From: an uncultured Bacteroidia bacterium
Lineage (GTDB): Bacteria > Bacteroidota > Bacteroidia > Bacteroidales > CAJPTX01
Direction: 5' to 3'
Assembly: GCA_963543925.1 (NCBI GenBank)
Contig: CAUUCP010000003.1
Coordinates: 13,763 to 77,762, forward strand
Length of the DNA stretch: 64,000 nt
A model generated the notes under the pieces. The model searched no databases, was not told where the DNA came from, and saw only the letters and a list, made by a program, of their open reading frames with translations. The position numbers and the translations under genes were made by a program. Shown in pieces: positions 1 through 64,000 of this stretch (position 1 is its first letter; each line of letters starts with the position of its first letter).

Positions 1-921
1 GAAAATACCTCCCACACCGATGATTGGTACTCCTGCGCCAGCTGCCTCCCGTACGCTTCGCACAGCGCGCAGCGCAGCCTCATGTAGCGGGCGTCCACTG
101 AGCCCTCCACGCCCGATTTCCTCAATTCGTGCCGCGGGGGTATTCAATCCGCTTCTTTGTGTAGTGGTATTACTTACTACGAATCCGTCAATCCCGCGTT
201 CCAATGCCGTAGTCACAGTATATTGGAGTTGTTCTGGCGTAGAGTCAGGACCTAACTTCAAAAGAATCGGCTTCCTTTGGTGATATTGCGCTCTTGCATT
301 GACCAATGCATCAATGATGGGCGTAAGGGTTTCTTCTCCTTGCAGCGCACACAAGTCCTTGACATTAGGACAACTCACATTCACCACAAAGAGATCGACA
401 TAAGGGTAGAGCTCCTGTAAGCCCGCTTCGTAGTCTAGATAGGCTTTTTCGTTGGAGGTCGTAGAATTTTTACCAATATTCCCCACCACGGGGATCATAC
501 GCTTCTGTGCGAGTTTCTTACGCTGCATGGCACGTGCCACATGCCTGACCCCCTTGCTATTAAACCCCATACGATTGATAATCGCCTTGTCTACAGGCAG
601 TCGAAAAAGACGAGGTTTGGGATTACCAGCCTGCGGCTCTGGGGTCACGGTACCCACTTCAGTAAAAGCAAAACCGAGCGCAGCGAGACGATCACAGAGC
701 ATAGCATTTTTATCAAACCCCGCAGCCATCCCCACGCGTCCTCTAAAAGTAAGCCCTAGGAAATTACATGGGCAGTCATCCTTCTTTGTGTAAAAGATGC
801 TCTTAACCCAAGCACGGATCGGTTTCCACGCAAGCCATACGTAGAGCATCTTCAACGAGAACTCGTGGATACGTTCCGGATCGCACCGAAACAAGAAGGG
901 ACGTAGTAACTCTCTATACAT
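1..921 (-). CDS. pyrD: Dihydroorotate dehydrogenase (quinone), class 2; 3' end lies beyond the left edge of the window
   Basis: Not in the ORF track because there is no stop in the window. My translation from the ATG at 921-919 gives MYRELLRPFLFRCDPERIHEFSLKML...GMAAGFDKN...FTEVGTVTPEPQAGNPKPRLFRL...INRMGFNS...VVGNIGKN...VVNVSCPN...VVSNTT...GGLSGRP. These are class-2 DHODH signatures. The ATG overlaps the upstream TAA by 1 nt (TAATG). Confidence 0.9.
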   Translation of the reverse strand, partial: MYRELLRPFLFRCDPERIHEFSLKMLYVWLAWKPIRAWVKSIFYTKKDDCPCNFLGLTFRGRVGMAAGFDKNAMLCDRLAALGFAFTEVGTVTPEPQAGNPKPRLFRLPVDKAIINRMGFNSKGVRHVARAMQRKKLAQKRMIPVVGNIGKNSTTSNEKAYLDYEAGLQELYPYVDLFVVNVSCPNVKDLCALQGEETLTPIIDALVNARAQYHQRKPILLKLGPDSTPEQLQYTVTTALERGIDGFVVSNTTTQRSGLNTPAARIEEIGRGGLSGRPLHEAALRAVRSVREAAGAGVPIIGVGGIF

Positions 922-1934
922 TAGGACATAGAATCCTGTTCCGTATTACGATCGAGCGTTTCGGCGATATTGTAACGATTGGCTCGGTACGGTGTAGCAC
1001 GCACAATCAGTTCACCAATAAAGCCTGCCAAAAAGAGCTGTGCACCCAACAAGACCATAGCCAATGCTATGTAAAAGAGAGGTTTGTCGACGATTTGTCG
1101 GTACCCCGAGTGATGTACGATGGCCAGAATTTTTTGCACAATCAGTACAATCACTATCGCCCCTCCCCCTAAGAAGGTGAGCGTTCCGAGGATACCAAAT
1201 AGGTGCATGGGGCGTTTCCCAAATCGAGCAATGAAGGATAGGGTCAGGAGGTCTAGTGCGCCATTGACAAAACGAGAGTAACCGAACTTCGTTGTTCCAT
1301 ACTTACGTTCGTAGTGGGTAACGACCTTTTCACCAATATGTCGAAACCCCGCATTGTATGCCAAGGCTGGTATATAGCGATGCATGTCTCCGTAGAGCTC
1401 AATACTCTTGACCACAGGCAGTCGATACGCCTTAATCCCACAATTGAAGTCATGGAGCTTGACTCCCGTCACACGGCGCGCCGTGGCGTTGAAGAACTTG
1501 CTAGGTATGTTTTTGGAAAGTACAGGGTCGTGACGTTTTTTCTTCCATCCGGAGACGAGATCATATCCCTCGTCGACAATCATTTTCCAGAGTTCTGGGA
1601 GCTCATCTGGCGAATCTTGCAAGTCGGCATCCATAGTAAATACGACTTTTCCACGCGCTTGAAAGAAGCCTACGGAGAGCGCTGCTGACTTTCCATAATT
1701 TCGTTGAAAACGGAAGGCTCTCACATGCAGATGTGGTGGTTCTTGTGTTCGGATGACAGCCCAAGAGTCATCCTTACTCCCATCGTCTATCAAAATCAGT
1801 TCAGCCCCCCATCGCTGCTCTGCGACCACCCGATCTATCCATGCGATAAGCTCGGGCAAGGACTCCGCCTCATTATAGAGTGGCACAATGATGGTGACAT
1901 CTAGCGCGCCACCATTGAGGATATTTTTTTCCAT
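921..1934 (-). CDS. Family 2 glycosyltransferase, polyprenyl-phosphate sugar transferase-like (DPM1/ArnC type) with C-terminal TM helices
   Basis: The 337 aa ORF has the N-terminal motifs VTIIVPLYNEAESL, LIDDGSKDDS and DADLQD, typical of GT2. Two hydrophobic helices sit at the C-terminus. Confidence 0.85.
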   Translation of the reverse strand: MEKNILNGGALDVTIIVPLYNEAESLPELIAWIDRVVAEQRWGAELILIDDGSKDDSWAVIRTQEPPHLHVRAFRFQRNYGKSAALSVGFFQARGKVVFTMDADLQDSPDELPELWKMIVDEGYDLVSGWKKKRHDPVLSKNIPSKFFNATARRVTGVKLHDFNCGIKAYRLPVVKSIELYGDMHRYIPALAYNAGFRHIGEKVVTHYERKYGTTKFGYSRFVNGALDLLTLSFIARFGKRPMHLFGILGTLTFLGGGAIVIVLIVQKILAIVHHSGYRQIVDKPLFYIALAMVLLGAQLFLAGFIGELIVRATPYRANRYNIAETLDRNTEQDSMS

Positions 1935-1939
1935 AGGGG

Positions 1940-2482
1940 TTATTTCACCTTCTTCTGTACAAATGCGGCCATGATAAGGGATGCAATGAGCGAAGTCAGG
2001 AATGTGCCCCCCATCGATGTGAAAAGCAAGACCCCCTTGGAATACAAGAACTTCGTATATTTCATACTCTGTTCTATGACGTCTTCGTTCATCCCCATTT
2101 GGTTATAGGTGTCAATGACCTTTTGCTGCAATTCTTGGGGATAAGACGGTTTGAAGATATAAAGGATCAAGAGAAAGGGTACGGCTACAATAATCGTAGC
2201 AAAGAGCCCTTGGAAAGCTCCGAACTTAAACGTTTGACCATAAGATAATGGGGCGTCGGGGAGTGTATCTCGATAGGTCTTTGCACCGAGATAGAGGAGA
2301 TAAGTGGTAAGTCCGAACTCCAGAAAAGAGAAGAATCCCCCCATGGGGGCAACAATCTTCTGGAAATAGATCTGCAAGACCAAGGTAAAGCTCAGAAAGA
2401 GTCCTAGATAGAGCCCCCAACGACTGGCGAACGGGGTCATGGATGGTCGCTGCTTTGTGCTATCTAACTGATTGTAGTCCAT
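1940..2482 (-). CDS. DUF4199-like small integral membrane protein
   Basis: The 180 aa ORF has about 4 TM segments. Its size, topology and position immediately upstream of a GT2 gene match the DUF4199 arrangement common in Bacteroidota. This is family recall only. Confidence 0.55.
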   Translation of the reverse strand: MDYNQLDSTKQRPSMTPFASRWGLYLGLFLSFTLVLQIYFQKIVAPMGGFFSFLEFGLTTYLLYLGAKTYRDTLPDAPLSYGQTFKFGAFQGLFATIIVAVPFLLILYIFKPSYPQELQQKVIDTYNQMGMNEDVIEQSMKYTKFLYSKGVLLFTSMGGTFLTSLIASLIMAAFVQKKVK

Positions 2483-2503
2483 ACCGTGCTCAATTTACTT
2501 ACA

Positions 2504-2511
2504 CAAAGGTA
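2504..2511 (-). promoter_or_regulatory. Candidate Bacteroidota sigma-A -7 element (TAnnTTTG)
   Basis: The minus strand reads TACCTTTG about 22 nt upstream of the ATG at 2482. Confidence 0.4.
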
Positions 2512-2583
2512 ACCATTTTGACTGGTTTTCATGCCGCATATTTCAAACAGCACGAGTGGTGCTAACCTCTCTGTTCCATAATT

Positions 2584-2621
2584 AACGGGGAGTACTACCC
2601 CATAAGGCAATACTCCCCGTT
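2584..2621 (-). terminator. Terminator-like hairpin downstream of the SusD-like gene
   Basis: An 11-bp perfect stem (aacggggagta / tactccccgtt) with a 16-nt loop lies about 20 nt after the stop at 2644. There is no strong U tract. Confidence 0.45.
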
Positions 2622-2643
2622 CTGAATAGTCTACTGGAGGGGG

Positions 2644-4137
2644 CTACCACCCAGGATTTTGCTCGAGGGACGGATTACAGATGATATCATGATGTGGGAT
2701 CGGCCATACGAACTTGGGGTCTGTATTCAGACGATTGAGCTCGATGTAGGATTCCCTGGGTGAAACATTCAAAAACATCTCATCTTGTGGAGTATGGCGT
2801 CGACAAGACATTCCCCAACGACGCAAGTCAAACAAACGCACACCTTCGAAAGCAAACTCTCTCGTCCGCTCGTTAGCGATTTCTTCCATGAGTGGGGCTC
2901 CAGTCACGGTAGCCTCAAGTGGTGTAAGACCGCGTGCAGCACGGAGGGTATTGACCTTATCTCGCGCCCCATTGTTATCCCCCGAACGATAAAGCGCCTC
3001 CGCCCAGATGAGGTAGATCTCAGGCAAACGGAATGGTTTTGGTAGGTGACGATAATACTGTGCACTGCCTCCCTTATCGAAAATCGGATTGCCGGGATAC
3101 TTACTTATCGCCCATGCCTTCTGCGGATAGGTCGTATTGTTGATGTCCAAAATCTCCTCGTAGGTAAAATAGACACCTTTTCTCCAATCGGAAGCATCGT
3201 AGAGGTCAACCACCCACTGCGATGGTAACCAATCAGGCTTTAGCTTATTACCATTTTCCTTCATGCGCTTACATAGAGAAATCATGGACTGTGTTAATTC
3301 GAGCGGATAGCTTCCCGGCAAAAGCATCAAGTTTTCGTTCGAGGGACGATCCTCGTGCCAATATTTTTCCAAGGCTACGGCACTTGTCATAAAACTATAG
3401 CCGCTATTGGCAATTTCATAGCATGCCTCTTGTGCTTCTTCCCATTCCCCCATGGTGAGCGCCACACGTGCTTTCAATGCCAATACGATATCTCTTGTGA
3501 CCTCCGAGGAATTGGGACGTCCCGTTTTTTTACGCAAAAGCTTCTCTGCCATATTTAGATCTTGCACGATGTGTTCGAAGATCTCCTTCTGTGTAGCTCG
3601 CACGGGCTTGTCTTTAAGATCTAGCTGTCCCACCCACGGTACACACGGTTCTTCGGGATGATAAGTACGTGACCACCGCAGCGCAAGTTCATGATAGCAA
3701 TACGCACGGAAGAAATGCGCAGCCCCCTGAACTATCTTCACCGTATCGGCGACCCCGGGACGTTCTGGGTTATAAGACGCAACTTTATCTAGGAAGAAGT
3801 TGACATTGCGAATGGTGGCATAGTACGAGAGGTAGACGGTACCGACGGATTGGTTAGAGGAGTTGAACTCATCCCAATTGTGTGTATGCTGGTTTGTTTG
3901 CGTCTTGGTCGCATTGAGCATATCGGCTTGGTAATCTTGGAGTAGCGAAAAATTTCCGTACTGTACCGTTCGGAAATAAGAATAGAAACCATAATACCAT
4001 GCCATGAGGTCGTCCTTATTTTGAAGAGACTGCCCACGCACAATGGCTTGAGGTGGCACAAGCTCCTTCGTACATGAAAAGAAGGAGAGGGCGACCCACA
4101 GGAGTAGGATAGGGAGCGCTATATATCGTTTCATCAT
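2644..4137 (-). CDS. SusD/RagB-family nutrient-binding outer-membrane lipoprotein
   Basis: The 497 aa ORF has a lipoprotein signal (LSFFSC). It is TPR-like, rich in aromatic residues, and ends in a typical SusD C-terminus (NP..EQNPGW). It sits directly downstream of a SusC-like gene. Confidence 0.85.
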   Translation of the reverse strand: MMKRYIALPILLLWVALSFFSCTKELVPPQAIVRGQSLQNKDDLMAWYYGFYSYFRTVQYGNFSLLQDYQADMLNATKTQTNQHTHNWDEFNSSNQSVGTVYLSYYATIRNVNFFLDKVASYNPERPGVADTVKIVQGAAHFFRAYCYHELALRWSRTYHPEEPCVPWVGQLDLKDKPVRATQKEIFEHIVQDLNMAEKLLRKKTGRPNSSEVTRDIVLALKARVALTMGEWEEAQEACYEIANSGYSFMTSAVALEKYWHEDRPSNENLMLLPGSYPLELTQSMISLCKRMKENGNKLKPDWLPSQWVVDLYDASDWRKGVYFTYEEILDINNTTYPQKAWAISKYPGNPIFDKGGSAQYYRHLPKPFRLPEIYLIWAEALYRSGDNNGARDKVNTLRAARGLTPLEATVTGAPLMEEIANERTREFAFEGVRLFDLRRWGMSCRRHTPQDEMFLNVSPRESYIELNRLNTDPKFVWPIPHHDIICNPSLEQNPGW

Positions 4138-4152
4138 TCAATCCTTTCAATA

Positions 4153-7131
4153 TTAGAACTTCAACTCTATCCCCGTAGCGATTTGTCGCGTACTCGGGTT
4201 AGCACCCAAGGAGAGATTGAGCGGGAGCTCTGGATCAGGTCCTGTGAAGTTTGTTATGGTGAGGAGGTTGCGCACAGAGAAATAGATCTTTGCAGACGTA
4301 AAGAACTTGGTTCGAGCTACATAGTCCTTCGGCACAATATACCCGACCGTGAGGTTCTTCCAACGCAGGAAAGAAGCATCCTCTAGGAAACGATCATCAT
4401 AGTAGGTCCAACTTCCCGTCCCCGGATAATCTGCTTGATCCCCAGGTTGCTGCCACTGCTTTTTTTTCAACACCTCTTTGGAGAGGTTGGGGAAATTCCG
4501 TCCTACGGGATTTTCTAGGAACTGACGGTCGTTATTGTACATGGACTTTCCCCATTCAAAATTAAAATCGCACTGTACGTAGAATCCCCAGAGATCGGCA
4601 TTGAAACCGAATCCCCCCTTCACAGGTGCATTCCATACCTTCCCCGTGAGCTGACTGAGAGAGCTTTTGTGCTCGGTGGTTACCTTGTTGGGATCGGTTT
4701 GTGTTGCACTGAAATTCTTTTCATTTGGGAGATACCACTCGGTCTTCCCATTATCGGGATTGATACGATAGAAACGCGGCAAGCTAAATTCGACGGGATG
4801 CCCCTTTGCATACGCGACCCCTGTATTGGGTATCACCCAATAATCACGCCCTCCGAAGAGCTCTTCGATTCGTTGACGGTTATAGTTAAATGTGAGGTAG
4901 GGCGTGAGATTATTCCCCTTTGCGTCGTGCCATGCGGTGACGTCTAGCCGTAAATCGACCCCAGTGTTGGAAAGCGTCCCGACGTTGGAAAACTGTTCTT
5001 GAAAACCCGTCGTATAGGGTACAGGTACGCTGAGGAACATACTACTGGTAACCCGTCGATAGACCGAGATATCCCCGCGCAAGATATCCCACAGCCCAAA
5101 GGCTACGCCCCCCGTGATCTTCAACTGCTTTTCCCATGTGAGTTCAGGATTCCCGGGTGTCTCTATCGTAAAGGTGGGATGCCCGTCGTAGGATGTAAAG
5201 CTCTTGACAAGGGAGCTGTGCATGTAATTTTCCTTCCAGTCTAAATCTGGGAAAGAGGAGTTTCCACTCGTCCCGACGCTAAACTTGACATCAAGACGAT
5301 CGAGCCATCGGAGACCTTGTAGAAAGCTCTCGTGTTTTGCCTTCCACATCCCTCCCAAGGACCAGAAGATAGCATTTCGTCGATCCTTACCAAAGCGCGA
5401 TGAGGCATCATCACGCAGACTCGCATCGACGAAATATCGGCTATCGTAGTCATACTCGACACGTCCAAAGAAAGAGTTATACCAGTTTTCGTACCAGCTT
5501 GAACTCGCCTTAAAATTTTTAGCATTGTCCAGAAGCTGGAGTCGATCATCGGTCATGCCCGAGCCAGAGACATAGAGCATTTTTGTATATCCATAAATAT
5601 ACTCATGCCCAAGGAGTGGAGTGATATGATGTTTTTCCTTGAATTGGAGGCGGTACTCGGCTGTTGTGGTAAGGGTAGAGAGTGTTTGTCCGCGCTCCGT
5701 TTCACTTCCACGTCCAGCTCCATCTCCCACAAAGCTCGGTAAAGTACGCCGATAAAAGTGGTTCGCATTGGCCTCTACCCCGGCCTGCGTTTTGACGGTC
5801 AATCCTCGTAGGGGTTCGACAGAGATATAGCCCGCCGTGGTAAGGCTGGGACTATTGTACCAACTAATTTTCACCTTGTCGGTATATGCACGCGAGTACA
5901 TATTGGTACCTGGGATCACCTTCCCTTCGATCTCCTTGTGGTTCTGATCATACGGGGTGAGATAGGGACGAATGGCACTCACAAGCCCGACATCCGAGCT
6001 CCGTCCATCTTGGTTTGTTCTTGTCTCGGCATAGTTGATCCCGGTATTGATCCCGACCTTCAACCAAGAATTGATTTTAGAATTGAGGTTGATACGGAGG
6101 TTATAACGGTTGTAGGATGATCCCTGACGTAGCCCCTCGGAATAGTAATACCCCCCGGAGATGTAATAGGAAGTATTCTGACTTCCTCCTTGAAAAGCGA
6201 CGTCGGCGGAGTGTGTGGGTGTGAAATCGCTGTACACATACTTCCACCACTCGAAGGTATTGTTTCCGAACTGATTTTGAGCTCTGTCTATCTGAGCCAA
6301 ATCGGATGCCTCCTTGAGTATAGAACGATAGAACTGGTAGTACTCTGGGGTAGAGAGGTGGTCTTCGTAAAATCGCTTGGATGCTAACATACTCACCCCA
6401 TAAGAAGCTCGCATGGAAACAGTCCCCTTCTCTGCCTTTCTTCCTTGCTTAGTCGTAATATACACGACCCCGTTTGCAGCACGCGAACCATAAATAGAGG
6501 TTGCAGAGGCATCGGTAAGGACATCGACCCTTTCGAAGTCATTCTGGTTCAATCCATCAATACTATTTACAGGTATACCATCCACCACAAAAAGCGGATC
6601 CGTATTTCCCTGCAAAGAGCCCGCCCCGTGTAGTGTTAAAGAGGCGCGTGCGGAGGGTTCACCTCCGTTCGTTAACACGGAGAGTCCAGGGATTTGCCCC
6701 GCGAGAGCATCCATGGCATTCGCAGTAGGCTTTTCCTGCAATTTTTTCTGGTCAACGCTCGCCAACTTTCCGACGGTTGAGCTTACCTTACGTCCCGTTC
6801 CATAGCCAACGACGACCACTTGGTCGATCTGTTCGTTGGCAGGTTCCATGACCACGTTGAGGATCGTTTTATCCCCGACCACAATTTCCTGCGTTTCATA
6901 CCCCGTATAGGAGAATATGAGCACAGTCGCAGCATTAGGGACAGTGATATTATAACGCCCTTGGGCATCGGTAATGACCCCTCTTGACTCGCCTTTTATC
7001 TGAATCGCGAGCTGTGGTAATGGCAGCCCGTCATCGGATGCCGTGACAACCCCCGTCACCGCGACGCTCTGTGCATAGAGCGAAAGCACACAAAGGGTAA
7101 CCACTAGTGTTGTGAGAACCTTTTTTACCAT
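4153..7131 (-). CDS. SusC/RagA-family TonB-dependent outer-membrane transporter
   Basis: The 992 aa ORF has a signal peptide and an N-terminal carboxypeptidase-regulatory-like domain (VTGVVTASDDGLPLPQLAIQIKG). A plug region follows (VVVGYGT..K....TGS). The C-terminal beta-barrel ends in ...GIELKF. Confidence 0.9.
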   Translation of the reverse strand: MVKKVLTTLVVTLCVLSLYAQSVAVTGVVTASDDGLPLPQLAIQIKGESRGVITDAQGRYNITVPNAATVLIFSYTGYETQEIVVGDKTILNVVMEPANEQIDQVVVVGYGTGRKVSSTVGKLASVDQKKLQEKPTANAMDALAGQIPGLSVLTNGGEPSARASLTLHGAGSLQGNTDPLFVVDGIPVNSIDGLNQNDFERVDVLTDASATSIYGSRAANGVVYITTKQGRKAEKGTVSMRASYGVSMLASKRFYEDHLSTPEYYQFYRSILKEASDLAQIDRAQNQFGNNTFEWWKYVYSDFTPTHSADVAFQGGSQNTSYYISGGYYYSEGLRQGSSYNRYNLRINLNSKINSWLKVGINTGINYAETRTNQDGRSSDVGLVSAIRPYLTPYDQNHKEIEGKVIPGTNMYSRAYTDKVKISWYNSPSLTTAGYISVEPLRGLTVKTQAGVEANANHFYRRTLPSFVGDGAGRGSETERGQTLSTLTTTAEYRLQFKEKHHITPLLGHEYIYGYTKMLYVSGSGMTDDRLQLLDNAKNFKASSSWYENWYNSFFGRVEYDYDSRYFVDASLRDDASSRFGKDRRNAIFWSLGGMWKAKHESFLQGLRWLDRLDVKFSVGTSGNSSFPDLDWKENYMHSSLVKSFTSYDGHPTFTIETPGNPELTWEKQLKITGGVAFGLWDILRGDISVYRRVTSSMFLSVPVPYTTGFQEQFSNVGTLSNTGVDLRLDVTAWHDAKGNNLTPYLTFNYNRQRIEELFGGRDYWVIPNTGVAYAKGHPVEFSLPRFYRINPDNGKTEWYLPNEKNFSATQTDPNKVTTEHKSSLSQLTGKVWNAPVKGGFGFNADLWGFYVQCDFNFEWGKSMYNNDRQFLENPVGRNFPNLSKEVLKKKQWQQPGDQADYPGTGSWTYYDDRFLEDASFLRWKNLTVGYIVPKDYVARTKFFTSAKIYFSVRNLLTITNFTGPDPELPLNLSLGANPSTRQIATGIELKF

Positions 7132-7335
7132 GTAGTCTGTTTATTATCTTCTAGTTAGAACGCCATTGGCGCACCTATTACACTGCATCCGTAGGATGTC
7201 TTTCATAAATCAGCAATGTGGTGAGGTATAGAGAGGTTACTCCCCCTCGCCAAGGAAACGCCTTGTGTATTGGAACGTTGCTCCCCCCTCACACCACCAT
7301 TTTCGTCGTAACGAATCCTATCGAGAAATTGTTAC

Positions 7336-10300
7336 CTAATGTATCCTCAAACCGAAGACGATGATATCGTCGGTACGGCTATAACTCCCCTGCCAATCAA
7401 TGAGGGTTCGGTGTAGAATTTCCCGCTGTACATCCATATCCTTTGGAGCGATCTCTGCCAAGAGCTCCTTCAGGCGCTTGATCATGAACTTTCTGTTCTG
7501 TGGCCCTCCGAACTGATCTTCATATCCATCGGAGAATGTATAGAGGACATCGCCAGGCTGGAGTTCGACCTCATTACGTGTAAATGGGAGATCTCCCTTG
7601 AGATAGATCGCGATCGGCATCTTATCAGCCTTGTACTGCAAGATCTCTCCGTTACGGATAATAATGAGCGGGTTGTTAGCTCCGGAGAACTCGATAGTCT
7701 TGTTTTCCTCGTCAAGGATGTAGAGCGCCAGGTCCATCCCATCCTTGTTGGATCCGATCTGGTCAGTCTGTCTCAACTTCTTGATGACCTCTGCACGGAG
7801 ACGATTGAGGATTTCATCGGAATGGAGTTGAGGCAGTGAATTGACCACCTGATCGAGGAAGGTAGCTCCCAACATACTCATAAATCCGCCGGGGACACCG
7901 TGCCCAGTACAATCGGCTATGACACAGATTTTTCTTCCCCCGACCTCACGCATCCAATAGAAGTCACCGCTGACGACATCTCGCGGCAAGAAGAGTAGGA
8001 AGGAATCTGGGAAGAGGTCCTTGACCATTTCAGGTGTTGGGAGGACGGCACGTTGTATCTTACTTGCGTAATTGATACTATTGAGGATCTCCTTGTTTTG
8101 CTCTTCTATATGTTCTTTCTGCGCGACCACCTCGGCGGTACGTTCATCGACGAGCTGCTCAAGTCGTTTTTTTTCAGCCATCACGCGTCGCATATTCCAA
8201 CGGATGATAGCATAAACGAGGGCTATCAGGAGTAACACATAGACGATGTATGCCCAAACGGTGCGATAGAATGGTGGTCGGACTACGAAGCGGAAGGTTG
8301 CGATATTAGACTCTACCTGATAGAGATTTCTCGCGCGCACCTGAAACTCGTAGTCGCCTGGTGCGATATTCATGTAACGGATCTCAGCCTTATTTTCCCA
8401 CTTGGTCCAATCGTCGCCACTGTTACGCAGGCGGTAACTGTACTGTACCCCCTCTCCCTCGAAGAAGTCGACGCCCACCTCAAAGTTCAACGAATTTTCT
8501 TGATAGGGTAGACACAACTCTGGCGTTTGGTTCTGATCCTCCAAGATTTTGTATACCGAGTCTTGTATGGCAAAGTGGGTTCCACCGAAGAGTACGGTAT
8601 CGGCACGTATGGCATGTACCTTTCTCACGAAAACGCGGAAGGTCTTATCGTAGTCTCGCTTAATCGAAAAATCGTAATTAAAGAGCCGCGATGCATAGGC
8701 AAACCAGAGGCTATTATCGTCGTCCCAATAGATACGATCGCACCACTGTCGAGGGAATCGCGCAAAGGGTTTACCTTCTTCGGCACTAATTTGCCCATTG
8801 GCATCGATCAATCCCATGGAGATGTGGTATTCCTCAGACTCGGCATTGTAGCGTTGGAAGACGACCCGATTTCTCAATCCCGTGAGTCTAGAGAGATACT
8901 GTGGCTTGGCATCGGTATCGATACGCTCGAGGGTATCTTTATTCCAATCGTAGCGCATGAGTCCTTTTTCCGTCCCGAGGAAGACCTGCTTATTGAGAAG
9001 AAAAACCTCATTGTTTACCATAGAGGGTAGTCCACAGTGTTGGTCGATGTGTCGTAACTGAGGATTTTTGGTATCGGTCCCTCGCACCACATAGACGCCA
9101 TTGGTGAGGGTACCCGCCCAGAGGGTGTTATCAAAGTCAATGACCAAGGAGCGCACCTCGTCGTTAATCTCCTTTGGGAAGAAGGGGATCTTTTTCCAAC
9201 GCCCCGAATTTTCGAGGTAAAGGGAGACGATCCCCGTAGGAGTACCTACGTAAAGGGTTCGCGCGTCGGATCTGGTGTCGCTGAGTACAAACCCTCCGAA
9301 CTGTACATCTTTGTCTGATGTAGAGAAGATGGTCGCCTTGTCGTTCTTGATACTATAGAGGGAATACATCCCGAGGGCCACCAAAGAGCGTGCCCCTGTC
9401 TGCGGGTTGTAGTAGGGTAGCAAATCCCATACGGGCTGATTGATACCTGGCAAGGACTCAAATTTCCATATTCCGTCTCTCTGTACGAGCTTCTGTACGC
9501 CGGCCATGGTACCTACATAGAGCACTCCATCGAAACGCTGTACGTCGAGTACGGCACCATTAATCCCGTTGGTTTCGTCGAACTTTCTGACAGCAGATTG
9601 CTGTTCTAGCTTTGTAATCCCGTTGTTTTGTGTAAACCAGAGCGTGCCATCGGTCGTATGGAGGAAGTCCATCGCATAGGGGTCTGCGAGCCCCGTGGTA
9701 ACCCCGGCGACATATTCGACATTTCCAGAGCGCGCGAGCTCGATATAAGCCACGTCTTCGGAGAAGATAAAACCTATGCCGATATTCCCATTGGGACACG
9801 CTTTCAGGACATAGGGAATCGCCTCCTCTTCTTGCAAATCTCGCAGGGTCTTTCCTCCCCATCCGTGCGGCACCTCTTTCACCTCTCCCGTACGACGCAA
9901 GAGATAATAGAAACGGGAGGTGTTCATGGCCATGAGCACTGTATCTTCTGAGAGGGGCAACATCCCGTAGATCTGACGTTCCTTCACCTCTTTGGGATAG
10001 GACAGCGCGAGGGGTTCGAAACTCTTTCCCGTAAAACAAACAAGGGTGTCCGAGAAGCTAGAGATGCCGAGTTGTTCCCCCAGATTGAAGGAGAGAAAGA
10101 CGTGCATGGGTGGGATAGGATGTACGGAGAGGAGGGAGGTCTGCTCGTCGTAGGCAAAAATATAGTTCGCAGTACAGAAGTAGACCCTATTGCCGAGCAC
10201 ATATGTTTTGTAAACATCGCTAAAATTCTCGATATCCTCGGCGATGTTTTTTCGGAGCGAGACGTATTGCAAAACCCCTCGTGGGTCGGGACGCAGACAA

Positions 10301-10632
10301 CCGAACTCTCCGACCAAGCCGACGTAGACCACCCCGTCCGCACCGACGGCTAGGGAGCGTACTATGCGGTTCTCTGGTACGGGTATACGCCGCCACCGCT
10401 CGCCATCATACTCTAGGACGCCTCCTTCATTATTTCCGACATAGAGCAATCCTCTAGCGTCTTGCACGACCGCCCAGTTCTGCTCGCTCCCCTTGTACTC
10501 CTGATCTTTGAACCATCGAATCAAGAGGTTACCATGCTCTCTTTTTTCTACCGCCAGAGCATGTTGCCCCCCTAGCCCCAGCATAGCTAAGAGTACGCCA
10601 CAGAACCAGAACGACTTTGCTTTGCCAAACAT
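7336..10632 (-). CDS. Membrane sensor: periplasmic two-component-regulator propeller repeats + Y_Y_Y domain, one TM helix, cytoplasmic PP2C/SpoIIE-type phosphatase
   Basis: The track ORF begins at a GTG (10662), but the ATG at 10632 gives MFGKAKSFWFCGVLLAMLGLGG, a signal/TM segment. About 700 aa of propeller-type repeats follow. The Y_Y_Y-like segment is YSYRLRNSGDDWTKWENKAEIRYMNIAPGDYEFQVRARN. The TM helix is VWAYIVYVLLLIALVYAIIRW, followed by a coiled coil. The SpoIIE/PP2C motifs are SGDFYW...IADCTGHGVPG...FSDGYEDQFGG. Confidence 0.8.
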   Translation of the reverse strand: MFGKAKSFWFCGVLLAMLGLGGQHALAVEKREHGNLLIRWFKDQEYKGSEQNWAVVQDARGLLYVGNNEGGVLEYDGERWRRIPVPENRIVRSLAVGADGVVYVGLVGEFGCLRPDPRGVLQYVSLRKNIAEDIENFSDVYKTYVLGNRVYFCTANYIFAYDEQTSLLSVHPIPPMHVFLSFNLGEQLGISSFSDTLVCFTGKSFEPLALSYPKEVKERQIYGMLPLSEDTVLMAMNTSRFYYLLRRTGEVKEVPHGWGGKTLRDLQEEEAIPYVLKACPNGNIGIGFIFSEDVAYIELARSGNVEYVAGVTTGLADPYAMDFLHTTDGTLWFTQNNGITKLEQQSAVRKFDETNGINGAVLDVQRFDGVLYVGTMAGVQKLVQRDGIWKFESLPGINQPVWDLLPYYNPQTGARSLVALGMYSLYSIKNDKATIFSTSDKDVQFGGFVLSDTRSDARTLYVGTPTGIVSLYLENSGRWKKIPFFPKEINDEVRSLVIDFDNTLWAGTLTNGVYVVRGTDTKNPQLRHIDQHCGLPSMVNNEVFLLNKQVFLGTEKGLMRYDWNKDTLERIDTDAKPQYLSRLTGLRNRVVFQRYNAESEEYHISMGLIDANGQISAEEGKPFARFPRQWCDRIYWDDDNSLWFAYASRLFNYDFSIKRDYDKTFRVFVRKVHAIRADTVLFGGTHFAIQDSVYKILEDQNQTPELCLPYQENSLNFEVGVDFFEGEGVQYSYRLRNSGDDWTKWENKAEIRYMNIAPGDYEFQVRARNLYQVESNIATFRFVVRPPFYRTVWAYIVYVLLLIALVYAIIRWNMRRVMAEKKRLEQLVDERTAEVVAQKEHIEEQNKEILNSINYASKIQRAVLPTPEMVKDLFPDSFLLFLPRDVVSGDFYWMREVGGRKICVIADCTGHGVPGGFMSMLGATFLDQVVNSLPQLHSDEILNRLRAEVIKKLRQTDQIGSNKDGMDLALYILDEENKTIEFSGANNPLIIIRNGEILQYKADKMPIAIYLKGDLPFTRNEVELQPGDVLYTFSDGYEDQFGGPQNRKFMIKRLKELLAEIAPKDMDVQREILHRTLIDWQGSYSRTDDIIVFGLRIH

Positions 10633-10686
10633 AGAACCACACTCCTCTATATTTTTTCGCACTGACGTTTATTTTCAATACGTTGT

Positions 10687-12114
10687 TCAACGGTAGAGGT
10701 GCAAGACCCCCTTGTACTCCTTGCCTGCAAACTCTACACCATCCCACCCTATGGCCCGAATCACATAGAAATAGACCCCCACGGGGAGGGGTTCTCCTTT
10801 TCCGTCCTTCCTTCCATTCCATCCGTCCCACTTTCGTATATCTCCGTGATATTCGTAGACTTTCGCACCTCCACGATTCATCACCATGACATCGAACTGT
10901 TTAATGGAACGCGCGTTCTTATCTCGTTCGATGATTTGAAATAGGTCATTGATTCCGTCTCCATTAGGAGAAAATACGTTAGGGATGGCATTCTTGGAGA
11001 GTAATGCGGAGTCGACCTTGACTTGGATACGCAATGTATCTTGACATCCAGAGTTCTCATTGACGACACGCAACTCGGCACGATAGACCCCAGCAGTAAA
11101 TAGGTTCGGATTAGGACGCACCTCGGCACTCTGTGCATAGGGCATGGATTCGTAAAACAGCGTATCCGCGCGACCACGTCGTACAGCCCGCACATCATTC
11201 CTGATGGTAAAATGGAGCTTGGTTGCATTCTTCGCCTCTGAAATCATCCGCGAGATGAAGGGTGCTTCCCCTTGCGGGGATTCTCCGCCATCCTTCCACT
11301 GTTCGGAGAGTCCGTCGAGATCCTCGTTAATCTGGATTTTCATCTTCGCCTTGGTCGCTACGGGCTGTAGCTCCTGAGTTGCGGCTTCGAAACGTTTTCC
11401 CGAGAGGGTCTCCACGACGACTTTGTACCCAAAAGCTTCGTAAGGGGGAGGGGTAATCTTCTGGGGGACAATCCCAAAGACCTCAACGGGCGTCCCCTTG
11501 CTATTGAACCAATTGACGTTTTTGAAATAGCCAGCCCCGAGCTCTGAGCACTCGGAGAGTTCGTCTATGGCCAGGTCGTAATAGGTGAACTTGTCGTAAC
11601 GTATGGCATCGAAGTCGTAGTTAAACAGTGGGGCTAATGTAAGCCCATCACACTTGTTTACAGCCTTGAGTTTTTCGAGATCGATATCGTCGTAAAAGAA
11701 CCAGAGCGAGCGTTTGTGCACAACACCGCCAGCACCCGTAAATTCCACTTGATATCCGCCAGACTCATGCACGACAAAGCTCGCGAGCGCCCCAACGGCA
11801 TTTTCCTTTTCGAGGAACTCTTTGTTCCAACCATCCGTATGGAACTTTGAAAGACGAAAAGTACCGCTCTGTCCCGCTTGTGTTTTTGCGACTAAGGTTG
11901 CGGTGGGAGTGGTCTCTTTTGCCCCAAATATGAAGTAGATAGAGTCCCTTTCCGTTCCCCACGCATAGCGCGTTTGGGTCTGATAGTTCGGCGCTTGCAC
12001 ATAAAAGGTCAATGGTGCAGGAGTACTAGGGGTCTGTCCCCACACAGACTGCCCCCCGCAGAATAGGCAGCATACGAGGCAAACGAGGCAAAATGAAGAG
12101 ACGAGACGGTACAT
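10687..12114 (-). CDS. Secreted protein with T9SS type B (gliding-motility-associated, CHU_C-like) C-terminal sorting domain; N-terminal part unknown
   Basis: The C-terminus NVFSPNGDGINDLF...WDGWNGR..G..LP.GVYFYVI...GVLHLYR is the type B CTD signature. The start is trimmed to the ATG at 12114 (MYRLVSSFCLVCLVCCLF, a signal peptide). The longer track ORF would overlap the upstream gene. Confidence 0.7.
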   Translation of the reverse strand: MYRLVSSFCLVCLVCCLFCGGQSVWGQTPSTPAPLTFYVQAPNYQTQTRYAWGTERDSIYFIFGAKETTPTATLVAKTQAGQSGTFRLSKFHTDGWNKEFLEKENAVGALASFVVHESGGYQVEFTGAGGVVHKRSLWFFYDDIDLEKLKAVNKCDGLTLAPLFNYDFDAIRYDKFTYYDLAIDELSECSELGAGYFKNVNWFNSKGTPVEVFGIVPQKITPPPYEAFGYKVVVETLSGKRFEAATQELQPVATKAKMKIQINEDLDGLSEQWKDGGESPQGEAPFISRMISEAKNATKLHFTIRNDVRAVRRGRADTLFYESMPYAQSAEVRPNPNLFTAGVYRAELRVVNENSGCQDTLRIQVKVDSALLSKNAIPNVFSPNGDGINDLFQIIERDKNARSIKQFDVMVMNRGGAKVYEYHGDIRKWDGWNGRKDGKGEPLPVGVYFYVIRAIGWDGVEFAGKEYKGVLHLYR

Positions 12115-12229
12115 CCTGTAAGAGAAATGACGACAAACAATAGCACGCACGCTGGTTGCTCTCCTTTTTAGGAGTTCGACCGAGGAACGCAGTGCAAAGA
12201 TAATGATAGTCATATAGGTAAGGATCGTC

Positions 12230-13903
12230 TTATATGTTATGCCTCCACTCCATTTTTCGCGAGGCGCCACCTTCGTCTCGATAGTAAGTATCAATACGCA
12301 AACGTAGGGGTAAATGGAAGTCGAGATTCGTCAACCAGGAAGGAATGACATCGTTCGGGATATTAGGACGCAAGTCGCCACGCCAAGCAAAACCGTACAA
12401 AATCCGATCCTCAGGTTGCGTATCTTGGATGGGCGAGATAATGGACTCTGTTTCTTGGTAAAAAGTAGCCTGTGCGGCTCGCCCCTCGACCATCCGAATG
12501 CGATAACGCGGGCTTTTTACCCGATTGATCCCCAACAACTTTTCATCTTCACGCATAAAGAATATGACGTCGCCATCTTCAGCAATATCGATCCGATCGA
12601 GGTTGTTGTCTCGTAAATAGGCACGCATGACGAGCCCGGTCATCTGATTGTAATAATCTTCTTTGTCATGCGAGCCAAGAAAGACCTTTTCTTCCAAGAG
12701 TATACTATCGACGCCTTGTTTTCCCAAATAGCCTGTAATATGGACAGCCGAGATTTGCGATTCCCCATTCCACACATAGGGATAGGGCGTCCCCACGAGA
12801 GTAAAGAGGCTGTCCCGTCCATTGATATAAAGCGTATCGCACGCGATCTGGAAATCGTTACGAAAGCTTCGGCATCGCTCCTGCGCCCAGATATGATACA
12901 CCGTATCGGCGGATAGGTGGAGCGTATCCTTGTTGGAAAAGATAACCTCGCTCTTCACCTCAAACTTCTGTGCACAGACCAAAAGGGTATCGTGACGCAG
13001 GGCGGCGGAATCGACCTTGTAGAGCAACGGTTGTTGATCTGCCAAGACACGCTGCGGCTCTGACCAGTAGAAAAGGTGCTGACTATAGATGCGGTCTCGC
13101 CGTACGGAATCCTCCAAGAGGACATTTCCAAAGGCTTCTAACTCCTTTTGCGCACCATAGATGTGCAGTCGATCGGCAAAGAAGTGCTCACCTTTGTCGC
13201 GGAAGGCGACACTCCCGCGGAGTTCCGACTCCTTGGTATTGAGATTGTACCACCCTCGATTGCATAGCCCGACCTGTTCGAGTCGATACATGCGTATATT
13301 TCCCCAGAGGTACAACATAGCCTCGGCGCGATGATATTCGAGGGTATCGCTAAAGCTACGCAACTCCTCCCCTTGAAAACGCACCTCGCCAGTAAGAATC
13401 GATAGGCTCTGGTTCGCGAGGTACTCCCCGCGCAGACTTTCGAGCTCGTTATTCTCGGCACGCATTCGCCCCCAGGTCGTAAATCGTACGAGGTTTTCGC
13501 GGGTATCGTAATCTAAGAGGTCACTCCAGAGAGTGTAATTTTGTACTGTATCTCGTAGTTCGACGTTTTGCCCAAAGATGCGCCCAGTGCCCGCATCACC
13601 CTCATAGTAAAGGGAATCGCCCATAATACGGAGTCCCTTGCTAAGGATGAGCACATGCCCGTAGGCACGGAATCGATTGTTTTGCTGAAAGAGATAGGCA
13701 CTGTCACAGCTCATGATGGCGCCCTCGTGCTCCAGCAACACGTCCCCGAGGAGTCTATGCACGGCGACGTCGCCGATCAGGAGAGGCTTCATCGAACGTG
13801 CGCGCTTTATGGCGACGTCCACGGTGCTCCAACACGTCTGGGAGGCTGCGAGCAGGAGTAAATGGAGCACAAGACCATACCGCAGCACAAGACTCCGTAT
13901 CAC
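12230..13903 (-). CDS. OstA/LptD-N-like (OstA-like_N repeats) envelope protein
   Basis: The 557 aa ORF has a GTG start 2 nt after the SurA-like stop and a hydrophobic N-terminus. Segments of the LptA/OstA beta-jellyroll type recur (e.g. DSAYLFQQNNRFRAYGHVLILSKGLRIMGDSLYY). It is paired with a SurA-like gene, as in other Bacteroidota. This is family recall only. Confidence 0.55.
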   Translation of the reverse strand: MIRSLVLRYGLVLHLLLLAASQTCWSTVDVAIKRARSMKPLLIGDVAVHRLLGDVLLEHEGAIMSCDSAYLFQQNNRFRAYGHVLILSKGLRIMGDSLYYEGDAGTGRIFGQNVELRDTVQNYTLWSDLLDYDTRENLVRFTTWGRMRAENNELESLRGEYLANQSLSILTGEVRFQGEELRSFSDTLEYHRAEAMLYLWGNIRMYRLEQVGLCNRGWYNLNTKESELRGSVAFRDKGEHFFADRLHIYGAQKELEAFGNVLLEDSVRRDRIYSQHLFYWSEPQRVLADQQPLLYKVDSAALRHDTLLVCAQKFEVKSEVIFSNKDTLHLSADTVYHIWAQERCRSFRNDFQIACDTLYINGRDSLFTLVGTPYPYVWNGESQISAVHITGYLGKQGVDSILLEEKVFLGSHDKEDYYNQMTGLVMRAYLRDNNLDRIDIAEDGDVIFFMREDEKLLGINRVKSPRYRIRMVEGRAAQATFYQETESIISPIQDTQPEDRILYGFAWRGDLRPNIPNDVIPSWLTNLDFHLPLRLRIDTYYRDEGGASRKMEWRHNI

Positions 13904-13905
13904 GA

Positions 13906-15255
13906 CTATTGTTTGGTCGTCATTTTACTTTTCCAGAAAGTATACTTGAATGCGCAATCTGCATAACGACCGTCTATCCAAATATACATATTTTTCTGTT
14001 TTTTCTCTACCCACTGATCGAATACCTTTGTTTCCTTCTTTGCCTTAGCGAGTTTTTGCACCATAGCGTAGTCGTTCTGTAGATTCATCTGATGAGGAGG
14101 TATAATCTTCTCTAGACGGATGACCTTGACGACGACATTTCCGACTCGGTCTCGACTCTCAAATGGGGCGCTGATCTGCCCGACCTTCATTTCTTTGATC
14201 GCGTAATAATCCACGGGGAGCATGACCTCTTTGTCGAGCTCTGTGCTACCGTTTTGTATGTTGAGAGCAAATCCTCCGTTGAGTCGAGTATCTTTGTCGT
14301 CAGAGTAACGAAGACAGGCCTCTGCAAAGGAGAGGGAGTCTTTCGCAATGAGCTGTTTGATACTATCGAGCCGCTCGGCGGTCTTTGCAATCACCTCACT
14401 AGAATAGGTGGGTCGCATGAGGATGTGCCTGACATTGACCAACTTTCCCTTCTTTCCAATCATCTGGATAAGATGGTAACCGTACTCGGTTTTGACAATG
14501 GGGCTTACCTGTCCCTCGGCCAATGCGAAAGCGGCATCGGCAAAGGGTTTCACGAATCCTTCGCGCGGCATATACCCCATTTCACCTCCCTTGATAGCAG
14601 AGGCTCGATCTTCGGAATAGGCAACGGCAAGGGTAGAGAAGCGTTCGCCCTTGAGGATACGTTCCCGTAGATTCAACAATTTTTCTTTCACCTGAAACTC
14701 CGCCTCGGTAGCGGCAATGGGTGCGAGTACCAACTGTCGATACACGAACTGTTCTGGCAACATCTCTAGGCTATCCTTTGGTAGGGCACGATAGTATTCC
14801 TCGACCTCGGAGGGCGTGACCAAAACTTTGTCGACAATCTTGGCACGCACTTGTTCCGAGCGGCGTTGCTCGCTCAGGAGCTGCGCCATCTCTTTTCGGA
14901 TGTCCTTGAGTGATCTTCCATACTGTTTTTCAAGCGCCTCTTCGCTCCCTGCCTGCTGGATGAAGTGTGCGAGTCGCTGTTCGATCTCTTGTGAGTTTTC
15001 CAAGTTGGGTTGTGGTATACTATCGAGGTCGGCTTGGTCGAGTAGCATGTAATGTATGAGCAGAGACTCTAGGACACCGCAAGCGCTATTTTTCTGAAAC
15101 TGCGGATTCTGCATACGGGCACGTACGAGCTCCATTTCGACGTCGGAGTAGAGCAACTGTCGCGTACCGACATTGGCAATCGTACCGTCAAGTAGCTGTG
15201 CTGCAGCCGTCAGCGTAATAAAAAAAGCCCCCAAGACCAATAGGCAACCTTTCAT
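13906..15255 (-). CDS. SurA-like periplasmic chaperone / PpiC-type peptidyl-prolyl isomerase
   Basis: The 449 aa ORF has a signal peptide and a SurA_N-like helical N-terminal region. The parvulin motif region is FSTLAVAYSED..SAIKGGEMGYM.....VKPFADAAFAL..GQVSPIVKTEYGYHLIQ. Confidence 0.8.
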   Translation of the reverse strand: MKGCLLVLGAFFITLTAAAQLLDGTIANVGTRQLLYSDVEMELVRARMQNPQFQKNSACGVLESLLIHYMLLDQADLDSIPQPNLENSQEIEQRLAHFIQQAGSEEALEKQYGRSLKDIRKEMAQLLSEQRRSEQVRAKIVDKVLVTPSEVEEYYRALPKDSLEMLPEQFVYRQLVLAPIAATEAEFQVKEKLLNLRERILKGERFSTLAVAYSEDRASAIKGGEMGYMPREGFVKPFADAAFALAEGQVSPIVKTEYGYHLIQMIGKKGKLVNVRHILMRPTYSSEVIAKTAERLDSIKQLIAKDSLSFAEACLRYSDDKDTRLNGGFALNIQNGSTELDKEVMLPVDYYAIKEMKVGQISAPFESRDRVGNVVVKVIRLEKIIPPHQMNLQNDYAMVQKLAKAKKETKVFDQWVEKKQKNMYIWIDGRYADCAFKYTFWKSKMTTKQ

Positions 15256-15329
15256 AAGCGTGCTTAGCGTTAAAAGTTCGTAGGAAGTTTATGTACACTC
15301 CGTACATCGCATCCGTGCACAATGCAGTG

Positions 15330-15337
15330 CAAAGGTA
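15330..15337 (-). promoter_or_regulatory. Candidate -7 element (TAnnTTTG) for the surA-like operon
   Basis: The minus strand reads TACCTTTG about 75 nt upstream of the ATG at 15255. Confidence 0.35.
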
Positions 15338-15468
15338 ACTTTTTTGCGAGAGTCGGGGGGCGTCAAAAGGAGGCTACAATCCTAAAAGGAGGTGTAAGTG
15401 TCACAGACACTGGTAGGGGATGGGGCGGATATAATTTGTATATTCCTAAATATACGAGACTACCTACG

Positions 15469-15661
15469 GGGTGGGATAGGGGTGGAATAGGGGTAGATCG
15501 GGTGTAGTCCCCTTGTAGTCCGCATGTTCCCCGCATGTAGCCCGCCTGTTCCCTCAGCAAATTCGGTGTGAAAATAGCCATTATTTATGACGCATTTCAC
15601 TATTTCTACACCACGTTATTTAATAAGTCGTATAGAAATACCAGCTTAGGGATTCCTAAAG
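15469..15661 (-). repeat. Partial, inverted relative (R1) of the 223-bp element, plus an array of 11-nt periodic units
   Basis: The reverse complement of about 15565-15661 aligns with the first ~95 nt of 19246-19468 and starts from the near-palindrome CTTTAGGAATCCCTAAG. The stretch 15469-15551 holds about 7 consecutive 11-nt units ending in TAG/TTC (gggtgggatag, gggtggaatag, ..., atcgggtgtag, tccccttgtag, tccgcatgttc, cccgcatgtag). Confidence 0.5.
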
Positions 15662-15699
15662 TTATAGTATATGCAGAGGAGGTAAGGAGCGCTTTCCAC

Positions 15700-17340
15700 C
15701 TATCCTTCAATCCCGCCCGTCCGGCGCGAGGACCGCCCGTCTGGCACGAGGACCCACGACCCGATGTTGCGCTTCTCCTCATCAAAGGAAGCGCCGATGA
15801 GGAGGAGTTTCTTGTGTGATGATTGGTAAGGGGCAGCGTAACCCTGAGCGATGATTTGCGCGATAGCATCCTCGGGGGTTCCTGCACTCCAGAGCTTTAA
15901 CTCAAAGATGTAGATCACCTGGTCGGTGTGGACGATAATATCTGCCCGCCCCTTGTTGTTGTGCACCTCGGTATGGACAAATTTCCCTAACAAGGTAAAG
16001 ATGAAGTAGAGGGCGACTTGTGCATCGCGTTCTCGGTACTCGACGTCGTTGATATTGTCATAAGGCACGCCCGCCAGGAGGGACTCTATCTTGGCCATGA
16101 TCTGCGCTACGTCGCCTGTCTCTATAGCCTCTTGGAACTCCCAGACAGCCGCCCCGGTCTCGGAGTATTTGAGTGGCGCGAGGATGGGCTGTAGATTGCC
16201 GAGGAAACTATACTTTACCTCGTCGTTCGGAAATCCGAGGCGATAGGTCTCGCTCGCGGGGAGGTAATCTTTGATCGTCAGATATCCTGCTTGGAAGAGT
16301 ACGGGGATCACATCCTGCGAATCGGTGCTATAATTTTCCAAGGCAAAGCGTGGGACGGGGACTCCCTTTTCGAAGTTTGGGAAGTAGTGCCGTTCGTGTT
16401 TGAGCTTCTCTACGAGGAAGGTGGGAGTGCCCGTTGTGTACCAATAGTTGCTAAATCGCTTCTTTTGCAGTACGTTGAGTAAACTAAAGGGGTTGTAGAC
16501 GTGCACGTCGCTGTCTTCTGTAAAGAGGTAACCGTCGTAGTGTTTTTTGAGTTTAGCGAGCATGTCTTGGTGGGAGAGGTTTTCTTTGGCAGCGAACTCC
16601 TCGATCTCGGGGGCAAAATTCGCTTCTAGTTCCGCCTCGGTAATACCACAGATTCCAGCCATATTCCCATCCATACTGATATCATTCAGATGGTTAAGAC
16701 CGCTAAAGATCCCCACCTTACTGAAGCGCGTTACGCCCGTTAGGAAGACGAAGCGGAGGTATTCGCTAGTTCCCTTTAGGACGGAGTAGAAGGCGTGGAG
16801 CATCTCCTTGTAGCTCTGGTGAATCTCGTGGCGATGAAGAGTATCGAGGAGAGGCTTGTCGTACTCATCAATCAGGACGACCACTTGTTGCCCTGTTTTT
16901 TTACACGCACGCTGTATGACCCCTCGGAAACGGCTCGGATAGGTCTGTTCCGCGGGCTCAACCCCATAACGTTTTTCCCACTCGGTCAATGCGACATTCA
17001 GTGTATTATTAAGCTCAAATTCGCTGGTGTAACGTTCTTCGTTCAATGTTAAATAGAGGACAGGATACTCCAGCCACGGCTGACGTTGCTCGTCTGCTGC
17101 GAGCTCGGGTTCGGCATCTTCTAGATAGAGTCCCTGAAAGAGCTCTTTCTTTCCTAGGAAATAGGCTTCGAGGGTGGAGAGTAGGAGGCTCTTACCGAAG
17201 CGCCGCGGACGACTGAGGAAGTAGGCTTTACCTTTTAGTAACTGGTAGATATACTGTGTTTTATCCACGTACAAAAAGTTCCTTTTGCGAAGGTCTTGAA
17301 AGCTCTGCTCGCCCACAGGCATTACACGTTTTGCGGTCAT
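15700..17340 (-). CDS. ATPase-nuclease fusion protein, copy A (Predicted AAA-ATPase N-terminal domain + PD-(D/E)xK PDDEXK_9-like C-terminal domain)
   Basis: The 546 aa ORF begins MPVGEQSFQDLRKRNFLYVDKTQYI. The Walker A-like motif is FLSRPRRFGKSLLLST and the Walker B is VVVLIDEYDKPL. Further motifs are FLTGVTRFSKVGIFSGLN and the C-terminal nuclease-like GRADIIVHTD..IYIFELKL. This is the architecture I recall for Pfam PF09820 + PF08011 proteins, which are abundant in Bacteroidales. Confidence 0.85.
   Translation of the reverse strand: MTAKRVMPVGEQSFQDLRKRNFLYVDKTQYIYQLLKGKAYFLSRPRRFGKSLLLSTLEAYFLGKKELFQGLYLEDAEPELAADEQRQPWLEYPVLYLTLNEERYTSEFELNNTLNVALTEWEKRYGVEPAEQTYPSRFRGVIQRACKKTGQQVVVLIDEYDKPLLDTLHRHEIHQSYKEMLHAFYSVLKGTSEYLRFVFLTGVTRFSKVGIFSGLNHLNDISMDGNMAGICGITEAELEANFAPEIEEFAAKENLSHQDMLAKLKKHYDGYLFTEDSDVHVYNPFSLLNVLQKKRFSNYWYTTGTPTFLVEKLKHERHYFPNFEKGVPVPRFALENYSTDSQDVIPVLFQAGYLTIKDYLPASETYRLGFPNDEVKYSFLGNLQPILAPLKYSETGAAVWEFQEAIETGDVAQIMAKIESLLAGVPYDNINDVEYRERDAQVALYFIFTLLGKFVHTEVHNNKGRADIIVHTDQVIYIFELKLWSAGTPEDAIAQIIAQGYAAPYQSSHKKLLLIGASFDEEKRNIGSWVLVPDGRSSRRTGGIEG
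15704..15752. repeat. Short GC-rich repeat unit (TCCTTCAAT-N3-CGCCCGTCYGGCGCGAGGA) followed by a 20-nt partial tandem copy
   Basis: The sequence tccttcaatcccgcccgtccggcgcgagga is followed by ccgcccgtctggcacgagga. It overlaps the 3' end and stop of ATPase-nuclease copy A. Confidence 0.7.
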
Positions 17341-17401
17341 TCTCTTCTGGTCTATTCTTGCGAAAGGTACGAAAAGTCCTCAGGCTTCAAGGTAAGAACC
17401 G

Positions 17402-17476
17402 TCCTTCAATTTGCGCCCGTCTGGCGCGAGGAGCCCTTCCGCCTATCCTTCAATCCCGCCCGTCTGGCGCGAGAAC
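17402..17476. repeat. Two more copies of the ~30-nt GC-rich repeat unit at the junction of the tandem duplication
   Basis: The two copies are tccttcaatttgcgcccgtctggcgcgagga (17402-17432) and tccttcaatcccgcccgtctggcgcgagaa (17447-17476). Each contains the small hairpin GCGCC-cgtct-GGCGC or a 4-bp version of it. Confidence 0.7.
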
Positions 17477-19063
17477 CCACGACCCGATGTTACGCTTCTC
17501 CTCATCAAAGGAGGCGCCAATGAGGAGGAGTTTCTTGTGTGATGATTGGTAAGGGGCAGCGTAACCCTGAGCGATGATTTGCGCGATAGCATCCTCGGGG
17601 GTTCCTGCACTCCAGAGCTTTAACTCAAAGATGTAGATCACCTGGTCGGTGTGGACGATAATATCTGCCCGCCCCTTGTTGTTGTGCACCTCGGTATGGA
17701 CAAATTTCCCTAACAAGGTAAAGATGAAGTAGAGGGCGACTTGTGCATCGCGTTCTCGGTACTCGACGTCGTTGATATTGTCATAAGGCACGCCCGCCAG
17801 GAGGGACTCTATCTTGGCCATGATCTGCGCTACGTCGCCTGTCTCTATAGCCTCTTGGAACTCCCAGACAGCCGCCCCGGTCTCGGAGTATTTGAGTGGC
17901 GCGAGGATGGGCTGTAGATTGCCGAGGAAACTATACTTTACCTCGTCGTTCGGAAATCCGAGGCGATAGGTCTCGCTCGCGGGGAGGTAATCTTTGATCG
18001 TCAGATATCCTGCTTGGAAGAGTACGGGGATCACATCCTGCGAATCGGTGCTATAATTTTCCAAGGCAAAGCGTGGGACGGGGACTCCCTTTTCGAAGTT
18101 TGGGAAGTAGTGCCGTTCGTGTTTGAGCTTCTCTACGAGGAAGGTGGGAGTGCCCGTTGTGTACCAATAGTTGCTAAATCGCTTCTTTTGCAGTACGTTG
18201 AGTAAACTAAAGGGGTTGTAGACGTGCACGTCGCTGTCTTCTGTAAAGAGGTAACCGTCGTAGTGTTTTTTGAGTTTAGCGAGCATGTCTTGGTGGGAGA
18301 GGTTTTCTTTGGCAGCGAACTCCTCGATCTCGGGGGCAAAATTCGCTTCTAGTTCCGCCTCGGTAATACCACAGATTCCAGCCATATTCCCATCCATACT
18401 GATATCATTCAGATGGTTAAGACCGCTAAAGATCCCCACCTTACTGAAGCGCGTTACGCCCGTTAGGAAGACGAAGCGGAGGTATTCGCTAGTTCCCTTT
18501 AGGACGGAGTAGAAGCCGTGGAGGGTATTCTTTATTTTTGCATGGAGCTCTGCGTCACCTAGTGTATCGATCAAGGGTTTGTCGTATTCGTCTACTAGGA
18601 CGACCACCTGTTGCCCAGTCTGTTCGTATGCGCGACGGATAATCCCGCGGAAACGTGTAGCGAAATCTTGTTCCGAGGTTTCTGTTCCATAGTGTTTTTC
18701 CCAACCTGTCAATTGGTCATTCAGGTTGATTTCGAGGGTTCCAGGACGCTTGTTATTGTTATCACTCAGGTCGAGGTAGAGGACAGGATACTCCTGCCAC
18801 GGCTGACGTTGCTCGTCTGCTGCGAGCTCGGGTTCGGCATCTTCTAGATAGAGTCCCTGAAAGAGCTCTTTCTTTCCTAGGAAATAGGCTTCGAGGGTGG
18901 AGAGTAGGAGGCTCTTACCGAAGCGCCGCGGACGACTGAGGAAGTAGGCTTTACCTTTTAGTAACTGGTAGATATACTGTGTTTTATCCACGTACAAAAA
19001 GTTCCTTTTGCGAAGGTCTTGAAAGCTCTGCTCGCCCACAGGCATTACACGTTTTGCGGTCAT
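17450..19063 (-). CDS. ATPase-nuclease fusion protein, copy B (same family as 15700-17340)
   Basis: The track ORF runs to a TTG at 19279. The ATG at 19063 gives the same N-terminus as copy A (MTAKRVMPVGEQSF...). Away from the very C-terminus, copy B matches copy A except for an ~88-codon central cassette. Confidence 0.85.
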   Translation of the reverse strand: MTAKRVMPVGEQSFQDLRKRNFLYVDKTQYIYQLLKGKAYFLSRPRRFGKSLLLSTLEAYFLGKKELFQGLYLEDAEPELAADEQRQPWQEYPVLYLDLSDNNNKRPGTLEINLNDQLTGWEKHYGTETSEQDFATRFRGIIRRAYEQTGQQVVVLVDEYDKPLIDTLGDAELHAKIKNTLHGFYSVLKGTSEYLRFVFLTGVTRFSKVGIFSGLNHLNDISMDGNMAGICGITEAELEANFAPEIEEFAAKENLSHQDMLAKLKKHYDGYLFTEDSDVHVYNPFSLLNVLQKKRFSNYWYTTGTPTFLVEKLKHERHYFPNFEKGVPVPRFALENYSTDSQDVIPVLFQAGYLTIKDYLPASETYRLGFPNDEVKYSFLGNLQPILAPLKYSETGAAVWEFQEAIETGDVAQIMAKIESLLAGVPYDNINDVEYRERDAQVALYFIFTLLGKFVHTEVHNNKGRADIIVHTDQVIYIFELKLWSAGTPEDAIAQIIAQGYAAPYQSSHKKLLLIGASFDEEKRNIGSWVLAPDGRD

Positions 19064-19106
19064 TCTCTTCTGGTCTATTCTTGCGAAAGGTACGAAAAGT
19101 CTAGGG

Positions 19107-19129
19107 CTAGACGGGCGGAAATTGAAGGA
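19107..19129. repeat. Inverted partial copy of the ~30-nt GC-rich repeat unit
   Basis: The plus strand gctagacgggcggaaattgaaggag is the reverse complement of ctccttcaatttccgcccgtctagc. It starts just where identity between the upstream regions of copies A and B ends (19101 / 17378). Confidence 0.55.
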
Positions 19130-19245
19130 GAGGGGGCGTAATGCCTTTCTATCCCCCTTTGCGATGCTTGTCCTACACAGTGTGAGAAGAAGCTGCCTAT
19201 CTTCAGGTCTACGACTGTTTTTTATGCGCACAGTGTACACTACCA

Positions 19246-19468
19246 CTTTAGGGAATCCTAAAGCGCTATTTTTATACAATAAACTAAATAATAGCGTACT
19301 GGAATAAAGAAATACGTATAGCGCATAGGCTATTTTGGCGTAGGTAATTTTACCTAATATAGTCGGTGTAGCGTCGGTGTATAGTCGGTGTAGCGTACGT
19401 GTAGCATTGGTGTACTCCGAACATGCCTTGTTTTGGGAGTGGGAATTGAGGAAAATATAAAGCGGTAT
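19246..19468 (+). repeat. 223-bp dispersed element, copy R2
   Basis: It has the same length as 61261-61483 and aligns end to end with it in direct orientation. The first 32 nt (ctttagggaatcctaaagcgctatttttatac) and last 25 nt (aattgaggaaaatataaagcggtat) are identical. By eye the element is roughly three quarters identical overall. It contains five 11-nt units at 19361-19415. Confidence 0.8.
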
Positions 19469-19520
19469 AAGCTCTCTTCTGGAATATATTTCCAGCCAAT
19501 TTTCTCTGTTTTTTTTGACA

Positions 19521-19583
19521 CACCTCCCCTAGTGGCTTCCACTCGACCGCCGCGCCATTTAGCGACGCTTCTAGATAAGTCAT
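19521..19583 (-). pseudogene. hsdS: hsdS 5' remnant (first 21 codons only)
   Basis: MTYLEASLNGAAVEWKPLGEV matches the start of the hsdS at 62207 (..YLEALLGGAKVEWKPLGEV). The nucleotide homology covers 19521-19577 vs 62121-62177. After codon 21 the frame runs into unrelated sequence and the 223-bp element. Confidence 0.6.
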
Positions 19584-19620
19584 AATGCCTCGCCCTCCAC
19601 CATTTTTTTACAAAGGGTGC

Positions 19621-22578
19621 TCAGAGGTCGCCCCCTAACCCCTTGTATCGTTCCACGAACTCTACCAGCTTCGCATATACGCGGTTCTTTTTCGGGAGAT
19701 ACTCTGGGAGGAGGGGACTCATGCGCGGGAGGATATCACTGAGCTCGGTTCCATTCTCATTCACATACTCCCGTTTGAGCGAGAGGATAAGGAAATGCCG
19801 AGCCTTATTTTCGTTGAGCTCCTCCTCGCAGATGAGGTCTATTATCTCCTGTTCCTTCCTTTTTCTCGCATAAGCGTAAAAGGCGGAAATAAGCGCGTCT
19901 TTATCGGTTATGGTATCAAAGCTTGCAGTGTTTATAAAATCGATTATAAGCGCCTCTTTTGCGCGATTTGAGATACTTGCTTTCGTCATTCGACGTACCT
20001 CCTCTACCAGCGCCTCCTTGTCCTTACGTTTCTTATGGTATTGAAAGATGAGGTCTAGGATATATTCGAGGGTTATTTCCTGCGACTTGAGCAATTCGAC
20101 TTCGAAGACAACGTCCTTCCAGTCGATTTTTTCCTTTTCCTGCTTTTCTTCTCCTGCACGGAGTGCACGACGCCAGTCGCGGATATCGTTATACACGGAT
20201 CGGTAATCTTGCAATGCTCGCTCGGGGAGTACTTCGAGCTCCTGCATCGTCTTCATATCGTCGTCGGTTAAGAAATGTGCTTCCTTGAAGGCTTCTACAG
20301 CTGCAGGGTTGCTCTTATCTATGTGTTGGAAGGCTTTGAGGTAGGTAAACTCGTCGTAGTTCTGTAGGATGTTCTCTATCCGTAGGTAGTCGCCAAAGAG
20401 CTTTACAAAGGTCTTCTTCTCCTCCTCCTTTTCTATCTCCTTGGGTCGTGGGAATATTCCCTTAAGGTCTTGCACGATGGCGCGATAGCCCCGTTTTGCT
20501 TCCCCAGTAAGGATATCGGTAAATCCCTCAAGGTACTCTCGATAACTCTTTTCCAAGACCACGTTACGTGTTTTCTTATCGCCGAAGAGTGTAATGGCAT
20601 CAATCGTGTGTTGCTCTAGGTCTCGGAAGGTGACGATATTCCCAAAGCTTTTCGTAGCGTCATAAATACGGTTTGTACGAGAAAAGGCTTGTATCAGCCC
20701 ATGGTAACGCAAATTCTTGTCTACGAAGAGTGTATTTAGACATGGCGCATCAAAACCCGTGAGGAACATTCCCACCACAATCAACAGATCTACCTCTCGA
20801 CGCTTTACCCGCTTGGCGAGGTCGCGGTAGTAGTTCTGGAAATTCTCTATTCCAAAGCTACTTGGCGTTGGAAAAGCGGCGTTATAGTCTTCTATGGCTG
20901 CCATGAGGAACTCTTTGGCGGTAGTGCCCATGGCGCTAGGGTTGAAGTTCTCATCAGCGATCTCCCCCACGGCTTGTTGCTCCTCGTTAGGGGCAAAAGA
21001 GAAGATGGTGGCAATGCGCAACGGCTGCTCTTTCCCCTCTTGCTGCCTCTTAAACTCTTGGTAATAGAGCTTGGCGGCCTCGATGCTGCTCACAGCAAGT
21101 ATCGCATTAAATCCCGTTCCTGCGGTGGGGTTACGATGAGTCTTAGTATCGTAGTGCTGTAAAATGTAGTGTGTAATCTCCTTAATGCGCTGTGGGTGTA
21201 GGAAGGCTTCTCGTGTTTCTGCGGCGTTAAGCTTCTGTTCGTCTTGTTCACTTTCAATCCCTTTGAAGCGCGGGCGTACGTTGTTATAATCGACCTTAAA
21301 CTTCAACACCTTCTGGTCGCGAATGGCGTCGGTGATCACATAGGCGTGTAGCTCTGGACCGAAGACCGAGGCTGTAGTTTCAGCAGTGGGTGAATTTTCA
21401 GGGAAGATCGGTGTGCCCGTAAAGCCGAACTGATAGTAGCGTTTGAAGCGCTTACGGAGGTTCTTTTGCCCTTCGCCGAATTGCGACCGGTGTGCTTCGT
21501 CAAAGATAAAGACCACCTCCTGTGCATAGACGGGGAGATCCTTCTCGCTCTTGAGCAGGTTGGAGAGCTTCTGGATAGTGGTCACGATAATACGTTGATC
21601 CTTCTTTTCTAGGTTACGTTTGAGCTCCTCGGTGCTCTCTGAGCCGTTGACACTATCGGGGGAGAAGCGTTGGTACTCCTTCATAGTCTGGTAGTCGAGG
21701 TCTCGCCTGTCGACCACGAAAAAGACCTTTTCAATGAAGGGTAATTGGGTTGCTAACTGTGCCGCCTTAAAGCTCGTGAGTGTTTTGCCCGAGCCTGTAG
21801 TATGCCAGATGTAGCCTCCCCCCTCAGGGGTTGACCAAAGCTTCTCTTCGTGTGCGATGCGGATTTTCCAGAGGATACGCTCTGTGGCGGCTATCTGATA
21901 GGGTCGCATCACGAGGAGCGTCTTGGTCGTGTCAAAGACGGAGTAGGTAAGGAGTGTATCCGTACCGTTTGAGATGACAAAGAGCTGCAGGTAACGAAAG
22001 AGCGAGCTTTCGGCATTAAAACTCTCTTTGGCGTAACGTTGCACTTGGTTGAATGCTTCTCGAATAGCCACTCCACGCTTCTTAAGCTCGATTTGCACCA
22101 TTGGCAGCCCGTTGACTAGGATAGTCACGTCGTACCGATTGCGCCGCGTCCCCTCTTGTTGAAACTGTGTGAGTACTTGTAGTTTGTTGAGCGCAACGTT
22201 CGTTTTGTCTACGATACGGATGTTCTGCTCCCGCCCATCGTCAAAACGAAACTGATAGGCGTCGTCGTGATGAATCTTCTCTGTTTTCTCTATCAGCGTG
22301 TCGGCAGGCTTGTCGAGATACTCTGTCAGAAGTCGCGCCCACTCCGAGTCCGAAAATACTACGTTGTTGAAAGTCTCGAGCTGACGACGCAAGTTGACAA
22401 GCAAATCCGCAGACGTCTTCAATTCTAGGTATTCGTAGCCCTGCTTTTTTAGGTCGGCAACAAACTCACGTTCGAGGTCTGCCTCTGTTTGATAGGTGGT
22501 ATTTCCCTCGTAGTATGTAGTATATTCCTCAAGAACGATATAGTGATTGGATTCTGCAATTACGCTTCTGGCACGCAT
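19621..22578 (-). CDS. hsdR: Type I restriction enzyme R subunit (HsdR)
   Basis: The PD-(D/E)xK nuclease motif is [18 protein letters not shown] and the QxxxY motif is NQVQRY. The helicase motifs are MRPYQ, TTGSGKT (Walker A), [10 protein letters not shown] (DEAH) and FGFTGTP. The start is taken at the ATG at 22578; the track start is a GTG at 22593. Confidence 0.9.
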
Positions 22579-22592
22579 TTTACCTCCCCCCA

Positions 22593-24176
22593 CTACGAAG
22601 CGCTCTTGGTAAAATGCTCAATAGCACGGATCTGCTGGTTGATATCTGTGCGCAGGGTGTCGATCTTTTTTACAATCTCCTGTATCGTTGTATTGAGTGC
22701 ACGAATGTCGGTCTCCTCTTCCGCCTCTGTTTCTTGCACCATAGTTCGTTCCCCCAGATAGGTCGTTACCGAGAGGTTGTAGCCGTTCTCTACAATCGTT
22801 CGATAATCCACCATAGTGGCGATATTGGGCAATTTTTGCTTAGTGGCAAAGAGCTCGATGAGCGCCGCGATGTGCTCGTCTGTAAGGACGTTGTTGTTCA
22901 CCTCCTTCTTGTAAAACTGCTCAGAGGTAGCATCAATAAACTGGATATCTGTTCCCTCCTTATGCTTGGATAGTACGAGGATGTTGGTGGCTATCGACGT
23001 ACCATAGAAGAGTCTATCGGGGAGGGCGATAATAGTCTCCACATAGTTGTTATCGACCAAATACTTACGGATTTTCTGTTCTGCACCTCCGCGGTAGAAG
23101 ATTCCTGGGAAACAGACAATCGCCGCCCGTCCGCGTGCAGAAAGATAGTTCAGAGAGTGAAGTACAAAAGCGAAGTCTGCTTTATTTTTCGGGGGGAGCA
23201 CTCCCGCAGGTGCGAAGCGGTCGTCGTTGATAAGTGTGGGGTCGCCAGTTCCTATCCATGTAATGGAGTAAGGGGGATTGGATACGATGACATCAAATGG
23301 CTTATTCTCAAGGAATTGTGGGGCAGTGAGGGTATCGCCTAGCGTTATGGAGAACTTGTCGTAATTGACCTCGTGGAGGAACATATTCATCCGCGCTAGG
23401 TTGTAGGTGGTGTGGTTAATTTCTTGCCCAAAGAACCCTTCCTCTATCGCATTCTCTCCCAGTTGCTTCTTCACCTGCAAGAGTAGCGAGCCCGAGCCTG
23501 CCGCTGGGTCATACACCTTGTTTACAGAGGTCTGTTGATGAAGGGCGAGGCGTGCCAATAACTTTGAGACGTCCTGCGGGGTAAAGAACTCCCCCCCCGA
23601 CTTTCCAGCATTCGCCGCATAGTTCGAGATGAGGAATTCGTAGGCATCCCCAAAGAGGTCGATGTGGTGTTCTTCAAACCTACCGAAGTTTACCTCTCCG
23701 ACACCGTTGAGCACTGCAGCAAGACAACGATTGCGGTCAGCCACCGTGTTACCGAGGCGCGTACTTGAGGTATCAAAATCGGAAAACAGTCCCCTGATAT
23801 TCTTTTCTGACTCATAGCCGATCGCCGAGCTTTCTATTGCACGGAAGATGGCAGCGAGGTCGGTATTAAGGTTCGGATTAGTATGAGCCGTCTTACAGAC
23901 ATTGCTAAAAAGCTGCGACGGGTAAATAAGATAGCCCTTGGTACGAATTGCTTCATCTCGAAGTACATCCGTGATGATACTATCCTCCATCGCTGCGTAA
24001 TTTAGCGAGGAATCGCCCGCCTCGATATAAGCGACAAAGTTCTCACTAATAAAGCGATAGAAGAGCGTCCCGAGGACAAATTGTTTGAAATCCCACCCGT
24101 CGACTGCTCCGCGCACGTCGTTGGCGATCTTCCAAATCGCCGCCTGTAACTCTGCTCTTTGTTCTACACTACTCAT
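22593..24176 (-). CDS. hsdM: Type I restriction-modification N6-adenine DNA methyltransferase subunit (HsdM)
   Basis: The HsdM_N-like N-terminus is [33 protein letters not shown]. The AdoMet motif is [13 protein letters not shown] and the catalytic motif is VSNPPY. The start is taken at the ATG at 24176; the track start is a GTG at 24185. The stop TAG abuts the hsdR region. Confidence 0.92.
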
Positions 24177-24354
24177 GGTTGTCACTCCTTCCTAGTGTGG
24201 AACAAAAGTAAAGCAAAAGAATGTGCTAAGCAATCTTTCTAGCCACAATCCCCAGACACCACACAGGCAGTACGATAGATATTAGATGTTAAGGTTTAAC
24301 GTTGGATAAGCGACACAACACGCCGCGAGTCTACGGCATTGACACTTCCCTCGG

Positions 24355-25227
24355 TCAATGCTTCCCCCACTTCACTTGCACTCTTTCTTCGCTAGCAATA
24401 CGTTCTTCGAGTTCACGCACAAGGGTAACCTCGCGATGGTTGAGAATAATGCTCCGCACCTCGTTTTTCACGATAGGAAATGGGGCGACCTCTCCTATGG
24501 GTTTCCACTCCTGAAAAGCAAGGAAATAAACCAAACCGTCCTTCACAAACTCTGCATTACGGACACGACGGTTATCTAGGGCGAGATCTAAGTCTGCTGG
24601 GAGGTACTTTGCCAAGGAGGTCAATGGACACCACTCCTCGGGGGTGAATAGGAACTGTATTCCAGCCTTCATGGAGAGAGAGGAGAGCTTCTGCATATTC
24701 TCGTCATTGACGGGACGTGCATAGAGCTCTTTCACCTCGGCAATATGTTGGCTTCCCTCTGGAATAGTGAGTAGGAGCACCCTCACCAATGGATGTTTTA
24801 AAGTGAAGAGAGGATGATTATCGTCATAGAACTGCTGCATCTCAGACTCGGCAACGAGAGTATCCAGTTTCGTCTGAACATACTGGCTCTCAAAAGACTG
24901 TGTATAAAGGGAACGACGAAAATCCTCCACCTGTCGTTCCAGCTGGGGATTGTCCTTCCCGATCTGTTTTTCTGCATAGAGGTAGAGACGCGTGTTTCGT
25001 ACCCAGATGTCCACGTATTGCTTTACCGCTATAGTACTATCCTCCCGCGATTTACCCTGATAGAGATCCTGTGGGAGTGCAGTACGTAGTAGGACATGAT
25101 CCTCCATCTGTACCACAACATCCTGATTCGAAGCGTGTTCAGAAGAACACGAGCCCAGAAAACAGCCCCAACAGAGCAGCCCCACAAGCAGAAAAATGGG
25201 ACGAAAAGCAACGGAATACCCTTGCAT
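24355..25227 (-). CDS. Hypothetical lipoprotein (possibly SurA_N-like chaperone domain without a PPIase domain)
   Basis: The 290 aa ORF has a lipobox, FLGSC. Its weak resemblance to the helical N-terminal part of SurA/PpiD-like proteins is recall only. Confidence 0.4.
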   Translation of the reverse strand: MQGYSVAFRPIFLLVGLLCWGCFLGSCSSEHASNQDVVVQMEDHVLLRTALPQDLYQGKSREDSTIAVKQYVDIWVRNTRLYLYAEKQIGKDNPQLERQVEDFRRSLYTQSFESQYVQTKLDTLVAESEMQQFYDDNHPLFTLKHPLVRVLLLTIPEGSQHIAEVKELYARPVNDENMQKLSSLSMKAGIQFLFTPEEWCPLTSLAKYLPADLDLALDNRRVRNAEFVKDGLVYFLAFQEWKPIGEVAPFPIVKNEVRSIILNHREVTLVRELEERIASEERVQVKWGKH

Positions 25228-25232
25228 AGAAA

Positions 25233-26546
25233 CTAGTTCTCAATCCCTAAGAGCGCCATAATCTCCCCAACGAGATAAGTGCTCCCCCCGACAAATATGA
25301 GGTCTTCAGTCTCGGCATCCTGCTTTGCCGCCGCAAGAGCCTCGGACGAGGTTTCGAATGACTGCCCTTTCAACTCGTACGGTAAAGCACGCTGTACCAA
25401 CTCCTCTACCCTGAGTGCACGAGGCACATTGGAACGTGTAAAGTAATACACAGCCTCGGTTGGGAGTAGTGCAAGTATCCCCTCAATATCTTTATCCCCC
25501 GTGAGCCCTAGCACCATTCGGAGCTTCTTATGTGGCGTATTATTTAACTGCGCAACGACGCCACGCATCCCCTCCACATTATGCCCTGTATCGCAAATGA
25601 TGCGTGGTGATTGACTCAGCCACTGCCAACGTCCAAGAAGATGCGTACGTGCTACAACATGTCGTAAGCCGTCATGTAGTGCTTCGTCAGAGATTGCGCA
25701 ACCATACGCCCTCAACTGATCTACAGATGCAAGAACCGTGGATAGATTCCAAACCTGAATAGCGGATAGGAGATCGGTATCGAATGTTATTTGCTGGTTC
25801 TTGTAAGCGTGTTCGTAGACGAAATGCTGGTATTTTCCATCATCGGTCATCTTTTGTTCCAGACACTTCCATGTGCTAGAGGCTACGGTAAATGAGGTCT
25901 GCTGGGCAGCTGTGATAGCCGTAAAGACGCCGCGCACGGGACCTCGCGCATCCCCCACGACAACGGGCACTCCCAGCTTAACAATCCCTGCTTTTTCTTT
26001 AGCGATAGCCTCAATCGTATTACCTAGCAGGTCGGTATGATCTAGGCTCACATTTGTCACTACGCTGAGGATGGGTTGTATGATATTGGTCGAGTCGAGA
26101 CGTCCTCCTAATCCGACCTCAATGACAGCAATGTCGACCTCTTGCTCAGCAAAGTAGCTAAATGCTAAGGCGACGAACATCTCAAAGAAGGAGGGTTCGA
26201 TCTCTTCAAAGAAATCTCGGTGATTTTCGACGTAGTCCACCACGTACTGTTCGGAGATTTTCTCCCCATTCACTCGGATACGCTCTCGGAAATCTATCAG
26301 ATGAGGCGAAGTACACAGCCCCACCTTATAGCCCGCAGCCTGAAGAATACTAGCCAATGCATGTGAGACACTCCCTTTCCCATTCGTTCCCCCGACATGG
26401 ATGCAGAGGTAGGACTGGTGTGGCGCACCGTCATACATATCCAGAGCTTCACTATTGTCTAAATTAGCTTTGTAGGCTGCAGCTCCTGTACGATGGAACA
26501 TAGGGAGGGAGGATTCCAGATAAGCTATGGTCTCCTGATAGTTCAT
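25233..26546 (-). CDS. folC: Bifunctional folylpolyglutamate synthase / dihydrofolate synthase
   Basis: The 437 aa ORF has the Mur-ligase P-loop HVGGTNGKGSV, plus TSPHL..F.ERI and DHTD..LG.T...IA.EKAGI. Confidence 0.9.
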   Translation of the reverse strand: MNYQETIAYLESSLPMFHRTGAAAYKANLDNSEALDMYDGAPHQSYLCIHVGGTNGKGSVSHALASILQAAGYKVGLCTSPHLIDFRERIRVNGEKISEQYVVDYVENHRDFFEEIEPSFFEMFVALAFSYFAEQEVDIAVIEVGLGGRLDSTNIIQPILSVVTNVSLDHTDLLGNTIEAIAKEKAGIVKLGVPVVVGDARGPVRGVFTAITAAQQTSFTVASSTWKCLEQKMTDDGKYQHFVYEHAYKNQQITFDTDLLSAIQVWNLSTVLASVDQLRAYGCAISDEALHDGLRHVVARTHLLGRWQWLSQSPRIICDTGHNVEGMRGVVAQLNNTPHKKLRMVLGLTGDKDIEGILALLPTEAVYYFTRSNVPRALRVEELVQRALPYELKGQSFETSSEALAAAKQDAETEDLIFVGGSTYLVGEIMALLGIEN

Positions 26547-26604
26547 TTCTTAGATGGAAATAGATAGGAAATAGTAAGGAATCGCCCTTAATTCTTAACA
26601 GGGC

Positions 26605-28398
26605 TTACATCTGTCGTGGCGCCTCAATCCCCAGCAATAGGAGTCCGCTGCGCAGCACCTCAAGCGCTACACTAGTGAGTAATAGACGCTGTTGTTGCAA
26701 CTTGTGGTCACTCTCCCGCGCAATGGGACACTCGTGATAGAATTGATTGAAACGACAAGCGAGGTCGTAGACATAATTTGCCACGATGGCTGGACTCAAC
26801 TTTGTGGCCGCCTCGGCGATCACCCGCTCATACTCGTGCAAGGCTACTAAAAGCGTGCGTTCGTAACGATTAAACGAAGTACCAAGCAAAGAACTCTCCT
26901 GCCCCTGCAATCCCTCAACGAGCTCGGAGAGCTTGGTCAAAATAGACTGTGCACGCGCACAGGTATATTGGAGGAAAGGTCCCGTATTGCCATTGAAATC
27001 GACAGACTCTTTGGGATTGAACATCATCCCCTTTGCAGGGTCTATTTTTAGCATAAAGTACTTCAGCGCTCCAAGCCCAACCTGCCGATAGATCTCTGCC
27101 GCCTCGTTAGCGTCAAGATTTGCAGCCTTACCTTGCTCTTGTCCGATACGCTCAGCCTCTGCAATAAGCTCTGCGATAAGGTCGTCCGCATCTACAACAG
27201 TCCCCTCACGCGACTTCATTTTTCCCTCGGGGAGGGTTATCATGCCGTAACTCAGATGGAAAAGACGCTCGCTCCAGGCAAAACCCAAACGTCCTAGCAA
27301 TTTACGCAGGACTTGGAAATGATACTCTTGCTCATTGCCCACCACGTAGACGATATCGTCTAGACTGTACTCTCTGAAACGCTCTACGGCCGTACCGAGG
27401 TCTTGTGTCATATACACAGAAGTACCATCCGAGCGTAACAGGAGCTTTTCATCAAGCCCCTCGTCGCGTAAGTCTACCCAAACGGAACCGTCGTCGTGCC
27501 GTTGTAGAATACCGTCCGCCAACCCTTGCTCTACAATTTTTTTCCCAAGAAGATAGGTCTGCGATTCGTAGTAAATCTTATCGAAATGCACCCCGAGAGC
27601 TGCGTAGGTAGCATCAAAACCTTGGTAGACCCATCCGTTCATTTTTTCCCACAAGGCGCGCGTCTCTGGGTCGTTAGCTTCCCATTTTCGAAGAAGCTCC
27701 TGCACCTCAAGGAGAATAGGAGCTTGTTTCTTTGCCTCTTCTTCTGTGAGACCTTTGGCTTGAAGCTCCTCTACCTGTTGGCGATAAGCTTTGTCATACT
27801 GGACATAATAATCGCCGACGAAGTGATCTCCTTTGACTCCCGTAGTGTCAGGAGTCGCCCCATTTCCGAAATGCAGCCAGGCGACCATAGACTTGCAGAT
27901 ATGGATACCGCGGTCATTGACTAAGTTCGCCATAATAACCTCAGTACCTGCAGCCTTGAGGATTTGACTCACCGACCAACCGAGGAGATTGTTGCGCACA
28001 TGTCCCAAGTGAAGTGGCTTATTCGTATTTGGGGAACTGTACTCGACCATCACCCGTCGCCCAGTTTTTTGCGCGAACCCCCAGTTTGGAGTTTTATAGC
28101 TCTGAAAAAGCCCTTGCGCAAGATAGTCGTCAGCGAGCGAGAGGTTCAAAAATCCTTTGACAACATTGTACTTCGCCACCTTGGTTGAGTGTTCGACCAA
28201 CCACTTCCCGAGATCCTCGGCAAGGAGCTCTGGCTTGGTATGTGCGAGCTTAATCCATGGAAAGACGACAAGCGTATATTCTCCCTCAAACTCCGCTCGG
28301 GTGTTCTGTAGTACGAGCGGGGCGAGGTCTACATCGACACCGAGACGCGCCTGAAGCGCTGCTGCGACATCGGCCCAAAGGTCGGTCATCAAATTCAT
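26605..28398 (-). CDS. argS: Arginine--tRNA ligase
   Basis: The 597 aa ORF has SSPNTNKPLHLGHVRN (HIGH region), the KMSKS-like motif GKMKSREG, and a DALR anticodon-binding C-terminus. Confidence 0.95.
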   Translation of the reverse strand: MNLMTDLWADVAAALQARLGVDVDLAPLVLQNTRAEFEGEYTLVVFPWIKLAHTKPELLAEDLGKWLVEHSTKVAKYNVVKGFLNLSLADDYLAQGLFQSYKTPNWGFAQKTGRRVMVEYSSPNTNKPLHLGHVRNNLLGWSVSQILKAAGTEVIMANLVNDRGIHICKSMVAWLHFGNGATPDTTGVKGDHFVGDYYVQYDKAYRQQVEELQAKGLTEEEAKKQAPILLEVQELLRKWEANDPETRALWEKMNGWVYQGFDATYAALGVHFDKIYYESQTYLLGKKIVEQGLADGILQRHDDGSVWVDLRDEGLDEKLLLRSDGTSVYMTQDLGTAVERFREYSLDDIVYVVGNEQEYHFQVLRKLLGRLGFAWSERLFHLSYGMITLPEGKMKSREGTVVDADDLIAELIAEAERIGQEQGKAANLDANEAAEIYRQVGLGALKYFMLKIDPAKGMMFNPKESVDFNGNTGPFLQYTCARAQSILTKLSELVEGLQGQESSLLGTSFNRYERTLLVALHEYERVIAEAATKLSPAIVANYVYDLACRFNQFYHECPIARESDHKLQQQRLLLTSVALEVLRSGLLLLGIEAPRQM

Positions 28399-28536
28399 AA
28401 CAACATCCTAAATGAATAGAAAGAGGGTTTCCTAGAAATACGCACACATCATGCATCAAGCGAGACGCAGCCTAGGCAGTAACATCGAGCCATGTTTTTA
28501 GCCACGAGGTACAAAGAGGATAGTACACTAAGCGCA

Positions 28537-31500
28537 TTATCCCACATGGTCGTTGGCACCACAGCAGTTCTTGTATTTCTTTCCACTGCCACACGGACAG
28601 GGATCATTTCTCCCAATCTTCGGTTCACGGCGTACGGGGGTGTGGTTTACAGACTGTTGCTGTTGTTGCAGGGCAGCGACCTGTGCCGCACGACGAGCAT
28701 CTTCTTCAGTTCCTCCCACTTCCTCGCGCCCCGTATGAAGTTTTTGTTGCTTACGCTGGTTAACACGACGCTCGTCGGCATCGGAGATCTGTTGCTGATT
28801 CTCAGAGGGCATCGGAAGGTGTACTCGCAAAATGAGACGCAAGACATCCCGATTTAGTGCTTGCATCATTTTTTCGAAGAGTGAATAGCCCTCAAATTTA
28901 TAGATAATGAGTGGATCCTTTTGCTCGTAGGAGGCATTTTGCACACTCTGCTTGAGTTCATCCATAGCCAACAGGTGCTGCTGCCAATGTCGGTCGATCT
29001 CGTGGAGGATGACCGTGCGCGAGATCCCCTTAATCAGTTCACGTCCTTGCGAAGCAACAGCCCGCTTGAGGTTAACGACAACTTGAATCTCCTGCTGCCC
29101 ATCAGAGAGAGGTACTACAATGTTGGTATACCGCTCACCATGCTCCTCTACCACGCTTTGGAAGACAGGATAAGCGCGCGCAGACATCGATGCCATGCGG
29201 AGCTTATAGCGATCCCAGACCATATCGCGTACCAAGACAAAGAGGCGTTCTTGATCACTTTCACGGAACTGCTGCTCGGAGATGGCATTCTCCATGGCAA
29301 ACTCTCGCATCACGGCGAGTGCAAACTCGTTGTAATCTTCTGTACCCGCAAACTCCGCCACAATATCCTCACAGACGCTTTGTACGATATCGTACATATC
29401 TTCCTCGATACGCTCACCAAAAAGAGCATTGCGACGTCGAGTATAGATTCGCTCGCGCTGCATATTCATAACGTCGTCGTACTCAAGGAGTCGCTTACGG
29501 ATTCCGAAGTTATTTTGTTCGACCTTCCGTTGTGCTTGCTCAATCGATTTAGAGACACGCGAGTGCTGGATGGCATCTCCTTCCTTATGCCCAAGGAAAT
29601 CCATAAGCCTCGCTAGGCGATCGGAACCGAAGAGACGCATCAGGTTATCCTCTGTAGAGACAAAGAAAAGCGAAGACCCAGGATCACCCTGACGTCCAGC
29701 GCGTCCACGTAACTGACGATCGACACGTCGGGACTCATGACGCTCTGTCCCAATAATGGCCAAACCACCAGCAGCGCGTACCTCGGGACTCAGCTTAATG
29801 TCGGTACCACGCCCTGCCATATTGGTAGCGATAGTCACTGTACCCTTTTGCCCAGCTTGGGCAACGATTTCCGCCTCCCGTTGGTGCTGTTTTGCATTCA
29901 GGACATTATGTGGGATCTTCTTGAACTTGAGCATTCGGCTCAGTTGCTCAGAGATTTCCACAGAGGTAGTCCCCACCAGTACAGGACGCCCAGCAGCCAC
30001 AAGGCGTTCAATTTCCTCAATCACGGCAGCAAATTTCTCACGCGCGGTCTTATAAATGATATCTGGTTGATCGTCGCGCTGTACAGGTTTATTGGTGGGT
30101 ATAACGACCACGTCGAGCTTATAAATATCCCACAACTCTCCAGCCTCGGTTTCCGCGGTTCCAGTCATCCCCGAGAGTTTTTGGTACATTCGGAAATAAT
30201 TCTGGAGCGTGATGGTGGCAAAGGTCTGCGTTGCAGCTTCGACCTTGACGCGTTCCTTGGCTTCTATAGCTTGGTGCAAGCCATCGGAATAACGTCGTCC
30301 CTCGAGTACACGTCCCGTCTGCTCGTCGACGATTTTCACCTGATTGTCAGCAATCACATACTCAACATCGCGTTCAAACATTGTGTAGGCACGCAAGAGC
30401 TGCTGTACGGTATGGAGGCGCTCCGCCTTAAGCGCATACTGACGCATCAACTCCTCGTGCGCGCGCGCCTTCGTGTCCCCCTCGAGTCCACTATTCTCAA
30501 GCTCGGCAATTCGTGTCGCAAGGTCTGGCAAAATAAAGAAATCAGGATCGGCAACAGCCTGCGAGAGGACATCAATCCCCTTGTCCGTAAGCTCGACAGC
30601 GTTCTGTTTTTCGTCTATTACAAAGAAAAGTTCGTCGGTGACAAGATGCATATTCTTGCCATTCTCTTGCATGTAATAGTTCTCGGTCTTCTGTCGGAGG
30701 TTCTTTACCCCAGGCTCACTTTCGAACTTGATGAATGGCTTGTACTTAGGCAATCCCTTGTAGACTTGTAGGAGGAGTTTCCCCTCCTTCTCGTTACTCT
30801 TTTCGTCTCCATCAAGCTTTTTCGCCTCTGCAAGGAGACTCGTTACCAATTTTTGCTGTGCCTCAACGAGGCGTTCCACTTGAGGACGGAACTCCTCGAA
30901 CATCTGGTCGTTATCTTGCGACGTAGGACCAGAGATAATCAATGGCGTACGAGCATCGTCAATAAGGACAGAGTCCACCTCGTCAACAATAGCATAATTA
31001 TGTTTGCGCTGTACGAGCCCTTGGGCGTCGAATACCATATTGTCGCGCAAGTAGTCAAAGCCGAACTCGTTGTTCGTTCCGAAGGTGATATCCGCTTGAT
31101 AGGCTTTACGTCGCGCCTCAGAAGAGGGCTCATGCAAGTCAATACAATCGACACTCAGACCATGGAATTCGTATAGGGGACCCATCCACTCAGCGTCGCG
31201 TCGAGCAAGATAGTCGTTGACCGTTACGACATGTACTCCCTTTCCAGGCAAGGCATTAAGGAAAACGGGGAGGGTTGCAACGAGGGTTTTTCCCTCTCCA
31301 GTAGACATTTCAGCAATCTTTCCTTGATGCAGCACCAGCCCCCCAATCAACTGGACATCGTAATGCACCATGTCCCACGAGAGCTCAGCCCCCCCTGCAC
31401 GCCAATGGTTCTTGTAGATCGCCTTGTCCCCCTCAATCCGCAAGAAGTCCTTTCCCGCGCCTGCAAGGAATCGGTCGAAGTCAGTGGCAGTAACGACAAT

Positions 31501-31887
31501 CTCCTCGTTATCTCGAAATCGTCTAGCGGTCTCTCGTACTAGAGCAAAGACGTCTGGGAGCACTTCGCGCAGCACGTCCTCAATAACCTCCTTAACCTCC
31601 TTCTCTAGATTTTCTATATCACGAAAAAGGGCATCGCGAGTATCAAGAGGCAGATCTTCGGTATCGAGACGTTCCCGGATAGCGGCAATTTCTTTTTCTT
31701 GTGGTGCAAAACGCTCGAGGATCTTCGCACGTATATTCTGCACTGTAGCCCGCAACTGGTCGTGAGAGAGGGTCTTGTAATTCTCTCCAGCTTGATTGAC
31801 AGCTGCGACAACAGGGGTCAATTCTTTGAGGTCTCTTTCGGCTTTCGTGCCAAAAAGGGCGGAAATCACACTTTTAATCAGACTCAT
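28537..31887 (-). CDS. secA: Preprotein translocase ATPase SecA
   Basis: The start is trimmed to the ATG at 31887 ([23 protein letters not shown]). Supporting motifs are [40 protein letters not shown] and the C-terminal zinc motif [14 protein letters not shown]. Confidence 0.95.
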
Positions 31888-32100
31888 AGACTTCTCATTG
31901 CTATAGACCGTGGTGGTAGACGAGGGGTTTCTTCTCTCCTTGTTACTGAAGACAAAAGTAAACATATTTAGCAAATAGGAGAGCACCAATGGTGGTGCTA
32001 CGCCCACAGGTTGAAAATGTTGTACATTTGGTATGACTAAAGAGCGCTCGTGCACATTACTTTGTGAGACTCCTTACTCATTACTAAAAACAATCCCATT

Positions 32101-33822
32101 ATGGCAGAATTAAGCGTCAAACAGAACACCATCATCCGTTACTTCCAAGATAACCCGAAAGGCTTTCTTATCCCCGATTACCAACGCCCTTATTCTTGGG
32201 AAGAAGACCAGTGTGAAAAGCTTTGGAATGACCTCTTTACATTTACCTTACCCGAACTGCAGGAGGGCAAGTTTGACTCGGATCGGAACTACTACCTCGG
32301 CTCTATCGTAACTTTTGTAAATCAAGAGGGCAAGACAGAGATCATCGACGGTCAACAGCGAATCATTACCCTAATGCTCCTTTTACGGGCTTTTTTGAAG
32401 AGTGCTGCCACGATGCCGGATCCAGAGACAAAGGCTCTGAGCATCGGGATTCAGAAATGCATTTGGCACATGGATGAGTTTGACATCAAATGCCTTGCGA
32501 CAAAGCTAGAGACTGAGGTGGCTAGCGACGACGCGAAAAGAGACTTCCTAGAAATTCTAGATACGGGGAATGCCCCTACGAATGCGAAAAATCGGTATGC
32601 CAAGAACTATCAATTCTTTGAAAAGAAGATCGAGGCGTTCAAAAAGGATTATCCTACGTACTTTGCTTATTTTCCACAGCGCGCCATGCGCAACTGTGTG
32701 CTTTTTCCGATAGAGACCTCGGATCAGAATGCTGCCTTGCTTATCTTTTCTACACTCAATGACCGCGGCCTTCCCCTCTCCGATTCCGACATCTTCTACT
32801 CTAAACTCTATAAGTTTTACAAGGAAAAGGGGGAGGTAGAAAGAAGCAATTTTGTGGAACAGTGGCGCGATCTCTCTGAGCGTTGCGAACAGCTCTTTCA
32901 TCCATTTAACGCTACGCCAATGGATGAGCTATTCATCAAATATATGTTTTACCGTCGCGCTTTGGAGAATGAGACTGGGTTGATGACCCGAGGAACGCGA
33001 AGCTTTTTTGAGAAAAATGACTACAGTGTTTTACGAAAAGACGAGGTTTTTCCGACCTTGCAGAAGATAGCAAGCTTCTGGAGCGATATCTTTGATCAGA
33101 ATACGAGCATCTATTCTTTGGAGGTTCTCAAGCGCTTCTCTATCCTTGCGCAAGCCCCTAACCTACTCCCCTCTCACTTCATAACAGTCTACTATCTTCT
33201 TGAGCCGCCCACGAATGACGAAGCATGGCTCGACCTTTTAGAGCGCCTCATAGCCTGTATCCTGCTTTACTCCATTTGCAAACCTGGGCTTGACTACCTC
33301 CGTACACCGCTTTATAACGAAATGGCTCATTATGCCAAGGAACGAACCACTGATTTCAAGCAGTATGCCTTGTGGAATGAATCTAGTATCCGCGACGCCT
33401 TTCAGACCTTTAGCATCACGCGCAACCAATCGGTGAAATTCCTACTCTACTGGTATGCATACCAGAATCCGCAACAAGAACTTATCCCCACTGGAAAGAA
33501 GATTAGTGTCGAACATATCTTTTCCAAAAATAGAGCCTCTATCCAAGGAGCATTCAATGACCCGAACAGTGTCGAACTTTTGGGAAATAAGTCCATCATG
33601 GAGAGCAACCTCAATATTCGAGCCTCTGACTTCCGCTTCGAAGATAAACGTGCTTATTACCTCGGAACGCGTGACGACAAGCGTAAGCCTACGATGATTA
33701 GAGACCTGCGAGACCTCGCCTCAAACAAAGCAGATTTTACGGAACAAGATATTTTGGATCGTACAGAGCATATCTTCCAAACTCTTCTTGTCTTTTTACG
33801 AAGGTATGATTTGGTAAAATAA
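32101..33822 (+). CDS. DUF262 + DUF1524 two-domain protein (GmrSD-like, putative modification-dependent type IV restriction endonuclease)
   Basis: The N-terminal DUF262 hallmarks are FLIPDYQRPYSWEEDQCEKLWNDL and IDGQQRIITL. The C-terminal His-Me-finger-like DUF1524 hallmarks are SVEHIFSKN and LLGNKSIMESNLNIRASD. It is the only plus-strand gene within about 55 kb. Confidence 0.8.
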   Translation: MAELSVKQNTIIRYFQDNPKGFLIPDYQRPYSWEEDQCEKLWNDLFTFTLPELQEGKFDSDRNYYLGSIVTFVNQEGKTEIIDGQQRIITLMLLLRAFLKSAATMPDPETKALSIGIQKCIWHMDEFDIKCLATKLETEVASDDAKRDFLEILDTGNAPTNAKNRYAKNYQFFEKKIEAFKKDYPTYFAYFPQRAMRNCVLFPIETSDQNAALLIFSTLNDRGLPLSDSDIFYSKLYKFYKEKGEVERSNFVEQWRDLSERCEQLFHPFNATPMDELFIKYMFYRRALENETGLMTRGTRSFFEKNDYSVLRKDEVFPTLQKIASFWSDIFDQNTSIYSLEVLKRFSILAQAPNLLPSHFITVYYLLEPPTNDEAWLDLLERLIACILLYSICKPGLDYLRTPLYNEMAHYAKERTTDFKQYALWNESSIRDAFQTFSITRNQSVKFLLYWYAYQNPQQELIPTGKKISVEHIFSKNRASIQGAFNDPNSVELLGNKSIMESNLNIRASDFRFEDKRAYYLGTRDDKRKPTMIRDLRDLASNKADFTEQDILDRTEHIFQTLLVFLRRYDLVK

Positions 33823-33869
33823 GCTTATCCTCCTGATGAAAAAGGGATGGGTCTGGCGTTAGAAGAAAG

Positions 33870-33906
33870 AAGCCGCATCAGTTTTACCTGATGCGGCTTT
33901 TTTTGT
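33870..33906. terminator. Bidirectional rho-independent terminator between convergent GmrSD-like gene and atpG
   Basis: The stem aagccgcatcag / ctgatgcggctt (12 bp) has a 6-nt loop. A T run follows on the plus strand and a T-rich tract on the minus strand. Confidence 0.7.
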
Positions 33907-34067
33907 TTAGGACAGTATCTCCAAATCATTCAACGGTGCTGCTCCATACGACCTTCCTATCTAAAAGTCAAAGGGATGTTTCTCGCTAAAAAAAATAACA
34001 GGCTCATGAGAATTGCCCGCTACAATGTTCCAATAAGAGGAATTTTTCTCCTTCTTAGAAGTGCATT

Positions 34068-34928
34068 TTACCCCTCCAGTGCAGCAGCCCCAGAGACAAT
34101 TTCTAAGATCTCGTTGGTGATCGCAGCCTGACGTGCCTTATTATACTCAAGAGTCAATTCGTCTACCAACGTATTAGCATTGTCAGTAGCTTGCGACATT
34201 GCGGTCATACGCGCCCCGTGCTCGCCTACATAGTTATTTAATATGCAGGTATAAAGCTGTAAACGCGCAAAATGGGTCAGAGTATAAGCAAAGAAGGAGG
34301 GAGCATCTGGTTCGAAAATATACTCGTGTTTTACCACCATACTCCCCGCTGGTGGGACACACGGAAGTAACGTTTCCACCGAGGGTTCTTGTAGTGCAGC
34401 ACTACGGAAACGATTATAACAGACCACCACTCGAGAGTAACGCCCCTCCAAAAAGGCTTTCATCAACTGGTCAAAAAGCTCGGCAGTGGGGTCAAAGGCA
34501 GGCTTATCTACCAATGATTCGCTCGTGAAGACCATCGGAAAATGACGCAACCCTTCGGTCACCTTCTTTCCCAAGGCATAGAACTCAACCTCGTGCCCTG
34601 CCTCTTTCTGGACCTTCATCTGTTGCGATGCTAAAGAGATCACATTGGCATTATAGCCACCACACAATGAAGAATTTGACGACAAGACCACGATCGCCAC
34701 TGGTGCTTCTTGGTTCGCTACCTGCATCAATGGATGTGAGTAATTGGAACATGCTGCAAGAGCAATGGACATGGTGTCGCGGTACTTGTCGAGGTATTTC
34801 TGAAATTGTACCGCTTGCTCCTGTGCCTTGTGGAACTTGGCAGCAGAAACGACCTTCATCGCACTCGTAATCTTACGCGTGGACTTTACAGAACCGATGC
34901 GAATACGGATATCTTTGAGACTTGCCAT
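34068..34928 (-). CDS. atpG: F1 ATP synthase gamma subunit
   Basis: The 286 aa ORF starts MASLKDIRIRIGSVKSTRKITSAMKVVSAAKF and ends ...ITNEILEIVSGAAAL. Confidence 0.9.
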   Translation of the reverse strand: MASLKDIRIRIGSVKSTRKITSAMKVVSAAKFHKAQEQAVQFQKYLDKYRDTMSIALAACSNYSHPLMQVANQEAPVAIVVLSSNSSLCGGYNANVISLASQQMKVQKEAGHEVEFYALGKKVTEGLRHFPMVFTSESLVDKPAFDPTAELFDQLMKAFLEGRYSRVVVCYNRFRSAALQEPSVETLLPCVPPAGSMVVKHEYIFEPDAPSFFAYTLTHFARLQLYTCILNNYVGEHGARMTAMSQATDNANTLVDELTLEYNKARQAAITNEILEIVSGAAALEG

Positions 34929-35014
34929 AAAGAGAGACGCTACCTATAGTTTAGGGAATAAGAGGTCTCCGTCTATGAAAAAAGACAGAGACCTCTTGAC
35001 TTTACATGTAAAGA

Positions 35015-36601
35015 CTACTTTTTTTCTAAGAACGAGGGTAAGATCTGCGCTACAACCTTCTCGATCGTCCCAGTACATTCGTCGTCATAGACTCCTGCCC
35101 CGAGCTTATCTAGAATTGCACGTGCCGAGGTACGCATTTCTTCCAAGAAAACCTTTTCAAACTCACGCACACGTGCGACTGGGATTTCCTTGAAAAGTCC
35201 CTTTGTACCGCAATAGATCACCGCCACTTGTTCTCCGACAGGCACGGGACTATACTGTGGTTGCTTGAGCAACTCTACATTTTTCGCCCCTTTGTCCAGG
35301 ACGCTCTTAGTCGCCGCATCAAGATCGGAACCGAATTTGGAAAAAGCCTCCAATTCACGATACTGCGCTTGATCAAGCTTTAGTGTTCCTGCCACTTTCT
35401 TCATAGACTTGATTTGCGCATTACCTCCGACACGCGACACGGAGATCCCCACGTTGATCGCTGGGCGCACCCCAGCATTAAACAGTGTAGACTCTAGGAA
35501 GATCTGTCCATCGGTAATAGAGATCACATTGGTCGGGATATACGCCGAGACGTCCCCAGCCTGCGTTTCAATAATGGGTAACGCAGTAAGTGACCCTCCT
35601 CCCTTAACCATTGGTCGGAGCACTGGTGGCAAGTCATTCATTTGTTCTACCACCTCCTGCGACTCGTTTATTTTTGCCGCACGCTCCAACAGACGGCTAT
35701 GGAGATAGAAGATATCTCCTGGGTATGCCTCACGTCCCGGAGGTCTACGCAACAAGAGTGAGACTTCGCGATAAGAAACCGCCTGTTTGGAGAGATCGTC
35801 ATATACGACCAAGGCATCTCGTCCCGTATCACGGAAAAACTCTCCGATGGTAGCCCCAGCAAATGGGGCAAAGAACTGCAGCGCAGCAGGATCGGAGGCC
35901 GTCGCAGAGACGATAATGGTATAGGGCAATGCCCCAGCCTCCTCCAAAGTCTTTGCAATATTTGCAACCGTAGATCCTTTCTGACCTATTGCAACATAAA
36001 TGCAATAGACTGGCTTTCCCGCCTCGTACGCCGATCGCTGATTGATTATGGTATCAATCGCAATAGCAGTCTTTCCCGTCTGACGGTCTCCGATAATCAA
36101 CTCTCGTTGTCCACGACCGATTGGGATCATGGCGTCCACGGCCTTCAATCCCGTCTGTAGCGGCTCTTTTACCGGCTGTCGATAGACGACCCCTGGAGCT
36201 TTACGCTCTAGGGGCAATTCATAGAGTTTTCCCTCTATGGGACCTTTACCGTCAATGGGCTCGCCCAGCGTATTCACGATACGCCCCAACAATCCCTCGC
36301 CGACCATCAGCGAAGCGATACGCTTGGTACGCCGTACCAACTGTCCTTCCTTTACGAGCGTGCCATCCCCCATGAGCACGACCCCGACGTTGTCTTCCTC
36401 AAGGTTCAAGACCACGCCTCTTACTCCCGACTCAAAATCTACCAACTCATTAGCCTCAACGCCCCGGAGACCGAAGAGACGAGCAATCCCGTCGCCGACC
36501 TCTACGACACGCCCAACCTCTTCGAAATCCTTCTCTGCATTCAAGCCCAACAGTTCCTGAGAAAGGATCTCGGAGATCTCTGAAGCTTTAATTCCTGACA
36601 T
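35015..36601 (-). CDS. atpA: F1 ATP synthase alpha subunit
   Basis: The ATG is at 36601. The P-loop is [15 protein letters not shown]. Supporting motifs are [28 protein letters not shown] and ITDGQIFL. Confidence 0.95.
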
Positions 36602-36621
36602 CACACAATCTTTCGATTAGA

Positions 36622-37155
36622 TTACAACTCCGATAACATACTCCGCAGTTCGCCCTGTATACTACAGTCTAGCAAAGCGTCATTCACTTCGACAGTAAAG
36701 CCCCCGATCAGATTTCGATCTTTCGAGAACTCAATTTCCACCCCATCGCCGAAACGTTTTTGCAAGAGACCGAGTATCCGCTTTTGCGCTTTCTCAGAAA
36801 GCTCTGCACTGGAGACAACCTTCGCTCGTACAATCCCGAATCGTGCTGCGTAGAAATTTCGAAACATCCTCAAAGCACGATCCAAGAAGTCCGAGCGCTG
36901 ATGTCGATACATCAACATCGCGAATGGAAGAAGGGAGGGAGCGACACGCGTGACCATACGTTCCAAAAAGCTTCTTTTTTCCTTTTCAGGAACTACGATA
37001 CTCTGTAGCATCTTACGATATTCCCCTTCGATCTGAAAGAGGACATCAAGTAATACTCCCGCATCATCATAAATGGTACGCCCCTCGCGATCATTTTCCT
37101 GAATCGTGGCGAGTAGCGCCTTTGCGTATCGAACCGAGACTCGTCCTTCGTTCAT
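36622..37155 (-). CDS. atpH: F1 ATP synthase delta (OSCP) subunit
   Basis: The ATG is at 37155 (MNEGRVSVRYAKALL...). Size and position between atpF and atpA fit this call. Confidence 0.8.
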   Translation of the reverse strand: MNEGRVSVRYAKALLATIQENDREGRTIYDDAGVLLDVLFQIEGEYRKMLQSIVVPEKEKRSFLERMVTRVAPSLLPFAMLMYRHQRSDFLDRALRMFRNFYAARFGIVRAKVVSSAELSEKAQKRILGLLQKRFGDGVEIEFSKDRNLIGGFTVEVNDALLDCSIQGELRSMLSEL

Positions 37156-37174
37156 TTTCCTCACTCAAATGAAA

Positions 37175-37684
37175 TTAGGCTTGTGGTGCATTTGAGGTTA
37201 TCATCTCGTCAATGACGCGATCGAGATAACGCTCCTGCTCTTCATTAGTTGCAAGACGTTCCCTCAAGATACGTTCCGTAGTCTTTACAACCAAGCTTCT
37301 CACTTCATTTCTGAGTTCACGGCGCAGGGATTCCTGTTCGAGACGCATATTCTCACGCGCCGTTTGCGTAATCCTCTCGACCTCCTCACGCGCCTGTTCT
37401 CTGGCCTCATTCAACAGTTGTTCTCTCTGTGCACGCGCTTCAGTTAAAAAGAGCTCACGCTCCTTGCGCGCTTCATTTTCGAGAGTACTCCGTTGCTGTG
37501 TCCATTGTTCGAGCTCGAGGCGATGCTTCTCTGCATTCTCCAAGCCCTCGGCGATGTTTTTTTCACGACTCTCCAGTCCGCCCAAGATAGGTTTCCACGC
37601 AAACTTACGTAATACCACTAGGACGAGCCCAAAGGCCAAGACCATCCAGAAAAATAGCCCAAAATCTGGGGTTATCAAGCTCAT
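37175..37684 (-). CDS. atpF: F0 ATP synthase subunit b
   Basis: The 169 aa ORF has one N-terminal TM helix followed by a long charged coiled coil. It sits between atpE and atpH. Confidence 0.8.
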   Translation of the reverse strand: MSLITPDFGLFFWMVLAFGLVLVVLRKFAWKPILGGLESREKNIAEGLENAEKHRLELEQWTQQRSTLENEARKERELFLTEARAQREQLLNEAREQAREEVERITQTARENMRLEQESLRRELRNEVRSLVVKTTERILRERLATNEEQERYLDRVIDEMITSNAPQA

Positions 37685-37697
37685 CCCAACCGGACTC

Positions 37698-37928
37698 TTA
37701 AGCTAGGAAGAGCACCAAAATAGCAGCGATAATAGCGAAGAAGGCCAAACCTTCGATAAGAGCTGCAGCGACAATCATACTCGAACGTATATCGCCAGCC
37801 GCCTGTGGTTGACGTGCTAGGGCATCGAGGGCTTGAACGCCAATCCGACCGATCCCCATAGCAGCTCCAATAACCACTATACTAGCAGCGAAGGCTGCCC
37901 CCATCATAGCCAATGACTTGAATTCCAT
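37698..37928 (-). CDS. atpE: F0 ATP synthase subunit c
   Basis: This roughly 76 aa two-helix proteolipid has GxGxGxG packing (AAMGIGRIG), an ARQP loop and a conserved carboxylate (IEGLAFF). Confidence 0.9.
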   Translation of the reverse strand: MEFKSLAMMGAAFAASIVVIGAAMGIGRIGVQALDALARQPQAAGDIRSSMIVAAALIEGLAFFAIIAAILVLFLA

Positions 37929-37988
37929 CACACCTATACTTATTTATTTTTCAGTACTAAAACGTCAACTCTTACCCCAAACCTTCTC

Positions 37989-39089
37989 TTAGTGTTTTGC
38001 GTCATGCCCTGCGGTTGCCATACCAAAGTACATGGCGCTGAGCATAGTAAACACATACGCTTGGATAAATGAGACCAACACATCTAAGAGGGTCATAAAT
38101 ACGGCAAAGAACACCGACAAGACACTGACCCCGTAAGCAGCAGCGGCAGTCATCGCACCAAAGAGGAAGATCATACTAAAGAAGACCAAGACAATCATGT
38201 GTCCAGAGAGCATGTTCGCAAACAGTCGAATCATGAGGACAATCGGCTTGGTTAACATCCCAGAGAGTTCCACAATGGGCATCAACGGGATCGGGAATTT
38301 CAAGAATGTTGGGACTCCTGGCGTATTGAAGATATCTGCCCAGTAGTGCTTATTGCCACTAAAGGTAGTTATCAAAAAGGTAAACATTGCCAATACCATC
38401 GTGACAGTGATATTCCCCGTCAAGTTCGCTCCGGCGGGGATAATCGGGATCAACCCCAGAAGATTACAGAACAAGACAAAGAAGAAGATCGTGAGCAAGA
38501 TAGGTACAAAACGCGGCAGGTGCTTTTCACTGATACTGGGTTTGGCGATATTATCTCTTACAAAAAGAATGATAGCTTCCATGAGATTCTGAACTCCATG
38601 AGGCGCTTTTTTCGGATTCTTTTTATAACGCTTCGCCACACTCACAAAGACAACGACCATCAAGACACAAACGAAGAGGACTCCAGCAACATTCTTGGTG
38701 ATACTAAAATCGATTGGAGCTTGCAAAATGTCTCCCCTTGCATCCACTTCTACAATCTCGGTAGGTCCTCCCTTTTCAGGTACGAGCATACGGAAACCGT
38801 TGTAATCCTGATGTCCGTGATGAAAACGACTGGATAGGAAACAAAAAAGTTGCTTACGCTCTTTACTGTAAAGGATAACGGGGAGTGGAACACTGATGTG
38901 AGCTTTCCCGACGGTCATCACATGCCATTCGTGTGAGTCGGAGATATGATCAAAGATCATGCGTACAGGATCATATCCCTTTTCTTCATGGGAAGTCTCT
39001 GCAACAACTTCTTGGGCTGCCACTGGAGCAACCAAGATATTAATCGAAAAGAGGAGGCTCACGACCACCCAAAACAACGAGCGCAACAC
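37989..39089 (-). CDS. atpB: F0 ATP synthase subunit a, with the long N-terminal extension usual in Bacteroidota
   Basis: The 366 aa ORF has a GTG start and multiple TM helices. The conserved Arg region is LMIRLFANMLSGH. Confidence 0.85.
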   Translation of the reverse strand: MLRSLFWVVVSLLFSINILVAPVAAQEVVAETSHEEKGYDPVRMIFDHISDSHEWHVMTVGKAHISVPLPVILYSKERKQLFCFLSSRFHHGHQDYNGFRMLVPEKGGPTEIVEVDARGDILQAPIDFSITKNVAGVLFVCVLMVVVFVSVAKRYKKNPKKAPHGVQNLMEAIILFVRDNIAKPSISEKHLPRFVPILLTIFFFVLFCNLLGLIPIIPAGANLTGNITVTMVLAMFTFLITTFSGNKHYWADIFNTPGVPTFLKFPIPLMPIVELSGMLTKPIVLMIRLFANMLSGHMIVLVFFSMIFLFGAMTAAAAYGVSVLSVFFAVFMTLLDVLVSFIQAYVFTMLSAMYFGMATAGHDAKH

Positions 39090-39180
39090 CTTATTCTAGT
39101 ATTAAAATATACTCCAACCTTCAAAAACAATCGTCACACCTCGATACCCAAAGGCTCTCATTCGGACGAATGACCTTTTG

Positions 39181-39188
39181 CAAAGGTA
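39181..39188 (-). promoter_or_regulatory. Candidate -7 element (TAnnTTTG) for the atp operon
   Basis: The minus strand reads TACCTTTG about 92 nt upstream of the atpB start. Confidence 0.35.
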
Positions 39189-39235
39189 GCATTTTTTCTT
39201 TAGAACAACGCACATCCCCTCAAGAGGCGTCTCGC

Positions 39236-40345
39236 TTAGGTAAAATCTTCGGGTTCGGAGTCGCAGATATCTCGGCATTCCTGTTGAGCTAAAGGCTTCT
39301 TACTCTCACAACAAAGCCCCTGTAGGCGTAACGACTCTGTATGCACAAGTTCACACATTCGGCGCACAAAATGCGTATCCAACCCCACTCTCCCAGCATA
39401 TCGGAGATGGTGTTTCAACAATTCTAACCACCGTTCCTTGTGAAATGCTTGGATACCACGCTCGGCCTTCCACGCTCCAATATTTCGCACTACGGCAGCT
39501 CGTTCACCTAGTAAATCGAGAATCTGGGTATCGATGGCGTCGATCTTCTGTCGAAAGTCTTCTAATACAACATCAGAAGACGCTACTGTGTGTGGGGGCG
39601 GGATTAACGAATCGAGGAGATGAAAAAAAGCGTCAGGTATCAGTTGCTGACGCGCATCGCTAAGCGCAGTGGAGGGAGAAGGATGCACCTCGACCATCAA
39701 TCCGTCAAAGGCAAAATTCATTGCTTGCTGAGCAATTTCTGCAATCCACTCGCGCTTTCCAGCAATGTGACTTGGGTCGCATAAGATACGCAATCGATCG
39801 CCATACCGCGAACGGAGCTGCAATGGTAGCTCCCATTCTGGGGCATTACGATAGGCGATCTTTCGTGTAGGAAAAAAGCCTCTGTGTACAGCAATCACCT
39901 CTTTTGAAGCACGGAGGGACAATCGCTCAATAGCTCCCATCCAGAGATCGATATCTGGGGAGATTGGATTTTTGACAAATATGGGTCCGTCGCCCTCGTC
40001 TAATACATCAGCAATCTCTTGCACAGCAAATGGATCGGAGGTGGTTCGTGCCCCTATCCAAAACGCACGGATTCCATAATGGCGTGCCAAAATGAGGTGT
40101 TCACCACGCGCCACCTCGATACACACAGGCAATCCCATTTTTTGTTGCACCTCTTCGAGCCACGAGAGCGCCACCTCCCCCATACCTTCGAATTGTCCTG
40201 GTCGGGTACGGGGTTTCCAGACCCCAGCTCGGAGATAAGCGACACGACCATCTGTCTGCAATGCGTGCGCTACTTCCAAAATCTGTTCACGAGTCTCGGC
40301 AGAACAGGGACCAGCCAGTATAAGACCTAACGGAGTTGTTTTCAC
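39236..40345 (-). CDS. Bifunctional 3-deoxy-7-phosphoheptulonate (DAHP) synthase / chorismate mutase type II
   Basis: The 369 aa ORF has a GTG start. The type I-beta DAHP synthase region is ILAGPCSAE...RAGVWKPRTRPGQFEGMG...CDPSH. The C-terminal CM_2 region is IDAIDTQILDLLGERAAVVRNIGAWK. Confidence 0.85.
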   Translation of the reverse strand: MKTTPLGLILAGPCSAETREQILEVAHALQTDGRVAYLRAGVWKPRTRPGQFEGMGEVALSWLEEVQQKMGLPVCIEVARGEHLILARHYGIRAFWIGARTTSDPFAVQEIADVLDEGDGPIFVKNPISPDIDLWMGAIERLSLRASKEVIAVHRGFFPTRKIAYRNAPEWELPLQLRSRYGDRLRILCDPSHIAGKREWIAEIAQQAMNFAFDGLMVEVHPSPSTALSDARQQLIPDAFFHLLDSLIPPPHTVASSDVVLEDFRQKIDAIDTQILDLLGERAAVVRNIGAWKAERGIQAFHKERWLELLKHHLRYAGRVGLDTHFVRRMCELVHTESLRLQGLCCESKKPLAQQECRDICDSEPEDFT

Positions 40346-40679
40346 AATAGGGTAATGTTTTATCGAAGAGGAGAGTAAAAGGGATATTCAGAGAGTCGTA
40401 TAGACTACAGTGTTACACTCGTTTCAGAGTATTGATTTCCTATTTCTGATGTGTATCTTTATTTTCTTTCATAGCCCAGTCGTAATGCTTGGCTATTACC
40501 GAGACACGGTAAAGGTGTCTGGATACCAGATTTTTCCCCATAGCGTGGGTTACAAAGATAACCCAAAACATGAAGAGCGCGTAGTTTTTTACTTCAGAAT
40601 AAGAGCGCAGCGCTCTCGCATTGCGCTGCTTTCGGTTTATCATCCTAACGCTCAAGAGAATCTCCTTCTCTTACAATGC

Positions 40680-40717
40680 AAGATGCGGGAAGTGCCCTTG
40701 AGCATTTCCCGCATCTT
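40680..40717 (-). terminator. Hairpin just downstream of tsf (terminator-like, no clear U tract)
   Basis: A 12-bp perfect stem (aagatgcgggaa / ttcccgcatctt) with a 14-nt loop lies 25 nt after the tsf stop. Confidence 0.45.
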
Positions 40718-40741
40718 ATACAGTTCGTTATAGCGCCCAGA

Positions 40742-41572
40742 CTATTCCGACAGTCCGAAACGTTCGAAAGCAGTAACCTTCAAATCTTTATCAGCCTTTG
40801 AGATGTACTGCTCCACGGTCATCTTGCTATCTTTGAAGAACTCTTGCGCCATCAAAGTGTTTTCCTTGATGAACTTTGCGAGGCGTCCTTCTGCAATCTT
40901 GTCCAGGATCTGCTCGGGCTTTCCTTCGTTACGCGCTTGCTCACGACCGATTTCAAACTCCTTCTTACGGATTTCCTCTGGGATACTGTTAGCATCTACG
41001 GCTACGGGACTCATCCCAGCGACCTGCATCGCGATATCGCGCATCAAGTTTTCAGAGACCCCCGTCTTATTAAATCCTACGATGGTCGCCAAACGACTTC
41101 CGGGGTGTATATAGCATACTACGGCGGGCGCATCCAGACGCTTGAAACAACCGAGTTCCATCTTTTCTCCCGTGATCCCAGAGAGATTCTGCACCATATC
41201 ATCGACACTGTGCCCGTCGAGGATCATGGAACGTACCCCGTCGAGATCCTTCACATCGGCTTTGAGTGCAGCTTCTGCGATTTGCTCTGTAAGCTTCACG
41301 AAATCGGCATTTTTTGCGACAAAGTCCGTTTCGCAATTCAATGCGAAGAGTATGGCTTGGTTATTCGCCTCATTAGCCCTCGCGAGCACGATCCCAGCCG
41401 TAGCTTGACGATCCGCCCGTTTATTCGCAATAGCCTTCCCTCGTTCACGAATCAATTCGGAAGCACGATCGAAATCCCCATTAGCCTCTTCGAGTGCTTT
41501 CTTACAATCCATCATGCCCGCCCCAGTCATCTGGCGCAGCTTCTGCACATCGGCAAGCTTTACATCAGCCAT
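40742..41572 (-). CDS. tsf: Translation elongation factor Ts
   Basis: The 276 aa ORF has the UBA-like N-terminus VQKLRQMTGAGMMDCKKALEEANGDFD.A.ELIRERG. Confidence 0.95.
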   Translation of the reverse strand: MADVKLADVQKLRQMTGAGMMDCKKALEEANGDFDRASELIRERGKAIANKRADRQATAGIVLARANEANNQAILFALNCETDFVAKNADFVKLTEQIAEAALKADVKDLDGVRSMILDGHSVDDMVQNLSGITGEKMELGCFKRLDAPAVVCYIHPGSRLATIVGFNKTGVSENLMRDIAMQVAGMSPVAVDANSIPEEIRKKEFEIGREQARNEGKPEQILDKIAEGRLAKFIKENTLMAQEFFKDSKMTVEQYISKADKDLKVTAFERFGLSE

Positions 41573-41612
41573 CTCATATCCTTCTTTTAACGGTCAAACA
41601 ACTCGGTGGATT

Positions 41613-42392
41613 CTATTCTTCTTCGTCGTCTGCAGCTACAGACTTCTTTGCTGTGTTTTCCTCGGTTTCTTCTTCAACCTCTTGCTCGGCGTTATTGCGA
41701 TCCATCTTACGTTCGAGAAGCCCTTCCTTGATAGCCTCGCACATTTCACCGATGATGAGGTCGATGGATGTATTTACGTCGTCATTTGCAGGGATAACGT
41801 AGTCTATTGGAGTGGGATCGCAGCACGTATCCACCATAGCGAATACAGGTATACCGAGACGGTTTGCCTCGCGTACGGCGATATATTCGCGTTGTACGTC
41901 GACGACGAAGAGCGCCGAGGGCAACTTGTTCATATCGGCGATAGAACCTAAGTTCTTTTCCAACTTGGCACGTACACGTGTAAGCTGTAGCTTTTCACGC
42001 TTAGACATATTCTCGTAAGTGCCGTCGTTCATCATCTTATCGATGTTGCTCATTTTCTTGACAGCCTTACGAATCGTGGGGAAATTGGTAAGCATTCCCC
42101 CTGGCCAGCGCTCGGTAACAAATGGCATGCCGACCTCTTTTACTCGAGTTGCGACAACGTCCTTTGCTTGCTTTTTTGTTGCGACGAAAAGGATACGCCG
42201 TCCGCTCCGAGCAATTTGTCTCAGGGCTTGTGCAGCCTCATCGACTTTCACCAAGGTTTTACGGAGATCGATCACGTGATAACCGTTACGCTCCATAAAG
42301 ATGTACGGTGCCATTTTCGGACACCATTTCTGCGTCTGATGCCCAAAGTGCACCTTCGCATCCAACATTTGTTCAAAACTCAAATTTGGCAT
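41613..42392 (-). CDS. rpsB: 30S ribosomal protein S2 (acidic C-terminal tail)
   Basis: Supporting motifs are MLDAKVHFGHQTQKWCPKMAPYIF.ERNG.HVIDL and ILFVATKKQA. Confidence 0.95.
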   Translation of the reverse strand: MPNLSFEQMLDAKVHFGHQTQKWCPKMAPYIFMERNGYHVIDLRKTLVKVDEAAQALRQIARSGRRILFVATKKQAKDVVATRVKEVGMPFVTERWPGGMLTNFPTIRKAVKKMSNIDKMMNDGTYENMSKREKLQLTRVRAKLEKNLGSIADMNKLPSALFVVDVQREYIAVREANRLGIPVFAMVDTCCDPTPIDYVIPANDDVNTSIDLIIGEMCEAIKEGLLERKMDRNNAEQEVEEETEENTAKKSVAADDEEE

Positions 42393-42669
42393 ACCTGTAA
42401 ATATTAAAAGATTCTACGTCAGGCAACGGTCAAGTAGCAATTTGATTTTATGATCTTAACCGTTTGAACACACCGAATAGGCAACCGATGTGCCTGCACT
42501 AACCACTCAAAAGATAATGTGGGGTATTTTCCCCTCAGAAGGACGATAAGAAACTACTTTTCTACTCCCCTTTTCTCATCCGCTCCCCCATGCTATTGAG
42601 AAAAGTCTTCTCTTATCAAAGATAGGGCGTAGCCCTGCTACGCCCCAAAGAGATCGATGCCACTTGATA

Positions 42670-43056
42670 CTAACGCTTACTGAACTGGAAGCGACGACGT
42701 GCGCCTGGACGCCCTGGCTTCTTACGTTCCACTTCACGTGGATCGCGAGTCACAAACCCAGCAGCACGCAACTGCGGCTTCAACTCTGCATTATAAGAGA
42801 TCAGGGCACGCGCGACTCCCAGACGAGCCGCTTCGGCCTGTCCCGAGATACCGCCACCATAAAGATTGATTTTCACATCAAAAGCTTCGCTGAGGGCTAA
42901 CTCAGTAAACGGCTGCGTGACAACGAACCGCAGAAGCGGTGATGGGAAATAATCTTCAAACGTACGATTATTGATCGTTATTTTTCCTTCACCTGGGGTA
43001 AGGTACACGCGAGCTACGGCTGACTTTCTACGCCCTACTGCATTAAAGACCTGCAT
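42670..43056 (-). CDS. rpsI: 30S ribosomal protein S9
   Basis: The 128 aa ORF has GRRKSAVARVYL.PG.G.I.IN and a C-terminus ending ...RRRFQFSKR. Confidence 0.95.
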   Translation of the reverse strand: MQVFNAVGRRKSAVARVYLTPGEGKITINNRTFEDYFPSPLLRFVVTQPFTELALSEAFDVKINLYGGGISGQAEAARLGVARALISYNAELKPQLRAAGFVTRDPREVERKKPGRPGARRRFQFSKR

Positions 43057-43072
43057 CCTTCACACTCCTAAA

Positions 43073-43522
43073 TTATTTCGTGAGCACCAATTCCTTTGGC
43101 TGTTGTGCAGCGTGCGGATGCTCAGCACCTACATATACAAATAGATTGCGGAAAAGCCGACGTCCGAGTCGATTTTTAGGCAACATGCCACGTACGGCGT
43201 GCTCAATGAGCCGTTCTGGGTGCGATCTTAGTACGTCAATCGGATGCGCGACGCGCTTTCCTCCTGGATAACCAGTATGATGGTAATAGTTCTTGTCAGT
43301 GATCTTCTTCCCAGTGAATCGTACCTTTTCCGCGTTGATAATAATCACATTATCACCACAATCGACGTTTGGGGTATAACTTGGCTTATGCTTTCCGCGC
43401 AAGACCAACGCCACACGGCTCGCGAGCCGCCCCACAACCAGATTCGTGGCATCAATCACAAACCACTCCTTCGTAACGGTAGCCTTATTGGCGGAGACCG
43501 TTCTATAACTCAAAGTATCCAC
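43073..43522 (-). CDS. rplM: 50S ribosomal protein L13
   Basis: The 149 aa ORF has a GTG start. The N-terminus [45 protein letters not shown] is typical of Bacteroidota L13. Confidence 0.95.
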
Positions 43523-43582
43523 TACTTATGCCCTTTCTTTCACCACGCTTGCGCGTAAACCAACTACAGTATTTTGAACGCA

Positions 43583-43590
43583 CAAAGTTA
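43583..43590 (-). promoter_or_regulatory. Candidate -7 element (TAnnTTTG) for rplM-rpsI
   Basis: The minus strand reads TAACTTTG about 60 nt upstream of the rplM start. Confidence 0.35.
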
Positions 43591-43655
43591 ATACTTTTCC
43601 GTGAAATAACTACGTTCTTCGCTGTTGCCTTTATTTGCTATGCGCCTACTCTGTT

Positions 43656-44849
43656 CTAATTAACGTATCGTTGCACGTCCATAGCCTCGATTTCCCCGTC
43701 GGTCATAATCAGCAATCGTTCGACGATATTGTGTAATTCCCTGACATTTCCCGTCCACGGACGTTCACAGAGGAGATCCATGGCTTCTTTGGAAATTTTT
43801 CGTTTAGAGACACCATTTTCTTTACACAAGGAAGAGACGAACCGCTCGACCAGGAGAGGTATATCCTCCTTACGTTCTCTGAGCGGCGGTACATGAATGA
43901 GGATGACACTGAGACGATGATAGAGATCTTCTCTGAAGAGTCCCGCTTGAATTTCCTCCGACAGATTTTTATTCGTTGCGGCAATCACTCGTGGGTTGAC
44001 CTCAATTTCCTTATCCCCTCCCACTCTGGTGATACGTGATTCTTGGAGGGCACGCAAGACCTTTGCTTGCGCATCGAGGCTCATATCTCCGATTTCATCG
44101 AGAAAGAGAGTCCCATTGCATGCGAGCTCGAACTTTCCCTTTCTCTGTTTAATGGCAGAGGTAAAAGCACCTTTTTCATGCCCAAATAGCTCGCTTTCGA
44201 TAAGTTCACTTGGTATGGCGGCACAGTTCACCTCGACAAAAGGACCGTTGGCTAAGGAACTCAACTGGTGTATCCCACGCGCCACGAGCTCCTTTCCTGT
44301 TCCGTTCTCTCCGGTGATAAGCACACGGGCATGGGTAGCAGCCACACGGCGCATCATCGCTCGTATTTCTTGCATGACCTCGGAATCTCCGACGATTTCG
44401 GAATTCTTTGGTACGTGTTGCTTTAGTCGTTGATTTTCCTCTACCAAGGAGTTCCTTTCCAAGGCATTTCGTAGAGAGACCAAGAGTCGATTCAAATCCA
44501 AGGGTTTTTGGATGTAATCGTAAGCGCCCTTTTTCAGAGCCTCGACAGCGGTGTCTATGGATCCGTGTCCAGAGACCATAATCACAGGGAGTTCTGCAGC
44601 AATTTCTCGTAGCGCGACCAAGAGTTCGAGCCCATCCATTCCCTGCATTTTGACATCACACAGGGCGACGTCACATGGCGCATTTCGGAAAATATCTAGC
44701 GCCTCCCTGGCTCCATGTGCACTCTCGACGGCGTATCCCTCGGTTTCGAGGATGCTACGCATAGTCTGTAGTATTGCATCTTCATCATCTACGACCAAGA
44801 TGCGCGCGAGAGGGGGAGGTGAAGGACGTTTCTTAGTACTCTCCCTCAT
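43656..44849 (-). CDS. Sigma-54-dependent response regulator (REC + AAA+ sigma-54 interaction domain) with no recognisable C-terminal HTH
   Basis: The REC domain has ILVVDDE...D..MQGMDGLELL. The Walker A is GENGTGKE, the GAFTGA variant is EKGAFTSA, and Walker B is LFLDEIGD. The protein ends about 25 aa after NVRELHNIVERLLIM. The ATG at 44849 overlaps the upstream TGA by 1 nt. Confidence 0.85.
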   Translation of the reverse strand: MRESTKKRPSPPPLARILVVDDEDAILQTMRSILETEGYAVESAHGAREALDIFRNAPCDVALCDVKMQGMDGLELLVALREIAAELPVIMVSGHGSIDTAVEALKKGAYDYIQKPLDLNRLLVSLRNALERNSLVEENQRLKQHVPKNSEIVGDSEVMQEIRAMMRRVAATHARVLITGENGTGKELVARGIHQLSSLANGPFVEVNCAAIPSELIESELFGHEKGAFTSAIKQRKGKFELACNGTLFLDEIGDMSLDAQAKVLRALQESRITRVGGDKEIEVNPRVIAATNKNLSEEIQAGLFREDLYHRLSVILIHVPPLRERKEDIPLLVERFVSSLCKENGVSKRKISKEAMDLLCERPWTGNVRELHNIVERLLIMTDGEIEAMDVQRYVN

Positions 44850-45427
44850 CAACTACCTCCCATACGTCGTTGTTCTTGCTCGACGATCTTTCTTTCTCTT
44901 TCCTCGTTTTTCTTCTGCACCTCTTTCTCCAACTTCTTTGCTTTCTTGAGGTACTCCTTTGCACGCTCGAGCTTCTTTTTTCCTCGCTCTTGCATCCTTT
45001 CTCCCTTTCTTCGACTCTTCTCGGCTTCTCGGAGTTCTTTTTTCACGCTCCTCACCTCTTCCCGATATCGACTCTTAAGGTCACGCACCTGCACTTTTGC
45101 CTGTGCTCTTTCGTCCCGATCCTTTGAATTCAATTGTTTGTTGAAAGAGCTCAACTCCCTTTCGTGTTCCTTAAGCATCCGCTTGAGGTTTTTCGTCTGA
45201 TCCTTAGCTTCGGACTCACCTTGCTTTTCCATAGAGCGTCCGTCCATGACGAGTTGTTTGGCATCCTCTATTTTCTTTTCACCTTCTACCACTCTTTCAG
45301 AAGCGCGCGCCAATCGCTCTGCTGGCGTTGGAGTATTTGTTGCCGGCTGGGCATACAAGAGGACGGGGAAGAGAATCCCCATCCCGCATACGATCCCGAA
45401 CCGAAGTATCTTCGCCCAAATTCCCAT
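44849..45427 (-). CDS. Hypothetical secreted, highly charged (Lys/Glu/Arg-rich) coiled-coil protein
   Basis: The 192 aa ORF has the signal peptide MGIWAKILRFGIVCGMGILFPVLLYAQP, then about 150 aa of KE-rich heptad-like sequence. It is translationally coupled to the regulator downstream. Confidence 0.5.
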   Translation of the reverse strand: MGIWAKILRFGIVCGMGILFPVLLYAQPATNTPTPAERLARASERVVEGEKKIEDAKQLVMDGRSMEKQGESEAKDQTKNLKRMLKEHERELSSFNKQLNSKDRDERAQAKVQVRDLKSRYREEVRSVKKELREAEKSRRKGERMQERGKKKLERAKEYLKKAKKLEKEVQKKNEERERKIVEQEQRRMGGS

Positions 45428-45730
45428 ACAATTCCGTTACTTGATAGTCTGTCGACCTCTGACTCACCTAACCATAACGAACCTTCGAACTGAAGCTTAT
45501 CCGTCGTAAAAATACTACGTTTTTTCCAATTCGCTTGTTGCATTTGTGCCCATGCAGGTAAAAAAAAACTATCCATTCCACGCCTAGACACCTCCCCCCT
45601 AGAGTGCACGAGAGAGGTTAAAGAGAGCGATAACAGCGAGGTCTCCTCCGACAACGCAGAAGAGAATGTGGTGTAAGTAAGCGTTTTACTCTAAACGCCC
45701 TCTCAGATATCGCTTCCTCCGACACGAACA

Positions 45731-46600
45731 CTAATTCTTGACACGATGGGCACTTTTCCACCAAAAATAGCCACCGAGTAGCAAAAAGGAGAATAGAATC
45801 CCGCCCATCGGCAGGGCATACTTTTCTGGCTCTACCCAGAATTCCTTGAAAAAATTGATTCGTCCGAGGATCTCGACAGGGGTCCAGAAGATGATGACGG
45901 TAGCGATAGCCATCCGTATATTGGCGCCCCAGCTGGGAATACGGAGTTGTTTTCTGAACATGAAGATGGAACCTATCAAGCATCCCAATCCCACAAGGAA
46001 GGTGACGGGGTGGTGATCACCTAGGAAATTCTTGTCATAACAGAACATCAATAGGAGATAGAGCCCCCAGAGCATCATGTTGACCTCCATGAAGGTAACG
46101 ATACTGGTGTGTCGTGTCATGGCCTGAGGCACGATATCTTTTTTCTTTTCACGGAAGAGCACCTTCTGTATCCACGTAATGAAATCGCAACCATTCTTGG
46201 AACTGAAAGTATAGAGGGTCATGACCAGCATCCACATTCCGAATGTGGCGGGGAGGATGAGATATTCGGGCTTTGTAACGACCTCCCCATTTTCCATTTC
46301 GGGCATGACTCCGTAGCGACGGGCATAGTACATGAATAGGAATTCGACCCACCCTGTCCAGAAGAGTAAACCGCCGAGGAGTCCCCAGAGAGTTTGTCGT
46401 GTGTCCCCCTTGACAAATACCCCTACAATCACGAAAATCAAGCCCATAAGCCCGATTAAAAAGCCCGCGATGTGCATTGGACCTTCGTCCATATACTTTT
46501 CCATCAGCACCATGACGGCATGACCGATGGGCATAGTGAAAAGCACCAATAAAAAAGAGGCTATAGTACGCCAAGGGTAGAGTTCTCTTCTTGGTTCCAT
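45731..46600 (-). CDS. Hypothetical polytopic membrane protein (about 7-8 TM helices)
   Basis: The ORF has hydrophobic helices throughout. The start is taken at the ATG at 46600; the track start is a TTG at 46627. I do not recognise a family. Confidence 0.5.
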   Translation of the reverse strand: MEPRRELYPWRTIASFLLVLFTMPIGHAVMVLMEKYMDEGPMHIAGFLIGLMGLIFVIVGVFVKGDTRQTLWGLLGGLLFWTGWVEFLFMYYARRYGVMPEMENGEVVTKPEYLILPATFGMWMLVMTLYTFSSKNGCDFITWIQKVLFREKKKDIVPQAMTRHTSIVTFMEVNMMLWGLYLLLMFCYDKNFLGDHHPVTFLVGLGCLIGSIFMFRKQLRIPSWGANIRMAIATVIIFWTPVEILGRINFFKEFWVEPEKYALPMGGILFSFLLLGGYFWWKSAHRVKN

Positions 46601-46673
46601 GGATTCTTTTTTCTTCTCTATTTTCAAACCTTATGCCACAAAAGAAGGGACGTGATCAACGCCCCTCGTTGTG

Positions 46674-47501
46674 TTATTCTTCGCCAGCGGCGACTATTTT
46701 TTTTTGTTTTGCTTCGTCAGAACCAAACACCTTCTTTATAATATCAGAAGCATATCCGAGGGGATTGTCACGAATTTTCTTTTCCTCGCCCCGCATCAGT
46801 ACGAACATGCCATGGATGGTTCGATCGGTCACGTAGGTAGGGAGGTCGACTTCGAGCTTATCTGGCAAATCCGAGACACTGGCTCTTGATGTTAAGAAGG
46901 GTTTGACGAGTGGCATGGCTCTGTTGTAAACAGAAGCGAGTTCCTTGTAATATTTTGTCACCTCAACTTGCTCTATCATTTTGGCGCACTCTGGCTGGAA
47001 GGCTTTCATCAAGCCAGCAGTAGTTTTTTCACGGAGATAGTGTGTAGCGGCCGTATCTCCGCCTTGAAGGATTCCGAGCCCGTCGGAAATAGACATATCG
47101 GTAATAGCGGTCTTAAAGACGGGGAAGGCCTTTCCCGAGGCGGCTTCTGCGGCACGATTGAGGGACGTGGTAAAATCATCGACCTTAGTGGAAATCGAGC
47201 TATAAAGCCCCTCTCCTAGAAAAGGGACTCGCTTTACATTTTTCATAACCGTAAGGACAGGTTGTAGCTCCTTTGGGAGGGCTAAGCGAATCAGCTCATT
47301 TTTCAGAAATCCATCGACGGCGCTTCCCGTCTTGGAAGAAGAGAGCGCGGCGGTGTCAAGGGCTTCACGCAAACCAGCAACAATATCACTATTGCTTAGC
47401 CCCTGCAGGGACTTGAGATCTACCTTTTCACAGCCGATGTGCAGAGAGGTAAAAAGCGTGAGTAACCCCAATGCGAGGATGAGCGTTACGCGATTCTTCA
47501 T
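46674..47501 (-). CDS. DUF4197-like lipoprotein
   Basis: The 275 aa ORF has the lipobox SLHIGC. The segment SNSDIVAGLREAL......S....GSAVDGFLKNELIRL.LP matches my recall of the DUF4197 family. Confidence 0.6.
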   Translation of the reverse strand: MKNRVTLILALGLLTLFTSLHIGCEKVDLKSLQGLSNSDIVAGLREALDTAALSSSKTGSAVDGFLKNELIRLALPKELQPVLTVMKNVKRVPFLGEGLYSSISTKVDDFTTSLNRAAEAASGKAFPVFKTAITDMSISDGLGILQGGDTAATHYLREKTTAGLMKAFQPECAKMIEQVEVTKYYKELASVYNRAMPLVKPFLTSRASVSDLPDKLEVDLPTYVTDRTIHGMFVLMRGEEKKIRDNPLGYASDIIKKVFGSDEAKQKKIVAAGEE

Positions 47502-47639
47502 AGAACGAGCAGTTAATAAATTCTTTTGATAAAGTGAGGAGCAAATCTAATGCCATAAAAAACAGAACCCCGACTCTCTGTCGACGCAAATAGCGCAACG
47601 CCCTACCCTACAGGATGTATAAGGGGGCGGGAGTTCCCA

Positions 47640-49808
47640 CTACATCAATTGTCGTGTGATATACTCCCACATGCGCTCGTAGAGGTGGAGCGTGGCTCCC
47701 CCGCCATAGATACCATGGTTACGATCTGGGTAGAGTTGCATTTCAAAGGCTTTTTCCTCCGCGATGAGCTTTTCTGTCAAGCGCATGGCATGCTGTATGT
47801 GTACATTATCGTCAAAGGTTCCATGCATGAGGAGGAGTCCTTCCTTAAAAAGGGAAGTGAAATGGAGCGGGGAATTGTCGTCATATCCCTTGGCATTGGT
47901 AGCGGGCAAGCCCATAAATCGCTCGGTATAGATGGAATCATAGAATCGCCAATTGGTGACAGGGGCGACCGCCACACACATTTTGTAGAGATCTCCAGCG
48001 CGGAATTTGCACAAGAGCGACATATATCCCCCGAAACTCCACCCCCAGATACCGATACGCTTTTCGTCGACGAAGGAGAGACTTGCCATATACTCGGCAG
48101 CTGCGATTTGGTCTTTAGATTCCAAGTTTCCTAGTTGTCCATAGGTACACTTTCTGAAGGCAGCTCCACGTCCGCCTGTGCCACGTCCATCGACACAGAC
48201 GACGATACAACCACGACTTGCTAGGAACTCATCCCACCCGAGACGCCATCGGTCGAGGACGGACTGTGAATTAGGTCCAGAGTATTGGTACATCATCGTG
48301 GGGTAGACCATCATGCTATCAAAACCGATGGGGAGAACCATGTAACCGTTGAGTGTAGTACCGTCAGGTGTTTGAAAAGTAAAGAACCTTTTTTCAGGCA
48401 GCTGATACTCTCGCAATTTATTTTGCAACGCCTTATTATCCTCCAAGAGGCGTAGTTGTTTTCCATCAATACTGTGCAGTGATATCTGTGGTACAGCCTG
48501 CATACTGCTGTAAGTCTGTATGTAATAGGTGAGTGTACTATTAAACCAGGCACTATTCGTTCCCCGTAAGTGCGACATACGCACTTTCTTCGATCCGTCC
48601 AGTTTCACACTAAAAATCGCGGTACGCAATGGGGACTCGTCATAAGCTCGGTAATAGAGCCGATCGGTCTTTGGGGAATAACCATAGACCTCGAGGATCT
48701 CGTCTTCTCCAGTAGTGATGGGTTGTGGGGGAATTTTAGACTCCCAATCGCAAAGATAAAGTTGTCGATAGCCAGAGCGCTCGCTCGGTATAATAAAACG
48801 TTTACCATCAGGGAGGAAGGTGAGATACCAATCGGTGGGTTCTTCGATATAACAAGCGTCCTTTTCTTCGAGCACGAGACGCGAGACTCCGGTTTCAGGA
48901 TTGGCTTCGAGGATCTCGAGATGATTCTGCAACCGATTTTCGCGTAAATAACAGAGCGCTCCGCTCGGCGACCAACGGACACGTGGTAGATACTGATCGG
49001 TCTCGTCTCCAGTCTGTACACGCACCGTCTTGTGGAGCTTGGCGTCATAGACGTGCAAGGAGACTACGGAGTTCTGCTCTCCCGCCTTCGGATATTTGTA
49101 GCGATAGACTTGAGGGTAGAGGGTAGAGTCGTAATACAACATGCTATACTCTCTGACATTCCGTTCGTCAAAACGCAGATAGGCGATGTATCTGGAATCT
49201 GGCGACCACCACAGGGCCGTCGCCATGGCAAACTCTTCTTCGTAGACCCAGTCAGCGGCACCGTTAATCACTTGATTACGTTGTCCGTCTGTAGTAACTT
49301 GTATTTCTGTATCGGAGGGGAGGTCGTAGTAGAAGAGGTTGTTGTCTCTTAAGAATGCGATTTTCGAACCATCTGGGGCGAATGTTGCCAGACGCTCTTT
49401 CCCTGATGTGGAAAGGGGTCGCAACTTGGCACTTTTGAGGTCATAGATCCAGAAATTGGCGAAATAGCTACGCCGATAGATCGGCTGCCGTTTCGTTTCC
49501 AGCAGTAAGTAACGCTCGTCTGCGCTCAATGCATAGGCTTCGACCTTCCGTAGAGAATCTGGGAGTTGGTCAAATGGGAGCATGACCCCGAGTTCTTTTC
49601 CCGTAGCGAAACTGAAGGTAATAATCCCTCTTTGTGGTTCTAGGGTCGTGTAGCGTTTTCCGTCCTTCAAGCCATAGGGGTAAGAGACCGAGGCGGGCGT
49701 AAAGCTTTTTTCCTGACCATAGAGTTCCTGCAAGGAGAGCTCTCGCAACTGCGCTTGTGCCATTGCGACGATGATAGACAATAATGCAACTAGAGTCCAG
49801 CGTAACAT
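47640..49808 (-). CDS. S9B-family serine peptidase, dipeptidyl-peptidase IV-like
   Basis: The 722 aa ORF has a signal peptide and an N-terminal DPPIV beta-propeller region (WSPD...IAYLRFDE). The catalytic Ser motif is GWSFGGYM, with the C-terminal Asp/His region GTFDDNVH. Confidence 0.85.
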   Translation of the reverse strand: MLRWTLVALLSIIVAMAQAQLRELSLQELYGQEKSFTPASVSYPYGLKDGKRYTTLEPQRGIITFSFATGKELGVMLPFDQLPDSLRKVEAYALSADERYLLLETKRQPIYRRSYFANFWIYDLKSAKLRPLSTSGKERLATFAPDGSKIAFLRDNNLFYYDLPSDTEIQVTTDGQRNQVINGAADWVYEEEFAMATALWWSPDSRYIAYLRFDERNVREYSMLYYDSTLYPQVYRYKYPKAGEQNSVVSLHVYDAKLHKTVRVQTGDETDQYLPRVRWSPSGALCYLRENRLQNHLEILEANPETGVSRLVLEEKDACYIEEPTDWYLTFLPDGKRFIIPSERSGYRQLYLCDWESKIPPQPITTGEDEILEVYGYSPKTDRLYYRAYDESPLRTAIFSVKLDGSKKVRMSHLRGTNSAWFNSTLTYYIQTYSSMQAVPQISLHSIDGKQLRLLEDNKALQNKLREYQLPEKRFFTFQTPDGTTLNGYMVLPIGFDSMMVYPTMMYQYSGPNSQSVLDRWRLGWDEFLASRGCIVVCVDGRGTGGRGAAFRKCTYGQLGNLESKDQIAAAEYMASLSFVDEKRIGIWGWSFGGYMSLLCKFRAGDLYKMCVAVAPVTNWRFYDSIYTERFMGLPATNAKGYDDNSPLHFTSLFKEGLLLMHGTFDDNVHIQHAMRLTEKLIAEEKAFEMQLYPDRNHGIYGGGATLHLYERMWEYITRQLM

Positions 49809-49832
49809 ACGACGATCCTCCTCTCTGCTTTG

Positions 49833-50233
49833 TGGAGCTGGCGGGAATCGAACCCGCGTCCAAACAAGGAATACCGATGCTTTCTACATGCTTAGCCTCC
49901 GGTTGGTTGTTGAGTAGGCAACGGACGGAGACACCCAATACCTACCCTAGTTCCTAAATTTTCGGGACATGTTCGGAACGTCCATGCGCCTATTCCTGTA
50001 TTTCCAGTGCCTCGAGCCGGGACGCAACAGGACTAGTGCTTCCCGTGAGACATCTCGTCTACACCACTCGTGGGCGCAGATTAAGCTTTATTAGACAAGG
50101 CTAATTAAGCAGCGAGAGCAAAAGAATTTTCGCCATTTAATTGGTTCGCACATTTTGTTTAACGAGCACTCCGTGCAACGCTCGACATGCTTACAACGCC
50201 ATTCTACCTGCTGTCAAAACCAAAGTCAGCCCC
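49833..50233 (-). ncRNA. ssrA: tmRNA (SsrA), about 401 nt
   Basis: The 5' end GGGGCTGACTTTGGTTTTGACAGC pairs with the 3' end ...GCGGGTTCGATTCCCGCCAGCTCCA, giving an acceptor stem with a G3:U pair and a T-arm. The internal tag reading frame GGC GAA AAT TCT TTT GCT CTC GCT GCT TAA encodes GENSFALAA-stop (50105-50134). CCA is not fully encoded. Confidence 0.9.
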
Positions 50234-50267
50234 CGATAGAAATCATCTCCCTCCTCAATCTACTCTA

Positions 50268-50275
50268 CAAAGGTA
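50268..50275 (-). promoter_or_regulatory. Candidate -7 element (TAnnTTTG) for ssrA
   Basis: The minus strand reads TACCTTTG about 34 nt upstream of the mature tmRNA 5' end. Confidence 0.4.
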
Positions 50276-50367
50276 GAATGAAAACGCGGGAAAAGCAAAT
50301 CATCACCACAAAACACGGTCGAGTCCTAGTAGGGGATTCTCAGTCAAGCTTCTAAGCGACCTTTTTT

Positions 50368-50913
50368 CTAAACCCCTCCCCCCTCGGCTATCTTTTCCCA
50401 TTTCGATAGCCACTCTTTCACCTCGACAAGCCCTCCCGCATATCCGCCTAGCGCGCCATGGCTACCGAAGACACGGTGACAGGGAATAAAAAGCAACATG
50501 CTATTGGCTCCACAGGCATTGGCGACGGCTCTGGCCGCTGTGGAGTATCCTATACTTTTTGCGAGATCGCCGTAAGAGCGCATTTGTCCGAAGGGAATCT
50601 GTAAGAGCGCCTGCCACACCAGACGTTGGAAAGGAGTACCTTGTACCAGCATAGGGATATCAAAAACCTGGCGTCGCCCTGCAAAATAGTCCTCCAATTG
50701 CTGCATGGCTTGCATCAAGACCTCGTTTTTCCCGACCTCTATTTCTGCCGATAAGCGACGTTGTAGAATCCCGATGTGGGATTGCTGTTTAGGCGACGCT
50801 TGCCAGTCACACAAACAGAGCTTTCTGGCAGTTGCTCCCAAGAGTAAGCTACCGCATGGGGTAGAATAGGTAGTGGTGAGAATGATCCGATCCTGTTCCG
50901 TGGTCGTGTTCAT
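50368..50913 (-). CDS. ogt: Methylated-DNA--protein-cysteine methyltransferase
   Basis: The 181 aa ORF has the active-site motif IPCHRV and the DNA-binding region TPFQRLVWQALLQIPFGQMRSYGDLA. Confidence 0.9.
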   Translation of the reverse strand: MNTTTEQDRIILTTTYSTPCGSLLLGATARKLCLCDWQASPKQQSHIGILQRRLSAEIEVGKNEVLMQAMQQLEDYFAGRRQVFDIPMLVQGTPFQRLVWQALLQIPFGQMRSYGDLAKSIGYSTAARAVANACGANSMLLFIPCHRVFGSHGALGGYAGGLVEVKEWLSKWEKIAEGGGV

Positions 50914-51060
50914 GGAACTACCTAATTGAAGAAAAACGAATTCAAGCGGGAGTCCATGTCACTAAAATCAACTATCCGCGGTAGGTCACGCCTTTGCCCT
51001 GCATGTGGACTCTTTCCCTATATAAAAGAAGTAAAAAGGCGCACGAGATAACGACAAGAA

Positions 51061-51100
51061 AAAAGGTAGAAACCTTGACAATGTCATTGTTTCTACCTTT
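51061..51100 (-). terminator. Rho-independent terminator after tRNA-Asp
   Basis: On the minus strand the stem aggtagaaac / gtttctacct (10 bp) has a 15-nt loop and is followed by TTTT. Confidence 0.55.
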
Positions 51101-51103
51101 TTG

Positions 51104-51177
51104 CGGTCTGGACGAGACTCGAACTCGCGACCTCCGCCGTGACAGGGCGGCATTCTAACCAACTGAACTACCAGACC
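51104..51177 (-). tRNA. tRNA-Asp (anticodon GTC), 74 nt
   Basis: The sequence is GGTCTGGTAGTTCAGTTGGTTAGAATGCCGCCCTGTCACGGCGGAGGTCGCGAGTTCGAGTCTCGTCCAGACCG. It has a 7-bp acceptor stem, the anticodon stem-loop CCGCC/CTGTCAC/GGCGG, and the T-loop TTCGAGT. Confidence 0.95.
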
Positions 51178-51231
51178 TTGTTTTGTCTTTGGGTTTTGCC
51201 TCTTGGCTTTTCCTTCCCCCCTTTGACGACA

Positions 51232-51239
51232 CAAAGGTA
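51232..51239 (-). promoter_or_regulatory. Candidate -7 element (TAnnTTTG) for tRNA-Asp
   Basis: The minus strand reads TACCTTTG about 55 nt upstream of the tRNA 5' end. Confidence 0.35.
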
Positions 51240-51294
51240 TAACGTTTTTTCTTATCCACCAAATCTTGTAGAGAAAAAAATCTTTTACAGTACT

Positions 51295-51945
51295 CTAATA
51301 GAGCACCGCAGGGGGCGAGACCATGCCGACCATCTTGACCCAAGGCTCTTGGGCTAGAAGCTTTAGTTGTTCGGGAGAGACCCATAACTCAAAGTTACAG
51401 AAAGGTTTACCTGCGACATGCAACTCCTGTTCAAATCCCAACTCTTTCAAACGTGCGGTGACCCATGTTGTTGAAAAATATTCCTGGTATACGACAGAAA
51501 TTCCTATTGTCGTGCCACGCCGTGCGAATTCTGGTACATTTTCGGAGAGTAGTGGAGCGGCCACTTTCCACTCCCATTGAATGGGAAATAAGGAGATGAG
51601 ATTTTTCTCTTTTATACACTTTTTGAGTCGCTCTTGGCGTAGCGTGACGAAATAAGTATTCTGAGCGATGTAATCCCCGAGGTGCAATCCCGCCTCAGCC
51701 AGTCGTTGCTGCGCGGTAGCATCTGGGATTTCCTTAAACTGCGCCATGAGGTAATAGACCCCATTGAAGGGTTGTCCGAGTGCAGCGATTGCTTTTTTAC
51801 GCCCCCATCGGAGTTTACACATATTATCTGGCGGGGTGATATGATAGTTTCCCAAATCAAAGGGCACCTGTGCGTAGAGCGAGCTTGAGACGAATAGGAG
51901 GATACTTCCCAACAAGAGTGTTTGAAAAAGGTGTCTGGCTCTCAT
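51295..51945 (-). CDS. Hypothetical secreted protein (last gene of the 56.2-51.3 kb cluster)
   Basis: The start is trimmed to the ATG at 51945 (MRARHLFQTLLLGSILLFVSSSLYAQ, a signal peptide), giving about 216 aa. I do not recognise a family. Confidence 0.5.
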   Translation of the reverse strand: MRARHLFQTLLLGSILLFVSSSLYAQVPFDLGNYHITPPDNMCKLRWGRKKAIAALGQPFNGVYYLMAQFKEIPDATAQQRLAEAGLHLGDYIAQNTYFVTLRQERLKKCIKEKNLISLFPIQWEWKVAAPLLSENVPEFARRGTTIGISVVYQEYFSTTWVTARLKELGFEQELHVAGKPFCNFELWVSPEQLKLLAQEPWVKMVGMVSPPAVLY

Positions 51946-52082
51946 TCTTACTTGAAATTTTGTAACAAAGATAATAGAGATCTCCCAAGCCCCCTCGCTC
52001 CGCCTTTCTAAAAGAGATGCTGGGATGCAGCGACTCGGCCACATCCCAGCAAAAAGATCTCTTTCTATAAGATTGCCCCTGT

Positions 52083-53897
52083 TTAATCTTCGAACAAGAA
52101 GATATTTTCACGTTCTAGTGTAACATCTCCCCATATACCGCTGGGGAATGATATCTTAATCTTGACTGGCAATTTATGCATATGCCATCCTGTAGGTGCA
52201 GGTGAAAGTTTAGTGATCTTGTGTTTGAACTCGTCAGGTTTCACCAAGGTGAGACGAATCATCGGGGTTCCATGATGTTCATCAATCTTTCTTTCGAGCT
52301 TAAAGAACTCGGCGTATTCGCCCTCCATGGAAGGCGTCCATTCGGTATTGATGAGGAAATCTTCGACACTCATACTATCCGTTACTTGAGGACCTCCTTC
52401 AAAGGAGCCATCTAGCCTCCGTTTTCGATATCCTTTGAGCACCTCGTCGATATAGGTATCTTTGAACGTAAATGTGGAGTCTCCTACGGAGGTTGCGTTT
52501 TGAAAGAAATCGAGTTTCAATTTATCCTCGCGTACCATTTTCAAGTTCTCTGGGATCGAGAATTCAACCTCTTGATTCTTGACAAGGTTAGTGGTAGTGA
52601 TTTTGAGTTTTCCTTTTGGGAAGACAAAATCTGGAGTGAGCTTGTAGCCTGGCGCGAGCATGACGCCCTCTCTCTCGACGACTCCGTCGGCAGTGGTGAT
52701 AAAAGTCCCAGCCTTGACAAAGTCAGAGAGTTTACGCGTGTCTGTCGGATCGTCCACGACCTGAATTTTGAAATAGATCTTATCGTTTGGCGAGGTTTCC
52801 GACTTCAAGATAGGCGCACGCCAGCGTATGAGGTTCGTAAATCCGAAAGTATTTTCCTCAGGGGTGTATGCATAGGATGCTGGCCATGGCCAGTTCACCT
52901 TGAGTTTTTCGGTAGTGGGGACGTCGACGAGTTTTTTCAACACATCGTCTTCTCTATTCGGAGTTTCGATACGCCCCTCGCCCGTGATATTCATGACAAC
53001 CTTGTCGTTAGCACAACGGTCACGGAACTGGAATGTGCTTCCGAGGTCGCACTTATCGATCGTGAAATAGGTTTCTCTTTCGGAGATCTGGAAGAGCTTA
53101 TTGGCAGGTTCTGTGGTAGGATCTTGACCGCGGAAGCTATTGCGCGTCATGACAGCGAATCCGCCGCGGGGACGTCGCGTCTGTTCCCCTTCGGGGTCTA
53201 CAAAAACTCTAAACGCCCCATCGTTGATAGCAAAACGTTCTGTCCAAGCATAGGTTGGTTTTTCAGCACGAGTAGACATCTTGAAGGAGCGGACGGCGAA
53301 CCCTCCACGTGGTCGACGCGTTTCATCAGACATCGGCACATTGATAGTCACGGCTTCGTCATATACGGAGAATAGGGGTAATCCTTCGCTGCTCTGTACT
53401 TGGAAGATCGGACGTCCTGCTTCGCGCCCCTCCTTGGTACCACGTATCACGGGTACGGCACGCGCATAGAGAGCATAGGGTACAGCCTGCATTTTGACTG
53501 CTGGACCGAGGGAGACAAAGTCACTAGCGCCCGCCAAACGGACGGCTGCAGCGACGTAGATTCCCTTTTCCCAAGGCACTACGCTCATTGAGCCCTTGGT
53601 TACCGTAGCCCCCTCGGTACCGACGGTGATATTGACCAATCCGGACTTTGCGGTCTTTACGGTGAGTTCCTCGGTATAGTAGACGTTCTGTGCCTCGTCC
53701 TGCAAGGTTACTTGTAGGGTAACGTCTTTCTCTTGTACAGGCTTTCCTTCCTGATAGATCAAGGCTTGATAGTTAAAGGAGGTCGGGAGTGCATTTTTTG
53801 CAACGACATCGCCCAGCAGTTCCTCCTGCGTATTCTCCTGCGCTTGCGCAAAGAGGGCAAGCAGAGAAAGTGACAAAAACAATATAGGGTGTTTCAT
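52083..53897 (-). CDS. Hypothetical secreted protein, paralog 2 (two TRRPRGGFAV motifs)
   Basis: The 604 aa ORF has the signal peptide MKHPILFLSLSLLALFAQAQ. Its N-terminal ~300 aa are collinear with the 53930-55669 product: ELLGDVV..ALPT.FNYQALI, PVIRGT, PIFQVQ..GLP.FSVY and TRRPRGGFAV twice. Confidence 0.6.
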   Translation of the reverse strand: MKHPILFLSLSLLALFAQAQENTQEELLGDVVAKNALPTSFNYQALIYQEGKPVQEKDVTLQVTLQDEAQNVYYTEELTVKTAKSGLVNITVGTEGATVTKGSMSVVPWEKGIYVAAAVRLAGASDFVSLGPAVKMQAVPYALYARAVPVIRGTKEGREAGRPIFQVQSSEGLPLFSVYDEAVTINVPMSDETRRPRGGFAVRSFKMSTRAEKPTYAWTERFAINDGAFRVFVDPEGEQTRRPRGGFAVMTRNSFRGQDPTTEPANKLFQISERETYFTIDKCDLGSTFQFRDRCANDKVVMNITGEGRIETPNREDDVLKKLVDVPTTEKLKVNWPWPASYAYTPEENTFGFTNLIRWRAPILKSETSPNDKIYFKIQVVDDPTDTRKLSDFVKAGTFITTADGVVEREGVMLAPGYKLTPDFVFPKGKLKITTTNLVKNQEVEFSIPENLKMVREDKLKLDFFQNATSVGDSTFTFKDTYIDEVLKGYRKRRLDGSFEGGPQVTDSMSVEDFLINTEWTPSMEGEYAEFFKLERKIDEHHGTPMIRLTLVKPDEFKHKITKLSPAPTGWHMHKLPVKIKISFPSGIWGDVTLERENIFLFED

Positions 53898-53929
53898 ATT
53901 TCCGGTTTATTCTGATTTTCAACTAAAGA

Positions 53930-55669
53930 CTACTGTTTTACCATGATATTCAACAGGAAATCGTAGTAAATATTTCCATTAGGCCCCTTAGCCAAAACTC
54001 CCTCAGGCGCGATGATACGAATAGGGACAGAGACTATCGCAGCACCTCCGGAGAAAGAACCTAATGCCTCTTCAAACTTCTTTGGGTCTAGGACACGGAT
54101 GCCCACTTTATCGCCCTTGAGAGTCAAGGCAATCGCCTCGTCCATAACGGCGACGGAACTGGGATTTTCGTTAGGGAGGAGCTCACTCTTCGTTCTGGGC
54201 CGGATCGTAAGGGTCTGGTTATTCAGGAACTCCGAATAACGGGTGATAATAGTCCCCTTTTTATACAAACATTCCAGATCCGCAAATATCTCTTTATCCG
54301 ACAGATTCATAGTCACTCGGTTTATCTGGAAATGGATCGTATCTTCTACCCTTTTGTAGACGAAATCTTCGGTCTTTGTCAAGTTCTTGTTCGCCAATCC
54401 AGTGATCTTGATCTTCCCCTGTGGTAGCGAGAAGTTTGTACCGTGCGCATCTATGCCTGGCTTGAGCATCAAGCCATAGACCTTTTGGTTATGGTCTCCG
54501 ATATAAAATCCAGGAACAACGTAATCGGAGAGCTTTCCGCCATCGCCATCAATAATCTCTAATTTGTAGGATATCTTACTGTTGTCCACCATGACAACCG
54601 GAGCACGCCAACGCATAAATGTAGAGAAGAAGAGATCACTCCCCGTAACCGCCGACGGGTTATCGGTCACAGGCCAATTCACCGAGAGTTGCTTTCCTGG
54701 GGTATTATCGACCTTGACGATTGCGTCATTCTTTTCCTGCTTGGTTGCGATCTTCCCATCGCTCGCGAAAGCGAGTACGACCTCGTTCGCATCGCAACGG
54801 TTTCGGATCTCGAAGGCATTGGTAGGGTCTTCTTTATCGAGCGTGAAGAAGGTTTCACGTTCAGATAGGTTCATCAATACCACGGAGTCTTTTCCATCGC
54901 CCTCTCCGCGGAAATGGTTACGCGTCATGACAGCAAATCCGCCTCGTGGTCGTCTTGTCTGATCATCGGGATCGATGTATGCTTTAAAAGCACCATCTAC
55001 CAGCTGGAGACGATCGACGCTTTCGTACTTCTTGGCATCGCCTCTCATTCCTTCGGCACGGAAAGAGCGGACAGCAAATCCGCCACGCGGACGTCGCGTG
55101 CCTTCTTCGTCCTCCGCGACATTGATAGAAACGGCATCTTCATAGACGGAGAAGACGGGCAAGCCGTCGGCATTCTGCACTTGGAAGATGGGTTGCTCTT
55201 TGTCTAATCCTGTTCCGCGAATGACGGGGGCAGAGAGAGCACACTGCGCATAGGGGGCTGCCATCATCTTTACGGGAGCTCCGAGGGACTTGTAACCAGC
55301 TCCGAAATCGGTTTCGATGGCAATGAAGATACCCTTATCCCAAGCGACATCGGGCAGCGTGCCAAAGAGTGGCGTACCCGCGCCGACCTGCAAGTCGACA
55401 AGCCCTGTGGCGGAGGTTTTAGCGTTATGCTCTTCGGAGAAATAGACCTTGTTTTCGTCCCTGAGCGTTATTTTAATCTTGAGTTCCTTTTCCTTCACCA
55501 CAACGCCTTTTTCGGTAATCAGGGCTTGGTAGTTAAAGGTTGTCGGGAGTGCGTGCGATACGACAACATCTCCCAAGAGTTCTTCGGGTTGATTCGTGGG
55601 GGGCGTTTGCGCATGAGCTGCCATGAGCCCACACGAGATGGCCGCCATCATCCATAAAGACTTTTTCAT
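53930..55669 (-). CDS. Hypothetical secreted protein, paralog 1 (two TRRPRGGFAV motifs)
   Basis: The 579 aa ORF has the signal peptide MKKSLWMMAAISCGLMAAHAQ. Its N-terminal half is homologous to the 52083-53897 product, and the C-terminal halves diverge. Confidence 0.6.
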   Translation of the reverse strand: MKKSLWMMAAISCGLMAAHAQTPPTNQPEELLGDVVVSHALPTTFNYQALITEKGVVVKEKELKIKITLRDENKVYFSEEHNAKTSATGLVDLQVGAGTPLFGTLPDVAWDKGIFIAIETDFGAGYKSLGAPVKMMAAPYAQCALSAPVIRGTGLDKEQPIFQVQNADGLPVFSVYEDAVSINVAEDEEGTRRPRGGFAVRSFRAEGMRGDAKKYESVDRLQLVDGAFKAYIDPDDQTRRPRGGFAVMTRNHFRGEGDGKDSVVLMNLSERETFFTLDKEDPTNAFEIRNRCDANEVVLAFASDGKIATKQEKNDAIVKVDNTPGKQLSVNWPVTDNPSAVTGSDLFFSTFMRWRAPVVMVDNSKISYKLEIIDGDGGKLSDYVVPGFYIGDHNQKVYGLMLKPGIDAHGTNFSLPQGKIKITGLANKNLTKTEDFVYKRVEDTIHFQINRVTMNLSDKEIFADLECLYKKGTIITRYSEFLNNQTLTIRPRTKSELLPNENPSSVAVMDEAIALTLKGDKVGIRVLDPKKFEEALGSFSGGAAIVSVPIRIIAPEGVLAKGPNGNIYYDFLLNIMVKQ

Positions 55670-55700
55670 GATTCGAGTCTGTTATTTCTGTCCAAAGAGC

Positions 55701-56249
55701 TTATCGCTGTACAGTGAGGCGTGTTACGGCTAGGAGTCCTCCCTCGGGCCTTGTCACACGTACGATGTAAAGTCCATTGACAAGGTTGTCCACTGGGAGA
55801 CGCACAATAGCTTCAGCATCGGCAACGATGTGGGCGACACGCGCCCCGAGGGCGTTGAAGAGATCCACGTGTACGGAACCCTCTATCTTGCCGAGGTTTA
55901 GTTCGACGAACTCACGCGCAGGATTTGGGTAAGCAGTAATTTCGTAGAGCGTAGCGCTTTCTACGGCTCCTCCTGGATCAACGTTTGGTTTGGTATTATC
56001 GGCAGGGAGATCGACGAACCCACCGAGGGTTGTCCCCACGCCAGCGATGAGAGCAATCTTTCCATCGGCGCTGAGGATCTGCCCTCGGGAGAGTGTTCCA
56101 GACTCCCAGATGACCATGTAGTCATCCACAACGCCAACCCCAGTAGCTGGGAGGAAAGAGGGCTCTCCCAGACGCTCCTGTGCGGCCAGAGAGGTTGCCA
56201 ATGCTCCGAAAAGAGCAAGGAGCAGGATTGCTTTTTTCATGGTATTCAT
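55701..56249 (-). CDS. Small secreted protein with T9SS type A (Por) C-terminal sorting domain
   Basis: The 182 aa ORF has a signal peptide. The C-terminal ~80 aa, YPNPAREFVELNL....VHVDLFNALGARV....A.....LPVDNLVNGLYIVRVTRPEGGLLAVTRLTVQR, fit the T9SS CTD pattern. Confidence 0.75.
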   Translation of the reverse strand: MNTMKKAILLLALFGALATSLAAQERLGEPSFLPATGVGVVDDYMVIWESGTLSRGQILSADGKIALIAGVGTTLGGFVDLPADNTKPNVDPGGAVESATLYEITAYPNPAREFVELNLGKIEGSVHVDLFNALGARVAHIVADAEAIVRLPVDNLVNGLYIVRVTRPEGGLLAVTRLTVQR

Positions 56250-56313
56250 TGTCGTGTTGATTACTTGTTTGTATACTACGGGTGTTCTCCAAGGGTTACA
56301 ATTCTAGTTGACA

Positions 56314-56321
56314 CAAAGGTA
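56314..56321 (-). promoter_or_regulatory. Candidate -7 element (TAnnTTTG) for the 56249-51295 cluster
   Basis: The minus strand reads TACCTTTG about 65 nt upstream of the ATG at 56249. Confidence 0.4.
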
Positions 56322-56356
56322 GTACAATCTGTGGGAGTGTGACAACAGTAAATATA

Positions 56357-56466
56357 CCTAGTCGGTGTAGTGAGTCAATGCACTTAGTCGATATACCCTA
56401 ATCAATATACCCTAGTCAATGTACCTTAATCAGAGTACCTTAATCAGAATACTGGGGGTAATGTAC
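56357..56466 (+). repeat. Array of eight degenerate 13-14-nt tandem units (consensus about CYTARTCAATRTAC)
   Basis: The units are cctagtcggtgtag, tgagtcaatgcac, ttagtcgatatac, cctaatcaatatac, cctagtcaatgtac, cttaatcagagtac, cttaatcagaatac and tgggggtaatgtac. The first unit and its left flank (aaatataccta gtcggtgtag) resemble the start of the 11-nt array in the 223-bp element. Confidence 0.8.
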
Positions 56467-56597
56467 CAGAGGCAGGAGGCTACGGGGTGGTAATTGGTAT
56501 TCTGTGGCGAGGGGGTGTTTTTCCGAATTGTCCTTTTCCGTTGCACCTTCCCCTTACCTTGATGCCCCTTTTTCGTTCCCCTTTATAGTTTGTACGT

Positions 56598-56636
56598 AAA
56601 AAAAGAGCAGGCGTTACAAAATGACGTCCGCTCTTA
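56598..56636 (-). terminator. Rho-independent terminator downstream of the acidic OMP gene
   Basis: On the minus strand an imperfect ~10-bp GC-rich stem (agagcggacg / cgcctgctct) is followed by TTTTTTT. Confidence 0.55.
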
Positions 56637-56689
56637 GATATTTTATTCACTGAGGAAGTGGGGGGGGGCGAGGTCATTTGCCCGCAGGC

Positions 56690-58129
56690 TTAGTCAATGA
56701 AAGAGAAGACGATGCCAGTTTCCAATGGGTAGAGTTTGGGACCTTTACCGCTTTCGAAGAGTCCCATGGGATAGAAGTTGGCAAAGAGTCGGACGCTGCC
56801 TATCCCTAGTCGGATGCTGGGTGCAAAGCTGATATCATTGAGGTGGAAGGAGTCGCTCCGATAGAATTCGCTACTTCTGTCATAGATGACTTTTGTGGAG
56901 GATAGGAGTCGGACGTTGAGGAGTACGCCGGCCGCGAAGTAGACGTTTCGGAACTCTTCGCCGTGGTGCTGCAATTCGAGCATGAGTGGGACAGTTAAAC
57001 TCCAGTTAAAGAATCGGCTAGAGCGTACGTTGTGTCCTGCGTCTTGGAGATCGTTATTGAAGAGAATACCGTCCCGTCCTGTGACCATGGTATTTTTTGC
57101 ACGAAAGCGGTAGTGGTTGAAATTAGTCCCTAGTCCAGTGTATATACCGAAGTTGGAGCGCCAGAATGGGATGCTGTACTGCATGAAATTGACATTGCAG
57201 TCGATGGCTGAGCCGAGATTCATCTGCATCGGCGCTTGTTCGCCCGAGAGGCGGAGACTCCCCGAGGGGCTCAGTAGCCAGTTGAAGCCGAGTTCGATCG
57301 CAGCCCAGTGACCTCGGAACTCTTCCCTGTAGTAATGCGATCTTACGGATTTGATTACGCTGGTTGCTAGTTTTTCGACATCATTGTCATTGTCGTCGTC
57401 GTCATCATCGTCAAAGTCGAGATCGTCGTCAAGGTCAAAATCATCGTCGTCGTCGTCATCATCGTCATCGTAGTAGTCGATATTTCTCCCACTCCCACTT
57501 TTCTCAGCGATCTTAGTTCCCTTTCTGGGACGAGTTTCCACGACCGAGACATTGGTATTTCCTTTTCTATCCTGTTTGAGTGTTTTGACGGTTGTTTCTG
57601 GGACATCGTCCTTTACGGTAATCGTCTTATACTCGGTAGTATCAATGAATGAGTTTGTATTGTGCTTTGTTCGCTGTTGTGCACGCTGGAGCTTGCGATC
57701 GGCACGTCTGAGTTTTTTGTTTACCCGTCCTACTTCTTGGTTCACGCGCTCGATCTCCTCTTCTGCCATGGCGGCTTGGGTAGCAGAGTAGTCGGCGATG
57801 AGGTTTTCGGAGAAGTTGACCTCGGCAGGTATGAAGAAGGTTGTATCGGGACGTGCTGAGGTGAACTGTAGGGTGATACGATTGCTGTCCGAGATTTCGT
57901 ATACCGCGACCTCCTCGGGTACAATACCCATTTTCTTCAGGTAGTCATCTAGACGCTCGAGGGCAGCTAGGTATTCCTCGGTGGAGACCTTTTCGGGCTT
58001 ACGGTCGGTCTTTGGCTTGTTGCTGTTGTAGGATATGACACGACTGCGTGTGGTCGTGTTCTGTGCGCAGAGGAGGGCGGGAAGCAGAGAGAGGAGGAGC
58101 GCCAAAATGCAGAAATGCTGTTTCATCAT
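56690..58129 (-). CDS. Hypothetical outer-membrane protein: signal peptide, charged linker with a poly-Asp tract, C-terminal beta-barrel-like domain
   Basis: The start is trimmed to the ATG at 58129 (MMKQHFCILALLLSLLPALLCAQ). The acidic tract is DDDDDDDDDDFDLDDDLDFDDDDDDDNDND, at nt ~57380-57469. The C-terminal ~220 aa have alternating hydrophobic strands and end in ...GIVFSFID. Confidence 0.6.
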   Translation of the reverse strand: MMKQHFCILALLLSLLPALLCAQNTTTRSRVISYNSNKPKTDRKPEKVSTEEYLAALERLDDYLKKMGIVPEEVAVYEISDSNRITLQFTSARPDTTFFIPAEVNFSENLIADYSATQAAMAEEEIERVNQEVGRVNKKLRRADRKLQRAQQRTKHNTNSFIDTTEYKTITVKDDVPETTVKTLKQDRKGNTNVSVVETRPRKGTKIAEKSGSGRNIDYYDDDDDDDDDDFDLDDDLDFDDDDDDDNDNDVEKLATSVIKSVRSHYYREEFRGHWAAIELGFNWLLSPSGSLRLSGEQAPMQMNLGSAIDCNVNFMQYSIPFWRSNFGIYTGLGTNFNHYRFRAKNTMVTGRDGILFNNDLQDAGHNVRSSRFFNWSLTVPLMLELQHHGEEFRNVYFAAGVLLNVRLLSSTKVIYDRSSEFYRSDSFHLNDISFAPSIRLGIGSVRLFANFYPMGLFESGKGPKLYPLETGIVFSFID

Positions 58130-58188
58130 CTTTTTCTGTTGAAGTTCGTGGGTAGGACGGAATACCACATAAAAAGTTACACAACTAC

Positions 58189-58196
58189 TACCTTTG
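58189..58196 (+). promoter_or_regulatory. Candidate -7 element (TAnnTTTG) for the PBP gene
   Basis: The plus strand reads TACCTTTG 19 nt upstream of the ATG at 58216. Confidence 0.4.
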
Positions 58197-58215
58197 CACA
58201 CAGAATAATCGTTTT

Positions 58216-60558
58216 ATGATGTTGGAAAACCGGCGCTACTCGCCCATCTTTGGGCGGATCTTTTGGGGTCTTATCTTAGGGAGCATCCTTTTTACAGTAA
58301 CGCTCTTTGTACTTATTGCTCGTGGTTTTTTTGGAGTGATGCCTACTTTTGAAGAGTTGGAGAACCCGAATAGTAATCTAGCGAGTGAGGTATTGGCAGA
58401 TGACCACACCCTGCTAGGGTCGTTCTATGTACAGAATCGTTCGTTTGTGAGTCGGCACGAACTTTCCCCAGTACTGGTAGATGCGTTGGTGGCGACGGAG
58501 GATGTCCGTTTCTACGAACACTCTGGGATAGATGCGCGTGGGTTGATGCGCGTGCTGTTCAAGACGTTGATGATGGGAAAGGGCGAGTCTGGGGGTGGGA
58601 GTACCCTTTCACAGCAGTTGGCTAAGAACCTTTTTCCTCGGGACTCGTCGTACTCGGAGTCGAAGATTGGTGCGAAGATTCGCTTGGCGATTACGAAGTT
58701 CAAGGAGTGGATAACGGCCATCAAGCTGGAGCGTAACTACACGAAAGACGAGATTTTGACCATGTACCTGAACACGGTACCTTTTGGTTCAAACGCGTAT
58801 GGTATCAAGATGGCCGCGCGTACGTTTTTCAACACAACCCCTGACTCACTGAAGGTAGAGGAGGCGGCGGTGTTGGTGGGGTTAGTCAAGGGGCCTACGT
58901 GGTACAGCCCGATACGGAATCCGGAGCGTTCGCTAGAGCGTCGGAACGTGGTGTTGCAGCAGATGGTTCGCTACAACAAACTCTCACAGCAAGCGTATGA
59001 CTCGCTCTCGGCTCTTCCGATCACGCTACACTTCCAAGTACAGGATCACAATGCGGGGATCGCGACCTATTTCCGGGAGCACTTGCGCCAAATCATGACG
59101 GCACCTTACCCGCAACCTGATATGTATTATCAGGCGGAGCAGTACCAGCATGACTCTCTGGAGTGGATCAACAATCCGCTATACGGCTGGTGTCAGAAGA
59201 ATCGGAAGCCGGATGGGTCGGTGTACAACCTGTATCGTGATGGTCTTCGGATTTATACCACTATCAACGTCAACCTACAACGGTATGCTGAGGAGGCTGT
59301 TGCGCAGCACATCGGGGGGACGCTGCAGCCAGCCTTTGATGCTGAAAAGAAGCGGTCGATCTTTTCTAGTGATGTGAATCGGAAGACGCAGGAGTTAGTG
59401 CTTCGTTCTGGGATACGACAGAGCGAACGTTACCGCAATATGAAGCGTGCGGGTGCTACGGATGCTCAGATAGAGAAGAGCTTTGATACGCCGGTGGAGA
59501 TGACCCTTTTTTCTTGGAAACATGGGGAGCGCGATACGGTGATGACGCCTAGGGACTCCATGCTTTACGTGAAGCGACAGTTGCGTGTGGGTTTCATGGC
59601 TCAGGAGCCCGTGACGGGACGGGTACGCGCCTATGTGGGGGGTACGAATTTCAAGTACTACAAATACGACCAAGTGTATTCGGGTCGTCGTCAGATTGGT
59701 TCGACGATCAAGCCCTTTCTCTACACGCTCGCGATGCAGGAGGGTTACTCGCCTTGCATGCAAGTGCCGAACGTGCCGCAGGTGTTCGAAGTTGCGGATA
59801 CGATCTGGATGCCCAAGAACTCGAACGCGACGCCGCATGATGGCGAGATGGTGACGTTGAAATGGGGGCTTGCCAACTCGGTGAACAACATTTCAGCCTG
59901 GTTGATCAAGCAGTTTTCTCCGGAGGCGATGGCGGAGCTATTGCGTCGTATGGGGATACGCAGTCACATTGACGAGGTGCCCTCGATCTTCCTCGGGACG
60001 TCGATCATTTCCGTGTACGAGTTGGTCGCGAGCTATGGCGTATTTGCCTCTGGTGGCGTGCATGTAGAACCCTATATTGTATCTCGTATCGAGGACAAGA
60101 GTGGTAACGTCTTGGCGTCGTTTACGCCCAAGAAGCAAGAGATCATCAGTCAAGCGACGGCCTACCGGATGTTATCGCTGCTACGGAGTGTGGTAGACCA
60201 AGGTTCTGGTCGACGTCTGCGCAGCGTATATAAACTAGCGGGACCGCTGGGTGGTAAGACAGGTACGACGCAGAACAGTGCTGACGGATGGTTTATGTGT
60301 GTACACCCGAATATCGTGATGGGCACCTGGGTTGGCGCGGATGACCCAGCGGTACACTTCTCGGGGATGTACTACGGACAGGGGGCAGCGATGGCGCTTC
60401 CGATCCAAGGGCTTTTTCTTCAGAAGGCGTATGCAGATCCTACGTCGGGGATACGGGCGAGCGCGGAGTGGGTGGTACCCGAGTCGCTGCGCGGCGTGAA
60501 TTTTGACTGCGATGAGACGCCAGCGGAGAGAAGCGAGGAGTACGACGATTTCTTCTAG
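58216..60558 (+). CDS. Class A penicillin-binding protein (bifunctional GT51 transglycosylase / transpeptidase, PBP1A-like)
   Basis: The 780 aa ORF has an N-terminal TM anchor. The GT51 motifs are ATEDVRFYEHSGID and GGSTLSQQLAKN. The transpeptidase motifs are STIKP (SxxK), SVNN (SxN) and KTGTT. Confidence 0.92.
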   Translation: MMLENRRYSPIFGRIFWGLILGSILFTVTLFVLIARGFFGVMPTFEELENPNSNLASEVLADDHTLLGSFYVQNRSFVSRHELSPVLVDALVATEDVRFYEHSGIDARGLMRVLFKTLMMGKGESGGGSTLSQQLAKNLFPRDSSYSESKIGAKIRLAITKFKEWITAIKLERNYTKDEILTMYLNTVPFGSNAYGIKMAARTFFNTTPDSLKVEEAAVLVGLVKGPTWYSPIRNPERSLERRNVVLQQMVRYNKLSQQAYDSLSALPITLHFQVQDHNAGIATYFREHLRQIMTAPYPQPDMYYQAEQYQHDSLEWINNPLYGWCQKNRKPDGSVYNLYRDGLRIYTTINVNLQRYAEEAVAQHIGGTLQPAFDAEKKRSIFSSDVNRKTQELVLRSGIRQSERYRNMKRAGATDAQIEKSFDTPVEMTLFSWKHGERDTVMTPRDSMLYVKRQLRVGFMAQEPVTGRVRAYVGGTNFKYYKYDQVYSGRRQIGSTIKPFLYTLAMQEGYSPCMQVPNVPQVFEVADTIWMPKNSNATPHDGEMVTLKWGLANSVNNISAWLIKQFSPEAMAELLRRMGIRSHIDEVPSIFLGTSIISVYELVASYGVFASGGVHVEPYIVSRIEDKSGNVLASFTPKKQEIISQATAYRMLSLLRSVVDQGSGRRLRSVYKLAGPLGGKTGTTQNSADGWFMCVHPNIVMGTWVGADDPAVHFSGMYYGQGAAMALPIQGLFLQKAYADPTSGIRASAEWVVPESLRGVNFDCDETPAERSEEYDDFF

Positions 60559-60568
60559 ACGTCTGGTT

Positions 60569-60602
60569 CTCGTGTCCCTACTTTCCTCGTGTCCCTACTT
60601 TC
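60569..60602 (+). repeat. Perfect 17-bp tandem duplication
   Basis: The unit ctcgtgtccctactttc occurs twice back to back, 10 nt after the PBP stop codon. Confidence 0.9.
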
Positions 60603-60722
60603 CCTTGGGGAGAATCCTTCTTCTACAATCCTAGTTACGACACCGTCCGCCCCCGTGGATAACGTATATAACGTGGATAGCGGCTACGCTGGTTGGTGTC
60701 GTGAGGCGAGACTATTGGGAAT

Positions 60723-61160
60723 ATGATGATGAAAAGAGTTGGCTTGTGTTTACTCTTGCTTGTGTTGTTCTTCTTGTTCCTTTCTGGTTGTGAAAAGGAG
60801 GAAGAGCGCGGGGATTGGAATATCCGTTTTCGGATTCACATTGGTTTATCACTTCCACAGTATTTCGAGCTGAGCGTTCCTGGAGGAGTGATGCATATTC
60901 CCGACTATGGATTGCAAGCCAACGGGGTGTACGTAGTGCAACAGCTGGTCCCCTTGGGTACGTACGCGGCTTACGATGCGACATGTCCCCGCCACCTTGA
61001 CGCACTGACGGCAACCGTACGTACGGGGACCATGGTGCAGTGTCCGCACTGCGAGGTGGAGTACCAACTACTGAATGGGGGGATTTCGACGGATGGGAAC
61101 TACCAGCTCCACCCGTATCGGACCTACCTGAACGGAAAGGTGCTGGTGGTATACAACTGA
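60723..61160 (+). CDS. Small lipoprotein with a degenerate Rieske-like domain
   Basis: The 145 aa ORF has the lipobox FLSGC. The C-terminal half, YAAYDATCPRHLDAL...VQCPHCEVEYQLLNGG...LHPYRTYLNGKVLVV, has the spacing of a Rieske fold, with CPRH and CPHC in place of CxH and CxxH. Confidence 0.5.
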   Translation: MMMKRVGLCLLLLVLFFLFLSGCEKEEERGDWNIRFRIHIGLSLPQYFELSVPGGVMHIPDYGLQANGVYVVQQLVPLGTYAAYDATCPRHLDALTATVRTGTMVQCPHCEVEYQLLNGGISTDGNYQLHPYRTYLNGKVLVVYN

Positions 61161-61260
61161 GCGCCCTTGTGGGGATACGGTAGTGCTAGGAGGAGGGTGT
61201 AACGGTTTGCCTATTTCTCGGCCTATCGCCCACTTTTTTATCTCACATTGCCGAGCGCGA

Positions 61261-61483
61261 CTTTAGGGAATCCTAAAGCGCTATTTTTATACGACGAACT
61301 AAGTAATAGCGTGCTGGAATAAAGAAATACGTATAGAATATGGGTTGTTTTGGAGTAGGTAATTTTACCTAATTTAGTGCGTGTAGAGCGCGTGTAGAGT
61401 ACGTATAGCGTACGTGTAGTAGGTTTCTCCCCCTAGCATGGCTTGTTTGGGGAGGGGGAATTGAGGAAAATATAAAGCGGTAT
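61261..61483 (+). repeat. 223-bp dispersed element, copy R3
   Basis: It is a direct repeat of 19246-19468 with identical termini. The 11-nt units at 61376-61419 are agtgcgtgtag, agcgcgtgtag, agtacgtatag and cgtacgtgtag. Confidence 0.8.
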
Positions 61484-61556
61484 TTCCCTCATTTTTTCTC
61501 CCCCGTGTTTCTATCCGTTGCTGTGATGCTACGACACCCTTACAGATACCCCCTCG

Positions 61557-62207
61557 CTACCTTGGGAATCGCAACAACTGGTTGCGATAGTACTCGTACT
61601 GTTGTCGTCGCAGGGTGATCTCGGCGGGGAGTCCCTCGGTAAGGGAGTGGACTAGGGTGTGGAACTTGTCTAGGATGTCCACGATTTGTTGTTAGATGGG
61701 GAGTGGAGGGAGGGGGAAAGGCTGTTTTCTTAAATTCTTCATGTCTACAGACGGGAATGTGCCTGTAAATACATGCTCTTTACACCACGCGTCTATCTTA
61801 AAGAAAAAGTAATAGGCAAATTTCGGTAAGACCCTGTCAGTAAATGCTGTACGCAAATTGAAATTCGTAAAACGTTGATTCGTAAGAGCGTCTGTAAGGA
61901 GTAAAGCATGCTCTCCTACCGTGGCACTCGTTGCCAAAATAATCGACCCTGCTTTGAACAGTCCCTTACCTTTTACTGCTTGTGGGGTGATGTGTTGAAT
62001 AGAATCGCTGAGCAATCCACCGTATGCACGTAAGTCCTCCATACGAAACCAAGGGATCATCCCCTCCTCCCAAAAGGCACTATTCTTTTTAGAGGGAGTG
62101 TAGCCTGTTCTTATTTCAAACACCTCCCCTAGCGGCTTCCACTCGACCTTCGCGCCGCCTAGTAACGCTTCTAGATACCCTGAGCCCTTTGCGCTGCTTT
62201 CCTGCAT
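61557..62207 (-). pseudogene. hsdS: Half-size type I specificity subunit (one TRD + C-terminal conserved helix) interrupted by an in-frame TAA
   Basis: The 171-aa ORF (62207-61695) has a TRD start ..KVEWKPLGEVFEIRTGYTP and ends PLPPLPI-TAA (61692-61694). The same frame continues [47 protein letters not shown] (61691-61557). That continuation is the classical HsdS conserved C-terminal region. The TAA sits where a Glu (GAA) is normally found. Confidence 0.7.
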
Positions 62208-62311
62208 GCCTATTTTCCCATCCCTTTTTCGATTTCCTTGCTCAATTACAGCACTAAGTTACTAAAAATCATTGGTGTAAATGGTGTTTAGCGTGCAATA
62301 ATCCCATAAAA

Positions 62312-62351
62312 GCCGCCTTTCTGTCGCTTTAGCAGAGGGGCGGTTTTGTTT
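62312..62351. terminator. Terminator-like hairpin with flanking T/A runs in the hsdS / ATPase-nuclease intergenic region
   Basis: The imperfect stem gccgcctttctg ... cagaggggcgg is followed by ttttgttt and preceded by aaaa on the plus strand. Confidence 0.35.
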
Positions 62352-62416
62352 GTACTGAGCGCACAAGAAACTAGTGCCTTTTTCACTACCTTCGTAGCAA
62401 CGAAAACAGATCGCAG

Positions 62417-64000
62417 ATGAGCTATCCACGCCGCTTGCCCATCAGTACGCAAAGCTTCAAACAGTTGCGTAGAGATGGAGATCTCTATGTCGATAAGACG
62501 CAGTATATCGAGAAGCTCTTTTCGCTCGGACGCATCTTCTTCCTCAGCCGTCCGCACCGTTTCGGAAAAAGCTTGTTCCTTTCTACACTAAAAGCGTACT
62601 TCGAGGGGAAGAAAGAGCTCTTCCAAGGACTCTATATCGCAGCACACGAGGAGGAGATCGCCCGCAGGCAACAACGCGAGCCTTGGGAGGCGAGTCCCGT
62701 GCTTTACTTCGACTTCAATGCAAAAGACTATGAAAGCCACGACACATTGAAGAAACGAATGAATGCGCAATTGCGAGAGCTCGAAGCACACTACGAAATA
62801 ACAAAAAAAGACGACGACCCAGACGATCGTCTTATCTATCTAATAAAAAGTATCTACGAAAAGACAGGTAAGCAGGTGGTTATCCTGATAGACGAGTATG
62901 ACAAACCGCTCCTACTTACCCTAGAAGACCCAGAGTTGAACAAAACCAACAGCGACCTGCTCCGCGCCTTCTTTGAGGTGCTAAAGCACTGTGACCGCTA
63001 CATCCGCTTTGCCATGCTGACGGGCATCACCAAGTTTAGTAAGATGAACCTCTTTAGCGGAGCGAACAACTTGAAGGATATCTCGTTATTGGACAACTAT
63101 GCTGCCATCTGCGGCTTTACGGAGCAAGAGCTCGCGGACTATTTCATGCCCGAGATAGAGCGACTCGCCCAAGCGGAAAACACCTCGGTAGAAGCGACAC
63201 GCCAACGACTGAAGAAAGAGTACGACGGTTACTGTTTCTCGCGCAAAGGAGAGAAGGTCTACAATCCCTTTAGCCTATTGAATGTCTTGAGCGATAGTGT
63301 CTACAGTTACTATTGGTTCGAGACGGCGACCCCATCCTATCTAGAGAACTACCTGAGACGCACTAACATCTTTGTGCCCGATTTGGATAGGGATATCAAG
63401 ATCGGGGTACAAGCGGTACAGGATTTCCGTTACAACGACAAAGATTCGCTTATTCCTCTTCTTTATCAATCGGGTTACCTTACGATTAAGGGGGTACTCG
63501 GCAATGGGATGATCCTTCAGTTGGGATACCCTAATGAGGAGGTGCGCTTCGGCTTCCTACATGAACTCCTCCCTCGTTATTCTCACCTTACTCGCATCAA
63601 TATTGATATCGAAGTATTACAGCTTTACGAATACCTCGATACGGGCAACCTTGCCAAAGTCATGGAGCTTGTCAGGACGCTTCTGGCTGGCGTGCAGTAC
63701 GGCAATATCCCCAAGGGTGAGAAAAGACGTCCGCTGCGCGAACAGTATTATCAGACCGTTCTTTATGCTGTCTTCCGTCTTTTAGGGGTCTATTCCCAGA
63801 CGGAGGTGGTCTGTGCCACGGGGCGTATCGACATGCTTGTCACCACGACGCACCATGTTTATATCTTTGAATTCAAGGTCAATACGCAAGGATCGGCACA
63901 GGACGCTATTATGCAAATCAAGGAAAACGAATACTATCACTTAGTAGCTCAAGAGGGTTGTCCGATCCATTTGGTGGGTGTCAGCTTTGACGAGAAGGCG
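62417..64000 (+). CDS. ATPase-nuclease fusion protein, copy C (divergent paralog of 15700-17340 / 17450-19063); 3' end beyond the right edge
   Basis: Not in the ORF track because there is no stop in the window. My translation from the ATG at 62417 begins MSYPRRLPISTQSFKQLRRDGDLYVDKTQYIEKLF..FFLSRPHRFGKSLFLSTLKAYFEGKKELFQGLYI. It continues with VVILIDEYDKPL...MLTGITKFSKMNLFSG...GRIDMLVTTTHHVYIFEFKV and stays open to nt 64000. Confidence 0.85.
   Translation, partial: MSYPRRLPISTQSFKQLRRDGDLYVDKTQYIEKLFSLGRIFFLSRPHRFGKSLFLSTLKAYFEGKKELFQGLYIAAHEEEIARRQQREPWEASPVLYFDFNAKDYESHDTLKKRMNAQLRELEAHYEITKKDDDPDDRLIYLIKSIYEKTGKQVVILIDEYDKPLLLTLEDPELNKTNSDLLRAFFEVLKHCDRYIRFAMLTGITKFSKMNLFSGANNLKDISLLDNYAAICGFTEQELADYFMPEIERLAQAENTSVEATRQRLKKEYDGYCFSRKGEKVYNPFSLLNVLSDSVYSYYWFETATPSYLENYLRRTNIFVPDLDRDIKIGVQAVQDFRYNDKDSLIPLLYQSGYLTIKGVLGNGMILQLGYPNEEVRFGFLHELLPRYSHLTRINIDIEVLQLYEYLDTGNLAKVMELVRTLLAGVQYGNIPKGEKRRPLREQYYQTVLYAVFRLLGVYSQTEVVCATGRIDMLVTTTHHVYIFEFKVNTQGSAQDAIMQIKENEYYHLVAQEGCPIHLVGVSFDEKA

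Follow-up and report, generated by a model that had tools for sequence, protein, structure and literature searches.

Ancient segment types and probable recombinational exchange within the ATPase core of tandem DUF1703 genes

How do two adjacent genes come to be nearly identical in both flanks around an internal block of equal length in which synonymous sites are saturated? The question is raised by a pair of tandem genes in a 64-kb stretch of DNA from an uncultured Bacteroidia bacterium, referred to here as the window. The positions of the genes, of the repeat units and of the divergent block (the cassette) are given in Table 1.

Table 1. Features of the tandem DUF1703 locus and of the third family member in the window
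Feature	Positions	Strand	Description	Basis
Copy A gene	15700-17340	-	546 aa; DUF1703 family, AAA-ATPase_like plus PDDEXK_9; A-type cassette	ORF, Pfam
Copy B gene	17450-19063	-	537 aa from the ATG common with A; DUF1703 family; B-type cassette	ORF, Pfam
Repeat unit A	15733-17378		Includes 38-nt leader 17341-17378 upstream of ATG	Repeat finder, fixed-offset comparison
Repeat unit B	17456-19101		Includes 38-nt leader 19064-19101, identical to that of A	Repeat finder, fixed-offset comparison
A cassette	16793-17072	-	Gene nt 269-548, residues 90/98-183	Mismatch map
B cassette	18516-18795	-	Same length as A cassette, 59% nt identity to it	Mismatch map
Junction between copies	17379-17455		77 nt; GC-rich motif twice, 17402-17432 and 17446-17475	
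GC-rich motif, copy A 3' end	15703-15752	+	Tandem 20-nt unit (CGCCCGTC[CT]GGC[GA]CGAGGAC)	
Inverted GC-rich motif copy	19101-19129	-	Directly upstream of copy-B leader; 86% complementary to 17402-17430	
Third paralog	62417-63997	+	44% aa identity to A; runs off window end	tblastn, Pfam

The tandem genes and the map of their differences

The tandem copies described in the initial annotation, with their offset of +1723, near-identical flanks and diverged core, were recovered by fixed-offset comparison and by the repeat finder, in which the two units lie head-to-tail and align without gaps. The offset was confirmed, but the repeat is not exact in the strict sense; the units are split by a junction outside the aligned repeat. 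No mismatches were found at 15800-16792 and 17073-17378, although this perfect identity over 993 nt and 306 nt was seen in a single metagenome contig, and assembly software can smooth out minor differences between repeats. Dense mismatches occupy 16793-17053 and are followed by a single outlier at 17072 (the copy B counterpart being 18516-18795), and a cluster of 5 mismatches lies at the 3' end of the unit (15746-15796, about 92% identity). At the codon level, 1 of 282 nt differed in the N flank, 110 of 267 nt in cassette codons 95-183 (58.8% identity, no indels), and 4 of 1044 nt in the C flank, all four of them synonymous and within its final 50 nt; outside the cassette, this amounts to 5 mismatches in 1326 coding positions. 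At least 111 of 115 mismatches fell within 280 of 1593 nt (binomial P = 5e-78). An even spread of substitutions, or close full-length relatives of each copy, had been named beforehand as evidence against a swapped core; the mismatches were clustered instead, and the best non-self match was 84% identical. The antisense ORFs reported as duplicated at +1723 are real (e.g., 16547-16789 and 18270-18512) and are a trivial by-product of the duplication, and the peptide strings quoted in the initial annotation agree with the ORF translations. The tandem 20-nt unit at the 3' end of copy A produces a 20-nt indel between the 3' ends of the copies, and thus the differing C-terminal tails of A and B. For copy B the most plausible start is the ATG at 19063, which matches the start position of A; an upstream TTG at 19279 is merely where the ORF lister began.

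The family had been put down as one of unknown function; it is not anonymous, and corresponds to the Pfam pair PF09820 and PF08011 (DUF1703). Both models scored above the gathering threshold in both copies, with the ATPase N-terminal and the nuclease C-terminal: PF09820 at residues 8-212 (228.8 and 229.9 bits, cut-off 26.1; E 7e-68 for copy A) and PF08011 at residues 437-529 (64.4 bits, cut-off 25.5; E 1e-17 for copy A). The two copies also carry the motifs RPRRFGKS (residues 44-51) and VVVL(I/V)DEYD (residues 153-161), whose residues are invariant or nearly so among 61 homologues. This is the DUF1703 signature, an atypical Walker A RPRRFGKS with a Walker B DEYD (Knizewski 2007, PMC1913061). 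In the homologue alignment, the PD-(D/E)XK residues E437/R438/D439 and D467 were at least 90% conserved, and E480, K482, and Q495 were invariant, which gives the acidic residue in the first helix, the D, the ExK, and the conserved Q of that nuclease motif. Both proteins thus carry an AAA+-like ATPase at the N terminus, a helical middle part, and a PD-(D/E)XK nuclease at the C terminus. With the third paralog, which adjoins a half-size hsdS gene (61692-62207), the window contains three genes of the family.

Divergence and predicted structure of the cassette

The dN/dS comparison suggested earlier separated the cassette from its flanks. Between the A and B cassettes, synonymous sites were saturated (pS 0.74), with dN 0.42 and dN/dS of about 0.12, while dS in the flanks was about 0. 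The substitutions were not adenine-biased (A 30, G 28, C 27, T 26). Both cassettes have counterparts in other genomes. The B cassette was 90% identical to that of P0013, and it differed by 2 amino acids (about 98% identity; 93.5% at the nucleotide level) from that of the second gene of L001, the closest related locus; in this last comparison dN was 0.01 and dS 0.33, a dS close to the 0.22 of the flanks. The A cassette shared 94% amino acid identity with the same block of P0002. This was the closest match at the protein level, the closest DNA being 82% identical, and a near-identical A-type donor was not found.

As first noted, the cassette lies between Walker A and Walker B and extends past the latter. 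The AF2 model of copy A (mean pLDDT 78.8, cassette mostly above 90) places beta2, helices 107-125 and 134-149, the Walker B strand 153-158, and helices 162-166 and 171-190 in it. Structure prediction had been proposed to see if the cassette is a surface insertion in the ATPase domain; it is not, and the model shows it as a beta2/two helices/Walker B strand/helix unit of the ATPase core itself. The predicted order of secondary structure fits an ASCE core (beta1/P-loop/alpha1/beta2/alpha2/beta3 (Walker B)/alpha3/beta4) with a helical lid. Sequence searches returned no homologue of solved structure. Foldseek matched Apaf-1, Cdc6/Orc1, Vps4, TnsC, and Avs4, and matched the C-terminal part of the model to the nuclease domains of CidB/CinB, all weakly (TM 0.2-0.3, E 1e-4 or weaker); Cdc6/Orc1 and TnsC are initiator-clade AAA+ proteins. 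In AAA+ ATPases, the loops following beta2 and beta3 touch substrate or DNA; candidate counterparts in the cassette are residues 99-106 and 167-177, which may correspond to pore loops or an initiator-specific motif. The variable positions of the cassette lie off a conserved hydrophobic stripe (L110, L114, L118, E122, Y125), suggesting a structured surface and not decay.

Exchange of the cassette in the family and at this locus

Mining of relatives for further cassette alleles and copy-number variants, as had been proposed, showed that both types occur elsewhere and that alleles and tandem pairs differ in the same way. The same block was swapped independently at least 8 times among near-identical proteins, with the same left boundary as in the window. 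For example, P0018 and P0020, alleles of one single-copy locus from different samples, differ almost solely at gene nt 279-572, while P0003 (A-type) and P0016 (B-type) are both found at the H_PPase|DapB locus, where one strain has one gene and another has two. A tandem pair of A-type and B-type genes in another species (L058) is homogenised in its 3' half alone. The tandem pair L060 belongs to a clade with about 55% identity to A; its two genes agree fully over the last ~1000 nt and are diverged only at nt 1-115 and ~290-425 (regions I and II). The arrays L023 and L036 are less homogenised than the window pair and have low-identity blocks at the same places. In the family scan, 59 protein pairs combined an identity of 93% or more outside the cassette with 75% or less inside it, and none showed the reverse pattern. 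Replacements are concentrated at residues 11-40, 90-192, and 219-297, and the nuclease domain has none. Of the 16 type combinations that are possible in one backbone clade, 10 were seen, and all four gametes were present for several type pairs; discrete types were also common to backbone clades diverged by 30-45%. The variable blocks are flanked by conserved islands, and the patch boundaries coincide with the most conserved of these. The saturated dS between types, the island-bounded patches, and the four-gamete assortment are those of 'segmentally variable genes' (Zheng, Roberts & Kasif 2004, PMC387263).

These results support the earlier proposal that the cassette was swapped, or the flanks homogenised, by recombination, a pattern that uniform drift cannot produce: synonymous sites are saturated, both types exist elsewhere, and swaps recur. 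We consider it probable that ancient segment alleles are reassorted between members of the family by homologous recombination or gene conversion whose breakpoints lie in the conserved islands. The family has three or four modules that can be exchanged in this way: residues 11-40, 90-190 (at times split at Walker B), 219-297, and, in rare cases, 381-414. The modules are bounded by the most conserved motifs, namely Walker A, Walker B, the sensor-1 region, VYNPFSLL, and YWYxTGTPTF. The islands would offer diverged copies sites at which recombination can be initiated and resolved, and the diverged interiors would block heteroduplex formation and persist as discrete types; conversion would thus homogenise tandem copies except in the modules.

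Whether this reassortment carries adaptive meaning is less certain. Recombination that resolves just in conserved motifs could reshuffle the blocks neutrally, with no bearing on specificity, and we take this to be a real if not the favoured possibility. The coincidence of patch boundaries with the most conserved islands is what it would lead one to expect, the block is under ordinary purifying selection within a type, no test for positive selection was passed, and the genomic contexts are heterogeneous. However, all of the (partly) homogenised pairs examined (the window, L058, and L060) retain different region II blocks, and the same low-identity blocks recur in L023 and L036. The discrete types held in common by such distant clades, and variation that avoids the hydrophobic stripe, also argue against a purely neutral mosaic.

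The order of events at this locus was inferred from one close relative, L001, a 2.7-kb contig of an independent assembly that is collinear with the B-to-A junction of the window and has the same junction architecture between its two tandem genes. These genes are about 80% identical to each other, so the array is probably older than the homogenisation in the window. The downstream gene of L001 combines A-like flanks (92.5% in the N flank, up to about 95% next to the junction) with a B-type cassette, and both genes of that array carry B-type cassettes. The N flank of copy B is 92.5% identical to the second gene of L001 at the nucleotide level; as its cassette also matches that gene, copy B appears to be this lineage's intact gene, left unaltered, and copy A is most likely the recipient of an imported A-type segment. 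About 1.65 kb of both copies was probably made identical very recently; duplication could have done this, but gene conversion in an array that already existed is the likelier route. A segment of about 280 bp was probably replaced through homologous recombination by an anciently diverged allele from the pool of paralogs and alleles.

The same final pattern would result if, as in the second alternative of the initial annotation, A-type and B-type genes were old tandem paralogs and two conversion tracts had stopped at the cassette, with selection keeping the cassettes different and nothing imported; present data discriminate weakly between this and a fresh import. We regard it as possible but rather unlikely. 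An A-type and B-type pair does exist in another species (L058); L058, L060, L023, and L036 resemble stages of such a homogenisation, and the ~92% identity at 15746-15796 is as expected past the end of a conversion tract. In L001, however, both genes are B-type, including the one with A-like flanks at the position of copy A, suggesting from this single relative that the A-type there is not ancestral.

An assembly artefact, in which strain alleles were strung into a false tandem or copies ~97-99% identical were made 100% identical by bubble-popping, is very unlikely. In a metagenome contig, repeats that are exact over 993 nt and 306 nt are hard to resolve with short reads, and short reads, if they were the sole data, cannot phase the cassettes to the copies. 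In addition, these proteins are known from one contig only (cluster P0001, 2 members), and the same block is truly allelic at single-copy loci elsewhere. However, the 77-nt junction is unique and the 3' ends are distinct, and a false tandem would not yield a junction conserved in another sample, as it is in L001; tandem pairs of the same pattern also occur in the assemblies L058, L060, L023, and L036. Accelerated local divergence after duplication, by the targeted mutagenesis of a diversity-generating retroelement or by positive selection in place, has a negligible chance of being correct. The sharply bounded block of equal length bears a superficial likeness to a variable repeat/template repeat pair, but the hypothesis is refuted by saturated synonymous sites, the low dN/dS, mismatches spread over all four bases, pre-existing types in other genomes, and the absence of a reverse transcriptase, recombinase, or transposase among window ORFs of at least 150 aa.

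Relation to known systems and possible role

Recombination between paralogs of the DUF1703 family is already published for Cardinium: cCpun has an expanded paralog set with intragenic recombination detected by RDP4 and PHI (Siozios 2019, PMC6387759). The genes described here share with that set the architecture, the motifs (RPRRFGKS, DEYD, D...ExK...Q), the multi-copy genome, and the recombination of paralogs. In that study, the paralogs averaged 39% identity and their evolution was described as reticulate; no homogenisation was noted (PMC6387759). In contrast, the modules found here are discrete, recurrently exchanged, and bounded in common, the tandem copies are homogenised to ~100% outside them, and the swap is also an allelic polymorphism at single-copy loci. 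No description of such a discrete module structure in DUF1703 was found in the literature.

Similar to HsdS target-recognition domains and other segmentally variable genes, conserved stretches flank diverged discrete types that recombination reassorts into combinatorial variants. The variable block of HsdS is a dedicated DNA-recognition domain of known function, whereas that of DUF1703 lies inside a P-loop ATPase core, with the Walker B strand as part of the block. HsdS exchange often proceeds via inverted repeats and a recombinase; here, the repeat finder detected no inverted repeat at 16793/17072 or 18516/18795, and Pfam scans of window ORFs of at least 150 aa detected no recombinase or integrase, which does not fit a site-specific shufflon or invertible cassette. 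Neisseria pilE/pilS and Borrelia vlsE are alike in the non-reciprocal transfer of a diverged internal segment guided by conserved flanks. However, tblastn and blastn found two full genes and a distant full-length paralog in the window and no partial cassette copies, so silent-cassette conversion of the pilS kind, with promoterless partial copies, does not apply within the window. Moreover, the DUF1703 protein is a predicted cytoplasmic enzyme and not a surface antigen, and its segment types are ancient and stable, not rapidly cycling.

The combination of ATPase and nuclease effector is common to STAND/AAA+ immune ATPases (Avs/AVAST, NLR-like). The DUF1703 proteins lack the C-terminal repeat sensor domain of these proteins, and known immune ATPases vary in the sensor domain, whereas the DUF1703 block varies between Walker A and Walker B. 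Searches of PADLOC-DB 2.0 gave no significant match, the best being PDC-S54 (E = 0.0014, 16 bits) and PDC-M29B (E = 0.006), in the nuclease core only, and NCBIfam gave none either. DUF1703 genes often adjoin restriction systems, such as hsdR/hsdM and hsdS in the window, where the tandem pair occupies a SurA-like|hsdR locus, and EcoRII with its methylase in L057, and their genomic context is defence-like only sometimes.

Since the exchanged segment is predicted to span the AAA+ loop positions after beta2 and beta3, it is a candidate for a role in recognition or partner choice, and we infer that it may tune recognition or the choice of assembly partners. Its repeated exchange across the family makes the block a candidate specificity module of the DUF1703 proteins.

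The tandem pair and its diverged cassette

Copies A and B, two tandem genes of the DUF1703 family, form head-to-tail units that align without gaps and are separated by a 77-nt junction. At the fixed offset there were no mismatches in 15800-16792 or in 17073-17378; the differences were crowded in 16793-17053, with a single further one at 17072 and a cluster of five at 15746-15796, and a chance clustering of this kind has a probability of 5e-78. The initial annotation had described two copies offset by 1723 nt with a same-length, heavily substituted internal segment between identical flanks. Both features were confirmed, and its overall interpretation of the duplication and its cassette is supported. 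In addition, a 20-nt indel in a short GC-rich motif at the 3' ends gives the two copies different C-terminal tails. The longer copy-B ORF starting at TTG 19279 is a product of the way in which the ORF lister works. The tandem duplication by itself is ordinary.

Both proteins match PF09820 (AAA-ATPase_like, ~229 bits) and PF08011 (PDDEXK_9, 64 bits) in Pfam, the pair that defines the DUF1703 family (Knizewski et al., 2007; PMC1913061). They contain an atypical Walker A motif, RPRRFGKS, at residues 44-51 and a Walker B motif, DEYD, at residues 158-161. The nuclease residues E480, K482, and Q495 are invariant among 61 homologues, and D467 is conserved in at least 90% of them. AlphaFold2, run on the alignment of these homologues, gave a model with a mean pLDDT of 78.8. 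Foldseek matched it weakly (TM 0.2-0.3) to Apaf-1, Cdc6/Orc1, Vps4, TnsC, and Avs4 in the PDB, and its C-terminal part to the CidB/CinB nucleases. PDB sequence searches with the protein and with the 61-sequence profile gave no match; neither did NCBIfam, and PADLOC gave no significant match.

In the model, the diverged block is a contiguous stretch of beta2, two helices, the Walker B strand, and a helix, with pLDDT above 90 over most of its length. Rather than a surface insertion, the block is part of the ATPase core unit. A hydrophobic stripe (L110, L114, L118, E122, Y125) and the catalytic strand are conserved inside it. Conservation is lowest at residues 101-117 (the loop after beta2 and the start of the helix), 130-135 (the loop between the two helices), and 171-179 (after beta3). 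In classical AAA+ motors, the loops after beta2 and beta3 are the pore loops; in Cdc6/Orc1, DnaA, and TnsC, an additional helix behind beta2 serves as the initiator-specific motif that contacts DNA. Based on these variable positions and loop roles, we propose that the block may tune the target of the ATPase or its choice of assembling subunits, while the nuclease effector would stay constant. Alternatively, the mosaic may be of neutral origin, which we consider possible, if somewhat improbable.

Table. Coordinates of the tandem pair, neighbouring genes, repeats, and protein elements.
Feature	Position	Strand	Remarks
Unit A	15733-17378		Head-to-tail with unit B; fixed-offset comparison at +1723 nt and repeat finder
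Unit B	17456-19101		Head-to-tail with unit A; fixed-offset comparison at +1723 nt and repeat finder
Copy A gene	15700-17340	minus	Intact, 546 aa
Copy B gene	17450-19063	minus	Intact, 537 aa counted from the ATG homologous to the start of A
A versus B	codons 1-94		1/282 nt differing
A versus B	codons 95-183		110/267 nt differing; 58.8% identity, no indel
A versus B	codons 184-531		4/1044 nt differing; all synonymous, all in the last 50 nt
beta2	residues 94-98		AlphaFold2 model
Helix	residues 107-125		AlphaFold2 model
Helix	residues 134-149		AlphaFold2 model
Walker B strand	residues 153-158		AlphaFold2 model
Helices	residues 162-166, 171-190		AlphaFold2 model
Strand	residues 195-200		AlphaFold2 model
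Conserved bounding stretches	residues 42-59, 156-164, 198-218, 281-288, 299-310		42-59, Walker A; 156-164, Walker B
GC-rich repeats, window	15703-15752, 17402-17432, 17446-17475	plus	
GC-rich repeat, window	19101-19129		Inverted
GC-rich repeats, contig L001	1975-2100		
GC-rich repeats, contig L003	5915-5965, 7681-7731		
GC-rich repeats, contig L053	9715-9760, 17222-17602		
GC-rich repeats, contig L057	7875-7962		
Tandem 11-nt units	19358-19412		Five units (TATAGTCGGTG / TAGCGTCGGTG)
hsdR	19621-22593	minus	Type I restriction
hsdM	22593-24185	minus	Type I restriction
GmrSD-type endonuclease gene	32101-33822	plus	Type IV restriction
Half-size hsdS	61692-62207	minus	171 aa, one Methylase_S domain
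Third DUF1703 paralog	62417-63997	plus	Both Pfam domains
Pfam-less ORFs, first four	24355-25227, 44849-45427, 45731-46627, 51295-52044	minus	
Pfam-less ORFs, remaining three	52083-53897, 53930-55669, 56690-58201	minus	
tmRNA gene	49832-50233	minus	Tag peptide GENSFALAA
tRNA-Asp(GTC)	51103-51177	minus	

Origin of the cassette and probable history of the pair

Between the A and B cassettes, synonymous sites were saturated (pS 0.74), with a dN of 0.42 and a dN/dS of ~0.12, the ratio that the initial annotation had proposed to calculate, and the mismatches were even across all four bases. Pfam scans of the window ORFs of at least 150 aa detected no reverse transcriptase, recombinase, or transposase, and the repeat finder detected no inverted repeats flanking the cassette. 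A diversity-generating retroelement was therefore rejected (saturated dS, mismatches on all bases, no reverse transcriptase in the scanned ORFs), as were a shufflon (no flanking inverted repeats, no recombinase in the scanned ORFs) and in-situ positive selection (saturated synonymous sites, low dN/dS). The diverged block is an ancient allele rather than the result of local mutation. The A cassette shares 94% amino acid identity with the block of the homologue P0002 and 84-85% with those of P0003 and P0005. The B cassette is 90% identical to that of P0013 and differs by 2 amino acids (93.5% nucleotide identity) from that of the second gene on contig L001. Identity between A-type and B-type blocks is only ~50%. 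Close full-length relatives of each copy, which would point to two juxtaposed paralogs, were not found; the best non-self match was 84% identical. Exact-protein look-ups of A and P0002 returned no record, the scan of species-representative genomes gave no relative closer than 78%, and a cassette-only protein search, limited by the word prefilter for its 107-aa query, gave three short, distant matches only. Relatives in the JGI metagenome scan were mostly at most 51% identical, the exceptions being three short N-terminal fragments; the scan also supplied the tandem arrays L023, L036, and L040.

A history of the pair is suggested by L001, a 2.7-kb contig from a different sample, which is collinear with the B-to-A junction of the window, both spacer motif copies included. 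Its two genes are only ~80% identical to each other, indicating that the tandem array existed before the window copies were homogenised. The downstream L001 gene, at the position of copy A, carries a B-type cassette and is 92.5% identical in nucleotides to the N flank common to A and B. Copy B is closer to this gene (flank 92.5%, cassette 93.5%) than to the upstream L001 gene (79.9% and 82.0%). Within the B type, dS was similar in the cassette (0.33) and in the flank (0.22), with a dN/dS of ~0.03; three cross-locus NG86 comparisons of the window with contigs L049/L052 were left out because an indel shifts the frame. Since flank and cassette both match the downstream L001 gene with similar dS, we infer that copy B is probably an intact gene of this lineage. 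The upstream position would then have been overwritten by, or duplicated from, the lineage of copy B, and copy A would have acquired its A-type block most likely after this event. The alternative, that two conversion tracts spared an A-type block already resident in copy A, is compatible with the final pattern but appears rather unlikely to us.

Recurrence and module structure in the family

The same pattern was found at other loci. One single-copy gene, with the same neighbours (TrkH ... PNP_UDP_1 / giant T9SS protein) in different samples, has the alleles P0018 and P0020. They differ at 139 nt, nearly all in gene nt 279-572 (the window block covers gene nt 269/288-548), with a dS of 0.03 in the flanks and 1.6 in the block. 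The H_PPase ... DapB locus holds a single gene with an A-type block in one sample (P0003, contig L053) and a tandem A-type then B-type pair in another (contig L058, second gene P0016), the 3' halves of which are 100% identical. L058 thus shows the same A/B pairing as the window, plus copy-number polymorphism at the locus. The single L053 gene resembles the 5' part of L058 gene 1 fused to the 3' end of gene 2. In a clade only ~55% identical to A, the tandem pair on contig L060 is the same throughout the last ~1000 nt, nearly identical at nt 121-290, and divergent only at nt 1-115 and about 290-425. The arrays L023 (three copies) and L036 have the same low-identity blocks. Among 119 homologues, 59 pairs combined an identity of at least 93% outside the block with one of no more than 75% within it; no pair had the reverse pattern of a conserved block in a diverged remainder.

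The flank identity of 100% and the assignment of each cassette to its copy come from one metagenome contig; assemblers can erase small repeat differences, and short reads, if used alone, cannot phase 1 kb of identity. Given that L001 shares the junction and that independent assemblies show the pattern again, it is very improbable that the tandem structure is an assembly artefact. Three independent ~2.0-kb contigs (L054-L056) stop ~300 bp upstream and 50-90 bp downstream of the gene at the L053/L058 locus, as expected for assemblies breaking at repeat borders. The finding accounts for the frequent place of DUF1703 genes on ~2-kb contigs and is a warning for assembly and annotation, as assemblies easily get their copy number and cassette phase wrong.

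A scan of near-identical protein pairs showed that replaced patches cluster at residues 11-40, at 90-151 (often on to 157-192), and at 219-297, and once at 381-414; the nuclease domain had no replaced patch. Typed at a threshold of 72% identity, the 119 sequences fell into 18 types at residues 11-40, 24 at 96-151, and 19 at 219-297. Of the 16 combinations that 2 x 2 x 4 types allow, 10 were observed in the backbone clade with A and B. Several type pairs occur in all four combinations, so recombination is required. The variable blocks are bounded by the most conserved stretches of the family. Ordinary homologous recombination or gene conversion would be the simplest mechanism: it could initiate and resolve only in the conserved islands, and heteroduplex extension would be blocked by the diverged interiors. 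Such island-limited recombination would lead to shared boundaries, discrete types, and tandem copies homogenised elsewhere.

In several genomes, short GC-rich intergenic repeats border DUF1703 genes at their ends, with the core CCGTC[CT]GGCG[CT]GAGGAC, often preceded by TCCTTCA. They are sometimes read through in different frames, giving variable C-terminal tails. On contigs L003 and L057, the family gene lies between perfect or near-perfect direct repeats of 51-75 nt. The idea, prompted by these direct repeats, that the motif marks a mobile unit or attachment site was set aside, and the motif is better described as a dispersed intergenic repeat, because it also occurs away from any family gene, at 17222-17602 of L053. 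It may supply homology for unequal crossing-over. There was no Rfam match in 15-20 kb at E <= 0.1. The motif folded no better than shuffled sequence (z +0.4 and +1.7), so a structured RNA or terminator was dropped; a short 41-nt inverted copy with a 5-bp stem was the only one to reach z = -2.4.

Intragenic recombination has already been reported for the DUF1703 paralogs of Cardinium cCpun; however, the available part of that report notes no homogenisation and describes no module structure (PMC6387759). The family itself and recombination within it are thus already known. What appears to be new is a discrete, repeatedly exchanged module between Walker A and Walker B with common boundaries, which the concerted evolution of tandem copies consistently spares.

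Genomic setting and implications for the DUF1703 family

Copies A and B adjoin hsdR/hsdM, the homologue P0004 adjoins EcoRII with its methylase, and P0003 has an ATPase-DUF4276 pair nearby. These neighbours, and the half-size hsdS beside the third paralog, weakly back the specificity proposal; other family loci had no such neighbours. The hsdM and hsdR genes overlap end to start, and a 290-aa Pfam-less ORF lies directly upstream of hsdM. There is no hsdS beside them; the only recognisable specificity gene, half the usual size, is 37 kb off and adjoins the third DUF1703 paralog, which shares 44% amino acid identity with A and B and runs off the window end, so that the 64 kb contain three family genes. 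The idea that the type I genes were split by an inversion between this paralog and the A/B pair was rejected, as the geometry of such an inversion fails to join hsdS to hsdM/hsdR. The GmrSD-type gene stands alone between secA and the ATP synthase operon and is another isolated defence gene amid a housekeeping region. A non-coding gap of 520 bp, which contains the tandem 11-nt units, separates copy B from hsdR, and seven minus-strand ORFs of 192-604 aa had no Pfam match at the thresholds used.

A plasmid collection yielded 70 plasmid or secondary-replicon records with family members of 34-50% amino acid identity, among them Parabacteroides, Bacteroides, Persicobacter, Moraxella, and Simkania pSn. 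In a phage collection, members were carried by 32 short contigs from viromes of human faeces, unannotated and named 'Bacteriophage sp.', which may be contaminating bacterial DNA. These occurrences hint at horizontal spread of the family.

DUF1703 is a large, often multi-copy family of Bacteroidota (gut Bacteroides and Parabacteroides included), spirochaetes, methanogens, and intracellular symbionts. Catalogued since 2007, it has been assigned no function in the literature cited here (PMC3424549; PMC6387759). If a few sharply bounded ATPase modules do exist as ancient, reassorting types, they point to a possible seat of specificity in the family, and tandem copies that stay identical except in these modules would make the lead stronger. 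[quoted passage not shown] In a speculative reading that we hold to be quite unlikely, DUF1703 might form a recognition family diversified in combinatorial fashion, such as an innate-immunity-like ATPase-nuclease, with exchangeable cassettes in its AAA+ motor. The motor elements in contact with substrate or partners would serve as these cassettes: the N-terminal segment, the lid, the loop and helices that follow beta2, and the loop that follows beta3. Tandem arrays in Bacteroidia would keep at least two specificities next to each other, with the catalytic scaffold homogenised by concerted evolution and the cassettes kept different and traded among paralogs, strains, and species.
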